Shown: positions 1-64,000 of the stretch, piece by piece
How positions within the stretch are numbered: the first letter of the stretch is position 1
How the letters are laid out: each line of letters opens with the position of its first letter
Source of the DNA: Ranitomeya imitator
Lineage: Eukaryota
Direction: 5' to 3'
DNA length: 64,000 nucleotides
NCBI RefSeq assembly: GCF_032444005.1
Contig: NC_091283.1
Coordinates: 843,572,001 to 843,636,000 of the forward strand
Translations under genes and position numbers: made by a program
The notes under the pieces: model-generated
What the model was told of the DNA's origin: nothing
The model's input: the letters and a program-made list of their open reading frames with translations, nothing else
Databases searched by the model: none

Positions 1-401
1 TCAGGAGATTTTTGCTATTTACTTTGAGAGCAGCATAATATAGGGGCAGATTCCCTGATTCCGGTGATGTGTCATTAATTAGACTGTGTGCTATACCTTC
101 AATATAATCAGTGTTTTACCAGCAGGAGATAATCACTACAGGACTAGGTCTCACATGCACAGCAGTCCAGCTAATCCGCGTAACCACGCCCCCACCTCTG
201 ATTGGCTGCACAGTGTACACATGAAGCTGCCAATCAGTTGTGTGGGCTGGGATATACACAGCTCAGCATTCAGAGCACTGCTACATCTACAGCAGAAAAA
301 GCAGGGAATCTATCAAAACTGCAGCAAGCAGCCCAGTAAGTGACACATCGCTGGAATCAAGGTCTCTGCCCCTACGTCATGCTGCTTTCTGATTACATAG
401 C
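1..401. mobile_element. Palindromic MITE (left end outside or at window edge)
   Basis: 27-78 (gagagcagcataatataggggcagattccctgattccggtgatgtgtcatta) is an imperfect reverse complement of 337-392. Non-coding interior. Confidence 0.7.
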
Positions 402-886
402 ATAGCTTTCATTGCTAGATACATATCTACATATAGATATATAGTTTTGTTATGTTCTCCCATCATCATTTTTTTTTCTTATCTTCATTTTTTTCCCATT
501 TTTTGGATGTACTGATGAAGAAAAATTTATAATAATATGATCCTGAGAGCCTAATTCACGGGTATTGCAATTTCAAGTGGTTCATATCTGGTTTATATCA
601 GAGGGGTTTTTGCCACAACATTAGTAACTAGCTGTTGCAGCTGCAGACTGGCATTGATCGGTTAATCTACTCTACTACAGAGATACACAATATAACAAAT
701 GAGGGCAAACACTTTCTTCTGTCCTTCTGGCTGGACAATCATGTATAAATCCCAGCTTTCTATCCTATAAGCAGAGATGTCCAGTACGACCAGTTCATTA
801 TCACGTAGGTTTATGTGGATCGTCTCGACTTTAGCTATGAGGACTCTTTATTTTGGGTTTATCATCTCTTCATAGAGAAAAAGCTG

Positions 887-3230
887 CCCATGTTCTATCC
901 CGTGTATCCCATGTTCTATCCCGTGTATCCCATGTTCTATCCTGTGTATCCCATGCTCTATCCCATTTATCCCATGTTCTATCCTGTGCATCCCATGTTC
1001 TATCCCGTGTATCCCATGTTCTATCCCGTGTATCCCATGTTCTATCCCGTGTATCCTATGTTCTATCCCGTGTATCCCATGTTCTATCCCATGTATCCCA
1101 TGTTCTATCCCGTGTATTCCATGTTCTATCCCGTGTCTCCATGTTCTATCCCGTGTATCCCATGTTCTATCCCGTGTATCCCATGTTCTATCCCGTGTAT
1201 CCCATGTTCTATCCCGTGTATTCCATGTTCTATCTCGTGTCTCCATGTTCTATCCCATTTATCCCATGTTCTATCCTGTGCATCCCATGTTCTATCCCGT
1301 GTATCCCATGTTCTATCCTGTGTATCCCATGTTCTATCCCGTGTATCCTATGTTCTATCCCGTGTATCCCATGTTCTATCCCATGTATCCCATGTTCTAT
1401 CCTGTGTATTCCATGTTCTATCCCGTGTCTCCATGTTCTATCCCGTGTATCCCATGTTCTATCCCGTGTATCCCATGTTCTATCCCGTGTATCCCATGTT
1501 CTATCCCGTGTATCCCATGTTCTATCCCGTGTATCCCATGTTCTATCCCGTGTATCCCATGTTCTATCCCGTGTATCCATGTTCTATCCCGTGTATCCCA
1601 TGTTCTATCCCGTGTATCCCATGTTCTATCCCGTGTATCCCATGTTCTATCCCGTGTATCCATGTTCTATCCCGTGTATCCCATGTTCTATCCTGTCTAT
1701 CCCATGTTCTATCCCGCGTATCCCATGTTCTATCCCATGTATCCCATGTTCTATCCCGTGTATCCCATGTTCTATCCCGTGTATCCCATGTTCTATCCCG
1801 TGTATCGCATGTTCTATCCCATGTATCTCATGTTCTATCCCGTGTATCCCATGTTCTATCCCATGTATCTCATGTTCTATCCCGTGTATCCCATGTTCTA
1901 TCCTGTGTATCCCATGTTCTATCCCGTGTATCCCATGTTCTATCCCGTGTATCCCATGTTCTGTCCCGTGTATCCCATGTTCTATCCCGTGTATCCCATG
2001 TTCTATCCCGTGTATCCCATGTTCTATCCCGTGTATCCCATGTTCTATCCCGTGTATCCATGTTCTATCCCTTGTATCCCATGTTCTATCCCGTGTATCC
2101 CATATTCTATCCCGTGTATCCCATGTTCTATCCCGTGTATCCCATGTTCTATCCCGTGTATCCCATGTTCTATCCCGTGTATCCCATGTTCTATCCCGTG
2201 TATCTCATGTTCTATCCCGTGTATCCCATGTTCTATCTCGTCTATCCCATGTTCTATCCCGTGTATCCCATGTTCTATCCCGTGTATCCCATGTTCTATC
2301 CCGTGTATCCCATGTTCTATCCCGTGTATTTCATGTTCTATCCCGTGTATCCCATGTTCTATCCCGTGTATCCCATGTTCTATCCCGTGTATCCCATGTT
2401 CTATCCCGTGTATCCCATGTTCTATCCCGTGTATCCCATGTTCTATCCCGTGTATCCATATTCTATCCCGTGTATCCCATGTTCTATCCCGTGTATCCCA
2501 TGTTCTATCCCGTGTATCCCATGTTCTATCCCGCGCATCCCATGTTCTATCCCGCGTATCCCATGTTCTATCCCGTGTATCCCATGTTCTATCCCGTGTA
2601 TCCCATGTTCTATCCCGTGTATCCCATGTTCTATCCCGTGTATCCCATGTTCTATCCCGTGTATCCCATGTTCTATCCCGTGTATCCCATGTTCTATCCC
2701 GTGTATCCCATGTTCTATCCCGCGTATCCCATGTTCTATCCCGCGTATCCCATGTTCTATCCCGCGTATCCCATGTTCTATCCCGTGTATCCATGTTCTA
2801 TCCCGTGTATCCCATGTTCTATCCTGTCTATCCCATGTTCTATCCCGCGTATCCCATGTTCTATCCCATGTATCCCATGTTCTATCCCGTGTATCCCATG
2901 TTCTATCCCGTGTATCCCATGTTCTATCCCGTGTATCCCATGTTCTATCCCGTGTATCGCATGTTCTATCCCATGTATCTCATGTTCTATCCCATGTATC
3001 TCATGTTCTATCCCGTGTATCCCATGTTCTATCCTGTGTATCCCATGTTCTATCCCGTGTATCCCATGTTCTATCCCGTGTATCCCATGTTCTGTCCCGT
3101 GTATCCCATGTTCTATCCCGTGTATCCCATGTTCTATCCCGTGTATCCCATGTTCTATCCTGTCTATCCCATGTTCTATCCCGTGTATCCCATGTTCTAT
3201 CCCGTCTATCCCATGTTCTATCCCGCGTGT
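887..3230. repeat. 21-bp minisatellite (CCCATGTTCTATCCCGTGTAT)n, about 110 units
   Basis: Directly visible. It produces the spurious MFYPVYP / CSIPCIP / HVLSRVS ORFs. Confidence 0.98.
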
Positions 3231-3800
3231 ACATGACAAATCACGGCTACACTGACTGGTGCTCCCCATCCAGACCTTCAGTTCCTATGATATTGAATGC
3301 AGAATTGATACAATTGTATCCTTGAAGACACTAATGTTATTAGTAGTTATTATTATTAGTATTAGTGATATTAGGTTTTATCAGCAAATATTCAGATTGG
3401 GTTGGAAATAAGTCATGTTCTGGAAGAAGCGGATGTGTAATGAGCTCCTGCTGCTCAAGGCAATGTAAGCGCTAAAATATGGATGGATGGGGGCAGCCAG
3501 CGAAGGTTGTGGAGCCGCGCGTCCTCCAGCTATTTATCAGAGTTATTGATTGGATTACTATGTATTCAATATTGAGCGGACTGTGTAAACCCAGTAGAGC
3601 AGATATTCACCGACTTTCCATGCAATTGAGATATTTGGACTTTTCTACGCGGCCATGGAGCCATATATTCCAGTGTGTGCACAGATGTGGCAAACATTAC
3701 GGGAACCATACACAAGCTGCACAATTACGGTAGAACGCCACGCGGCTCTGCACTATTTGTGCCGTCTGTCGTTTTGAAAGCCAAGGAGGAATTATACTAA

Positions 3801-4213
3801 GGCTATGTTCACACAGGACTTTTTTGCTGCATTTTTTTATGCTAATTTTCAGCTGCTTTTTTCAGCACCAGCAAAGCCTATGAGATTTCAGAAATCTCAT
3901 GCACACACATTGGTTTTTTGTTTGATCAGTATTTTGTGCTTTGCTGCGTTTTTTTGACATAGAGCATGTCACTTCTTTTCAGCGTTTTTGCTGCGTTTTT
4001 TCACCAATTAACTTGAATGGGTGTTGAAAAAAACGCAGCAAAAAAGCAGGTATCATTATTTGCTGCGTTTTTGCTGTTGAAAATCCAAGGACATTAGCCT
4101 GGAAAAAGAAAAAAAAAACGCACCTAAAAAAAACGCACCAAAAAAACGCACTTAAATTAGCATAAAAAACGCAGCAAAAATACGCAGCAAAAAAGTCCGG
4201 TGTGAACTTACCC
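3801..4213. mobile_element. PIF/Harbinger-type MITE
   Basis: TIR GGCTATGTTCACACAGGACTTTTTTGCTGC vs GCAGCAAAAAAGTCCGGTGTGAACTTACCC. TAA on both sides (3798-3800, 4214-4216). AAAAACGCA-rich interior. Confidence 0.85.
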
Positions 4214-4239
4214 TAAGACTAGGGTAAGACTAGGGTAAG

Positions 4240-4839
4240 ACTGCCTCTGTACAAATCCCTAGTTAGACCGCACATGGAGTACTGTGTCCAGTTTTGGGCA
4301 CCGGTGCTCAGGAAGGATATAATGGAACTAGAGAGAGTACAAAGGAGGGCAACAAAATTAATAAAGGGGATGGGAGAACTACAATACCCAGATAGATTAG
4401 CGAAATTAGGATTATTTAGTCTAGAAAAAAGACGACTGAGGGGCGATCTAATAACCATGTATAAGTATATAAGGGGACAATACAAATATCTCGCTGAGGA
4501 TCTGTTTATACCAAGGAAGGTGACGGGCACAAGGGGGCATTCTTTGCGTCTGGAGGAGAGAAGGTTTTTCCACCAACATAGAAGAGGATTCTTTACTGTT
4601 AGGGCAGTGAGAATCTGGAATTGCTTGCCTGAGGAGGTGGTGATGGCGAACTCAGTCGAGGGGTTCAAGAGAGGCCTGGATGTCTCCCTGGAGCAGAACA
4701 ATATTGTATCATACAATTATTAGGTTCTGTAGAAGGACGTAGATCTGGGTATTTATTATGATGGAATATAGGCTGAACTGGATGGACAAATGTCTTTTTT
4801 CGGCCTTTCTAACTATGTTACTATGTTACTATGTTACTA
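4240..4839 (+). mobile_element. 5'-truncated CR1 LINE (RT C-terminus, 3'UTR, (ACTATGTT)n tail)
   Basis: ORF 4274-4723 (MEYCVQFWAP...WNCLPEEVV) is almost identical to the end of the CR1 ORF2 at 19099-21879. Octamer-repeat tail. Confidence 0.95.
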
Positions 4840-5114
4840 GAGCTATATATGCCGATTTCCAAAAGAAGCCACCTGGGTAAGCTGTACTAAAATTAAAAGG
4901 CGCATTCCTCCTAATCAATCTGGTGCATCTTTGGCTATTTACATGATGCGCACAAACTGACAGCAGATAAATCTGGTCATGTACGCAAAAATCTGGGATG
5001 AGCTATAGTAAATCTGTCAGGTAGGAGAAGCCGCCATTATTCATGCCAAGCCCACTTGTTTTAAGAAATGTGTAAATAAAAGTTATAGTTTTTCTAAATG
5101 TTTTTTAGGACATA

Positions 5115-6216
<1,102 letters not shown>

Positions 6217-6682
6217 TAAAGTAGGCAAAAATAATTTAATAAATCATCCCAAAGCCTATGAATGGCCACGCTGCATTAATAGCATAATAATACTTCTGTA
6301 CAGTGAATATATCTAGATTATTCCTACTTCTGCCATTGAAAAACGGTGCAATCTCATAAGGCCTGTTAGGTACTTAAGTGTTTAAACTTGGTACAGTTCT
6401 GTATCTATGTAGTAAGCTTGATTCTGATGCTGTATCCATGTTGTAACCATGTTTTTTTTTACTGTATATATGCATTAAGCTTGATTCTGTGTCCAAATTG
6501 TAAACTTGTAAACTTGGTTGTGTTTCTGTATGTGTTTAGCTGTGTAGTAAACTCAGTTTATTTAATCCTGGTTATATTCCTGTATCTACGGAATAAGCTT
6601 GTGCTGTGTCTATGTTGTAAACTTTAAAACTTAGTTCTGTTTTTGTATATTTGTAGTAATCTTGGATCTAGTTCTGTATATA

Positions 6683-7885
6683 CAGTGGGGAAAAAAGGTA
6701 CTTAGTCAGCCACCAACTGTGCAAGTTCTCCCACTTAAAAAGATGAGAGAGGCTGTAATTGACATCATAGGTAGACCACAACTATGAGAGTCACAATGAG
6801 AAAACAAATCCAGAAAATCAATCAGAAATTGCCTGATTTGGAAGATTTATTTTGCAAATTATGGTGGAAAATAATTATTTGGTCACCTAAAAACATGCAA
6901 GATTTCTGTCTCTCACAGACCTGTAACTTCTTCTTTAAGAGGCTCCTCTGTCCTCCACTCATTACCTGTAGTAATGGCGCCTGTTTGACCTTGTTATTTG
7001 TATAAGGCTGCTGTCACACTATCAGTATTTGGTCAGTATTTTACATCAGTATTTGTAAGCCAAAACCAGGAGTGGGTGATAAATGCAGAAGTGGTGCAGA
7101 TGTTTCTGTTATACTTTTCCTCTATTTGTTCCACTCCTGGTTTTCGTGACGGCAGCCTAAAAGACACCTGTCCACAACTTCAAACAGTCACACTCCAAAC
7201 TCCATTATGGTGAAGATCAAAGAGCTGTTGAAGGACACCAGAAACAAAATTGTAGCCCTTCACCAGGCTGGGAAGACTGAAACTGCAATAGGCAAGCAGC
7301 TTGGTGTGATGAAATCAACTGTGGGAGCAATAATTAGAAAATGGAAGACATACAAGACCACTGATAATCTCCCTTGATCTGGGGCTCCACGCAAGATCTC
7401 ACCCCATGGGGTCAAAATGATCACAAGAACAGTGAGCAAAAATCCCAGAACCACACGGGGGGACCTAGTGAATGACCTACATAGAGCTGGGACCACCTTA
7501 ACAAAGGCTACCATCAGTAACACACTACGCCACCAGGGATTCAGATCCTGCAGTGCCAGACGTGTCTCCCTGCTTAAGCCAGTACATGTCCAGGCCCATC
7601 TGAAGTTTGCTACAGAGCATTTGGATTATCCAGAAGACTATTGGGAGAATGTCATATGGTCTGATGAAACCAAAGTAGAACTGTTTGGTAGAAACAAAAC
7701 TCGTTGTGTTTGGAGGAGACAGAATGCTGAGCTGCATCCAAATAACACCATACCTACTGTGAAGCATGGTGGTGGCAACATCATGCTTTTGAGCTGTTTC
7801 TCTGCAAAGGGACCAGGACGACTGATCCATGTACATGAAAGAATGAATGGAGCCATGTATCATGAGATTTTGAGTGCAAACCTTT
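6683..7885 (+). mobile_element. Tc1-like transposon, left TIR plus disrupted transposase, right part missing
   Basis: TA-CAGTGGGGAAAAAAG left end. Transposase from ATG 7207 (MVKIKEL) with in-frame TGA near 7375, then WSDETKVELFG and [10 protein letters not shown] motifs. Ends at ...EILSANL. Confidence 0.88.
7006..7157. mobile_element. Small Harbinger-type MITE nested in the Tc1
   Basis: TAA-GGCTGCTGTCAC...GTGACGGCAGCC-TAA; 3-bp TAA duplication. Confidence 0.85.
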
Positions 7886-7959
7886 GATGGCACCTGCAAT
7901 CTTGTGTCTAGCATGTCAAGACAACTTCATAGAGTGCCGTGATGAATTAAACTTTTGCA

Positions 7960-8035
7960 TCGGACCATTTTCTATTTTGCAGTTTTTAAAATGAAAAAAA
8001 TTACTAAATATATATACCATATATATATATATATA

Positions 8036-8086
<51 letters not shown>

Positions 8087-8224
8087 AATTTGTCTAAACT
8101 ATGAAGGAAATGTATCATCTTTATCTTTAGGTCTCTTAGAGATCATATCACCTTTAACTTTCTTAACTATACACAATAACAGTAATTTTGACTAGGGGTG
8201 CACAAACTTTTACATGTCGCTCTA
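7960..8224 (+). mobile_element. Right-end remnant of another Tc1-like element, containing a (TA)n microsatellite
   Basis: Ends in ...TTTTGACTAGGGGTGCACAAACTTTTACATGTCGCTCTA, which resembles a Tc1 TIR. (TA)n at about 8029-8086. Confidence 0.5.
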
Positions 8225-8487
8225 TACCATCTGTGCACAGATCATCTTATATTAGGTATATACTATGTGTGCACAGATCATCTTTATGGCTGCCCTTGTT
8301 ATAAAGCAGCTCATAATATATAGCTGAAAGGCACGTAAGACACGAGTGCGGAGCATCTGCTGCTTTCCCTGTAGGGTTTTGCTATATACTAGTTACACAG
8401 CCGGTGGGCACCATATGCTTCTCTCAGAAGAAATGTCTATTCACTATTTTCCGTTTTTTTGATTAATGAGTTGTCCCAAATAATTGC

Positions 8488-8640
8488 AGACTGTGAGCCC
8501 TCGCGGGCAGCATCCTCCCGCCTTATGTACCCGTGTGCCTTGTTATTTGCTCATGTTTAATGTATTTGTCTATATTTGCCCCGTATTCACATTGACATGG
8601 AATAAATGGCGCTATAAAAATGTATAATAATAATAATAAT
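8488..8640 (+). mobile_element. 3' tail of an L2-like LINE or related SINE
   Basis: GACTGTGAGCCCTCGCGGGCAG...GGCGCTATAAAAATG followed by (TAA)n. Related tails at about 23190-23250 and 63485-63685. Confidence 0.6.
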
Positions 8641-10601
8641 ATTTGGAGAAGAAAATGAGAGTAAACTATTCTGCTAGATGCAAAAATGTGCGTAGCTGTT
8701 CCATTGTTGATGTAGGACAGTTCTGGTTTCGTGAGGGCTCATATGGTGGCACTGACGTCTTGTGATGGTCAACTTCCAGACCATGGTGAGATTAATGCTG
8801 CCACTCACCAGGCAAGTGTACCCTTACCCAGTTACATTACTAATGCTTGAAGGGGTAGCACAATGGCATTTTAAGGAGTCCTCTTTATCATCTCATTCAT
8901 AATCTCAGAACTCGCCAGCAGTCACCCAATGTCGAGAAGGTAACATGAAGCTCTGGGACCACAATGCAGAACAGACCTCCAACCTACCATGTGCTGTTTT
9001 TTAGATTATTTCAATACTATTTGACAATGGAGACATCACACACCCGGTCCTTGATGGACCTGTTACCCCGGCACCCCCTGTGGTTACTCTCCCGTCAGGA
9101 TGTTTTGATCCTTCAGTCTAAGTAGAATGGAAACATCATGAATTGTGTGTAAATGAAGCTTCTCCTGAGCTTCTGTCGACAGCATCAGGAGGTCATCTTG
9201 TGAGGACCGGTTCATTCAAGTGACCCCAATACAAAGACACTTTGCCCCCCAGCATCGATCTCCGGAGAAGTAAAGGTAGAGCCATCCCTTGTGTCCTTCT
9301 ACAATAAAGGCCGATGAATCGTACATGAATCCTGTCCTTGCAAAGAAGAAGCTTTATCTTATCGAAGGTTTTCCAGTCTTTAACCCTTCAGACTCTCCGT
9401 ACAATCAGATTATACAGCAGCTATAGATAAGGGGGAGTAGAAGGGAATATTGGGGAGAACCAAAGTCCAGGAGTGTGGAAAAGAGTAATGACTCCTGATG
9501 ATGAGATATGGGACAATGCAGGAAAACAAGAAAGTTATAATTTATCATCAGCAGGACGACATCTGTAAGGGGGAAATTCAGCTGCGAGTACATAAAAAAG
9601 CTGCAGATTCTATGTTTAGACTCTGATAGAACTTAACATTGGAAACCGCTCTCCCAAAGAAAACGCAGGCATAAGTAACAACCACAAGTACACCAATCAC
9701 TAAATACCAATCAATGAAAATACCAAAATAAAGAATAAAAAATAAACTGTATATATTGATGTCAGTGGCTAGTGTCCTGTGGAAAAAGAAGTGTAAGAAA
9801 CACCAACGTACCAGACGGAAGCAACCACAGCCGATATGGAATAATCCAAGAAGAGCCACCAGACAGGAATAAGGTACAAGAATGTCTTTATTATATTTGA
9901 TTGGCAATTATTAACAATAATAAAAAATCAAAAAATTGTGCGCACAAAGGGACAATATAATTAGTAATTAAAATCAATAAAGAATGGTACAGGCTGACCC
10001 AAAGGAAATATATAGATAAATGTAGAAACAGGTACATACACCCCTAGAAAATCTAAAATCATATGGCCAGAGATTACATATACCTATCATGGATGTTCCA
10101 AAATATGTGCAAATTATAGCAAAGAGTCCTTGATCATAAATGCCAAGATGTGCGTGCAAAACTGCAGTATAAAGTGCTAAAAAAGGAGAAACCTTATATG
10201 AAAAAATAATAAATTAATATGGCATTTGATAAAATGTCATAAGGTGTATAGTGCAAAAAAAGTGCAATGTGGAATATTGTGCAAGGACCGTAGGGGTTGT
10301 AACTAGCACGGAAAAGTGCATAGACCAAACAAATACAGAGTAAATGGCAGTGTATAACTAAATTAAAATGGGTAAAAAAGCGCCAAGAGTGGTCATATGT
10401 AAATAACTGAACGTTTGTACAATGGCATAAGATCTTAATGCTGTCCAAAGACAGGAGAAAGCTGCCACTGCCCGGCCACAGTTTAGCCTAAATACTACAG
10501 CGAGAGCCAAGTGCCAGTATGATAGCACAAAATAGAAGGGGAATGTATGTTATATTTAATATACCTGTAACAATGGGTCAGCCAGGTCCCAGAAAGGCGC
10601 A

Positions 10602-10640
10602 CCCCGACGCGCGTTTCGGATCTCAGTCCTTCGTCAGGGG
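10602..10640 (-). ncRNA. Minimal type I hammerhead ribozyme motif (Penelope-element type)
   Basis: Minus strand reads CCCC-CUGACGA-A-GGA(CUGAGA)UCC-GAAAC-GCGC-GUC-GGGG: intact catalytic boxes, 3-bp stem II, palindromic stem III (ACGCGCGU), GUC cleavage triplet, CCCC/GGGG stem I. Confidence 0.8.
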
Positions 10641-10642
10641 GC

Positions 10643-11917
10643 CTGAGACCTGAGCAGGTACATACTTGGGGCAAGCGCGTTTCAGAGCATGTCTGACAGA
10701 GTTGAGACCTGAGCATGCACGTACATGAGGGGAAGCGCGTTTCAGAGCATGTCTGACAGAGCTGACACCTGAGCGTGCACGTACATGGGGGAAGCGTGTT
10801 TCGGAGCATGTCTGACAGAGTTGAGACCTGAGTGTCCACGTACATGGGGGAAATCGAGTTTCGGAGCATGTCTGACAGAGTTATGACCTGAGCGTGCACG
10901 TACATGGGGGAAGTGCATTTCGGAGCATGTCTGAGAGAGCTGCAAACTGAACATGCACGTACATGGGGGAAGCGTGTTTCAGAGCATGTCTGCCAGAGCT
11001 GAGACCTTAACATGCACGTACATGAGGAGAAGCAAGTTTCGGAGCATGTCTGACAGAGCTAAGACCTTAGCATGCTCGTACATGAGGGGAAGCATGTTTC
11101 AGAGCATGTCTGAGAGAGCTGCAAACTGAACACGCACGTACATGGGGGGAAGCGTGTTTCAGAGCATGTCTGCCAGAGCTGAGAAATTAACATGCACGTA
11201 CATGAGGAGAAGCGCATTTCGGAGCATGTCTGACAGAGCTAAGACCTGAGCATGCTCGTACATGAGGGGAAGCGCGTTTCGGAGCATGTCTGACGGAGCT
11301 GAGACCTTATCATGCACGTACATGGGGGAAGCGCGTTTCAGAGCATGTCTGGCAGAGCTGAGACCTTAGCATGTACATATATGAGAGGAAGCATATTTCA
11401 GAGCATGTCTGCCAGAGCTGAGAACTTAACATGCACGTACATGAGGGGAAGCGCGTTTCGGAGCATGTCTGACAGAGCTGAGACCTAATCATGCTCGTAC
11501 ATGAGGGAAAGGGTGTTTCAGAGCATGTCTGACAGAGCTGAGGCTTGAGCGTGCACGTAAATGGGGGAAATCGTGTTTTGGAGCATGTCTGACAGAGCTG
11601 AGACGTGAGCATGCACATACATGGGGGGAAGCACTTTTCGGAGCATGTCTGACAGAGCTGAGACCTGAGCATGCACATACATGAGGACAAGTGTGTTTCA
11701 GAGCATGTCTGACAGATCTGAGACCTGAGCATGCATGTACATGGGTGAAGCGCATTTTGGAGCATGTCTGACAGAGCTGAGACCTGAGCATGCACGTACA
11801 TGAACAGAAGCGCGTTTCAGAGCATGGCTGACAAAGCAGAGAACTGAGCATCCATGTACATGTGGGAAGCACGTTTTGGAGCATGTCTGACAGATCTGAG
11901 ACCTGAGCATGCATGTA
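10643..11917. repeat. 59-60-bp minisatellite, left block (about 21 units)
   Basis: Unit GAGCATGTCTGACAGAGCTGAGACCTGAGCATGCACGTACATGGGGG(G)AAGCGCGTTTCG. Lines 11341-11701 start in register. Confidence 0.97.
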
Positions 11918-13469
11918 CAGTCATGGACAAAAATTTTGAGAATGAGACAAATATTAATTTTTCCAAAGTCTACTGCTTCATTTTTTCTAATGGCAATTTG
12001 CATATACTCCTGAATGTCAGAGTGATCAGCTTAACAGCAATTACTGTTCTTGCAAAGTCAATATTTGCCCAGAAAATGAACTTTAACCCCCAAAACACAT
12101 TTCAACATCATTGCAGTCCTGCCTTAAAAGGAGCAGCTAACATCATTTTAGTGATTGATCCATTAACACAGGTGTGGGTGTTGATGAGGACAGGGCTGGC
12201 GATCAATCAGTCATGATTAAGTAAGAATGACATCAGTGGACACTGTAAAAGGAGGCTGGTGCTTGGTATCATGGTTTCTCTTCAGCTAACCATGGTTATC
12301 TCTAAAGAAACACATGCAGCCATCATTGCACTGCACAAAAATGGCCTAACAGGGAAGAGTATCGCAGCTACAAAGATTGCACCTTAGTCAACAATCTATC
12401 GCATCATCAAGAACTTCAAGGAGAGAGCTTCCATTGTTGTCAAAAAGGCTCCAGGGCGCCCAAGAAAGACCAGCAAGCGCCAGGACCGTATCTTAAAACT
12501 GTTTCAGCTGCGGGATCGGACTACCAGCAGTGCCGAGCTTGCTCAGGAATGGCAGCAGGCTGGTGGGAGTGCTTCTGCACGCACTGTGAGGCGGAGACTC
12601 TTTGAGCAAGGCCTGGTTTCAAGGAGGGCAGCAAAGAAGCCACTTCTCTCCAGAAAAAACATCAGGGACCGACTGATATTCTGCAAAAGGTACAGGGAGT
12701 GGACTGCTGAGGACTGGGGCAAAGTCATTTTCTCTGATGAATCCCCTTTTCGATTGTTTGGGACATCTGGAAAACAGCTTATTCGGAGAAGAAGAGGTGA
12801 GCGCTCCCACCAGTCTTGTCTCATGCCAACTGTAAAGCATCCTGAAACCATTCATGTGTGGGGTTGCTTCTCAGCCAAGGGAATCGGCCTAAAATCACAG
12901 CCATGAATAAAGAATGGTACCAGAATGTCCTCCAAGAGCAACTTCTCCCAACCGTCCAAGAGCAGTTTGGTGCCCAACAATGCCTTTTCCAGCATGATGG
13001 AGCACCTTGCCATAAAGCAAAGGTGATAACTAAATGGCTCATGGAACAAAACATAGAGATTTTGGGTCCATGGCCTGGAAACTCCCCAGATCTTAATCCC
13101 ATTGAGAACTTGTGGTCAATCATCAAGAGACGGGTGGACAAACAAAGACCAACAAATTCTGGCAAAATGCAAGCATTGATTATGCAAGAATGGACTGCTA
13201 TCAGTCAGGATTTGGTCCAGAAGTTGATTGAGAGCATGCCAGGGAGAATTGCAGAGGTCTTGAAGAAGAGGGGTCAACACTGCAAATATTGACTTGCTGC
13301 ATTAACTCATTCTAACTGCCAATATAACCTATTGGTGCTCATAATATGATTGCAATTATATTTCTGTACGTGATATAAACATCAGACAAACACTAATAAA
13401 AACCAGAGGGCAGCAGATCATGTGAAAATAAAATTTTTGTGTCATTCTCAAAACTTTTGGCCATGACTG
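11918..13469 (+). mobile_element. Near-full-length Tc1/mariner transposon with DD35E triad spacing (Traveler-like), disrupted
   Basis: TA duplication (11916-17, 13470-71). About 29-bp TIR CAGTCATGG(A/C)CAAAA(A/G)TTTTGAGAATGA. Inserted into the 60-bp satellite. Confidence 0.93.
12292..13292 (+). pseudogene. Tc1-type transposase pseudogene
   Basis: MVISKETHAAII... with an early TAG and a frameshifting deletion near 12890. Motifs [26 protein letters not shown]. 35 residues between the second D and the E. Confidence 0.9.
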
Positions 13470-13762
13470 TACATGGGGGAAGCGCGTTTTGGAGCATGTC
13501 TGACAGAGCTGAGACCTGAGCGTGTACGTACATGGGGGAAGCGCGTTTTGAAGCATGTCTGACAGATATGAGACCTGAGCGTGTACGTACATGAACAGAA
13601 GCGTGTTTCAGAGCATGGCTGACAAAGCAGAGAACTGAGCATCCATGTACATGGGGGAAGCACGTTTTGGAGCATGGCTGACAGATCTGAGACCTGAGTG
13701 TGCACATACATGGGCAAAGCGCATTTCGGAGCATGTCTGACAGAGCTGAGACCTGAGCATGA
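13470..13762. repeat. 59-60-bp minisatellite, right block (about 5 units)
   Basis: The array resumes in register after the Tc1 right TIR. Confidence 0.95.
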
Positions 13763-14051
13763 TCTCCAGAGCTGTCCTTAAAGCTACTTGTATATTATAC
13801 GGGCAAGAGAATAACCAAAACACACACAGGCATGAGTAATATCTAAAAATGTCAATTAGACTTAAAAGACCCTTAGAGGCACGAAAAATCAATAGTTTCA
13901 TAAAATAATCTGTTAAATAAACATGCAAAAATGCACATTTAAGTATTAACGTGTAATTTGGAGCTCTCTGGGTGCAATGAAGAGTATTGAAAAAATTGGA
14001 GAATTTCTTTTTTTTGCATCCATTAAAATCTTTATAAATCGTAGACAATAC

Positions 14052-17000
14052 TGTCATGTTATGTACTTTTGCCCTGTCCTGTATTTGAATAATATGCCAT
14101 TTGATGTATGTAACTGTTCTCTGGTTTCTATTAGCTGTAATTTATGTATTTTCTTGTGCTGGGAGTTCACTTGTAACAATATGTCTCCTTCCCCCAATAC
14201 TTGCAGCCCTAAGCTATAATGTAATTAAGCTTTGTCAACACCACTAGTGAAAGAATAGCCATTCTTCCTCACAGCAGGTGGCTAGTCAAATGTACATACT
14301 ACATAGACTACCTGGAGCCCACCAGTCTAGAATCTTCTGGTGGACCCAACCATTGAATAGAAGGTGTGACCCCTACCCCCCTTCATGGGCGGATCCCAGG
14401 AGCTCAGACAATCCATTCTTATTTTGAGATCAGATGTGAGTTGATCCTTGAAGGAGGAGTGGGGATTCTTAAGTGAGGCAAGACCCCATGTCCATCTGGG
14501 ACTGCGGAAGCGAACGGGGCGAGACTTGAGCTGAGGACATATCTCGTCGTTCGTGGGATTGTTTTCTGATCCCTTGGACTCGTGTGGACTATTGCTTTGT
14601 TACCTGGCACAAGGATTATCGGGAGGTGCCCCCGAACCTGTTACGTTGGACTAATTGTGGACTCTGTAGATCTACCTGCATGTGTTGTTCCAGCGTTCTT
14701 GATAATAAATCTGTGGAATCATCCCTTGGCCTGTTGCCCCTTCTTGTTCTGCCGTACACCCCGTCACAAACTGGTTGGCAGCAGAGGAATCAGAGCAGAA
14801 GGAATGGAGGACAATGGCCCAACATCGGGAACCAACACCGCAGAGTACAAGAACTGGACTTTGGGGAGCCTACAATCAAAGGCCCGTGAAGTAGGAGTCC
14901 GTTTTAAAGGACTCTCCAAGGAGCAGCTAATTGAGGCTTTGGAAGGAGTTCACCTGCAAGATGACGCTGAGGAAGGATCCTCACAGCAAATGGAGGAAAG
15001 AAGGCAGCCGGAGGTAAATACCCAAAAAAGTCAGTGGGTTGTGTGGTATGAGGAGAAGTTGGCATTGCTGGGAGAAGAGGCCACCATAGACTATAAGAGG
15101 GAGGACATTCACAGAGCTCAGGAGAGGGAGAGGGAGGCCATTCACAGAGCCGAGGAGAGGGAGAGGGAGGCCATTCACAGAGCCGAGGACAGAGCTCAGG
15201 AGATGGCATTGCTGGAGAGGCAGATCGCTTTGGAAGCAGCTAGAAGCTCCAGACAGACTCTAACCCCAGCACCCACCATGAGGGAACTCCCCAGAGTGTC
15301 CCGCAAAGACTTCAAGCCCTTTAATGAGGCTGCAGGCGACATTGAGGGCTTCTTCCAGGACTTTGAGCATCAGTGTCGATTAATGGAAGTCTCGGAAAGG
15401 GACCGAGTCCGACATCTGGTGGGGCTCTTAGAGGGTGGAGCTGCCGCAGCCTATAGAGCTATGGACCCTCAGGGGAACTGTGAGTATGCGGAGATTAAAT
15501 GGACTATTCTAGAACATTATGCTGTTACCCCAGACACTTACAGGACTCAGTTCCGTACTTTAGCCTGTGATGAGGAAGTGTCTTTCAAGATGTATGCCCA
15601 CAGACTCAAACAGATATGTCATCGCTGGCTGGAGGCAGAGGGGGCCTTAACCTGGGAGACCTTCCTCCAGGTTATCCTAAAAGAGCAGTTTTACTTCAAG
15701 TGCCCTGCTGAGATCTTGGAATGGGTGCGTGAAAGGAGACCAGCCACTGTGGAGGAAGCTGCAGATCTAGCTGATGAGGGTCTCACCATCAAGCTTCAGT
15801 GGAGGATTCTGTTGGAGGATGGAGAGAGGCCTACCAGCTCCACAACACCGGTGGCCCCCTGTTCTTCTGTCCCAATTGTTCCCCGTTCCTCTAAGCCACC
15901 ACCTCATGCTGATACCCGTGTAAATGTGCCTCCAGTTGCTTCTACTGCGTTTTCTGGAATACGACGAGGAGAGGAAGTAGCAGAGCGCAGGTGTTATGGT
16001 TGTGGGCATCCGGGGCATCTGCAGGCCTCATGCCCAGCCAGCCCATGGAGGAGTCGTCCTCAAAACCCTACAGCACCTTCAGGTGGGGGCCGGCCTCAAG
16101 TTTCCCTTACCCCTTGCCCAAGAGGACGCCTTGGATGGAGTGAGACCCAGCACAGATGCTATCGATGTGGACAGCTGGGGCATCTGCAAGCCTCCTGCCC
16201 AGCTGTTCAAATGAGGATTAATCCTGTACCCAGTTGTATTATTAATTATGTACAGCCAAGTGCCATGGAGGACGACGTGTCACCACTACGGGAGGACTGG
16301 CCTAGTGCCTCACCCACCCATGTTGCAGCACTAGGAGTTTATGGTGTGCGACCTGCAGCTATGACGACTTCTGCTCATCGAGTTAAACACTTGCAGGAGG
16401 TCGTGCTGGATGGACAGAGACTTATTGGATTTTGTGACTCAGGGGCTTTCCTCACACTGGCTGATCCCCGAGTGGTTCGGCCTGAGGCAATCCATCGAGG
16501 ACCTGGGATTGTCATTGAACTGGCTGGTGGACAATGGAGGACTATTCCCACAGCCACTGTGGATCTGAACTTTGGTTTTGGGGTCAGGCGATGTGTGGTT
16601 GGGGTGATGGGTGGTCTGCCTGCAGATGTTCTCCTGGGCAATGATGTGGGAGAGCTACGATGCCAATTCGTGGCTGCATGAAGCCACATGTAAGTTACGC
16701 TCTGCCTGTGTGTACTTAACCAGCGACCTGTAGAGGTCCCTAGTACGTACACAAATTGGGAGGGGAAGGGATTGTCATGTTATGTACTTTTGCCCTGTCC
16801 TGTATTTGAATAATATGCCATTTGATGTATGTAACTGTTCTCTGGTTTCTATTAGCTGTAATTTATGTATTTTCTTGTGCTGGGAGTTCACCTGTAACAA
16901 TATGTCTCCTTCCCCCAATACTTGCAGCCCTAAGCTATAATGTAATTAAGCTTTGTCAACATCACTAGTGAAAGAATAGCCATTCTTCCTCACAGCAGAT

Positions 17001-17492
17001 GGCTAGTCAAATGTACATACTACATAGACTACTTGGAGCCCACCAGTCTAGAATCTTCTGGTGGACCCAACCATTGAATAGAAGGTGTGACCCCTACCCC
17101 CCTTCATGGGCTGATCCCAGGAGCTCAGACAATCCATTCTTATTTTGAGATCAGATGTGAGTTGATCCTTGAAGGAGAAGGAGTGGGGATTCTTAGCTGA
17201 GGCAAGACCCCATGTCCATCTGGGACTGCGGAAGCGAACGGGGCGAGACTTGAGCTGAGAACATATCTCGTCGTTCGTGGGATTGTTTTGGGATCCCTTG
17301 GACTCGTGTGGACTATTGCTTTGTTACCTGGCACAAGGATTATCGGGAGGTGCCCCCGAACCTGTTCCGTTGGACTAATTGTGGACTCTGTAGATCAACC
17401 TGCATGTGTTGTTCCAGCGTTCTTGATAATAAATCTGTGGAATCATCCCTTGGCCTGTTGCCCGTTCTTGCTCTGCCGTACACCCCGTCACA
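14052..17492 (+). mobile_element. Non-autonomous Gmr1-like (SCAN-gag) Gypsy LTR element encoding only Gag and protease
   Basis: LTRs 14052-14768 and 16773-17492 (TG...CA, about 98% identical). PBS-like TGGTTGGCAGCAGAGGAATC resembling the complement of the tRNA-Leu 3' end. PPT GGGAGGGGAAGGGAT. Flanks AATAC/AGTAC. Confidence 0.93.
14804..16681 (+). CDS. Gag-protease ORF, 625 aa from ATG 14804
   Basis: SCAN-like capsid (HRWLEAEG...WVRERRPATVEEAADLAD), two CCHC knuckles (CYGCGHPGHLQASC, CYRCGQLGHLQASC), aspartic protease FCDSGA. Stop codon about 90 bp before the PPT. No RT, RNase H or integrase. Confidence 0.88.
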   Translation: MEDNGPTSGTNTAEYKNWTLGSLQSKAREVGVRFKGLSKEQLIEALEGVHLQDDAEEGSSQQMEERRQPEVNTQKSQWVVWYEEKLALLGEEATIDYKREDIHRAQEREREAIHRAEEREREAIHRAEDRAQEMALLERQIALEAARSSRQTLTPAPTMRELPRVSRKDFKPFNEAAGDIEGFFQDFEHQCRLMEVSERDRVRHLVGLLEGGAAAAYRAMDPQGNCEYAEIKWTILEHYAVTPDTYRTQFRTLACDEEVSFKMYAHRLKQICHRWLEAEGALTWETFLQVILKEQFYFKCPAEILEWVRERRPATVEEAADLADEGLTIKLQWRILLEDGERPTSSTTPVAPCSSVPIVPRSSKPPPHADTRVNVPPVASTAFSGIRRGEEVAERRCYGCGHPGHLQASCPASPWRSRPQNPTAPSGGGRPQVSLTPCPRGRLGWSETQHRCYRCGQLGHLQASCPAVQMRINPVPSCIINYVQPSAMEDDVSPLREDWPSASPTHVAALGVYGVRPAAMTTSAHRVKHLQEVVLDGQRLIGFCDSGAFLTLADPRVVRPEAIHRGPGIVIELAGGQWRTIPTATVDLNFGFGVRRCVVGVMGGLPADVLLGNDVGELRCQFVAA

Positions 17493-17874
17493 AGTACTTC
17501 ATATTTTCTGGAAAAATATAGAAAAAAAAATCAAGTAAAATGCAAAAATAGAAAACTATGATGTGTCCTGAAAACTAAACCTTACATTCAACAATATCAC
17601 ATCATTGTAAATGAGACTAAACTGCTTCTTATACTTAATACCACAATATAAGTGCAGAAAACGTCTGAAAAATTCATGCAAAATCCTCTGACAAGTCATC
17701 ACCTGGATTTTCTCACCCATCAATCACAGATCTTTATTGAGCGGAGCTGGAGGCGCTGATTCTCCCGGGTCACCGGCTCCTCTCATCTGGACTTTGCTCA
17801 ATGATTTCACCATAATTAAGTATTCAGCCTGAGTGAAACTTTACGAGGATCAGATGCCGCCCCCAGAGTCTCAC

Positions 17875-17931
17875 TAATGTGTTGGTCTTTGATAGAATTT
17901 TTTGACAGCTCCGCTGGGTCCTGTCCAACTT
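17875..17931 (-). CDS. Candidate 57-nt exon of an unidentified gene (SWTGPSGAVKKFYQRPTH)
   Basis: Acceptor ctttcactttcactgcaccttcag and donor TA|gtgaga. Shares GxVKxFYQRP with the candidate exon at 41630-41758. No protein recognised. Confidence 0.3.
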
Positions 17932-18279
17932 CTGAAGGTGCAGTGAAAGTGAAAGCCTTGTGAACGTGATTGATGAGACGGATTTCCATGTTCATGAATT
18001 TCAATCAGTGTCTGCACCCTTCATTCATAAGACTCCATTTATTTTTCTAAAGAAAACCATATTATAATAAAATCAGCTCTAAGCATCATTACAAGATATC
18101 CCAAGCCCCCCTGGAGCAGCTGAACGTGGGTGACCTGGGATGCCCGGCCGTGCCGTATATGCAGCCATGGACGGTCTGATAAAGAACTTTGCTCTTCACT
18201 CTGAGCCAATCAAATACCTCTACACTTATGTGGCCCCTCCCACAGCCTGCACCCTATCAGACAAAGTGTGAGATACTGC

Positions 18280-18988
18280 AGCTTCATCTCCCTCCTCTCC
18301 TCTCACTTCATCTCATCTTCTCTTTTATTCTCTTCTATTCTCTCCTCATTTCTCTTGTCTGCTCATCTTCTCGTCTCCTTTTCATCTTCTCTTTTTCTTC
18401 TTTTTTCTTCTTTTATCTTCTCTTCTGTTTTTTCTTCTCTTAATCTTCTTTCTCTTCTCTTTTCTCATCTTTCATCTTCTCTTCTGTTTTCTCTTCTCAC
18501 AATTTTCTTTCACTTTTTTTTTCTTTTCATCTTTCATTCTCTCTTCTCTTCTCTCTTCTCTTAACCTTCTTTCTCTTAATTTTTTTCTATTTTCATCTCC
18601 TTTTCATCTTCTCTTCCCTCTTCTCTTCTCCTCTCTGTTCTTAAACTTCTTTCTCTAAATTTTTTTTTTCTTTTCATCTTTTTCATCTTCTCTTCCCTAT
18701 TCTACGCTCATCTTCCCTTCTCTCTTCTCTTCCCTCTTTTCTTAACCTTCTTTCTCTTAATTTTTTTCTATTTTCATCTCCTTTTCATCTTCTCTTCCCT
18801 CTTCTACGGTCATCTTCCCTTCTCTCTTCTCTTCTCCTCTGTTTTCTTAAACTTCTTTCTCTAAATTTTTTTTCTATTTTCATTTTTTTCATCTTCTCTT
18901 CCCTCTTCTATGCGCATCTTCTCTTCTCTATTCTCTTTTCTTTTCTCTTAAACTTATTTTCTTCTCTTCCCCATCTCTTTTCATCTTA
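18280..18988. repeat. CT-rich low-complexity polypyrimidine tract, continuing at 22444-22745
   Basis: Degenerate TCTTCTCTT/TTTTCATC repeats on both sides of the CR1. Confidence 0.9.
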
Positions 18989-19098
18989 CATAGTAACATA
19001 GTAACATAGTTAGTAAGGCCGAAAAAAGACATTTGTCCATCCAGTTCAGCCTATATTCCATCATAATAAATACCCAGATCTACGTCCTTCTACAGAAC

Positions 19099-21879
19099 CT
19101 AATAATTGTATGATACAATATTGTTCTGCTCCAGGAAGACATCCAGGCCTCTCTTGAACCCCTCGACTGAGTTCGCCATCACCACCTCCTCAGGCAAGCA
19201 ATTCCAGATTCTCACTGCCCTAACAGTAAAGAATCCTCTTCTATGTTGGTGGAAAAACCTTCTCTCCTCCAGACGCAAAGAATGCCCCCTTGTGCCCGTC
19301 ACCTTCCTTGGTATAAACAGATCCTCAGCGAGATATTTGTATTGTCCCCTTATATACTTATACATGGTTATTAGATCGCCCCTCAGTCGTCTTTTTTCTA
19401 GACTAAATAATCCTAATTTCGCTAATCTATCTGGGTATTGTAGTTCTCCCATCCCCTTTATTAATTTTGTTGCCCTCCTTTGTACTCTCTCTAGTTCCAT
19501 TATATCCTTCCTGAGCACCGGTGCCCAAAACTGGACACAGTACTCCATGTGCGGTCTAACTAGGGATTTGTACAGAGGCAGTATAATGCTCTCATCATGT
19601 GTATCCAGACCTCTTTTAATGCACCCCATGATCCTGTTTGCCTTGGCAGCTGCTGCCTGGCACTGGCTGCTCCAGGTAAGTTTATCATTAACTAGGATCC
19701 CCAAGTCCTTCTCCCTGTCAGATTTACCCAGTGGTTTCCCGTTCAGTGTGTAATGGTGATATTGATTCCCTCTTCCCATGTGTATAACCTTACATTTATC
19801 ATTGTTAAACCTCATCTGCCACCTTTCAGCCCAAGTTTCCAACTTATCCAGATCCATCTGTAGCAGAATACTATCTTCTCTTGTATTAACTGCTTTACAT
19901 AGTTTTGTATCATCTGCAAATATCGATATTTTACCGTGTAAACCTTTTACCAGATCATTAATGAATATGTTGAAGAGAACAGGTCCCAATACTGACCCCT
20001 GCGGTACCCCACTGGTCACAGCGACCCAGTTAGAGACTATACCATTTATAACCACCCTCTGCTTTCTATCACTAAGCCAGTTACTAACCCATTTACACAC
20101 ATTTTCCCCCAGACCAAGCATTCTCATTTTGTGTACCAACCTCTTGTGCGGCACGGTATCAAACGCTTTGGAAAAATCGAGATATACCACGTCCAATGAC
20201 TCACCGTGGTCCAGCCTATAGCTTACCTCTTCATAAAAACTAATTAGATTGGTTTGACAGGAGCGATTTCTCATAAACCCATGCTGATATGGAGTTAAAC
20301 AGTTATTCTCATTGAGATAATCCAGAATAACATCCCTCAGAAACCCTTCAAATATTTTACCAACAATAGAGGTTAGACTTACTGGCCTATAATTTCCAGG
20401 TTCACTTTTAGAGCCCTTTTTGAATATTGGCACCACATTTGCTATGCGCCAGTCCTGCGGAACAGACCCTGTCGCTATAGAGTCACTAAAAATAAGAAAT
20501 AATGGTTTATCTATTACATTACTTAGTTCTCTTAATACTCGTGGGTGTATGCCATCCGGCCCCGGAGATTTATCTATTTTAATCTTATTTAGCCGGTTTC
20601 GCACCTCTTCTTGGGTTAGATTGGTGACCCTTAATATAGGGTTTTCATTGTTTCTTGGGATTTCACCTAGCATTTCATTTTCCACCGTGAATACCGTGGA
20701 GAAGAAGGTGTTTAATATGTTAGCTTTTTCCTCGTCATCTACAACCATTCTTTCCTCACTATTTTTTAAGGGGCCTACATTTTCAGTTTTTATTCTTTTA
20801 CTATTGATATAGTTGAAGAACAGTTTGGGATTAGTTTTACTCTCCTTAGCAATGTGCTTCTCTGTTTCCTTTTTGGCAGCTTTAATTAGTTTTTTAGATA
20901 AAGTATTTTTCTCCCTATAGTTTTTTAGAGCTTCAATGGTGCCATCCTGCTTTAGTAGTGCAAATGCTTTCTTTTTACTGTTAATTGCCTGTCTTACTTC
21001 TTTGTTTAGCCACATTGGGTTTTTCCTATTTCTAGTCCTTTTATTCCCACAAGGTATAAACCGCTTACACTGCCTATTTAGGATGTTCTTAAACATTTCC
21101 CATTTATTATCTGTATTCTTATTTCTGAGGATATTGTCCCAGTCTATCAGATTAAGGGCATCTCTAAGCTGTTCAAACTTTGCCTTCCTAAAGTTCAATG
21201 TTTTTGTGACGCCCTGACAAGTCCCCCTAGTGAAAGACAGGTGAAACTGCACAATATTGTGGTCGCTATTTCCTAAATGCCCGACCACCTGCAGATTTGT
21301 TATTCTGTCAGGTCTATTAGATAGTATTAGGTCTAAAAGTGCTGCTCCTCTGGTTGGATTCTGCACCAATTGTGAAAGATAATTTTTCTTGGTTATTAGC
21401 AGAAACCTGTTGCCTTTATGGGTTTCACAGGTTTCTGTTTCCCAGTTAATATCCGGGTAGTTAAAGTCCCCCATAACCAGGACCTCATTATGGGTTGCAG
21501 CTTCATCTATCTGCTTTAGAAGTAGACTTTCCATGCTTTCTGTTATATTTGGGGGTTTGTAACAGACCCCAATGAGAATTTTGTTACCATTTTTCCCTCC
21601 ATGAATTTCAACCCATATGGACTCGACATCCTCATTCCCTTCGCTAATATCCTCCCTTAAAGTGGACTTTAGACAAGACTTTACATAGAGACAAACCCCT
21701 CCTCCTCTCCGATTTTTACGATCCTTTCTAAACAGACTGTAACCCTGTAAGTTGACTGCCCAGTCATAGCTTTCATCTAACCATGTCTCGGTTATTCCCA
21801 CTATGTCAAAGTTACCTGTAGATATTTCTGCTTCTAGTTCTTCCATCTTGTTTGTCAGGCTTCTGGCGTTTGCGAGCAT
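19099..21879 (-). CDS. CR1 ORF2: apurinic-like endonuclease plus reverse transcriptase, 926 aa, uninterrupted
   Basis: ANARSL, GITETW, MGDFNYP, SDHN (APE); LDFSKAFD, GVPQGSVLGP, FADD (RT). Confidence 0.95.
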   Translation of the reverse strand: MLANARSLTNKMEELEAEISTGNFDIVGITETWLDESYDWAVNLQGYSLFRKDRKNRRGGGVCLYVKSCLKSTLREDISEGNEDVESIWVEIHGGKNGNKILIGVCYKPPNITESMESLLLKQIDEAATHNEVLVMGDFNYPDINWETETCETHKGNRFLLITKKNYLSQLVQNPTRGAALLDLILSNRPDRITNLQVVGHLGNSDHNIVQFHLSFTRGTCQGVTKTLNFRKAKFEQLRDALNLIDWDNILRNKNTDNKWEMFKNILNRQCKRFIPCGNKRTRNRKNPMWLNKEVRQAINSKKKAFALLKQDGTIEALKNYREKNTLSKKLIKAAKKETEKHIAKESKTNPKLFFNYINSKRIKTENVGPLKNSEERMVVDDEEKANILNTFFSTVFTVENEMLGEIPRNNENPILRVTNLTQEEVRNRLNKIKIDKSPGPDGIHPRVLRELSNVIDKPLFLIFSDSIATGSVPQDWRIANVVPIFKKGSKSEPGNYRPVSLTSIVGKIFEGFLRDVILDYLNENNCLTPYQHGFMRNRSCQTNLISFYEEVSYRLDHGESLDVVYLDFSKAFDTVPHKRLVHKMRMLGLGENVCKWVSNWLSDRKQRVVINGIVSNWVAVTSGVPQGSVLGPVLFNIFINDLVKGLHGKISIFADDTKLCKAVNTREDSILLQMDLDKLETWAERWQMRFNNDKCKVIHMGRGNQYHHYTLNGKPLGKSDREKDLGILVNDKLTWSSQCQAAAAKANRIMGCIKRGLDTHDESIILPLYKSLVRPHMEYCVQFWAPVLRKDIMELERVQRRATKLIKGMGELQYPDRLAKLGLFSLEKRRLRGDLITMYKYIRGQYKYLAEDLFIPRKVTGTRGHSLRLEERRFFHQHRRGFFTVRAVRIWNCLPEEVVMANSVEGFKRGLDVFLEQNNIVSYNY

Positions 21880-22016
21880 GCAGTTTAGAGGATTTTGTTT
21901 TGTTCCAATCTCCTCACTGTGGATTGTTTTAGAAATGTTCTTACCTCCCTTCAGAGTATGTTTTCCTGGGTCGTCTTTGTTCGAGTCTAATGTTTTTCTT
22001 CCCGTCCCCTCTTCTT

Positions 22017-22443
22017 CTAGTTTAACGCCCTCCTGATGAGTGTAGCGAGTCTTCTGGCGAATGTGTGTTTCCCAGGTTTGTTGAGGTGTAGTCCGTCTCT
22101 GGCGAGGAGTCCATCATACCAGTAATTCACACCGTGGTCCAGGAATCCGAATCCTTGTTGTCTGCACCATCGTCTTAGCCAGTTGTTTGCATCAAGGATC
22201 CTGTTCCATCTCCTGGTACCATGCCCGTCTACTGGAAGGATAGAAGAAAAAACTACCTGTGCATCCAGTTCCTTTACTTTCTTCCCCAACTCTTCAAAGT
22301 CCTTGCAGATTGTCGGTAGGTCCTTCCTTGCCGTGTCATTGGTGCCAACATGTATCAGAAGAAATGGGTGGACGTCCTTGGAGCTGAAGAGCTTTGGTAT
22401 CCTATCGGTCACATCCTTGATCATCGCACCTGGAAGGCAGCAT
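22017..22443 (-). pseudogene. 3' part of CR1 ORF1 (SGNH esterase domain)
   Basis: IHVGTND and DGLHLN motifs; matches the end of ORF 59961-60914. Confidence 0.9.
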
Positions 22444-23189
22444 CTTCATTTCTATTTTTTCTTTCTCTGCTTTTTCTTTTCTCATCTTCTCTTCCCTCTT
22501 CTATGTTCATCTTCTCTTCTTTCTTCTCTTTTCTTTTCCATTCTCTTATCTTAATCTTCTTTATCTTCTCTTTTGTTATCTTCTCTTCTTCTCTGTTTTC
22601 TCTTCTCGCAATCTTTTCACAATCTTCTTTCTCCTCGTTTTTTCTTTTCTTATATCCTTTTCATCTTCTGTTTTCTTTTTTTTTTCACTTTCTCTTTTTT
22701 TCTTTTCTCGTAATTGTCCTTTTTTCCTTCTTTCTTCTCCTCTTCGGTACAATCACTTTGATTACTAGAGAGGGAGATTTCACTGGATTATACACCAGAC
22801 ATGAATCACACATCTGGTTTGATTTGATCCCAGAATATTATTGCCTATTCATAGAGTAGGAGGTAACGTGCTGATCATTGAGGGTCTGACTCCTGACCTC
22901 AGTCCTGGGAAAGGGCTTCAGGAATACAAGACCTGAACTCTGCACCCCAATTGTGAATGGAGGCTCTGCGCCATTCAGTAATTATGGGGCTGTGTAGGAC
23001 ACTGAGTGCAGTGTTCGACTGTTTCCTATAGTCCAATATACAATAAATGGAGCAGATGTTGAGCATGTACACCCTCACTGCATTCAAGAGGGTCCTGCTG
23101 AGCCCAGTGCCCCTGGTTCCAGAGCCTCATTCTGAAGATCACTGGGGGTCTGTCCCTCAACAATCAGAAAGTTATCCTCCACCCCATGG

Positions 23190-23250
23190 ATTGGAAGCGC
23201 TGCGGAATATGTTGGCGCTATATAAATACAAATTATTATTATTATTGGAG
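23190..23250 (+). mobile_element. Short L2-like 3' terminus
   Basis: GCGCTGCGGAATATGTTGGCGCTATATAAATA followed by (ATT)n. Confidence 0.55.
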
Positions 23251-23919
23251 ATTACCTACTAGTTGTGGAATAACCCTTTAAGCAGCTTTCTAGCTTCTGG
23301 TTATTAGGGAGTAGGGTAGAATATGCTTAACTGCACTAATATCTGCAGGCTAAGTGCCATCAATATCAATAAAAAAGTTCTTCAAGAGCAATGAAGTGAG
23401 TAACCTACTTCATTGCTGTTTCATGGTCAAAGTCACAAAATCATTTGGAGAGAAGAGAAGAGAAAAGAGCGTAGGCAATCAGTGCAGAGGTCGGTGCCTG
23501 GGTATACAGTGTTAGGGTGTAAATATCTGTCGAGCCAAATGTCTGATACTGAAGATCAGAAGGAGACAGGTGGGAAAACGCTTGGGGTAAAATAGTTCAA
23601 TATTTGTATCCATTTGTAAGTATCAATCATGCATTCAGATTGACTGGATGGTCGTTGTCAGCCCCTTCACAAGACTCATTGCCGTGTGGGGTATCAGAAC
23701 GTTAGATAAATATGGCAGATTACAGGTCAGGTCACTGTGACGACACAGAATTTATTCTTAATTTGGCCAGACGTATTTTTCTTTGTTGGGTCAATAGATA
23801 TAGGCCGTTTTTCATATGAGCCTGAACGTTAACTCTTGAATTGATTATTGTGTTGTTATCCTTGTAGGACAGAGAGGCTGGGTAATTTAACAATTGATAT
23901 TTGCTAATATGTTGATTAC

Positions 23920-23949
23920 CCATTGTACCAAGCCATGCAGTTTGTTGAC
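23920..23949 (-). CDS. Candidate 30-nt micro-exon (VNKLHGLVQW or STNCMAWYNG)
   Basis: Acceptor gtgtcttcttcactgtttgcag and donor TGG|gtaatc. No homology recognised. Confidence 0.2.
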
Positions 23950-24176
23950 CTGCAAACAGTGAAGAAGACACTATGCAGACTGATTAAATACTCAAATAAT
24001 GAGAGTTGACCTCATCCCACCTCCACCCTGACCTATGGATGATAGCCCGAATAACAGTTGTGAACTATAAAAGGAGGATCTGCCTCTGTTCCTAGAGAGA
24101 CTCTACAGCAGTCAGGACACCATGGCTACAATCGGAGGGATACAGATTTGAGGCACTCTATAGGAAGTCAGCTTAA

Positions 24177-25460
24177 CCCCTTCATGACCAGGGGATTTTT
24201 CGTTTTTCCGTGTTCGTTTTTCGCTCCCCTCCTTCCCAGAGCCATAACTTTTTTATTTTTCCGTCAATTTGGCCATGTGAGGGCTTATTTTTTGCGGGAC
24301 GAGTTGTACTTTTGAACGACATCATTGGTTTTAACATGTCGTGTACTAGAAAACGGGAAAAAAATTCCAAGTGCGGTGAAATTGCAAAAAAAGTGCAATC
24401 CCACATTGGTTTTTTGTTTGGCTTTTTTGCTAGGTTCACTAAATGCTAAAAATGACCTGCCATTATGATTCTCCAGGTCATTACGAGTTCATAGACACCA
24501 AACATGACTAGGTTATTTTTTATCTAAGTGGTGAAAAAAAATTCCAAACTTTGCTAAAAAAAAAAAAAAAAAAATTGCGCCATTTTCCGATACTCGTAGC
24601 GTCTCCATTTTTCGTTATCTGGGGTCGGTTGAGGGCTTATTTTTTGCGTGCCGAGATGACGTTTTTAATGATAGCATTTCGGTGCAGATACGTTCTTTTG
24701 ATCGCCCGTTATTGCATTTTAATGCAATGTCGCGGCGACCAAAAAAACGTAATTCTGGCGTTTCGAGTTTTTTTCCCGCTACGCTGTTTAGCGATCAGGT
24801 TAATACTTTTTTTTATTTGATAGATCGGGCAATTCTGAGCGCGGCGATACCAAATATGCGTAGATTTGATATTTTTTTTATTGATTTATTTTGATTGGGG
24901 CGAAAGGGGGGTGATTTAAACTTTTATGTTTTTTTTATTTTTTTCACATTTTTTTAAACTTTTTTTTTTAACTTTTGCCATGCTTCAATAGCCTCCATGA
25001 GAGGCTAGAAGCAGGCACAAGCCGATCGGCTCTGCTACATAGCAGCGATCTGCTGATCGCTGCTATGTAGCAGAATTGCACGTGTGCTGTGAGCGCCGAC
25101 CACAGGGTGGCGCTCACAGCGACGGGCAATCAGTAACCATAGAGGTCTCAAGGACCTCTATGGCTACAATGGAGACGCATCGCCGACCCCCGGACATGTG
25201 ACGGGGGTCGGCGATGACGTCATTTCCGGCCGCCCGGCCGGAAGCGGTAGTTAAATGCCGCTGTCTGCGTTTGACAGCGGCATTTAACTAGTTAATAGGT
25301 GCGGGCAGATCGCGATTCTGCCCGCGCCTATTACGGGCACATGTCAGCTGTTCAAAACAGCTGACATGTCCCGGCTTTGGTGCGGGCTCACCGCGGAGCC
25401 CTGCATCAAAGCAGGGGAGCCGGCATCGGACGGTATAGTACGTCCGATGCCGGTAAGGGG
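24177..25460. mobile_element. Non-autonomous piggyBac-like element
   Basis: TTAA-CCCCTT...AAGGGG-TTAA, TTAA duplication, no ORF, many internal hairpins. Confidence 0.85.
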
Positions 25461-25974
25461 TTAAGGACCAAGGCCCTAGATGGAGGAATCTGAAGCATTG
25501 ACCATCACTTTCTGCATGGAGACACATTCAGAAAATCCAGGTTGGGACCATCCAGTCACCTGGCCCCATGGAGACTTTGGAGAAGCCAGGTTGGGACCAG
25601 GGCCGGTTTTCGACAAAGTGGGGCACTGGGCAAAATTTTAAAGTGTGGCCCCAAATGCTAAACATAATGCAACAGCACACAGAAACATTTTGGTTGTATG
25701 TATGTGCGCTGAGTTGAGGCTTTTTAACAAGCATGATCGACAATATTTAATCCTTCCGACACTTGTTTCCCAGCCTCTTTACATCAGTTGAGGAAGAATG
25801 ATTGACACAGAATGATCACTAGTATATCAATCTGTACCCATACAGTATCATATTATCAGCAGCACATCTGCAGTTTTCACCAGGCGATGTGTTGCTGAGA
25901 ACATTAATTTTTGTTCCGGCATAAACAATGCAATCACTTGATGAACAGGTAGCAATTTGCTTGTTTGGTATAAT

Positions 25975-26865
25975 GCACCCCATAGTCCTCCACATAGTAT
26001 AATGCACCCTAGACTCCTCCACATATTATAAGGCTCACTCCATAGTCCTCCACATAGTATAATGCACTCCCCATAGTCCTCCATATAGTATAATGCACAC
26101 TTCATAGTCTTCCATATAATATAATGCACCCCATATAGTCTTCCATATAGTATAATGTACAACTCATAGTCCTCTATATAGTATAATGTACAGCCCATAG
26201 TCTTCTATATAGTAAAATAAACTCCCCATAGCCCTCAATATAGTATAATGCATGCCATTGTTCTCCATATTGTATAATGTACCCCTATATTCCTCCATAT
26301 GGTATAATACACCACCTTAGTCTTCCTCACAGTATAATGCATTCCCCATAGTGCTCTATATAGTACAATACACTAGCCATAGTCCTTCATACAGTATAAT
26401 GCACAGACCATAGTCCTCAATATAGTATAACGATCCCATAGTCCTCCATATTGTATAATGCACCCCATAGTCCTCCATATAGTACAATGCACTCCCCATA
26501 GTATTATACACCCCATAGTTCTTCATATAGTATAATGTACGCCCCAAAGACCTCCATACAGTCATTGCTATAGAATAATGCAGCCCCCATATAGTACATA
26601 GAGTATATTACAGAGATTATAGTCCTTGATAAAGTAGAATGCAGCCCCATCTAGTACATATAGTATAATGCACTCCCCATAGTCCTCGTTAAAGTACAAT
26701 GTCGCCCCCATAGAGTACAATGCCACTCCATAGAGTACAATGCCACCCCATAGAGTGCAAAACCACCCAATAGAGCAAAATGCCACCCCATAGAGTTTAA
26801 TGCAGCCCCATATAGTATAATGCTGCCTCATATAGTATAATGTGCTCCCATAGAGTATAATGTAA
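25975..26865. repeat. Degenerate minisatellite (CCCATAG[TCCTCCATATAG]TATAATGCAC; about 21-33 bp units)
   Basis: Visible periodicity. A related array in opposite orientation lies at about 36950-37460. Confidence 0.85.
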
Positions 26866-27110
26866 CAGGGCTGTCGAGTCAGAGTTGGTGTTCATTTTGG
26901 TGGAATTGGAGTTGGAGTCCGTATAAAATGGACCAACTCTGACTCCAAAAATATATAATAAATTGGGTTCAGTAGTTCAGTAAAGGATGTGCTGTAAATG
27001 TTTTCATAATAATTTGGGTGAAGTTATAAAATGTCCTATAAATGTCTGTTCTATTCCTGATCTATTCCTGATCCTGGCTTTTAGTTGAGATGAATCAGTG
27101 CCTCCAAAAG
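26866..27110. mobile_element. Fragment of a hAT-like non-autonomous element
   Basis: Begins CAGGGCTGTCGAGTCAGAGTTGG, with a nearby partial inverted copy (CCAACTCTGACTCC). No right end found. Confidence 0.4.
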
Positions 27111-27224
27111 CCTCTTCCCATCCGGAGGGTCTCTGTAACATTCAGAGAAAACAAAATTAAACAGTGGTCGGAGAACTCCACCTCAACAACAGATACTGCT
27201 TAAGAGACAGCTTCCTCCTTTAAT

Positions 27225-30200
27225 TATCTATCCTGGACCTACAGTTACCTCTATGATAGGTGAACCCCTTGTAGCCTGGTGTGTGCCGAATGTTGACATC
27301 CACCAGGCGAGCCTCACTAGATATATAATTAAGGGCGACGCTATCATAAGTCAGCTTGTCTCTGGAACCTCCTCTACCTCTGGGCCTCATGACAGTATTG
27401 AAGTCCCCTCTGAAGACAACCTGCCGACTTGCAAAAAGGTAGGGCTTGATCCTCATAAAGAGACACTTCCGGTCCCACTTAGATTGGGGACCATAGATGT
27501 TAATGAGCCAGAGCTCTTGTCCCTTCATGAGGACATCTAAGATCAGGCACCTCCCCATTTTCAACTCAATAACCCATCAGCATTCCACCGATGTGGTAAA
27601 AAGGACCGGCACTCCGCTATACGGCTTGGCCATCAGAGACCAATAGGAGGACCCAAGTATCCACTCCCTCTTAACTTTAAACACGTCTGCCATGTTTGGC
27701 AGCCTGGTCTCTTGCAAAAAGAAAATGTCAACTTCAACCGGGCTGAGAAAATCAAAGGCCGCAAATCTAGCTGTATTTGACTTTATGCTGGCGACATTAA
27801 TGGACGCCAGTGTCAACGGAGTGGGTTCCGCCATCATTGGTGATTGAGTTAGATGGCCTTCTTCTTCCCACTCCCCTTATCCTCTGCCTCAGAGGAGGAA
27901 TCCTTCCCCCTCTTTAATGACATAGAGGTGTCCATTCCCACATGTTTTTACTTTTTATCGTCCTCGTCACCGGACTCTGGGCCAATCCCTCCCTCCAAGG
28001 ACATTACATTTCCAGAAGAAGGAGACTCGGCTCCCCCTGTAACCCCCGCTGAAGCCAGAACCTCACCCTCAGCTTCCTCCTCAGAGGAAGAGATGTTCTC
28101 AAGGGCTTGGAACCGGTTAGAAAGACCAACCAGGGGGGAGTCAGTTTTTCCTTCCTTAGGTACCTTGGTCAGAGCGGGAGTAGATGTTTTATCTCCCTTC
28201 TTTCTCTTCTTTTTGGTGCCGAGCTTACGCTTGTCCTCTAGTCACTTCCTATTATCCTCATCTATACTTTCATAAAGGGAGGATTCGGAGGCAGTGGCGC
28301 TTTCCTACCTGTGGATCCTCCTCACCTCCTCATCCAACTCATCATCCCTCGGGGCCTCAGCAGCAAGACTGGCATCCAGAACAGGGGCCGCCCCAGTAGC
28401 CCGAGGCTCGCCCAGCTCCCTATCCTGTCTGCGCTTGTCTAGACGCCTTAGCTGGGCAGGTGTCTTTTTATTGCTTTTTCCTTCTTGGTCCCTCAGCTCC
28501 CTCACCCCTGTTAGTCCCCTCCCCGGCAGAATCAGCCTCATGTCTTTCTCCCACCGGGGTCACAACTGCATTAGTGAAGGAGCGAGGACAACAGCTGAAT
28601 GGGTGACCTAATTCACCACACAGGTGGCACCTAATCTCCACACAAGATGCAGCAAGATGGCCGATATCCCCACACAGTGCACACTTCTGCACAGTGCAGT
28701 TTGCGCTGAAGTGTGTGGGGTCGCCGCACCTGTGACAGAGCTTTGGTTGCCCTTGGTAGAAGACCAGGATACGATCCCTACCCAGGAAGGCAGATGATGG
28801 TATGTGGGCAACTGTACCACCTGAACGCTTAAGGTTTACCATAAATGTCCAGGCCCTTGACCAGATACCAAACTCATCACAGTCTTTCTTTGGCATTTCC
28901 ACCACCTCTCAATACCGGCCACCTCATAATGTCATAACAAGAAAGCAACTTGTTACAGGTCATCATGGTCACTTTCTTGACTTGGTTTTGGCGAGACACC
29001 ACCTGAACGGCAAAGTCTTGCCAGCCGGGCTCATTTTTTTGCAAACTCATAGTTCGACCAGAAGAGCTCAAGCCCCTCCGGCCGAACAAAGCTGACATCA
29101 AACTCAGGCATGGAAAAGGAATGTATCATGGCATACATGTCAATCGCCTTGAATCCCATCCTCAGGAGGAGCTCCACAACCTTGGACCTTGGAGGACATG
29201 CATCACTGCCCCTCCACCGAAGATGGACCACATTCCTATGCACACTACCTGGCTCGGCTGTAGGGAGGGACCACACTGTATCCCCCCTCTTTGCTCTCGG
29301 AAGGCCTCGAGGCCATGCCTCTCTGTCCAGAAGGATAGATCAACCCTCTACCATTAGTGATCTCTCCCCCTTTAGAGCCTCCAGTAGATGAGGTTGCAAC
29401 ATGCCATCTCCAGAGCCCAGAGACGAGGAGGATGCCCTATTTCTCCTGGAGGTGACAGCAGCATAACTCCTGACAGGTGCAGCCACCGGACCAGTGACCA
29501 CATCCTCACCAACAGTATCACTATTACCCACCTCCATAACCCCCTCACCCTCCACCGAACCAGAATCCACACCACTTAGACAAAGAATTTTACTCATCCA
29601 TACCCACCACCACATTTACTCTTGCTCGACCAGTGACAACAGGGGGTGACATTTTGACTTCCACATCATCAGGCACAAGGGGTTGTCTCCTCCACAGAAC
29701 TGGAGGCGACCTAACCCCTGGTCTTACGTGTGCCCTCCGCATCATCAGTTGATATTTTCCGCTGCTTCATGGTTGCTACCAGGCGCTGTTCATCCTTTGT
29801 CGCTGTGAGGCAGCGCTGATCCTTAGTATCAGGATCTTGTTGACCACTGGCACAACACTGAATAGGACTTTAGTGGGAGGACCGGAACTCCCAGCCCTGG
29901 CAATCCCCTCACACTGCCGCCGCTTATCAACTAAGTGATCAGTGGCAACATCATTCAGGGGCATCGAGGCTACCGGAGCTGCCCCCGGCACTGGGCTGCT
30001 CCTCCATCCCACTAAGGATCGGACCACAATATCGTGGCCTGACCATACGCCAGCCGCCGGGCTGCCCAGCCTCTCGGCTGATGCACCTGCTGCTACGTCC
30101 CTGCTACTACAAGCAGAGACGGAGCTCTGAGCCTCACTACGTAGCTTTGTAATCTCCCCGCACCTTTGCATCAGATCCACAGCAGAACCCAGGCTGGGCT

Positions 30201-30615
30201 GGGCAACAGGGCTTATACAGTGAGCTGACCCTGCAGCCAATTCAAGGGGTACAGGGAGGGGGGCATTGCACGCTAGCAGGCTTCTCCTCCATGGAAGCCT
30301 TGCATCTTCTCTGGGTCTCTGCAGACCTGGGGGGAGTAGGAGCCACATTGCTGCGACTCCTGGTGGAGCGTCTCACCCCCGAATCCTCTGATATGCAGGC
30401 TGGTTGCTGGTTCCTTCTGCCCCCCGCCAGCCTGGTCCGGGAAGCAGAAGCCTGGGACTTGTCTCCTTCACTCATCCCAGGAAACCCACTCCCTCCCTGG
30501 GTAAGAAAGAGAGCAGGTCCCTGGGTGGAGAGGTGGTGGTTCCCAGGAGCTCAGGAGCACACAGCAGGTTCAGCAGCGACTGCACCCACAATCAGCACAA
30601 TGAGCAGCAGCTGAG
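27225..30615 (-). mobile_element. Tx1-like L1-clade LINE: 5'UTR, degraded ORF1, APE part of ORF2; RT and 3' end missing
   Basis: ORF1 from MSEGDKSQ (30475) with three CCHC knuckles (CHRCGDPTHFSANC, CALCGDIGHLAASC, CHLCGELGHPFSCC). ORF2 start MMAEPTPLTLASINV...FLQET, INIYGPQ, GDFN, SRID. Several frameshifts. Confidence 0.88.
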
Positions 30616-31238
30616 CAGAGCTGCACCCACTATCCTGCTGATGCAGTCACTGTGTACATACATTACATTACTGATCCTGAGTTACATCCTGTATTATACC
30701 CCAGAGCTGCACTCACTATTCTGCTGGTGCAGTCACTGTGTACATACATTACATTACTGATCCTGAGTTACATCCTGTATTATACTCCAGAGCTGCACTC
30801 ACTATTCTGCTGGTGCAGTCACTGTGTACATACATTACATTACTGATCCTGAGTTACATCCTGTATTATACCCCAGAGCTGCACTCGCTATTCTGCTGGT
30901 TCAGTCACTGTGTACATACATTACATTACTGATCCTGAGTTACATAATGTATTATACTCCAGAGCTGCACTCACTATTCTGCTGGTGCAGTCACTGTGTA
31001 CATACATTACATTACTGATCCTGAGTTACATCCTGTATTATACTCCAGAGCTGCACTCACTATTCTGCTGGTGCAGTCACTGTGTACATACATTACATTA
31101 CTGATCCTGAGTTACATCCTGTATTTTACTCCAGAGCTGCACTCACTATTCTGCTGGTGCAGTCACTGTGTACATACATTACATTACTGATCCTGAGTTA
31201 CCTCCTGTATTATACCCCAGAGCTGAACTCACTATTCT
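30616..31238. repeat. 86-bp tandem repeat, about 7 units
   Basis: Unit AGAGCTGCACTCACTATTCTGCTGGTGCAGTCACTGTGTACATACATTACATTACTGATCCTGAGTTACATCCTGTATTATACTCC. ORF starts recur every 86 bp. Confidence 0.97.
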
Positions 31239-32100
31239 ATTATTTGTTACTGGAGATGGTTAATACATGTCTTCAACAATCGTTCTATAATTGCTGATGA
31301 CCAGTTCCTACATCAGAAGACTACAGATACAGGGTCACAGGAGAACTGGAGGATTCTCTGGTGGGCTCATGCACTGAGACCTGCTGGCATATTGGTCAGC
31401 ACCTGCAAAGGGCCCCCACTTCTCCAGGGGCCCCCCAGACAGTGGCGTGTCACTAATAGCGGCACACCCAGCTGCTCTGGGGCCCCTGAGTTAAGGGGGG
31501 TCTCCCAATGCCAGAGAGCAGCAACTGGATACAAGAGCCTTTCCACACTGGTACAGAGAAATGAATATTCACACTTCCCCATGCCCCCATGGGCGTGGAA
31601 AGGAGTGAATACCATTTCACTTTAATAGCGGGCAGTGTTTGCAGCAGGCTGAGGCTAACAATTCCCGCCTGTGCTGCTGAATCAGGGCCCTGGAGTTGGG
31701 CCCCTAAAGGGCAGTGAACCCTGATTGTGATCCCTGGAGCCTAGGACCAGAGCGGAGCTGCATGGATCCATCGCCATCCTCCTTCCTGCCCTCCTGCCGG
31801 GCACTTCCTGTGTGACTCAGCGTGGCTGAATGACATCATCATTCAGCATGGCTGTTTCAGAGAGGAAGCTGCCGGGAAGTGCTGCGGCTGCTGGGAACGT
31901 GCGCAGAGGTGAGTGGGTGCAGTGTGTGTCTCTGCCTGCCTGCATGTGTGCGGCTGTGTGTGCATGTGGTGCATTGCGGTACTTTGTGTGTGTGAGTGAG
32001 AGAGTGGTGCGGTTCTGTCTGTGTGTAGTGCTGTATGTGTGATAGTGGTGTTGTGTGTGTCTGTATTGGAGATATTGGTGATTGACAATGATGGGGGTGG

Positions 32101-35100
32101 TGTTATGAATAGGTAATTCAGAACCACAATGGACCTTGAAGTTCAGAGCACACAAAGCGACCTGACAATAACCAAAAAACATAGGACGAGCTCTGAGACA
32201 TGGCAACTCTGCTGACCGCAATCCCTAATCCTATCACACCACACTAGAGGTAGCCGTGGATTGCGCCTAAGGCTCCCTATGCAACTCGGCACAGCCTGAG
32301 AAACTAGCTAGCCTGAAGATAGAAAAATACGCCTACCTTGCCTCAGAGAAATTCCCCAAAGGAAAAGGCAGCCCCCCACATATAATGACTGTGAGTAAGA
32401 TGAAAACACAAACACAGAGATGAAATAGATTTAGCAAAGTGAGGCCCGACTTACTGAATAGACCGAGGATAGGAAAGATAGCTTTGCGGTCAACACAAAA
32501 ACCTACAAACAACCACGCAGAGGGGCAAAAAGACCCTCCGCACCGACTAACGGTACGAAGGTGCTCCCTCTGCGTCTCAGAGCTTCCAGCAAGCAAGAAA
32601 AACCAATAAAGCAAGCTGGACAGAAAATATAGCAACAAAAAGTAACACAAGCAGAACTTAGCTTATGCTGAGCAGACAGGCCACAGGAACGATCCAGGAG
32701 GAAGCAAGACCAATACTAGAACATTGACTGGAGGCCAGGACCAAAGCACTAGGTGGAGTTAAATAGAGCAGCACCTAACGACTTAACCTCATCACCTGAG
32801 GAAGGAAACTCAGAAGCCGCAGTACCACTTGTGACCACAGAAGGGAGCTCGACCACAGAATTCACAACAGTACCCCCCCCCTTGAGGAGGGGTTACCGAA
32901 CCCTCACCAGTGCCCCCGGGCCGACCAGGATGAGCCATATGAAAGGCACGAACAAGATCGGCAGCATGGACATCAGAGGCAAAGACCCAGGAATTATCTT
33001 CCTGACCATAACCCTTCCACTTAACCAGATACTGGAGTTTCCGTCTCGAAACACGAGAATCCAAAATCTTCTCCACTATATACTCCAACTCCCCCTCCAC
33101 CAAAACCGGGGCAGGAGGATCAACAGATGGAACCATAGGTGCCACATATCTCCGCAACAATGACCTATGGAATACGTTATGGATGGAGAAAGAATCTGGA
33201 AGGGTCAAACGAAAAGACACAGGATTAAGAACCTCAGAAATCCTATACGGACCAATGAAACAAGGCTTAAACTTAGGAAAGGAAACCTTCATAGGAATAT
33301 AACGAGATGACAACCACACCAAATCCCCAACACGAAGTCAGGGACCCACACAGCGCCTGCGGTTAGCGAAACGTTGAGCCTTCTCCTGGGACAAGGTCAA
33401 ATTGTCCACTACATGAGTCCAAATCCGCTGCAACCTGTCCACCACAGTATCCACACCAGTACAGTCCGAAGACTCAACCTGCCCTGAAGAGAAACGAGGA
33501 TGGAACCCAGAATTGCAGAAAAACGGAAAAGAAGGCGCATGGCTTCATCACCGAGCAATCAGAACCTCTTTGCGACAAAACAGCCCCCGCTCCAATTTCA
33601 GAAGCATCAACCTCGACCTGGAACGGAAGCGAAACATCTGGTTGACACAACACAGGGGCAGAAGAAAAACGACGCTTCAACTCCTGAAAAGCTTCCACAG
33701 CAGCATAAGACCAATTGACCACATCAGCACCCTTCTTGGTCAAATCGGTCAATGGTTTAGCAATACTAGAGAAATTACAGATGAAGCGACGATAAAAATT
33801 AGCAAAGCCAAGGAACTTTTGCAGACTCTTCAGAGATGTCGGCTGAGTCCAATCATAAATGGCCTGGACCTTAACAGGGTCCATCTCGATAGTAGAAGGG
33901 GAAAAAATGAACCCCAAAAATGAAACCTTCTGAACACCAAAGAGACACTTTGATCCCTTCACAAACAAAGAATTAGCACGCAGGACCTGGAACACCATTC
34001 TGACCTGATTCACATGAGACTCCCAATCATCCGAGAAGACCAAAATATCATCCAAGTATACAATCAGGAATTTATCCAGGTACTCTCGGAAGATGTCATG
34101 CATAAAGGACTGAAATACTGATGGAGCATTGGCAAGTCCAAATGGCATAACTAGGTACTCAAAATGGCCCTCGGGCGTATTAAATGCAGTTTTCCATTAA
34201 TCGCCCCGTTTAATACGCACAAGATTATATGCACCACGAAGATCTATCTTGGTGAACCAACTAGCCCCCTTAATCCGAGCAAACAAATCAGATAACAGCG
34301 GCAAGGGGTACTGAAATTTGACCGTGATTTTATTTAGAAGGCGGTAATCAATACAAGGTCTCAGCGAACCATCCTTCTTGGCCACAAAAAAGAACCCTGC
34401 TCCCAATGGCGATGACGACGGGCGAATATGACCCTTCTCCAAAGATTCTTTTACGTAACTCCGCATAGCGGCGTGCTCAGGTACAGATAAATTAAACAGT
34501 CGACCCTTAGGAAACTTACTACCAGGAATCAACTCGATAGCACAATCACAATCCCTATGCGGAGGTAGGGCATTGGACTTGGGCTCATCGAATACATCCC
34601 GGTAATCAGACAAGAACTCTGGGACCTCAGAAGGGGTGGATGATGAGATAGACAGAAATGGAACATCACCATGTACCCCCTGACAACCCCAGCTGGACAC
34701 AGACATTGATTTCCAATCTAATACTGGGTTATGGTCTTGTAGCCATGGCAACCCCAACACGACCACATCATGCAGATTATGCAACACCAAAAAGCGAATA
34801 TCCTCCTGATGCGCAGGAGCCATGCACATGGTCAGCTGGGTCCAATACTGAGGCTTATTCTTGGCCAAAGGCGTAGCATCAATTCCTCTCAATGGAATAA
34901 GACACTGCAAGGGCTCCAAGACAAACCCACAGCGCCTAGCAAACTCCAAGTCCATCAAATTCAGGGCAGCGCCTGAATCCACAAATGCCATGACAGAATA
35001 GGAAGACAAAGAGCAGATCAAAGTAACGGACAAAAGAAATTTCGACTGTACCGTACCAATGGTGGCAGACTTAGCGAACCGCTTAGTGCGCTTAGGACAA

Positions 35101-36745
35101 TCGGAGATAGCATGAGTGGAATCACCACAGTAGAAACACAGCGCATTCTGACGTCTGTGTTCTTGCCTTTCAGCTCTGGTCAAAGTCCTATCGCACTGCA
35201 TAGGCTCAGGTTTATGCTCAGATAATACCGCCAAATGGTGCACAGATTTACGCTCACGCAAGCGTCGATCGATCTGAATGGCCAAAGACATAGACTCATT
35301 CAGACCAGCAGACATAGGAAATCCCACCATGACATCCTTGAGGACTTCAGAGAGACCGTTTCTGAAAATAGCTGCCAGCGCACCTTCATTTCATTGAGTG
35401 AGCACGGACCACTTTCTAAACTTCTGACAATAAATCTCTATCTCATCCTGACCCTGACACAGAGCCAGCAAATTTTTCTCTGCCTGATCCACTGAATTAG
35501 GTTCATCGTACAGTAATCCGAGCGCCAGAAAAAACGCATCAATATTACATAATGCAGGATCTCCTGGCGCAAGGGAAAATGCCCAGTCTTGAGGGTCGCC
35601 ACGTAATATAGAAATAATGATCTTAACTTGTTGAACTGGGTCACCAGAGGAATGAGGTTTCAACGCCAGAAACAGTTTGCAATTATTTTTGAAACTCAGA
35701 AATTTAGCTCTATCTCCAGAAAACAAATCAGGAATAGGAATTCTTGGTTCTAACATAGAATTCTGAGCCACAAAATCTTGAATATTTTGTACTCTTGCAG
35801 TGAGATGATCCACACATGAAGACAGATCTTTAATGTCCATCACTACACCTGTGTCCTGAACCACCCAAATGTCTAGGGGAAAAAAAAGGCAAAACACAGT
35901 GCAAAGAAAAAAAAATGGTCTCAGAACTTCTTTTTTCCCTCTATTGAGAAGCATAGTACTTTGGGCCTCCAGTACTGTTATGAATAGGTAATTCAGAACC
36001 ACAATGGACCTTGAAGTTCAGAGCACACAAAGTGACCTGACAATAACCAAAAAACATAGGACGAGCTCTGAGACGTGGCAACTCTGCTGACCGCAATCCC
36101 TAATCCTATCACACCACACTAGAGGTAGCCGTGGATTGCGCCTAAGGCTCCCTATGCAACTCGGCACAGCCTGAGAAACTAGCTAGGCCTGAAGACAGAA
36201 AAATAAGCCTACCTTGCCTCAGAGAAATTCCCCAAAGGAAAAGGCAGCCCCCCACATATAATGACTGTGAGTAAGATGAAAACACAAACACAGAGATGAA
36301 ATAGATTTAGCAAAGTGAGGCCCGACTTACTGAATAGACCGAGGATAGGAAAGATAGCTTTGCGGTCAACACAAAAACCTACAAACAACCACGCAGAGGG
36401 GCAAAAAGACCCTCCGCACCGACTAACGGTATGGAGGTGCTCCCTCTGCGTCTCAGAGCTTCCAGCAAGCAAGAAAAACCAATAAAGCAAGCTGGACAGA
36501 AAATATAGCAACAAAAAGTAACACAAGCAGAACTTAGCTTATGCTGAGCAGACAGGCCACAGGAACGATCCAGGAGGAAGCAAGACCAATACTAGAACAT
36601 TGACTGGAGGCCAGGATCAAAGCACTAGGTGGAGTTAAATAGAGCAGCACCTAACGACTTAACCTCATCACCTGAGGAAGGAAACTCAGAGGCCGCAGTA
36701 CCACTTGTGACCACAGAAGGGAGCTCAACCACAGAATTCACAACA
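32101..36745 (-). mobile_element. Tf1/sushi-group chromoviral Gypsy element A, defective
   Basis: LTRs 32101-32869 and 35976-36745 (about 10 differences). GGGTGG on both flanks. Gag, protease, RT (YLDD) and chromodomain recognisable. Stop in RT at 34197. About 1.1 kb of RNase H/integrase deleted near 33515 relative to element B. Confidence 0.95.
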
Positions 36746-37460
36746 GGGTGGTGGGGAGAAGGCAATAATGGTAGTGGGGGGAGGCAATGATAGTGGTGGT
36801 GGGGGGAGGCAATGATGATGATGGTAGTGGGGAGGCAATGATGGAGGTGGTGGAATGGGCAATGATGGGGTGGTGGGGAGAAAGCAATGATGGAGGTGGT
36901 GATGAGTACAATGATGGGGTGGAAGAAGAGAACAATGATGGTGGTGGAGGGGGGGCTGCATTATACCCTTTCAGGGGGGCTGCATTATACCCTATGAGGG
37001 GGCTACAGTATAATTCTGTGTGGGGCTGCATTATTCTCTCAGGTGGCTACATTATACTATATAAGGGGAGCTGCATTATGCCCTATGAGGGGGCTACAGT
37101 ATATTCTATGGGTGGCTGCCTTATGAGGGGGTTGCCTTATACTCTGAGGGGGCTACATTATATTCTGTGGATGGACTGCATTATACTATATGAGGAGCGC
37201 TGCATTATGCCATATGAGGGTGCTACATTATATTCTATGGGGGGGCTGCATTATACCTTATGAGGGGATTGCATTATATTTTGTGAGGTGCTGTATTATA
37301 CCCTATGGGGGGGCTGCATTATACCTTATGAGAGGGTTGCATTATATTTTGTGGGGTGCTGTATTATGCCCTATGAGGGGGCTGCATTATATTCCATGAG
37401 GGAGGCTACATTATATTCTATGAGGGGGCTACTTTATATTCTATGAGGGGGCTACCCCAA
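36746..37460. repeat. GGT/GAT-rich low-complexity tract followed by an approximately 22-bp minisatellite (GGGGGCTGCATTATACCCTATGA)
   Basis: Visible repeats; the low-complexity tract continues the sequence left of element A (32040-32100). Confidence 0.8.
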
Positions 37461-38245
37461 CCCCTGCTACATAATTAAGATGTGTACTATCTTATACAGT
37501 ATTATACCCTGATATTAGCATGTTTTACCACACAATTGATGGTCTTGAATTTATTTCTATGTAGCTACATAGTGGGCACCAAGAATGATTTTCTCTGTAC
37601 AGATATATACCACGTATAGCAGTAATATGTGGGGGGTAACAGCTGTGGCGTTTACACCCTTCATATATCTTATGCTTGGTTACTTATGCTCAGGTTAACG
37701 TTCTTTCCATTTTTCGTGTTCTTTTCTCCAGAATCAGGACTTCTGCAGCAGACGATGACCTTTCTACATTTCTGTCAGTCACTGCAGCCGAACTTCTGCT
37801 GATTACCCACCGCCGGAGCCGCACGTGTTACTCCGGTAATTGTCTTGCACTTTCAAGAAAGTCTGTTATTTCGCTTCTTGCTTTGGATCCTCCGTCTGTC
37901 AGACCTATGGCTCCTAATCCCAGGACTTCATGAGCCGCGCTGGCAAACAGAATCTTTATAATTGGAAGAATATTCTCGTAGGAAATGATTCCGGATCTAA
38001 ACTATGGTACTTGATAACTGATTAAATAAAAATGACTAATCAAATGAGTAGAAAGGAGAATTGTAGAAACCGTGGAACTTTGTAGATACCTTCTTGACAC
38101 TTTTCCTAGTTTTGATGCAGGAAAAGAGAGAAGTCCAATGTGAATGCATCACTGCTCAGTCAGTAAAATTCAAAATTTAAGGGGCTTTTCCAGTTTTCTA
38201 AAATTATATATACATGCCGGTCTTTGTACAAAATCAGGGCCATAC

Positions 38246-38468
38246 CTGTCTATAGGTTGTGTCTGCTATTGCTGCTTTGTCCTCTGAGCTGCAGTACTCC
38301 AAACAACCTGTGGGAATGCTGTTGTGATGAGAAAGCTGTTTTCTCATTCTGCACAATCCCTTTAAACCATAGAGACGGATGTTAAATCTCCAGTTTGGGC
38401 CCCCTGCAGGAGTCTGAGCGATATCTGCAGAGTGGGAGGTGATGCGTCTCCAGGATATCGTCTCCCAC
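38246..38468 (-). CDS. Candidate 223-nt exon (WETISWRR...CLEYCSSEDKAAIADTTYRQ)
   Basis: One frame open between ttattattag| and CAG|gtatgg. Weak polypyrimidine tract; protein not recognised. Confidence 0.2.
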
Positions 38469-38944
38469 CTAATAATAAGCAGCCTCATTGTTATTTCCTA
38501 CAATTTGGGCTGATAATGGATCAGAGGTTACGACGCCGGTTTGCCAAATGTCTTTTGTAGCTCTATTTTTGCAAATCATAAAATGTCGTTTGTATTTTCA
38601 CTTTAAGAGATTTTTTAAATATTTTCTACAAAATCACCTTCAATTTACATCTCACCTTAGGTCCCTCAGGGGTTACAACTCTGTTTTGGTGTATTTCAGT
38701 GTTTTTTATGTGCTGCCCATAATTAGAGGCCGCTGGAAACTTTGTCTCTTGTTTGCATAAAACTCCACGAATGTTCCAGATGAAAGTATTTGCTCTGACA
38801 GGTGATTCCTCCTGGATTTGGATCCAGCTGTTTTTGCTGCTTTGTAGTTATTTGATGAATCTACATCTGATGAGAAAGTGTGATGCCCGAGATTAACTGG
38901 GAAAACACAGAAAAACAACATTCACGAATTTTCATCCGTTCTAG

Positions 38945-40070
38945 CAACTACTCATTAATTTATCAACTTCTCTGAACTTGCTCCAGTTTGTTGATGTCTT
39001 TTTTAAAATGTGCCCACAACTGGACACAGTATTCCAGATGAGGCCTAACCAAAGAGGAGTAGAGGGCAATAATGACTTCGTGTGATCTAGACTGTATGCT
39101 TCTGTTAATACATCCCAGAATTGTATTTTCTTTTTTTCCTGCTGCATCACACTGTTGACTCCTGTGCAGTCTGTGATCTATTAGTATACCCAAGTCTTTT
39201 TCACATGTGCTGTTGCTTAGCCCTATGCCGCCCATTCTGTATATGTTTTTTTCATTTTTATTGCCCAGATGTAGTACTTTGCATTTTTCCCTGTTAAAAA
39301 CCATTCTGTTAGTTGCTTCCCACTGCTCCAGTTTATTTATATCTTTTTGAATCCTCTCTTCTCTAATATGAGCAATCCCTCCTAGCTTTGTGTCATCAGC
39401 AAATTTAATCAGTGTACCCTCAATTCCTTCATCTAAATCATTGATAAAGATTTTGAACAATACAGGGCCCAGGACAGCACCCTGTGGTACCCCACTTGAG
39501 ACATTCTTCCAACTGGATGTGCAGCCATTTACGACCACTTCTTGCGTCCGATCACTAAGCCAGTTATGAATCTACCTAACAGTTGCCTTGTCCATTCCAT
39601 ACTTAGTCATTTTTTCAATAAGGATGGTGTGAGATACTTTGTCAAATGCTTTGCTGAAGTCAAGATATACTATATCAACAGCATTTCCCTGATCCACCAA
39701 GTCAGTGATTCTGTCGTAAAAGGAAGTTAAGTTAGTCTGACATGACTTATTAGTTACAAACTGATGCCAACTCTGGTTAATCACTTCATTCTTATCCAGG
39801 TACTTACTGTACATACATGTTGTTTAATAATTTGTTCAAAGATCTTTCCTGGTATAGAAGTCAGACTCACAGGCTTATAGTTCCCTGGGTCCACCTTCTT
39901 CCCTTTTTTGAAGATAGGAACAACATTTGCTCTTCTCCAGTCTTCTGGGACTTCTCCTGTTCACCAAGAATTTTCAAAGATTATGGAGAGTGGTTTGAAA
40001 ATTTCTTCTGCTATCTCCTTCAGTACTCTGGGGTGTCATTCATCTGGACCTGGAGACTTTAATTCATTTA
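38945..40070 (-). mobile_element. Older, diverged CR1 fragment (RT pseudogene)
   Basis: ORFs 38963-39538 and 39572-39814 with LDFSKAFD, GVPQGAVLGP, FADD, HLEYCVQLW. Frameshifted and clearly distinct from the young CR1 family. Confidence 0.9.
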
Positions 40071-40084
40071 TCATTGATCTAAAT

Positions 40085-40492
40085 GTTAGGCCCCGATAAA
40101 ATAATAAAGCCTATACTTCCCTCCCATGTGGGCACTCGCTCTCCCTAAGGCTTTCGTGCGGTGTTGTGACATGTGGTGCTTGACGCCCAATCAGTGCTGG
40201 CCTCACTGTTCCCGCATTCTGTCGAATTGAACATGAAGAGGAAGCTAGGGTTCATCTGATCTCCGACTTTCTCTTCATATTCTATTTGTCTGAAAGTGGA
40301 GATAGTGACGTCAGCACTTATTGGGCGCTGGATATTATGTGTCATGCAACAGCACGAGAGCCCTGGGACCGCGAGTGCCGAGACCGCTGGAACGGCGCCG
40401 GCATTGAAGGTGAGTGTAGGCTTTATTATTATATCAGGGCCAAGCATTTTGATCCAGATGGGGTTGTCCTAGCAGTGGACAACCCCTTTAAT
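40085..40492. mobile_element. Partial MITE ending GGACAACCCCTTTAA (Kolobok/T2-like terminus)
   Basis: Terminus resembles TTAA-AGGGGTTGTCC ends. Left end absent, next to the CR1 fragment. Confidence 0.4.
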
Positions 40493-41629
40493 ATGGCTAG
40501 CTTGCGCAATGAATGATAAGATGATACTTTTCTGTGCACTACTTATAAGCCCTTCTTCACAGCGGCCTACCGGAGGATTCTCCTGCTCTCCAGTGGGCCA
40601 GTCCAAGCATGAATATGGACACAGTTACATTTGAAGTTGAGACATAACTCCGATCTCCTGGGACAGGACTATCCCATTGGATCCTGGGTAATTGGGAAAT
40701 TTGCAGTTTCCTCTTTGCCATGGCCACTCCTTATTATCTGTGTCTGCCACTGACCAGGTGAGTGACTGTGTGACCACAAACGACTACATGTATCCTCCAT
40801 ATTGGCTGACAAGGCGATCTGGAGCACAAACTTCTTGTGTAACAGGTGAAATACTCTAAAGACTCTGAAGGACGGAGGCTCTTGTGTACGGCGAAGGTTT
40901 ATTACAAGGGGACAGAGTTGCGCTTTTATTATATATTGATACGTATCATTAAGCTTCTAATATTTTGTTCAGACACACAGAAAATATTACGTGATAATGA
41001 AAACGCGTCTCTCCATCCTCTTTGTCTTTATGTTACTTGTGAGATTTAATGACGGGTTGTCTCTATGCTGAATCCATCACTTCTGTCGACGGCGGTGGAT
41101 AATAATAATAGAGAAACATCTCATTGTGAAGAAATGAAGACGGACGACTTTTCGTGGAGAACGTGAAGGGTAAATAAATTCATTTATTTTATCTTTATTT
41201 CTATTATATTTAACATCTGAGTCATCCACATAAAAACGGTGAATATCAGACGGGGAAGATGAGTGCAATCAATATTTTACAATTCTTTTACTTCTCCTGG
41301 CGGACTTATACTTGGGCGAAATTGCTTCACTGAATCTTAAATAAAATGAATAAGAAAGTTTGTGATTTGTCTCCATAAAAAAACTACGTCCGTTTTATGT
41401 ATACAGCTCACATGCAGTTCAATATGTCTGTGTGGTTACAGGCTACAAATCAATCAGTGTGCACGGAGCCCCGTCAGCTCCTTACATTGCCACATGGCAC
41501 AGGGTACATGGATCCCACAACCATATCTGGTCTGAGCAGTGCAGTATTCTGCCCATAAAGTGCCAAAAAGTGCGAGGAAAGTGCAGTGTAATGCTAATAT
41601 AGTGCCGTATGGAGACTAACTGGCCTCAC

Positions 41630-41758
41630 CAGCTCGGTCTTATATTTGCAGATGTTTTCGGCACTGGCATATAATAACAGTAGAGTCATTTGCAGCCGTG
41701 GCCTCTGGTAAAAACACTTTACACTTCCCGGTTCTCTGCACACTGTGCCATTAATTAC
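41630..41758 (-). CDS. Candidate 129-nt phase 0/0 exon (VINGTVCREPGSVKCFYQRPRLQMTLLLLYASAENICKYKTEL)
   Basis: Acceptor ccctgtattatcag, donor CTG|gtgagg, open frame, length a multiple of 3. Protein not recognised. Confidence 0.3.
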
Positions 41759-41980
41759 CTGATAATACAGGGCATAAAACTGTAAATGGATGTAGAGACG
41801 CACAGACCACTGAAAAGACCTCCGAGACTGGAAGATGAGGCAGGAAGCAAAAGTAGACCAGTGTCTCTGCTATTGCAATCCAGGCCATGGCCTGAAGCCA
41901 CCAAAAGGGGGAGGAAAGGAGCTTAATGTATATACTGTATACACTGCACTCAAAAATAGCTTAGCAACCACTAATCTGCT

Positions 41981-44707
41981 GAGCTCCCCCTAGTGGTGGC
42001 TGCAGACAGAATCTTATCATGTATCTCTGTATACAGGGAGCTCCCCCTAGTGGTGGCTGCAGACAGAATCTTATCATGTATCTCTGTATACAGGGAGCTC
42101 CCCCTAGTGGTGGCTGCAGACAGGATCTTATCATGTATCTCTGTATACAGGGAGCTCCCCCTAGTGGTGGCTGCAGACAGGATCTTATCATGTATCTCTG
42201 TATACAGGGAGCTCCCCCTAGTGGTGGCTGCAGACAGGATCTTATCATGTATCTCTGTATACAGGGAGCTCCCCCTAGTGGTGGCTGCAGACAGGATCTT
42301 ATCATGTATCTCTGTATACAGGGAGCTCCCCCTAGTGGTGGCTGCAGACAGGATCTTATCATGTATCTCTGTATACAGGGAGCTCCCCCTAGTGGTGACT
42401 GCAGACAGAATCTTATCATGTATCTCTGTATACAGGGAGCTCCCCCTAGTGGTGGCTGCAGACAGGATCTTATCATGTATCTCTGTATACAGGGAGCTCC
42501 CCCTAGTGGTGACTGCAGACAGGATCTTATCATGTATCTCTGTATACAGGGAGCTCCCCCTAGTGGTGGCTGCAGACAGGATCTTATCATGTATCTCTGT
42601 ATACAGGGAGCTCCCCCTAGTGGTGACTGCAGACAGAATCTTATCATGTATGTCTGTATACAGGGAGCTCCCCCTAGTGGTGGCTGCAGACAGGATCTTA
42701 TCATGTATCTCTGTATACAGGGAGCTCCCCCTAGTGGTGACTGCAGACAGGATCTTATCATGTATCTCTGTATACAGGGAGCTCCCCCTAGTGGTGGCTG
42801 CAGACAGGATCTTATCATGTATCCCTGTATACAGGGAGCTCCCCCTAGTGGTGGCTGCAGACAGGATCTTATCATGTATCTCTGTATACAGGGAGCTCCT
42901 CCTAGTGGTGGCTGCAGACAGGATCTTATCATGTATCTCTGTATACAGGGAGCTCCCCCTAGTGGTGGCTGCAGACAGAATCTTACGTATCTCTGTATAC
43001 AGGGAGCTCCCCCTAGTGGTGGCTGCAGACAGGATCTTATCATGTATCTCTGTATACAGGGAGCTCCCCCTAGTGGTGACTGCAGACAGAATCTTATCAT
43101 GTATCTCTGTATACAGGGAGCTCCCCCTAGTGGTGTCTGCAGACAGGATCTTATCATGTATCTCTGTATACAGGGAGCTCCCCCTAGTGGTGTCTGCAGA
43201 CAGGATCTTATCATGTATCTCTGTATACAGGGAGCTCCCCCTAGTGGTGACTGCAGACAGAATCTTATCATGTATCTCTGTATACAGGGAGCTCTCCCTA
43301 GTGGTGGCTGCAGGCAGGATCTTATAATGTATCTCTGTATACAGGGAGCTCCCCCTAGTGGTGGCTGCAGACAGAATGTTATCATGTATCTCTGTATACA
43401 GGGAGCTCCCCCTAGTGGTGGCTGCAGACAGGATCTTATCATGTGTCTCTGTATACAGGGAGCTCCCCCTAGTGGTGACAGCAGACAGGATGTTATCATG
43501 TATCTCTGTATACAGGGTGCTCTCCCTAGTGGTGGCTGCAGACAGAATCTTATCATGTATCTCTGTATACAGGGAGCTCCCCCTAGTGGTGGCTGCAGAC
43601 AGAATCTTATCATGTATCTCTGTATACAGGGTGCTCCCCCTAGTGGTGACTGCAAACATAATCTTATCATGTATCTCTGTATATAGGGAGCTCCCCCTAG
43701 TGGTGACTGCAGACAGGATCTTATCATGTGTCTCTGTATACAGGGAGCTCCCCCTAGTGGTGGCTGCAGACAGGATCTTATCATGTATCTCTGTATACAG
43801 GGAGCTCCCCCTAGTGGTGGCTGCAGACAGGATCTAATCATGTATCTCTGTATACAGGGAGCTCCCTCTAGTGGTGGCTGCAGACAGGATCTTATCATGT
43901 ATCTCTGTATACAGGGAGCTCCCCCTAGTGGTGACTGCAGACAGGATCTTATGTATCTCTGCGTACAGGGAGCTCCCCCTAGTGGTGGCTGCAGACAGAA
44001 TGTTATCATGTATCTCTGTATACAGGGAGCTCCCCCTAGTGGTGGCTGCAGACAGGATCTTATGTATCTCTGCATACAGGGAGCTCCCCCTAGTGGTGGC
44101 TGCAGACAGAATGTTATCATGTATCTCTGTATACAGGGAGCTCCCCCTAGTGGTGGCTGCAGACAGGATCTTATGTATCTCTGCATACAGGGAGCTCCCC
44201 CTAGTGGTGGCTGCAGACAGAATGTTATCATATATCTCTGTATACAGGGAGCTCCCCCTAGTGGTGACTGCAGACAGGATCTTATGTATCTCTGCATACA
44301 GGGAGCTTCCCCTAGTGGTGGCTGCAGACAGAATGTTATCATGTATCTCTGTCTACAGGGAGCTCCCTATAGTGGTGGCTGCAGACAGGATCTTATCATG
44401 TATCTCTGTATACAGGGAGCTCCCCCTAGTGGTGACTGCAGACAGGATCTTATGTATCTCTGCATACAGGGAGCTCCCCCTAGTGGTGGCTGCAGACAGG
44501 ATCTTATCATGTATCTCTGTATACAGGGAGCTCCCCCTAGTGGTGGCTGCAGGCAGAATCTTATCATGTATCTCTGTATACAGGGAGCTGCCCCTAGTGG
44601 TGACTGCAGACAGGATCTTATCATGTATCTCTGTATACAGGGAGCTCCCCCTAGTGGTAACTGCAGACAGGATGTTATCATGTATCTCTGTATACAGGGA
44701 GCTCCCC
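41981..44707. repeat. 57-bp minisatellite with CTCF-like motif, left block (about 48 units)
   Basis: Unit GAGCTCCCCCTAGTGGTGGCTGCAGACAGGATCTTATCATGTATCTCTGTATACAGG; some 54-bp variants. Confidence 0.98.
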
Positions 44708-47700
44708 TGTTATGTTTGCTAATGACAGGTGTTATGAAGGCAATCCAGAAACACAGTGTGCATAGCGATCAGAGCGCACACAGTGATCTGACAAATACCC
44801 AAAAATACAAGAACGAGCTCTGAGACGTGGAAACTCTGTAGACTGCACACCTGATCCTATACTAAACACAACTAAAAGCGGCTGTGGATTGCGCCTAACA
44901 ACTACCTAGGCAACTCGGCACAGCCTAAGAAACTAGCTAGCCTGAAGATAGAAAAATAGGCCTGACTTGCCCCAGAGAAATTCCCCAAAGGAAAAGGCAG
45001 CCCCCCACATATAATGACTGTGAGTAAGATGAAAAGACAAAACGTAGGGATGAAATAGATTCAGCAAAGTGGGGCCCGATATTCTAGGACAGAGCGAGGA
45101 CAGTAAAGCGAACTTTGCAGTCTACAAAAAACCCTAAAGCAAAACCACGCAAAGGGGGCAAAAAAAACCCACCGTGCCGAACTAACGGCACGGCGGTACA
45201 CCCTTTGCGTCTCAGAGCTTCCAGCAAAACAAAAGACAAGCTGGACAGAAAAAAAGCAACAAAAAAGCAAAAAGCACTTAGCTATACAGAGCAGCAGGTC
45301 ACAGGAACAATCAGGAGAAGCTCAGATCCAACACTGAAACATTGACAAGGAGCAAGGATAGCAGCATCAGGCGGAGTTAAGTAATGAAGCAGTTAACGAG
45401 CTCACCAGAACACCTGAGGGAGGAAGCTCAGAAGCTGCAGTACCACTTGTGACCACAGGAGTGAATTCAGCCACAGAATTCACAACAGTACCCCCCCCTT
45501 GAGGAGGGGTCACCGAACCCTCACCAGAGCCCCCAGGCCGACCAGGATGAGCCGCATGAAAGGCACGAACAAGATCGGAAGCATGAACATCAGAGGCAAA
45601 AACCCAGGAATTATCTTCCTGAGCATAACCCTTCCATTTAACCAGATACTGGAGTTTCCGTCTAGAAACACGAGAATCCAAAATCTTCTCCACAATATAC
45701 TCCAATTCCCCCTCCACCAAAACCGGGGCAGGAGGCTCAACAGATGGAACCATAGGTGCCACGTATCTCCGCAACAACGACCTATGGAATACATTATGTA
45801 TGGAAAAGGAGTCTGGGAGGGTCAAACGAAAAGACACAGGATTGAGAACCTCAGAAATCCTATACGGACCAATAAAACGAGGTTTAAATTTAGGAGAGGA
45901 AACCTTCATAGGAATATGACGAGAAGATAACCAAACCAGATCCCCAACACGAAGTCGGGGACCCACACGGCGTCTGCGATTAGCGAAAAGTTGAGCTTTC
46001 TCCTGGGACAAGATCAAATTGTCCACTACCTGAGTCCAGATCTGCTGCAACCTATCCACCACAGAATCCACACCAGGACAGTCCGAAGACTCAACCTGTC
46101 CTGAAGAGAAACGAGGATGGAACCCAGAATTGCAAAAAAATGGAGAAACCAAGGTAGCCGAGCTGGCCCGATTATTAAGGGCGAACTCAGCCAACGGCAA
46201 AAAGGACACCCAATCATCCTGGTCTGCAGAAACAAAACATCTCAGATATGTTTCCAAGGTCTGATTGGTTCGTTCGGTCTGGCCATTAGTCTGAGGATGG
46301 AAAGCCGAGGAAAAGGATAGGTCAATGCCCATCCTACCACAAAAGGCTCGCCAAAACCTTGAAACAAACTGGGAACCTCTGTCAGAAACAATATTCTCAG
46401 GAATGCCATGCAACCGAACCACATGCTGAAAGAACAAAGGTACCAAATCAGAGGAGGAAGGCAATTTAGCCAAGGGCACCAGATGGACCATTTTAGAAAA
46501 GCGATCACAGACCACCCAAATGACTGACAACTTTTGAGAAACGGGAAGGTCAGAAATGAAATCCATCGAAATATGTGTCCAAGGCCTCTTTGGGACCGGC
46601 AAGGGCAAAAGCAACCCACTGGCACGAGAACAGCAGGGCTTAGCCCTAGCACAAATCCCACAGGACTGCACAAAAGTACGTACATCCCGTGACAGAGATG
46701 GCCACCAGAAGGATCTAGCCACTAACTCTCTGTTACCAAAGATTCCAGGATGACCAGCCAACACCGAACAATGAACCTCAGAGATAACTTTATTAGTCCA
46801 CCTATCAGGGACGAACAGTTTCTCTGCTGGACAACGATCAGGTTTATTCGCCTGAAATTTTTGCAGCACCCGCCGCAAATCAGGGGAGATGGCAGACACA
46901 ATGACTCCTTCCTTGAGGATACCCGCTGGCTCAGATAAACCCGGAGAGTCGGGCACAAAACTCCTAGACAGAGCATCCGCCTTCACATTTTTAGAGCCCG
47001 GAAGGTACGAAATCACAAAGTCGAAGCGGGCAAAAAATAACGACCAACGGGCCTGTCTAGGATTCAAGCGCTTGGCAGACTCGAGATAAGTCAAGTTCTT
47101 ATGATCAGTCAATACCACCACGCGATGCTTAGCTCCTTCAAGCCAATGACGCCACTCCTCGAATGCCCACTTCATGGCCAGCAACTCTCGATTGCCCACA
47201 TCATAATTACGCTCAGCGAGCGAAAACTTCCTGGAAAAGAAAGCACATGGTTTCATCACTGAGCAATCAGAACCTCTCTGTGACAAAACCGCCCCTGCTC
47301 CAATCTCAGAAGCATCAACCTCGACCTGGAACGGAAGAGAAACATCTGGCTGACACAACACAGGGGCAGAACAAAAACGACGCTTCAACTCCTGAAAAGC
47401 TTCCACAGCAGCAGAAGACCAATTAACCAAATCAGCACCCTTCTTGGTCAAATCGGTCAATGGTTTGGCAATGCTAGAAAAATTACAGATGAAGCGACGA
47501 TAAAAATTAGCAAAGCCCAGGAACTTTTGCAGACTTTTCAGAGATGTCGGCTGAATCCAATCCTGGATGGCTTGGACCTTAACTGGATCCATCTCGATAG
47601 TAGAAGGGGTAAAGATGAACCCCAAAAATGAAACTTTCTGCACACCGAAGAGACACTTTGATCCCTTCACAAACAAAGAGTTAGCACGCAGGACCTGAAA

Positions 47701-50462
47701 AACCATTCTGACCTGCTTCACATGAGACTCCCAATCATCTGAGAAGATCAAAATGTCATCCAAGTAAACAATCAGGAATTTATCCAGATACTCACGGAAG
47801 ATGTCATGCATAAAAGACTGAAACACAGATGGAGCATTGGCAAGTCCGAACGGCATCACTAGATACTCAAAATGACCCTCGGGCGTATTGAATGCAGTTT
47901 TCCATTCATCTCCTTGCCTGATTCTCACCAGATTATACGCACCACGAAGATCTATCTTAGTGAACCAACTAGCCCCCTTAATCCGAGCAAACAAGTCAGA
48001 TAACAATGGCAAGGGATACTGAAATTTAACAGTGATCTTATTAAGAAGGCGGTAATCAATACACGGTCTCAGCGAACCATCCTTCTTGGCTACAAAGAAG
48101 AACCCTGCTCCCTGTGGTGATGACGATGGGCGAATATGTCCCTTCTCCAGGGATTCCTTCACATAACTGCGCATAGCGGCGTGTTCGGGCACGGATAAAT
48201 TAAATAATCGACCTTTAGGGAATTTACTACCAGGAATCAAATTGATAGCACAATCACAATCCCTATGCGGAGGTAGAGCATCGGACTTGGGCTCTTCAAA
48301 TACATCCTGATAATCAGACAAGAACTCTGGGACCTCAGAAGGGGTGGATGACGAAATAGACAAAAATGGAACATCACCATGTACCCCCTGACAACCCCAG
48401 CTGGATACCGACATGGAATTCCAATCCAATACTGGATTATGGGTTTGTAGCCATGGCAACCCCAACACGACCACATCATGCAGATTATGCAACACCAGAA
48501 AGCGAATAACTTCCTGATGTGCAGGAGCCATGCACATGGTCAGCTGGGCCCAGTATTGAGGTTTATTCTTGGCCAAAGGTGTAGCATCAATTCCTCTCAA
48601 TGGAATAGGACACCGCAAAGGCTCCAAGAAAAACCCACAACGTTTAGCATAATCCAAATCCATCAGATTCAGGGCAGCGCCCGAATCCACAAACGCCATG
48701 ACAGAAAACGACGACAAAGAGCATATCAAGGTAATGGACAGAAGGAATTTGGACTGTACAGTACCAATGACGGCAGACCTAGCGGACCGCTTAGTGCGCT
48801 TAGGACAATCAGAAATAGCATGAGTGGAATCACCACAGTAGAAACACAGACCATTCAGACGTCTGTATTCCTGCCGTTCAACTCTAGTCATAGTCCTATC
48901 GCACTGCATAGGCTCAGGTTTAACCTCAGGCAGTACCGCCAAATGGTGGACAGATTTACGCTCGCGCAAGCGTCGACCGATCTGAATGGCCAAAGACAAA
49001 GACTCATTCAAACCAGCAGGCATAGGAAATCCCACCATGACATCCTTAAGAGCCTCAGAGAGACCCTTTCTGAACAAAGCTGCCAGCGCAGATTCATTCC
49101 ACTGAGTGAGTACTGACCATTTCCTAAATTTCTGACAATATACTTCTATATCATCCTGACCCTGGCACAAAGCCAGCAAATTTTTCTCAGCCTGATCCAC
49201 TGAATTAGGCTCATCGTACAGCAATCCGAGCGCCAGGAAAAACGCATCGACACTACTCAATGCAGGGTCTCCTGGCGCAAGAGAAAATGCCCAGTCTTGA
49301 GGGTCGCCGCGCAAAAAAGAAATAATAATCAAAACCTGTTGAATAGGATTACCAGAAGAATGAGGTTTCAAGGCCAGAAATAGCTTACAATTATTTTTGA
49401 AACTTAGAAACTTAGTTCTATCTCCAAAAAACAAATCAGGAATAGGAATTCTTGGTTCTAACATAGATTTCTGATCAATAGTATCTTGAATTTTTTGTAC
49501 ATTTATAACGAGATTATCCATTGAAGAGCACAGACCCTGAATATCCATGTCCACACCTGTGTCCAGAATCACCCAAATGTCTAGGGGAAAAAAAAAAAAG
49601 TGAACACAGAGCAGAAAAAAAAAAATGATGTCAGAACTTTTTCTTTCCCTCTATTGAGAATCATTAGTTTGGCTCCTTGTACTGTTATGTTTGCTAATGA
49701 CAGGTGTTATGAAGGCAATCCAGAAACACAGTGTGCATAGCGATCAGAGCGCACACAGTGATCTGACAAATACCCAAAAATACAAGAACGAGCTCTGAGA
49801 CGTGGAAACTCTGTAGACTGCACACCTGATCCTATCCTAAACACAACTAAAAGCGGCTGTGGATTGCGCCTAACAACTACCTAGGCAACTCGGCACAGCC
49901 TAAGAAACTAGCTAGCCTGAAGATAGAAAAATAGGCCTGACTTGCCCCAGAGAAATTCCCCAAAGGAAAAGGCAGCCCCCCACATATAATGACTGTGAGT
50001 AAGATGAAAAGACAAAACGTAGGGATGAAATAGATTCAGCAAAGTGGGGCCCGATATTCTAGGACAGAGCGAGGACAGTAAAGCGAACTTTGCAGTCTAC
50101 AAAAAACCCTAAAGCAAAACCACGCAAAGGGGGCAAAAAAAACCCACCGTGCCGAACTAACGGCACGGCGGTACACCCTTTGCGTCTCAGAGCTTCCAGC
50201 AAAACAAAAGACAAGCTGGACAGAAAAAAAGCAACAAAAAAGCAAAAAGCACTTAGCTATACAGAGCAGCAGGTCACAGGAACAATCAGGAGAAGCTCAG
50301 ATCCATCACTGAAACATTGACAAGGAGCAAGGATAGCAGCATCAGGCGGAGTTAAGTAATGAAGCAGTTAACGAGCTCACCAGAACACCTGAGGGAGGAA
50401 GCTCAGAAGCTGCAGTACCACTTGTGACCACAGGAGTGAATTCAGCCACAGAATTCACAACA
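44708..50462 (-). mobile_element. Intact Tf1/sushi-group chromoviral Gypsy element B
   Basis: 780-bp LTRs 44708-45487 and 49683-50462 (TG...CA; 2 differences seen). PPT AAGGGGGGGG. CTCCCC on both flanks. Confidence 0.98.
45367..49572 (-). CDS. Single Gag-Pol polyprotein, 1401 aa (Gag-CCHC-protease-RT-RNase H-integrase-chromodomain)
   Basis: CFYCGDSTHAISDC, VDSGA, YLDD, DASEIGAGAVL, H-H-C-C zinc site and ISMDFI...IVSDRG...GQTERTN integrase, EYIVEKILDSR...YLVKWKGY chromodomain. Stop codon lies inside the 3' LTR. Confidence 0.97.
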   Translation of the reverse strand: MILDTGVDMDIQGLCSSMDNLVINVQKIQDTIDQKSMLEPRIPIPDLFFGDRTKFLSFKNNCKLFLALKPHSSGNPIQQVLIIISFLRGDPQDWAFSLAPGDPALSSVDAFFLALGLLYDEPNSVDQAEKNLLALCQGQDDIEVYCQKFRKWSVLTQWNESALAALFRKGLSEALKDVMVGFPMPAGLNESLSLAIQIGRRLRERKSVHHLAVLPEVKPEPMQCDRTMTRVERQEYRRLNGLCFYCGDSTHAISDCPKRTKRSARSAVIGTVQSKFLLSITLICSLSSFSVMAFVDSGAALNLMDLDYAKRCGFFLEPLRCPIPLRGIDATPLAKNKPQYWAQLTMCMAPAHQEVIRFLVLHNLHDVVVLGLPWLQTHNPVLDWNSMSVSSWGCQGVHGDVPFLSISSSTPSEVPEFLSDYQDVFEEPKSDALPPHRDCDCAINLIPGSKFPKGRLFNLSVPEHAAMRSYVKESLEKGHIRPSSSPQGAGFFFVAKKDGSLRPCIDYRLLNKITVKFQYPLPLLSDLFARIKGASWFTKIDLRGAYNLVRIRQGDEWKTAFNTPEGHFEYLVMPFGLANAPSVFQSFMHDIFREYLDKFLIVYLDDILIFSDDWESHVKQVRMVFQVLRANSLFVKGSKCLFGVQKVSFLGFIFTPSTIEMDPVKVQAIQDWIQPTSLKSLQKFLGFANFYRRFICNFSSIAKPLTDLTKKGADLVNWSSAAVEAFQELKRRFCSAPVLCQPDVSLPFQVEVDASEIGAGAVLSQRGSDCSVMKPCAFFSRKFSLAERNYDVGNRELLAMKWAFEEWRHWLEGAKHRVVVLTDHKNLTYLESAKRLNPRQARWSLFFARFDFVISYLPGSKNVKADALSRSFVPDSPGLSEPAGILKEGVIVSAISPDLRRVLQKFQANKPDRCPAEKLFVPDRWTNKVISEVHCSVLAGHPGIFGNRELVARSFWWPSLSRDVRTFVQSCGICARAKPCCSRASGLLLPLPVPKRPWTHISMDFISDLPVSQKLSVIWVVCDRFSKMVHLVPLAKLPSSSDLVPLFFQHVVRLHGIPENIVSDRGSQFVSRFWRAFCGRMGIDLSFSSAFHPQTNGQTERTNQTLETYLRCFVSADQDDWVSFLPLAEFALNNRASSATLVSPFFCNSGFHPRFSSGQVESSDCPGVDSVVDRLQQIWTQVVDNLILSQEKAQLFANRRRRVGPRLRVGDLVWLSSRHIPMKVSSPKFKPRFIGPYRISEVLNPVSFRLTLPDSFSIHNVFHRSLLRRYVAPMVPSVEPPAPVLVEGELEYIVEKILDSRVSRRKLQYLVKWKGYAQEDNSWVFASDVHASDLVRAFHAAHPGRPGGSGEGSVTPPQGGGTVVNSVAEFTPVVTSGTAASELPPSGVLVSSLTASLLNSA

Positions 50463-52504
50463 CTCCCCCTAGTGGTGGCTGCAGACATGATCTTATCATG
50501 TATCTCTGTATACAGGGAGCTCCCCCTAGTGGTGGCTGCAGACAGGATCTTATCATGTATCTATGTATACAGGGAGCTCCCCCTAGTGGTGGCTGCAGAC
50601 AGGATCTTATCATGTATCTCTGTATACAGAGAGCTCCCCCTAGTGGTGGCTGCAGACAGGATCTTATCATGTACCTCTGTATACAGGGAGCTCCCCCTAG
50701 TGGTGGCTGCAGACAGGATCTTATCATGTACCTCTGTATACAGGGAGCTCCCTCTAGTGGTGGCTGCAGACAGGATCTTATCATGTATCTCTGTATACAG
50801 GGAGCTCCCCCTAGTGGTGGCTGCAGACAGGATCTTATCATGTACCTCTGTATACAGGGAGCTCCCCCTAGTGGTGGCTGCAGACAGGATCTTATCATGT
50901 ACCTCTGTATACAGGGAGCTCCCTCTAGTGGTGGCTGCAGACAGGATCTTATCATGTATCTCTGTATACAGGGAGCTCCCCCTAGTGGTGGCTGCAGACA
51001 GGATCTTATCATGTACCTCTGTATACAGGGAGCTCCCCCTAGTGGTGGCTGCAGACAGGATCTTATCATGTATCTCTGTATACAGGGAGCTCCCCCTAGT
51101 GGTGGCTGCTGACAGGATCTTATCATGTATCTCTGTATACAGGGAGCTCCCCCTAGTGGTGGCTGCAGACAGGATCTTATCATGTACCTCTGTATACAGG
51201 GAGCTCCCCCTAGTGGTGGCTGCAGACAGAATCTTATCATGTATCTCTGTATACAGGGAGCTCCCCCTAGTGGTGGCTGCAGACAGGATCTTATCATGTA
51301 TCTCTGTATACAGGGAGCTCCCCCTAGTGGTGACTGCAGACAGGATCTTATCATGTACCTCTGTATACAGGGAGCTCCCCCTAGTGGTGTCTGCAGACAG
51401 GACCTTATCATGTATCTCTGTATACAGGGAGCTCCCCCTAGTGGTGGCTGCAGACAGGATCTTATCATGTATCTCTGTATACAGGGAGCTCCCCCTAGTG
51501 GTGACTGCAGACAGGATCTTATCATGTATCTCTGCATACAGGGAGCTCCCCCTAGTGGTGGCTGCAGACAGGATCTTATCATGTATCTCTGTATACAGGG
51601 AGCTCCCCCTAGTGGTGGCTGCTGACAGGATCTTATCATGTATCTCTGTATACAGGGAGCTCCCTATAGTGGTGGCTGCAGACAGCATATTATCATGTAT
51701 CTCTGTCTACAGGAAGCTCCCCCTAGTGGTGGCTGCAGACAGGATCTTATCATGTATCTCTGTATACAGGGAGCTCCTCCTAGTGGTGGCTGCAGACAGG
51801 ATCTTATCATGTATCTCTGTATACAGGGAGCTCCCCCTAGTGGTGACTGCAGACAGGATCTTATCATGTATCTCTGCATACAGGGAGCTCCCCCTAGTGG
51901 TGGCTGCAGACAGGATCTTATCATGTATCTCTGTATACAGGGAGCTCCCCCTAGTGGTGGCTGCTGACAGGATCTTATCATGTATCTCTGTATACAGGGA
52001 GCTCCCTATAGTGGTGGCTGCAGACAGCATATTATCATGTATCTCTGTCTACAGGAAGCTCCCCCTAGTGGTTACTGCAGACAGGATCATATCATGTATC
52101 TCTGTCTACAGGAAGCTCCCCCTAGTGGTGGCTGCAGACAGGATCTTATCATGTATCTCTGTATACAGGGAGCTCCCCCTAGTGGTGGCTGCAGACAGGA
52201 TCTTATCATGTATCTCTGTACACAGGGAGCTCCCCCTAGTGGTGACTGCAGACAGGATCATATCATGTATCTCTGTATACAGGGAGCTCCCCCTAGTGGT
52301 GGCTGCAGACAGGATCTTATCATGTATCTCTGTATACAGGGAGCTCCCCCTAGTGGTGGCTGCAGACAGGATCTTATCATGTATCTCTGTATACAGGGAG
52401 CTCCCCCTAGTGGTGGCTGCAGACAGGATCTTATCATGTATCTCTGTATACAGGGAGCTCCCCCTAGTGGTGGCTGCAGACAGAATTGTATCATGTATCT
52501 CTGT
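50463..52504. repeat. 57-bp CTCF-motif minisatellite, right block (about 36 units)
   Basis: Same unit, resumes in register after element B. Confidence 0.98.
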
Positions 52505-54334
52505 CCATAAGGAGCTGTTCATCTGTATTTCTCCTCAGATGTTTGTCTTTGGTGCTTGGTGCCATCAGCGACACCAGCGCCAACTACCTGATCATTTCAG
52601 CGCTAAGCTGATGATAAGTGTTAAAAATTAAAAAAAAAATTAGAATAAAAAACATTTACATGGAAATCATAAGGAATAATTCAGATGCACATAGTATAGT
52701 GAGAAGAAAATAATTATTATGGGAAAAAGCATAAAAACAAAAACGAAGCAATTATGAGTCTCGAGGGAAATATAAAAAGGTCAGATGTTTTTTCGGCTGT
52801 GTTCCTACCTCGCTGTGCACCCACCACTGACTTTTTATCCTTAATGGACGCTGTGTCTCGTGTGCCGCGGTGAGCTGCGGTTTCCACGTTCTCGTAAACT
52901 GTGTGCTCAGCCCGATCTTGTTCCCCAGCCCGGCTTATTAAGGCGGCATAATCCTCCAAGCACTAATTATTCCCGATGGATTTTCAGCTTTGGGTCTTTC
53001 TATTGCCAGAAAATAGTCAATGAGCAGTCATTAATTGCAGATGTGAATGCCGGAAAGCTTTGCTGGGCTTTTACAATGCTCCTTGACACCGCGACGTGAG
53101 GTCGGGTGGTAATTATATGAGTATTGACCCTCGAACACCGAGACATAAAAAGCCGTCTATCGACCTGTGCACATTATGGTGTCACTACGGGGAAGGGTGC
53201 AGCAGTGATTAACGGGGTTTCTAATGGCTCCTGATTGCTGCGCTGCGATTCCTGATGGTAGACTATAGGCGGACCGGACGCCACAATCACCGTCTGCTCG
53301 CTTGTATTTATTTTATTTGTAGCGTGTAGTAAATAGTTTTCAGGTCCGTAAAAAAACTGAAAAAGTCTTGACGCCCTGCCCTGTAGGCGCGCACTATTAC
53401 CTGCACGCAACCTCTGTAGCTATCGCTGCACGCACAGGACGGATCCGTAATCTCACAGGTTATTACTAATGAAGGCGAATTTATTCTAAACTGACCAAAT
53501 TTGCCATTTTTAATATTTTGATCCTCCGGCTGTCATGGATTCTTTCTCCAACCGGCTCCTCTTCCGTCTTCTCCTTGTTGCCACCTCTGGCTGGCGGAGT
53601 AGAGGTGAATATAAGAGTTTGTTTTATTTTATAACCCTTTCCTGGCAGATTTGATTGGCATTAAATCTATCTGTTGTGAATTGAATCCCCCCCAAAGTGA
53701 ACAAATCTGCCCAAATCGAATTTCAGGATATTCTCTTAATTCCGGTTGCTACTGAGTGGCACCGTATGTAATAGATGGCACTGACTGCTGCCTAATAGTG
53801 GGGTCTGATGAGCATTGGGACCCTCTGCTGTGACAGACCCCCCTACAAATCCTCAATAGGGTCACTTTGTGTAAGAATAACAACTGAGTCTTCTTTACCC
53901 CCGTCCAACCACGCTGCTGCCTCCAGTCCTTGTGGTCATGGCTGCGGTGGTGACATTGTGGCTGCAGCATGTGACCACTGCAGCCAATCACTGGGCTCTG
54001 CCATGTACTTGGGCATCGCCGGTGAGCTTAGTGATTGGCTGTAGTGGTCACATGCTGTAGGGTTAATATCACTGTTAAAAGGTGCAATAAATTTGTTGCA
54101 CCAGGATTTGAAAATTTAAGGGTCATTTCCAAAATCACAATGCCATCCTATAATAATGTACAGATATAAATATTCAGTTATGTCAATATAATTCATTTTT
54201 AAATCTTTCATTTTGAAAATATCACCCCTAAAAGAAGCCACTCCAGGCTCTATTTAGCCTCTAGCGGCCATTACAATGTACTGCTGTAGTTCCAGCTGCG
54301 GGTTCATTCTGCTCAGCTCCTTGTCTTTCACTTT

Positions 54335-54530
54335 CATGCTGCTATCAGGGTCGGACTGGCCCACCGGGATACTGGTGAAATGGCCGGTGGGCCCCGACCC
54401 AGAGAGGAGGAGGAGGAAGAAAAAAAAAAAGAGACGTGGGCCCTTTAAATCTTCGGGCGGCGGCGACCGCCGCCACGACCAGGGCCCTCCCCCCGGTGCC
54501 AGCGCTGTCATTGGGACCCCCTTCTAATAC
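54335..54530. mobile_element. Fragment of a GC-rich hAT-like MITE
   Basis: Starts CAGGGTCGGACTGGCCCACCGG...CCGGTGGGCCCC. No matching right end identified. Confidence 0.35.
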
Positions 54531-55375
54531 TCACCTCTCCTGGTTCCTGCGGCAGCTGCAGCGTCTTCAGCGCCCTCTGACTCTTTGACGTCTCAGGGCA
54601 GAGGGTGCGATGACGTCACCATAACTCTGCTGTGCCTCCACCACTGACATAGAGTGTGAAACTCTGCTCTGTGCACTGTCTGCTCCTATACAGAACCCTG
54701 CCTGCCTCATTTTGTCTTATGCCATGTACATCAGTAAAGCCGCAGTGCGGATTTACATAATTGTTAGCTGGTTTCTAGCAAAGGTCAATTCCCCTGCACT
54801 ATTCCAAAACAGAGATTGTTATTACCAGGCAGTGTAGAGCTGTGATTGTTGCTAGCTGCTATCAGATCAGTGATGTAAAACTTAAAAAGTTGCTCTTTTT
54901 GATGCATGTAACAGATGACTATCTTCTGCTGTATGCATCAGCAGAGCTTCCTCTGCAGATTCACATCACTGATCTGTCAGCAGGAGCCAACAAACTCAGC
55001 TCTGCGCTGCCTAACAATTACAAGCTCCATTGTGGAGGAGTGCTGGATAGTTGAGCTCTGCTATAACCGATTAATGATGTAAAACCACATTGCAGGTACA
55101 GTGATGTTGATGACAGAATGCAGAGCTTTGTTCAGGAGAAGATATTGCACAGAAGCATAAGGTGAATTATACACTTAATGGGGAGATGGGGCTAGTCAGG
55201 AACAGACAGGAGAGGGGGAAGGATCTGCAGCACTGAGGAGAAGCAAAGTGCTGCTGCAAAATGAAGTTTTAGCAGATAACTTTAGGATTGTCCATTCTGC
55301 TATGTGAAGCTGGAGACACAGATTGAGATGACAAAATACACAAATGTTCAGGAAGGAAACTTTATGCTGAGCTTA

Positions 55376-56134
55376 GGCTGGTTTCACATTTGCATTTAAA
55401 AACGCAGCGTTTTAAACGCAAACGCATGTGGTGAAAAACGCATGTTTTGACGTGTTTACATGCATTTACATGCGTTTTTTCCTGCGTTTGCGTTTTTAAA
55501 ACGCATGATGAGAAGTGTCTGACAGCTGCCAATCATCAAAATCAACAAGAAAACCCACTTTAAACAGAAATAGCTAGGGTTAGGGTTAGGGTTAGGATCC
55601 CTAGTAACCCTAGGGATCCTAACCCTAACCTTAACCCTATCCCTAACCCTAACCCTAAGGGATCCTAACCCTAACCCTAACCCTAAGGGATCCTAACCCT
55701 AACCCTAAGGGATCCTAACCCTAACCCTAAGGGAACCCTAACCCTAAGTGAACCCTAACCCTAAGGGATCCTAACCCTAACCCTTAGGGTTAGGGTTAGG
55801 ATCCCTTAGGGTTAGGGTTGGGGTTAGGGTTTGGGGTTGGCTTATTAGTGTGTATTCTTGTGTTTTTCTATTAAAAAGCATTCCTTTAAAAACACATACA
55901 AATGCATGTGCTTAAAAACGCATGCGCTTACATAGACAGCAATAGGTTTTTTTGTGGCAAAAAAACGCCGCTACAAATTACTACATGTTGCATTTCTGCA
56001 ACACAACGCATGCATAGAAAAGACGCATGCGGCGGCAAAACGCGGCAAAACGCATGCAAAAAAATGCATGCGTTTTTAATGTTAAGTATAGGAAAAAAAA
56101 CGCAGCGGCAAAAAACGCAAATGTGAAACCAGCT
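55376..56134. mobile_element. PIF/Harbinger-type MITE carrying telomere-like repeats
   Basis: TTA-GGCTGGTTTCACATTTGC...GCAAATGTGAAACCAGCT-TTA; AAAACGCATG subterminal repeats. Confidence 0.88.
55575..55840. repeat. Interstitial TTAGGG/CCCTAA array in both orientations, punctuated by GGATCC
   Basis: Directly visible; main unit GGATCCTAACCCTAACCCTAAG. Confidence 0.95.
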
Positions 56135-57063
56135 TTAGTCTGTGTATTAACAACTAGTCTGCATAGGCTCGGCTTTGAGAAAAATAATGTGAGATTCATT
56201 ATCTTGTACTCTAGCCTTGATGCTCTAAGTTTACACCACATTTCTCTTGCAATTTACACAAATTTGCAGGAAACAATGCAAAAAATGCCAAAAGTTTCAA
56301 AAGTTTTGTTTAACTACATGTTGCATAAAACTTTTTTTTACATTTGCAACAGTTTTACTACAGTTTTCTAGTGCAAACTGTTTGATAAATGGGGCGCATT
56401 TTCTTAAGATTTTTGCTATAATTGACAGTAATTTTACATAAATCATAGTAACTCGGCCGGGCTGTGATTGATCTTCCATCTGCCCCTCAGCCACTTCTAC
56501 ATTTTTAAAACTATGGGGAGTCTGGTGCAAAATTGAAAATAGTTGCAAACTTTTTGCAGAATGTTAGAATTGTTTTACCCCAATTATATCACTTCTCATT
56601 GTGCACAGATCACCTCCATTCGACTACCCCCTAGAGGCAGGTGTGTATACTTATGCAAATCTTTATATTGTTCGGTTAATGGAATCTAATACTTGTGACT
56701 TCTTTTCTTGTTCTTTTATTATTTATAGTATTTTATTATTATATTATATTACTAGTTACATAATAAATTACTGAATATCCAAACAAAAACAAGAAAAGGG
56801 GCGTGAATACTTTTATCAAGTTAGTTACTTTAGGTACTTATTGTAAATCAGACAGTTGACTTATTTTTATATAATTTATGCATCTGAGAACATAAAATCT
56901 GCAACAAAAAAAAGAATAAGATAAAGAATGTTAGCAGGGTGACAACCAGTAAAACGCATCCGCCCCAAGTCCTCCTCTTGGAATCACCTCTTATTATTAG
57001 CTACAATATATTATGGCGGATCATCTCCTGTCTTAAAGAGTTTGTCTATTCTTCTTTCTTCAG

Positions 57064-57283
57064 GAGGGCACGGCTCCCTGTCTGCCAGATTCCTTCTTGC
57101 CAGGGAAGTGGCGCTCCTGAAAACTGACAGCTCGGCCCAGCGGTATGGCTGCACCTATGACCCAAACTATGCAGTCTCTGAACCCATTTACCTCTGCAAC
57201 ATCTTAGGAGAACTGAAGCTGTCCAAATCCAGCAATCCAACCAGGTTCAGAGCAGCGCTTGCAAGCCCTTTAGCAAAAAGCCT
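57064..57283 (+). CDS. Candidate 220-nt exon (GHGSLSARFLLAREVALL...YGCTYDPNYAVSEPIYLC...SPLAKS)
   Basis: Strong acceptor tttgtctattcttctttcttcag and donor CCT|gtaagc, one open frame. Protein not recognised. Confidence 0.3.
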
Positions 57284-57744
57284 GTAAGCGCTGTGCTTCT
57301 CGCCTAGGAAACCGTCTACCATTGATAGATTGAAGAGGAGGCCGGTAACCTAGGCAATGAGCGGTAAACGATAGAATTTAAAATTCTTTTTGTTATGCAG
57401 AATGGAGAGGAATTTCAATAAGAACTAAATTGCAAAACTGCTTGCTTTTTACAAGCTCTCGGCAATGATACCCATTTAACAAGACGACTCCTTTAATAGG
57501 AGGAACATAAAACAAGACTGTTTAGCATAGAGAGGCAGTCTCTTCTGTCCCCAGATTGTGTCTGGAATCGCAGCTCCGCTCCACAGAAATGAACAGAGCC
57601 AAACCGCAGTACTGGACACAACCTGTGGTCAGGATGGGGGCGCTGCTTTTTGAGGAGAGTGGAAACGATTTTGAAGCTTGATGTAAATAATGAATCAGAC
57701 AAGAAAAAAATATCATTTCTGAACGAATTGCCACAATTGTTCAC

Positions 57745-57880
57745 TGTATGGTAGTATTATTTGAGCACTGTATGGCGGTATTATTTGAGCACTGTATGGT
57801 AGTATTATTTGAGCACTCTATGGTGGAATTATTTGTGCACTGTATGGTGGCAATATTTGAGCACTGTATGGCAGTATTAT
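57745..57880. repeat. 24-bp minisatellite (ATTTGAGCACTGTATGGTGGCATT), about 5-6 units
   Basis: Reverse complement of the array at 63245-64000. Confidence 0.85.
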
Positions 57881-58425
57881 GCCATGTAACGACGTCCTGG
57901 TTACGGGGAATATAAAGTGACCTATGCCTGATGCCACCATGGACGACGCGTTTCGCAGATCGGGGGAGAGGAAGGTTTCATCTTCTCATCACTAATGTTT
58001 GCTGGAAGCTTTGCTGCTCTCCAGACACCGCCTCTGTGTAATAAGATAGTAAAACACCGATGACATTTCTGGATACATATTGTCAGTTGCTAAGCAACCG
58101 CATCGGTCATAGATCAGCGGCAGCAGCGGCAGATATAATTATTATCGTGTAATATAGTAAGCACAAGGGCCGTTATTTGTTATTCCGGTGGATACAGAAC
58201 ATTGGTACATGTCGTGCTCCCTCTCCGGGCGAGACCCCGCTGCCGCTGGACTTCTGGTTCTTGTGTCATGGATGTAGCTTATTACTCCGGGCCCCCAGAG
58301 TGAGCAAGGAGTAGGACCGCTCTCAGGATGCCTGGGGCCATCTGCAAGACTTTTGGAAGCCCCTGCCCCAATATCACAGTTGCTCACTTTGTCAGGTCCC
58401 AACAGGGGACTTAAGCAATACATGC

Positions 58426-59928
58426 GTCACTAAAAATAAGAAATAATGGTTTATCTATTACATTACTTAGTTCTCTTAGTACTCGTGGGTGTATGCCATC
58501 CGGACCCGGAGATTTATCTATTTTAATCTTATTTAGCCGGTTTCGCACCTCTTCTTGGGTTAGATTGGTGACTCTTAATATAGGGTTTTCATTGTTTCTT
58601 GGGATTTCACCTAGCATTTCATTTTCCACCATGAATACCGTGGAGAAGAAGGTGTTTAATATGTTAGCTTTTTCCTCGTCATCTACAACCATTCTTTCCT
58701 CACTATTTTTTAAGGGGCCTACATTTTCAGTTTTTATTCTTTTACTATTGATATAGTTGAAGAACAGTTTGGGATTAGTTTTACTCTCCTTAGCAATGTG
58801 CTTCTCTGTTTCCTTTTTGGCAGCTTTAATTAGTTTTTTAGATAAAGTATTTTTCTCCCTATAGTTTTTTAGAGCTTCAATGGTGCCATCCTGCTTTAGT
58901 AGTGCAAATGCTTTCTTTTTACTGTTAATTGCCTGTCTTACTTCTTTGTTTAGCCACATTGGGTTTTTCCTATTTCTAGTCCTTTTATTCCCACAAGGTA
59001 TAAACCGCTTACACTGCCTATTTAGGATGTTCTTAAACATTTCCCATTTATTATCTGTATTCTCATTTCTGAGGATATTGTCCCAGTCTACCAGATTAAG
59101 GGCATCTCTAAGCTGTTCAAACTTTGCCTTCCTAAAGTTCAGTGTTTTTGTGACTCCCTGACAAGTCCCCCTAGTGAAAGACAGGTGAAACTGCACAATA
59201 TTGTGGTCGCTATTTCCTAAATGCCCAACCACCTGCAGATTTGTTATTCTGTCAGGTCTATTAGATAGTATTAGGTCTAAAAGTGCTGCTCCTCTGGTTG
59301 GATTCTGCACCAATTGTGAAAGATAATTTTTCTTGGTTATTAGCAGAAACCTGTTGCCTTTATGGGTTTCACAGGTTTCTGTTTCCCAGTTAATATCCGG
59401 GTAGTTAAAGTCCCCCATAACCAGGACCTCATTATGGGTTGCAGCTTCATCTATCTGCTTTAGAAGTAGACTTTCCATGCTTTCTGTTATATTTGGGGGT
59501 TTGTAACAGACCCCAATGAGAATTTTGTTACCATTTTTCCCTCCATGAATTTCGACCCATATGGACTCGACATCCTCATTCCCTTCGCTAATATCCTCCC
59601 TTAAAGTGGACTTTAGACAAGACTTTACATAGAGACAAACCCCTCCTCCTCTCCGATTTTTACGATCCTTTCTAAACAGACTGTAACCCTGTAAGTTAAC
59701 TGCCCAGTCATAGCTTTCATCTAACCATGTCTCGGTTATTCCCACTATGTCAAAGTTACCTGTAGATATTTCTGCTTCTAGTTCTTCCATCTTGTTTGTC
59801 AGGCTTCTGGCGTTTGCGAGCATGCAGTTTAGAGGATTTTGTTTTGTTCCAATCTCCTCACTGTGGATTGTTTTAGAAATGTTCTTACCTCCCTTCTGAG
59901 TATGTTTTCCTGGGTCGTCTTTGTTCAA
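58426..59928 (-). pseudogene. CR1 ORF2 N-terminal half (APE and linker), cut at the inversion point
   Basis: Almost identical to the N-terminal half of 19099-21879 and ends ...PLFLIFSD at the junction. Confidence 0.9.
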
Positions 59929-59960
59929 GTCTAATGTTTTTCTTCCCGTCCCCTCTTCTT

Positions 59961-60914
59961 CTAGTTTAACGCCCTCCTGATGAGTGTAGCGAGTCTTCTG
60001 GCGAATGTGTGTTTCCCAGGTTTGTTGAGGTGTAGTCCGTCTCTGGCGAGGAGTCCATCATACCAGTAATTCACACCGTGGTCCAGGAATCCAAATCCTT
60101 GTTGTCTGCACCATCGTCTTAGCCAGTTGTTTGCATCAAGGATCCTGTTCCATCTCCTGGTGCCATGCCCATCTACTGGAAGGATAGAAGAAAAAACTAC
60201 CTGTGCATCCAGTTCCTTTACTTTCTTCCCCAACTCTTCAAAGTCCTTGCAGATTGTCGGTAGGTCCTTCCTTGCCGTGTCATTGGTGCCAACATGTATC
60301 AGAAGAAATGGGTGGACGTCCTTGGAGCTGAAGAGCTTTGGTATCCTATCGGTCACATCCTTGATCATCGCACCTGGAAGGCAGCATACTTCTCTTGCAG
60401 TTATGTCCGGTCTGCAGATGGCTGCTTCTGTGCCTCTCAGTAGTGAGTCTCCCACCACCACCACTCTTCGTTGCTTCTTGGCTGTACTTTTTGCTGTCAC
60501 TTGTTGCTGTGTGCCCTTTTCTTTTTTGCTTGCTGGTATTGCTTCATTCTTAGGTGTGCCATCTTCATCCTCTACAAAGATTTGATATCGGTTCTTCAGT
60601 TGTGTGGTTGGTGATTTCTCCATGGTCTTCTTGCTTCTTTTGGTCACATGCTTCCACTCATCTGCTTTTGGAGGTTCTCTGACACTTTTTTCACCTTCTG
60701 TGACCAGTAGAGATGCTTCTGTTCTGTCTAGAAAGTCTTCATTCTCTTTGATGAGTTTCAAAGTTGCTATTCTTTCTTCCAGACCCCGCACCTTTTCTTC
60801 TAAAAGGGCCACTAGTCTACACTTCTGACAGGTGAAATTGGATTCTTCTTCTGGTCGATCTGTGAACATGTAGCACATGCTGCAGCTCACCATGTAGGTT
60901 GTCACATCTGCCAT
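59961..60914 (-). CDS. CR1 ORF1, 317 aa (zinc finger/leucine zipper plus SGNH esterase), intact
   Basis: CSMC...CQKC followed by heptads (LEEKVRGLEERIATL); VVGDSLL, HVGTND, DGLH motifs. Confidence 0.93.
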   Translation of the reverse strand: MADVTTYMVSCSMCYMFTDRPEEESNFTCQKCRLVALLEEKVRGLEERIATLKLIKENEDFLDRTEASLLVTEGEKSVREPPKADEWKHVTKRSKKTMEKSPTTQLKNRYQIFVEDEDGTPKNEAIPASKKEKGTQQQVTAKSTAKKQRRVVVVGDSLLRGTEAAICRPDITAREVCCLPGAMIKDVTDRIPKLFSSKDVHPFLLIHVGTNDTARKDLPTICKDFEELGKKVKELDAQVVFSSILPVDGHGTRRWNRILDANNWLRRWCRQQGFGFLDHGVNYWYDGLLARDGLHLNKPGKHTFARRLATLIRRALN

Positions 60915-61029
60915 GTTGCTCCTAGATCCTGCTGACTTGCTGTGTGTTTTCCTTCTTGTGTAATCTACTCAGCCAAGCTCTCTTGCAATAATGTCCTACA
61001 GGCAAAAATTCGCGCGCCTTACGGCGCGC

Positions 61030-61407
61030 GGTTTGGTGATGCTTTCGAAGCAGCTGGTCCCGGTTGTACCCAACGATCTTCTAGCTTAGGGAGACTTCGC
61101 TTCTCCCAGAAGGCACCTGGATTATGCAAATTAGCCTCCTGAAGCTTGAATCCCTGGTTTGGTGATGCTTTCGAAGCAGCTGGTCCCGGCTGTACCCAAC
61201 GATCTTCTAGCTTAGGGAGACTTCGCTTCTCCCAGAAGGCACCTGGAATATGCAAATTAGCCTCCTGAAGCTTGAATCCCTGGTTTGGTGATGCTTTCGA
61301 AGCAGCTGGTCCCGGCTGTACCCAACGATCTTCTAGCTTAGGGAGACTTCGCTTCTCCCAGAAGGCACCTGGAATATGCAAATTAGCCTCCTGAAGCTTG
61401 AATCCCT
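61030..61407 (-). promoter_or_regulatory. Three 126-bp tandem monomers at the CR1 5' end, each containing ATGCAAAT
   Basis: Period of 126 bp (61030, 61156, 61282, partial fourth at 61408). Octamer at 61124, 61250, 61376. Promoter role is inferred. Confidence 0.6.
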
Positions 61408-61413
61408 GGTTTC

Positions 61414-62880
61414 CCGGGTCCGGATGGCATACACCCACGAGTACTAAGAGAACTAAGTAATGTAATAGATAAACCATTATTTCTTATTTTTAGTGACTCT
61501 ATAGCGACAGGGTCTGTTCCGCAGGACTGGCGCATAGCAAATGTGGTGCCAATATTCAAAAAGGGCTCTAAAAGTGAACCTGGAAATTATAGGCCAGTAA
61601 GTCTAACCTCTATTGTTGGTAAAATATTTGAAGGGTTTCTGAGGGATGTTATTCTGGATTATCTCAATGAGAATAACTGTTTAACTCCATATCAGCATGG
61701 GTTTATGAGAAATCGCTCCTGTCAAACCAATCTAATCAGTTTTTATGAAGAGGTAAGCTATAGACTGGACCACGGTGAGTCATTGGACGTGTTATATCTC
61801 GATTTTTCCAAAGCGTTTGATACCGTGCCGCACAAGAGGTTGGTACACAAAATGAGAATGCTTGGTCTGGGGGAAATTGTGTGTAAATGGGTTAGTAACT
61901 GGCTTAGTGATAGAAAGCAGAGGGTGGTTATAAATGGTATAGTCTCTAACTGGGTCGCTGTGACCAGTGGGGTACCGCAGGGGTCGGTATTGGGACCTGT
62001 TCTCTTCAACATATTCATTAATGATCTGGTAGAAGGTTTACACAGTAAAATATCGATATTTGCAGATGATACAAAACTATGTAAAGCAGTTAATACAAGA
62101 GAAGATAGTATTCTGCTACAGATGGATCTGGATAAGTTGGAAACTTGGGCTGAAAGGTGGCAGATGAGGTTTAACAATGATAAATGTAAGGTTATACACA
62201 TGGGAAGAGGGAATCAATATCACCATTACACACTGAACGGGAAACCACTGGGTAAATCTGACAGGGAGAAGGACTTGGGGATCCTAGTTAATGATAAACT
62301 TACCTGGAGCAGCCAGTGCCAGGCAGCAGCTGCCAAGGCAAACAGGATCATGGGGTGCATTAAAAGAGGTCTGGATACACATGATGAGAGCATTATACTG
62401 CCTCTGTACAAATCCCTAGTTAGACCGCACATGGAGTACTGTGTCCAGGTTTGGGCACCGGTGCTCAGGAAGGATATAATGGAACTAGAGAGAGTACAAA
62501 GGAGGGCAAGAAAATTAATAAAGGGGATGGGAGAACTACAATACCCAGATAGATTAGCGAAATTAGGATTATTTAGTCTAGAAAAAAGACGACTGAGGGG
62601 CGATCTAATAACCATGTATAAGTATATAAGGGGACAATACAAATATCTCGCTGAGGATCTATTTATACCAAGGAAGGTGACGGGCACAAGGGGGCATTCT
62701 TTGCGTCTGGAGGAGAGAAGGTTTTTCCACCAACATAGAAGAGGATTCTTTACTGTTAGGGCAGTGAGAATCTGGAATTGCTTGCCTGAGGAGGTGGTGA
62801 TGGCGAACTCAGTCGAGGGGTTCAAGAGAGGCCTGGATGTCTTCCTGGAGCAGAAGAATATTGTATCATACAATTATTAG
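61414..62880 (+). pseudogene. CR1 ORF2 C-terminal half (RT), open to the natural stop
   Basis: ORF 61543-62880 with LDFSKAFD, GVPQGSVLGP, FADD. Confidence 0.92.
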
Positions 62881-63244
62881 GTTCTGTAGAAGGACGTAGA
62901 TCTGGGGATTTATTATGATGGAATATAGGCTGAACTGGATGGACAAATGTCTTTTTTCGGCCTTACTAACTATGTTACTATGTTACTATGTTACTATGCC
63001 GCCAAAACAGGCAGTCCTTGTACCTGAGTCTGTCCCCGGGGGTTTCATTGCTTTTTTTGCCTTCAGTGTGTCCTGGTGCGCTATGCTGTGTACTGCCATA
63101 TAGTGTAATTCTGTCGGTATCAATGCCATACAGTAGGGAGCTCAAATAATTCAAATAATTGTGCCATATGTTGGCAAAGGAAGAATGTTATAAAATGTCA
63201 ACACCGTCATACACTGCTGAAATAATATATTGTACTGTTTCAAA

Positions 63245-64000
63245 ATATCAGTACCACAATCTCTAAGTAATGCGACCATAATACTGCCATACAGTGCTCA
63301 AATAATGCCACCATACAGTGCACAAATAATGCCACCATGCAGTACACAAATAATGCCACCATGCAGTGCTCAAATGATACCGCCATACAGTGATCAAATA
63401 GTACCACCATACAGTGCACAAATAATACCACCATACAGTGCTCAAATAATGCCACCATACAGTGCTCAAATAATACCACCCTCAACCTACTGTCTCCTTC
63501 CCCATAATCCTGTAGAATGTAAGCCCGCAAGGGCAGGGTCCTCCCCCCTCTGTATCAGTCCGTCATTGTTAGTTTGTTTACTGTATGTGATATTTGTAAC
63601 TTGTATGTAACCCCTTCTCATGTACAGCACCATGGAATCAATGGTGCTATATAAATAAATAATAATAATAAATAATAATAATAATACAGTGCACGAATAA
63701 TACCGCAATACAGAGCTCAAATAATACCACAATACAGTGCACAAATAACACCACCATACAGTGCACAAATAATACCGCCATACAGAGCTCAAATAATGCC
63801 ACCATGCAGAGCTCAAATAATGCCACCACACAGTGCTCAAATAATGCCACCATACAGTGCTCAAATACCACCATACAGTGATCAAATAATACCACCATTC
63901 ATTGATCAAATAATGCCACCATACAGTGCTCAAATAATACCACCATACAGTTCTCAAATAATGCCACCATACAGTGCTCAAATAATGCCACCACACAGTG
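63245..64000. repeat. 24-bp minisatellite (AAATAATGCCACCATACAGTGCTC)n running off the window
   Basis: Visible periodicity; interrupted at about 63481-63685. Confidence 0.95.
63485..63685 (+). mobile_element. L2-like 3' tail inserted in the 24-bp minisatellite
   Basis: TAGAATGTAAGCCCGCAAGGGCAGGGTCC...GGTGCTATATAAATA(AAT)n. Confidence 0.65.

What the first reader, a model, noticed from the sequence alone, without database searches (positions are those of the whole stretch)
41981..52504. About 80 co-oriented, CpG-free CTCF-consensus motifs in a 57-bp minisatellite
Seen: every unit contains GAGCTCCCCCTAGTGG, which is CCACTAGGGGGAGCTC on the minus strand. This matches 12 of 14 core positions of the canonical CTCF motif CCACCAGGGGGCGC; the T is a common variant and the A is a minor one. 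About 48 plus 36 units, all in one orientation; the consensus unit has no CpG. The variant CCACTAGAGGGAGC still fits the motif. Established: CTCF motif orientation determines cohesin loop anchoring, and tandem CTCF arrays such as DXZ4 and Firre form strong boundaries and long-range contacts. Inference: a mobile or expanding minisatellite could act as a methylation-insensitive, directional, copy-number-tunable insulator cassette, or as a CTCF sink. I do not know of such a system being described in frogs. Binding cannot be shown from sequence, and 57-bp spacing would limit simultaneous occupancy.
Basis: partly seen in the sequence, partly recalled or inferred. Interest (0 to 1): 0.75.

Follow-up and report, generated by a model that had tools for sequence, protein, structure and literature searches.

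The report
Frog satellite block carrying CTCF-like motifs
The 84 same-direction CTCF-type motifs are real, but they belong to one block of a very abundant 57-base frog satellite, cut in two by a young jumping gene, and nothing here shows it was built as an insulator or binds CTCF.

Summary
Positions 41981-44707 and 50463-52504 are one 57-bp tandem array of 84 units. An intact Ty3/gypsy chromovirus (44708-50462, minus strand, 780-bp LTRs 99.7% identical, 6-bp target duplication) splits it.

79 of 84 units pass p<1e-5, all on the minus strand. The array has 2 CpG in 4763 bp.

The motif belongs to a satellite family, not to this locus. In contigs from four coded organisms the unit's word depth is 10^3 to 10^6, against 2.6-4.1 for the unique flank. 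That implies roughly 10^4 to several 10^5 units per genome. One other organism also has the array at the same left junction.

Inside this array, motif positions vary as much as the rest of the unit. Motif-damaging variants were copied along by local 2-, 3- and 6-unit duplications.

This scan has already noted the same 57-bp CTCF-like satellite on other DNA of this genome (for example s1-307380 and s1-288401).

The best reading is an ordinary satellite block grown by unequal exchange. CTCF binding, insulation or a CTCF-sink effect at family level are possible but untested. I found no paper describing this satellite.

The parts
41892..41943 (.). Degenerate edge unit on the left flank. The motif-bearing segment is inverted (41892-41913) and is followed by the rest of a unit in direct orientation (41914-41943).
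   Evidence: Local alignments to the unit score 29 (minus strand) and 32 (plus strand). The maximum over 300 shuffles was 27. A + strand PWM hit of 12.95 bits lies at 41898. In one search this edge has 2-8 times the single-copy depth in organism B.
41981..44707 (-). Left part of the 57-bp satellite array, 49 unit starts. The CTCF-type motif lies on the minus strand of every unit. A consensus-identical unit is window:42152-42208.
44702..44707 (.). Target-site duplication CTCCCC, left copy. The right copy is at 50463-50468.
   Evidence: Sequence read. Removing the element plus one copy restores the 57-bp register across the joint.
44708..50462 (-). Intact Ty3/gypsy chromovirus-type LTR retrotransposon inserted into the array. 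Its LTRs are 44708-45487 and 49683-50462, with TG..CA ends.
   Evidence: The LTRs are 780 bp and 99.7% identical. A second, degraded copy of the family (about 85% identical) lies at 32101-36746.
45367..49572 (-). Single 1401-aa Gag-Pol ORF of the inserted element.
   Evidence: Pfam matches: Retrotrans_gag, RVT_1 (2.6e-37), RT_RNaseH, Integrase_H2C2, rve, SH3_Tf2-1 and Chromo (5.9e-13).
50463..52504 (-). Right part of the same array, 35 units. A decayed last unit runs on to about 52517.
52751..53750 (.). Context only: a CpG-rich, island-like stretch just right of the array. A similar one lies at 40751-41500 on the left.
   Evidence: CpG observed/expected is 0.9-1.07, against a window mean of 0.43.
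25097..25115 (+). Context only: the best CTCF PWM hit outside the array (17.9 bits). It sits in a strong CpG island and is convergent with the array's minus-strand motifs.

Best explanation
This is one 4.8-kb block (84 units) of a very abundant 57-bp satellite DNA family. The scan's own unchecked notes say the genome is a poison frog.

Shown:
- Every unit carries a strong CTCF-type motif in one orientation. That feature belongs to the family consensus and is inherited by every array. It is not something assembled at this locus.
- The block carries 2-, 3- and 6-unit higher-order duplications.
- It already existed at this site before the split from at least one related organism.
- A Ty3/gypsy chromovirus inserted into it recently, which is why it looks like two arrays.

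Inferred:
- The block grew and is homogenised by unequal exchange or replication slippage, in DNA that is dense with minisatellites and transposons.
- Its motif evolves without detectable constraint here.
- Most units are packed in silent, nucleosomal chromatin, so few if any are occupied by CTCF.
- The array has no selected, locus-specific insulator role.
For: One array in register after removing the element; 6-bp target duplication; LTRs 99.7% identical.

Family abundance and spread: word depth in array bins is 10^3 to 10^6, against 2.6 (X3) and 4.1 (X4) in the unique flank. 5837 contigs were laid in X4. Integrated over the array bins, this gives about 2e4 (X3) to 6e5 (X4) units. Similarity breaks cluster at fixed unit phases, and there are opposite-strand joins.

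Orthologous junction: a 1566-nt contig of organism B covers 41600-42005 at about 96% identity and runs into the first unit.

No constraint inside the array: variable columns are 9 of 19 in the motif against 22 of 38 elsewhere (p 0.3-0.4). The motif-damaging TA variant was copied within a 6-unit duplication, in units 69 and 75. One diverged contig in organism B has 8 of its 14 listed changes inside the motif.

Surroundings: about ten other minisatellites, plus CR1, Tc1 and gypsy elements, in the same 64 kb.

Chromatin hint: both copies of the chromodomain-bearing gypsy family in the window sit inside minisatellites.
Against: The motif match is very strong (p about 1e-7; 9 of 200,000 unit shuffles) and lacks the CpG through which methylation blocks CTCF.

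At family level the motif half looks like the better-conserved half. The best-supported breaks of similarity fall at unit phases 21, 24 and 45. Common variants shared by the four organisms fall at phases 18, 25, 26, 29, 42 and 43, outside the informative motif positions. This is not significant (about p 0.1).

The commonest in-motif variant, G to A at matrix position 11, is one the matrix tolerates.

CpG-rich, island-like DNA flanks the array on both sides.

The chromatin state is inferred only from one element family's insertion sites.
Confidence: 0.6

Rival explanations
1. The units do bind CTCF in at least some cell types. Each array would then act as a multi-site, one-directional barrier to cohesin loop extrusion. 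With minus-strand motifs it would anchor loops towards lower coordinates, for example to the + strand site in the CpG island at 25097. The family would be a satellite-borne wave of CTCF sites, comparable to SINE B2 in rodents.
For: 20.1-bit match; 79 of 84 units at p<1e-5; strict co-orientation; no CpG. CTCF, its motif orientation rule and cohesin dependence hold in X. tropicalis (PMC8270788). The motif half appears to be the conserved half among subfamilies. A convergent partner and CpG-rich flanks lie nearby.
Against: There is no binding data. Motif columns are not less variable in this array, and damaged units persist and are duplicated. The 57-bp spacing leaves no room for nucleosomes between occupied sites. 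From general knowledge, mammalian cells are reported to hold about 10^5 CTCF molecules, so 10^4-10^5 or more such sites could not all be filled. A chromovirus inserted inside the array.
Confidence: 0.25
2. The satellite acts at family level rather than locally. It could be a sink that titrates CTCF or its paralogue. Alternatively the conserved block could be bound by a different protein, for example a repeat-silencing zinc-finger protein, that nucleates heterochromatin.
For: Very high copy number in several organisms. A conserved roughly 37-nt block (unit phase 45 to 24) surrounds the motif. Chromovirus insertions lie in these arrays.
Against: Purely inferential; no protein or chromatin data. 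Nothing in the sequence points to another known motif. Rfam finds no RNA family in the region.
Confidence: 0.1
3. The motif match is a chance resemblance in a repeat with C and G runs, noticed because many repeats were inspected. It would have no biological meaning.
For: 0.2% of shuffles of the unit's letters reach p<1e-5. A genome holds many repeat families, and readers look for CTCF. No constraint was detected in the array.
Against: Only 9 of 200,000 shuffles reach the observed score. None of the other roughly ten minisatellites in the window has a hit. The scan's unchecked notes report CTCF-like motifs in several differently sized repeats of this genome.
Confidence: 0.05

Closest known systems
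Dispersed satellite or minisatellite families of frog genomes, e.g. the recombination-associated subtelomeric tandem repeats of X. tropicalis (PMC10794172)
   Same: Short unit, head-to-tail arrays of kilobases at many loci. Expansion is attributed to unequal recombination. Arrays are embedded in repeat-dense DNA and shared by related species.
   Different: The unit sequence is unrelated to any frog satellite I could find. Each unit carries a strong CTCF-type motif. The chromosomal position of this window is unknown.
CTCF-binding macrosatellites DXZ4, FIRRE, ICCE and D4Z4 (PMC3491370, PMC6125249, PMC6985041, PMC2639723)
   Same: Tandem repeats with one CTCF motif per unit in a single orientation. 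They are proposed or shown to be strong anchors or boundaries.
   Different: Those have kilobase-scale units, sit at single loci, and have experimentally shown, epigenetically regulated CTCF binding. Here the unit is 57 bp, the family has about 10^4-10^5 or more units at many loci, and no binding data exist.
Transposon-borne CTCF motif expansions (rodent SINE B2; PMC7156512, PMC10982698)
   Same: A CTCF motif in a repeat consensus is multiplied to very high copy number in one lineage, with potential to remodel looping and a need for the host to restrain binding.
   Different: B2 spreads by retrotransposition as single copies. Here multiplication is by tandem amplification, and the means of spread to new loci is unknown. 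I found no terminal repeats or transposon hallmarks around this array.
Ty3/gypsy chromoviruses (for the inserted element)
   Same: LTRs with TG..CA ends, a short target duplication, gag-RT-RNaseH-integrase order and a C-terminal chromodomain.
   Different: Nothing unusual was seen. The primer-binding site was not identified.

Membership tests
Satellite / minisatellite DNA family | Head-to-tail tandem units of uniform length and high identity | tested here: met
   57-bp period, 94-95% matches, 84 units.
Satellite / minisatellite DNA family | High copy number and presence at many loci | tested here: met
   Array word depth 10^3-10^6 against 2.6-4.1 in the flank; thousands of contigs with different continuations. 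The tool warns that depth is not an exact copy number.
Satellite / minisatellite DNA family | Evolution by unequal exchange (higher-order repeats, locally shared variants) | tested here: met
   2-, 3- and 6-unit higher-order patterns. Mean unit distance is lowest at lags 2 and 6.
CTCF-bound tandem arrays (DXZ4/FIRRE class) | A CTCF motif in each unit, co-oriented | tested here: met
   79 of 84 units at p<1e-5, all on the minus strand.
CTCF-bound tandem arrays (DXZ4/FIRRE class) | CTCF occupancy in vivo | not testable with these tools
   No ChIP or footprint data were within reach. The runs laid were contigs only.
CTCF-bound tandem arrays (DXZ4/FIRRE class) | Boundary or long-range contacts in Hi-C | not testable with these tools
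   No contact maps were available.
CTCF-bound tandem arrays (DXZ4/FIRRE class) | Kilobase-scale unit at one locus or a few loci | tested here: not met
   The unit is 57 bp and the family is genome-wide.
Transposon-borne CTCF site (SINE B2-like) | The motif is part of a mobile element with recognisable ends or an insertion signature | tested here: inconclusive
   No inverted or direct terminal repeats between the flanks 37981-41980 and 52505-56504. However, there is an inverted degenerate unit at the left edge, and opposite-strand joins exist in other genomes.
Ty3/gypsy chromovirus (the insertion) | Paired LTRs, target duplication, gag-pol domains with a chromodomain | tested here: met

The most novel reading that the evidence does not exclude
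A poison-frog lineage has amplified a 57-bp satellite to about 10^5 strong, CpG-free, co-oriented CTCF motifs, and a real fraction of them is bound. Satellite arrays, rather than single sites or SINEs, would then supply directional loop-extrusion barriers whose strength depends on copy number, or would buffer the free CTCF pool. Array gain and loss would rewire 3D genome folding between related species.
Probability: 0.2. Interest if true: 0.8.

Novelty: new member of a known kind. Interest (0 to 1): 0.4.

Why it matters
At this locus the finding is ordinary: a satellite block with a transposon in it.

At family level it is worth one experiment. I found no published description of this satellite or of a CTCF-motif satellite in frogs.

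If CTCF binds, these arrays would be a natural copy-number series, from a few units to hundreds, for asking how barrier strength scales with the number of tandem sites. They would also show how a genome tolerates about 10^5 extra high-affinity sites.

If CTCF does not bind, the family is a clean example of how chromatin hides perfect motifs.

Tried and rejected
- Terminal inverted or direct repeats around the array (4 kb each side): none. No evidence that this array sits inside a transposon.
- Other copies of the unit elsewhere in the window: none beyond chance 10-12-mers.
- Rfam on 41000-53500: no RNA family.
- CTCF hits in the other minisatellites of the window: none.
- Constraint on motif columns within the array: not detected. 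Power is low, because variants spread by duplication rather than arising independently.
- CpG-freeness as a special feature: rejected. At the window's CpG observed/expected of 0.43, a 57-bp unit of this composition is expected to hold about 1.5 CpG, so zero is unremarkable. The array-wide absence only repeats the unit.
I repeated it on 41600-42500 as the tool advised.
- Findings look-up by sequence: blank.
- Literature searches for the unit's core as text, for frog satellitomes, and for CTCF with frog repeats: no description found.
- The species was not checked independently. 'Poison frog' comes from the scan's own notes.
- The primer-binding site of the inserted element was not identified.
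- The exon-like stretch at 53535-53600 was not verified.
Full report
**1. What is in the sequence**

Tandem Repeats Finder reports two 57-bp arrays, 41981-44707 and 50463-52504, with 94-95% matches.

The 5.8 kb between the arrays is not spacer. It is an LTR retrotransposon on the minus strand.
- It has two 780-bp LTRs, 44708-45487 and 49683-50462, with TG..CA ends, 99.7% identical.
- It is flanked by a 6-bp target duplication, CTCCCC, at 44702-44707 and 50463-50468.
- It holds a single uninterrupted 1401-aa ORF (45367-49572, minus strand). Pfam finds gag, reverse transcriptase, RNase H, integrase and a C-terminal chromodomain, so it is a Ty3/gypsy chromovirus.

With the element and one copy of the duplication removed, all unit starts are 57 or 54 bp apart, including across the joint. 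There is therefore one array of 84 units (4763 bp): 77 units of 57 bp, 6 of 54 bp, and a truncated last unit that decays to about 52517.

**2. The motif**

I scored the sequence with the JASPAR MA0139.1 count matrix. Its column sums (908-913) and its consensus are as expected.
- The consensus unit (for example window:42152-42208) contains one site on the minus strand, CCACCACTAGGGGGAGCTC. It scores 20.1 bits of a possible 27.7, with an exact p of about 1e-7.
- 79 of 84 units pass p<1e-5 and 4 more pass p<1e-4, all on the minus strand.
- The rest of the 64 kb holds 7 hits at p<1e-5. None lies in the roughly ten other minisatellites of the window.
- Shuffling the unit's own letters reaches the observed score 9 times in 200,000.
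- The array holds 2 CpG and the consensus none.

The CpG-free point is true but weak. At the window's CpG observed/expected of 0.43, a unit of this composition is expected to carry only about 1.5 CpG.

**3. It is a genome-wide satellite**

- The unique flank has word depth 2.6 (X3, same organism as the window) and 4.1 (X4, organism B). Array bins reach 10^3 to 10^6.
- Integrating the array bins and dividing by flank depth gives about 2e4 units (X3, a small data set) and about 6e5 units (X4). The tool warns that depth is not a copy number, so these are orders of magnitude only.
- X4 alone gave 5837 contigs, 1811 of them at least 99% like the window.
- A 1566-nt contig of organism B covers the unique left flank, 41600-42005, at about 96% identity and runs into the first unit. 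The array therefore sat at this very site before the two organisms diverged.
- The best-supported breaks of similarity fall at fixed unit phases: just after phases 21 and 24, and just before phase 45. The letters that follow are diverged or shortened versions of the other half of the unit. The family thus has subfamilies that share the block from phase 45 to phase 24, which contains the motif, and differ in the A+T-richer half.
- Joins between opposite strands also occur.

In the window itself the left edge carries a degenerate unit. Its motif segment is inverted (41892-41913) and the remainder is direct (41914-41943). The alignment scores of 29 and 32 exceed all 300 shuffles.

The scan's own notes, unchecked by me apart from the depth estimate, describe the same 57-bp CTCF-like satellite on other pieces of this genome. 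They call it a poison frog and estimate 100,000-800,000 units.

**4. Is the motif under constraint?**

Within the array it is not.
- Variable columns number 9 of 19 in the matrix footprint, 3 of 8 at high-information positions, and 22 of 38 elsewhere (Mann-Whitney p 0.30 and 0.40).
- The variant map shows local 2-unit (units 34-43), 3-unit (51-57) and 6-unit (66-77) higher-order repeats, the signature of unequal exchange.
- The motif-damaging TA variant (10.6 bits) was duplicated with its neighbours, in units 69 and 75.
- A diverged contig of organism B has 8 of its 14 listed changes inside the footprint.

Some evidence leans the other way.
- Common variants shared across the four organisms lie at phases 18, 25, 26, 29, 42 and 43, outside the informative positions (roughly p 0.1).
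- The subfamily structure keeps the motif half.
- The commonest in-motif variant is one the matrix tolerates.

The net result is no demonstrated constraint, with a weak family-level lean towards conservation of the motif half.

**5. Context**

The window is dominated by repeats: CR1 LINEs, Tc1-type transposase remnants, two gypsy copies, a Gag-only LTR element and many minisatellites.

The second copy of the same gypsy family (32101-36746, LTRs 98.7% identical, broken ORFs) is also inserted in a minisatellite with a 6-bp duplication, GGGTGG. From general knowledge, integrase chromodomains of chromoviruses are reported to steer integration to H3K9-methylated chromatin. Two of two insertions in tandem arrays is therefore a weak hint that these arrays are silent chromatin in the germ line.

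CpG-rich, island-like DNA lies on both sides of the array, at 40751-41500 and 52751-53750. A strong CpG island at 24251-25500 holds a + strand CTCF hit (25097, 17.9 bits) convergent with the array.

**6. Mechanism**

Shown:
- A satellite block with tandem amplification and higher-order duplications.
- A recent chromovirus insertion.
- A strong, co-oriented, CpG-free CTCF-type motif in every unit, as a family property.

Established elsewhere: in X. tropicalis, CTCF motifs are convergent at TAD borders, and CTCF and Rad21 are needed for TADs (PMC8270788). The vertebrate matrix is therefore applicable to frogs.

Inferred:
- Sites 57 bp apart cannot be separated by nucleosomes. An array is either a nucleosome-free carpet of CTCF or nucleosomal with most motifs hidden.
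- With 10^4-10^5 or more units per genome, the second state must hold for most of the family.
- My best reading (0.6) is therefore a neutrally evolving satellite block without a locus-specific insulator role.
- Partial CTCF occupancy with directional barrier activity (0.25) remains open. If it were real, loops and stripes should point to lower coordinates.
- A family-level sink, or binding by another protein (0.1), also remains open.

**7. Comparison and novelty**

The array resembles DXZ4, FIRRE and ICCE in having one co-oriented CTCF motif per tandem unit. It fails their other features (kilobase units, one locus) and lacks their defining evidence of binding (PMC3491370, PMC6125249, PMC6985041).

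It resembles SINE B2 in multiplying a CTCF motif to very high copy number (PMC7156512, PMC10982698), but it does so by tandem amplification.

It fits the general picture of recombination-driven tandem-repeat expansion in frog genomes (PMC10794172).

I found no paper that describes this satellite, its core sequence, or a CTCF-motif satellite in frogs. It is best filed as a new member of a known kind, satellite DNA, with an untested and potentially interesting property.

This locus adds three things to what the scan already noted for the family:
- the transposon split of the array;
- the orthologous junction in a second organism;
- the negative within-array constraint test.

Noticed in passing
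window 32101-36746 and 44708-50462: Both copies of one Ty3/gypsy chromovirus family in the window are inserted inside minisatellites, with 6-bp target duplications in C/G runs (GGGTGG and CTCCCC). This may reflect targeting to tandem repeats or silent chromatin. Copy A is intact (1401-aa ORF). Copy B has an internal deletion of about 1.1 kb and broken ORFs.
   Followed up: partly
window 41892-41943: The left edge of the array holds a degenerate unit whose motif-bearing segment is inverted relative to the rest. Opposite-strand joins of the satellite also occur in contigs of other organisms. This may be a clue to a fold-back or hairpin progenitor.
   Followed up: partly
window 52751-53750 and 40751-41500: CpG-rich, island-like stretches (observed/expected 0.9-1.07, against a window mean of 0.43) flank the array. 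53535-53600 on the + strand reads like a first exon encoding a signal peptide, ending at a GT donor. No transcript evidence was obtained.
   Followed up: no
window 24251-25500: A strong CpG island (observed/expected up to 1.87) contains the best non-satellite CTCF matrix hit of the window (25097, + strand, 17.9 bits).
   Followed up: no
window 887-3225: A 21-bp minisatellite of about 112 copies (94% matches) with an unusually high CpG content (observed/expected about 1.0). It is one of about ten unrelated minisatellites in this window; others are at 10643-11919, 25968-26862, 30616-31238 and 36747-37453.
   Followed up: no
window 55540-55840: A block of interstitial telomere-like repeats (CCCTAA/TTAGGG) in both orientations, interleaved with GGATCC. 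It lies inside what looks like a transposon with long inverted ends, roughly 55370-56140.
   Followed up: no
window 28468-28905 (minus strand): An ORF with a ZCCHC3-type RNA-binding domain and CCHC zinc knuckles, in a G+C-richer stretch (28-31 kb). It may be a host or a domesticated gene.
   Followed up: no
window 43916-44500 (units 34-43): A 54-bp unit variant (3-bp deletion plus T to C) alternates with 57-bp units as a 111-bp higher-order repeat. A 54-bp satellite with a CTCF motif is noted elsewhere in this genome by the scan (s1-307459).
   Followed up: partly
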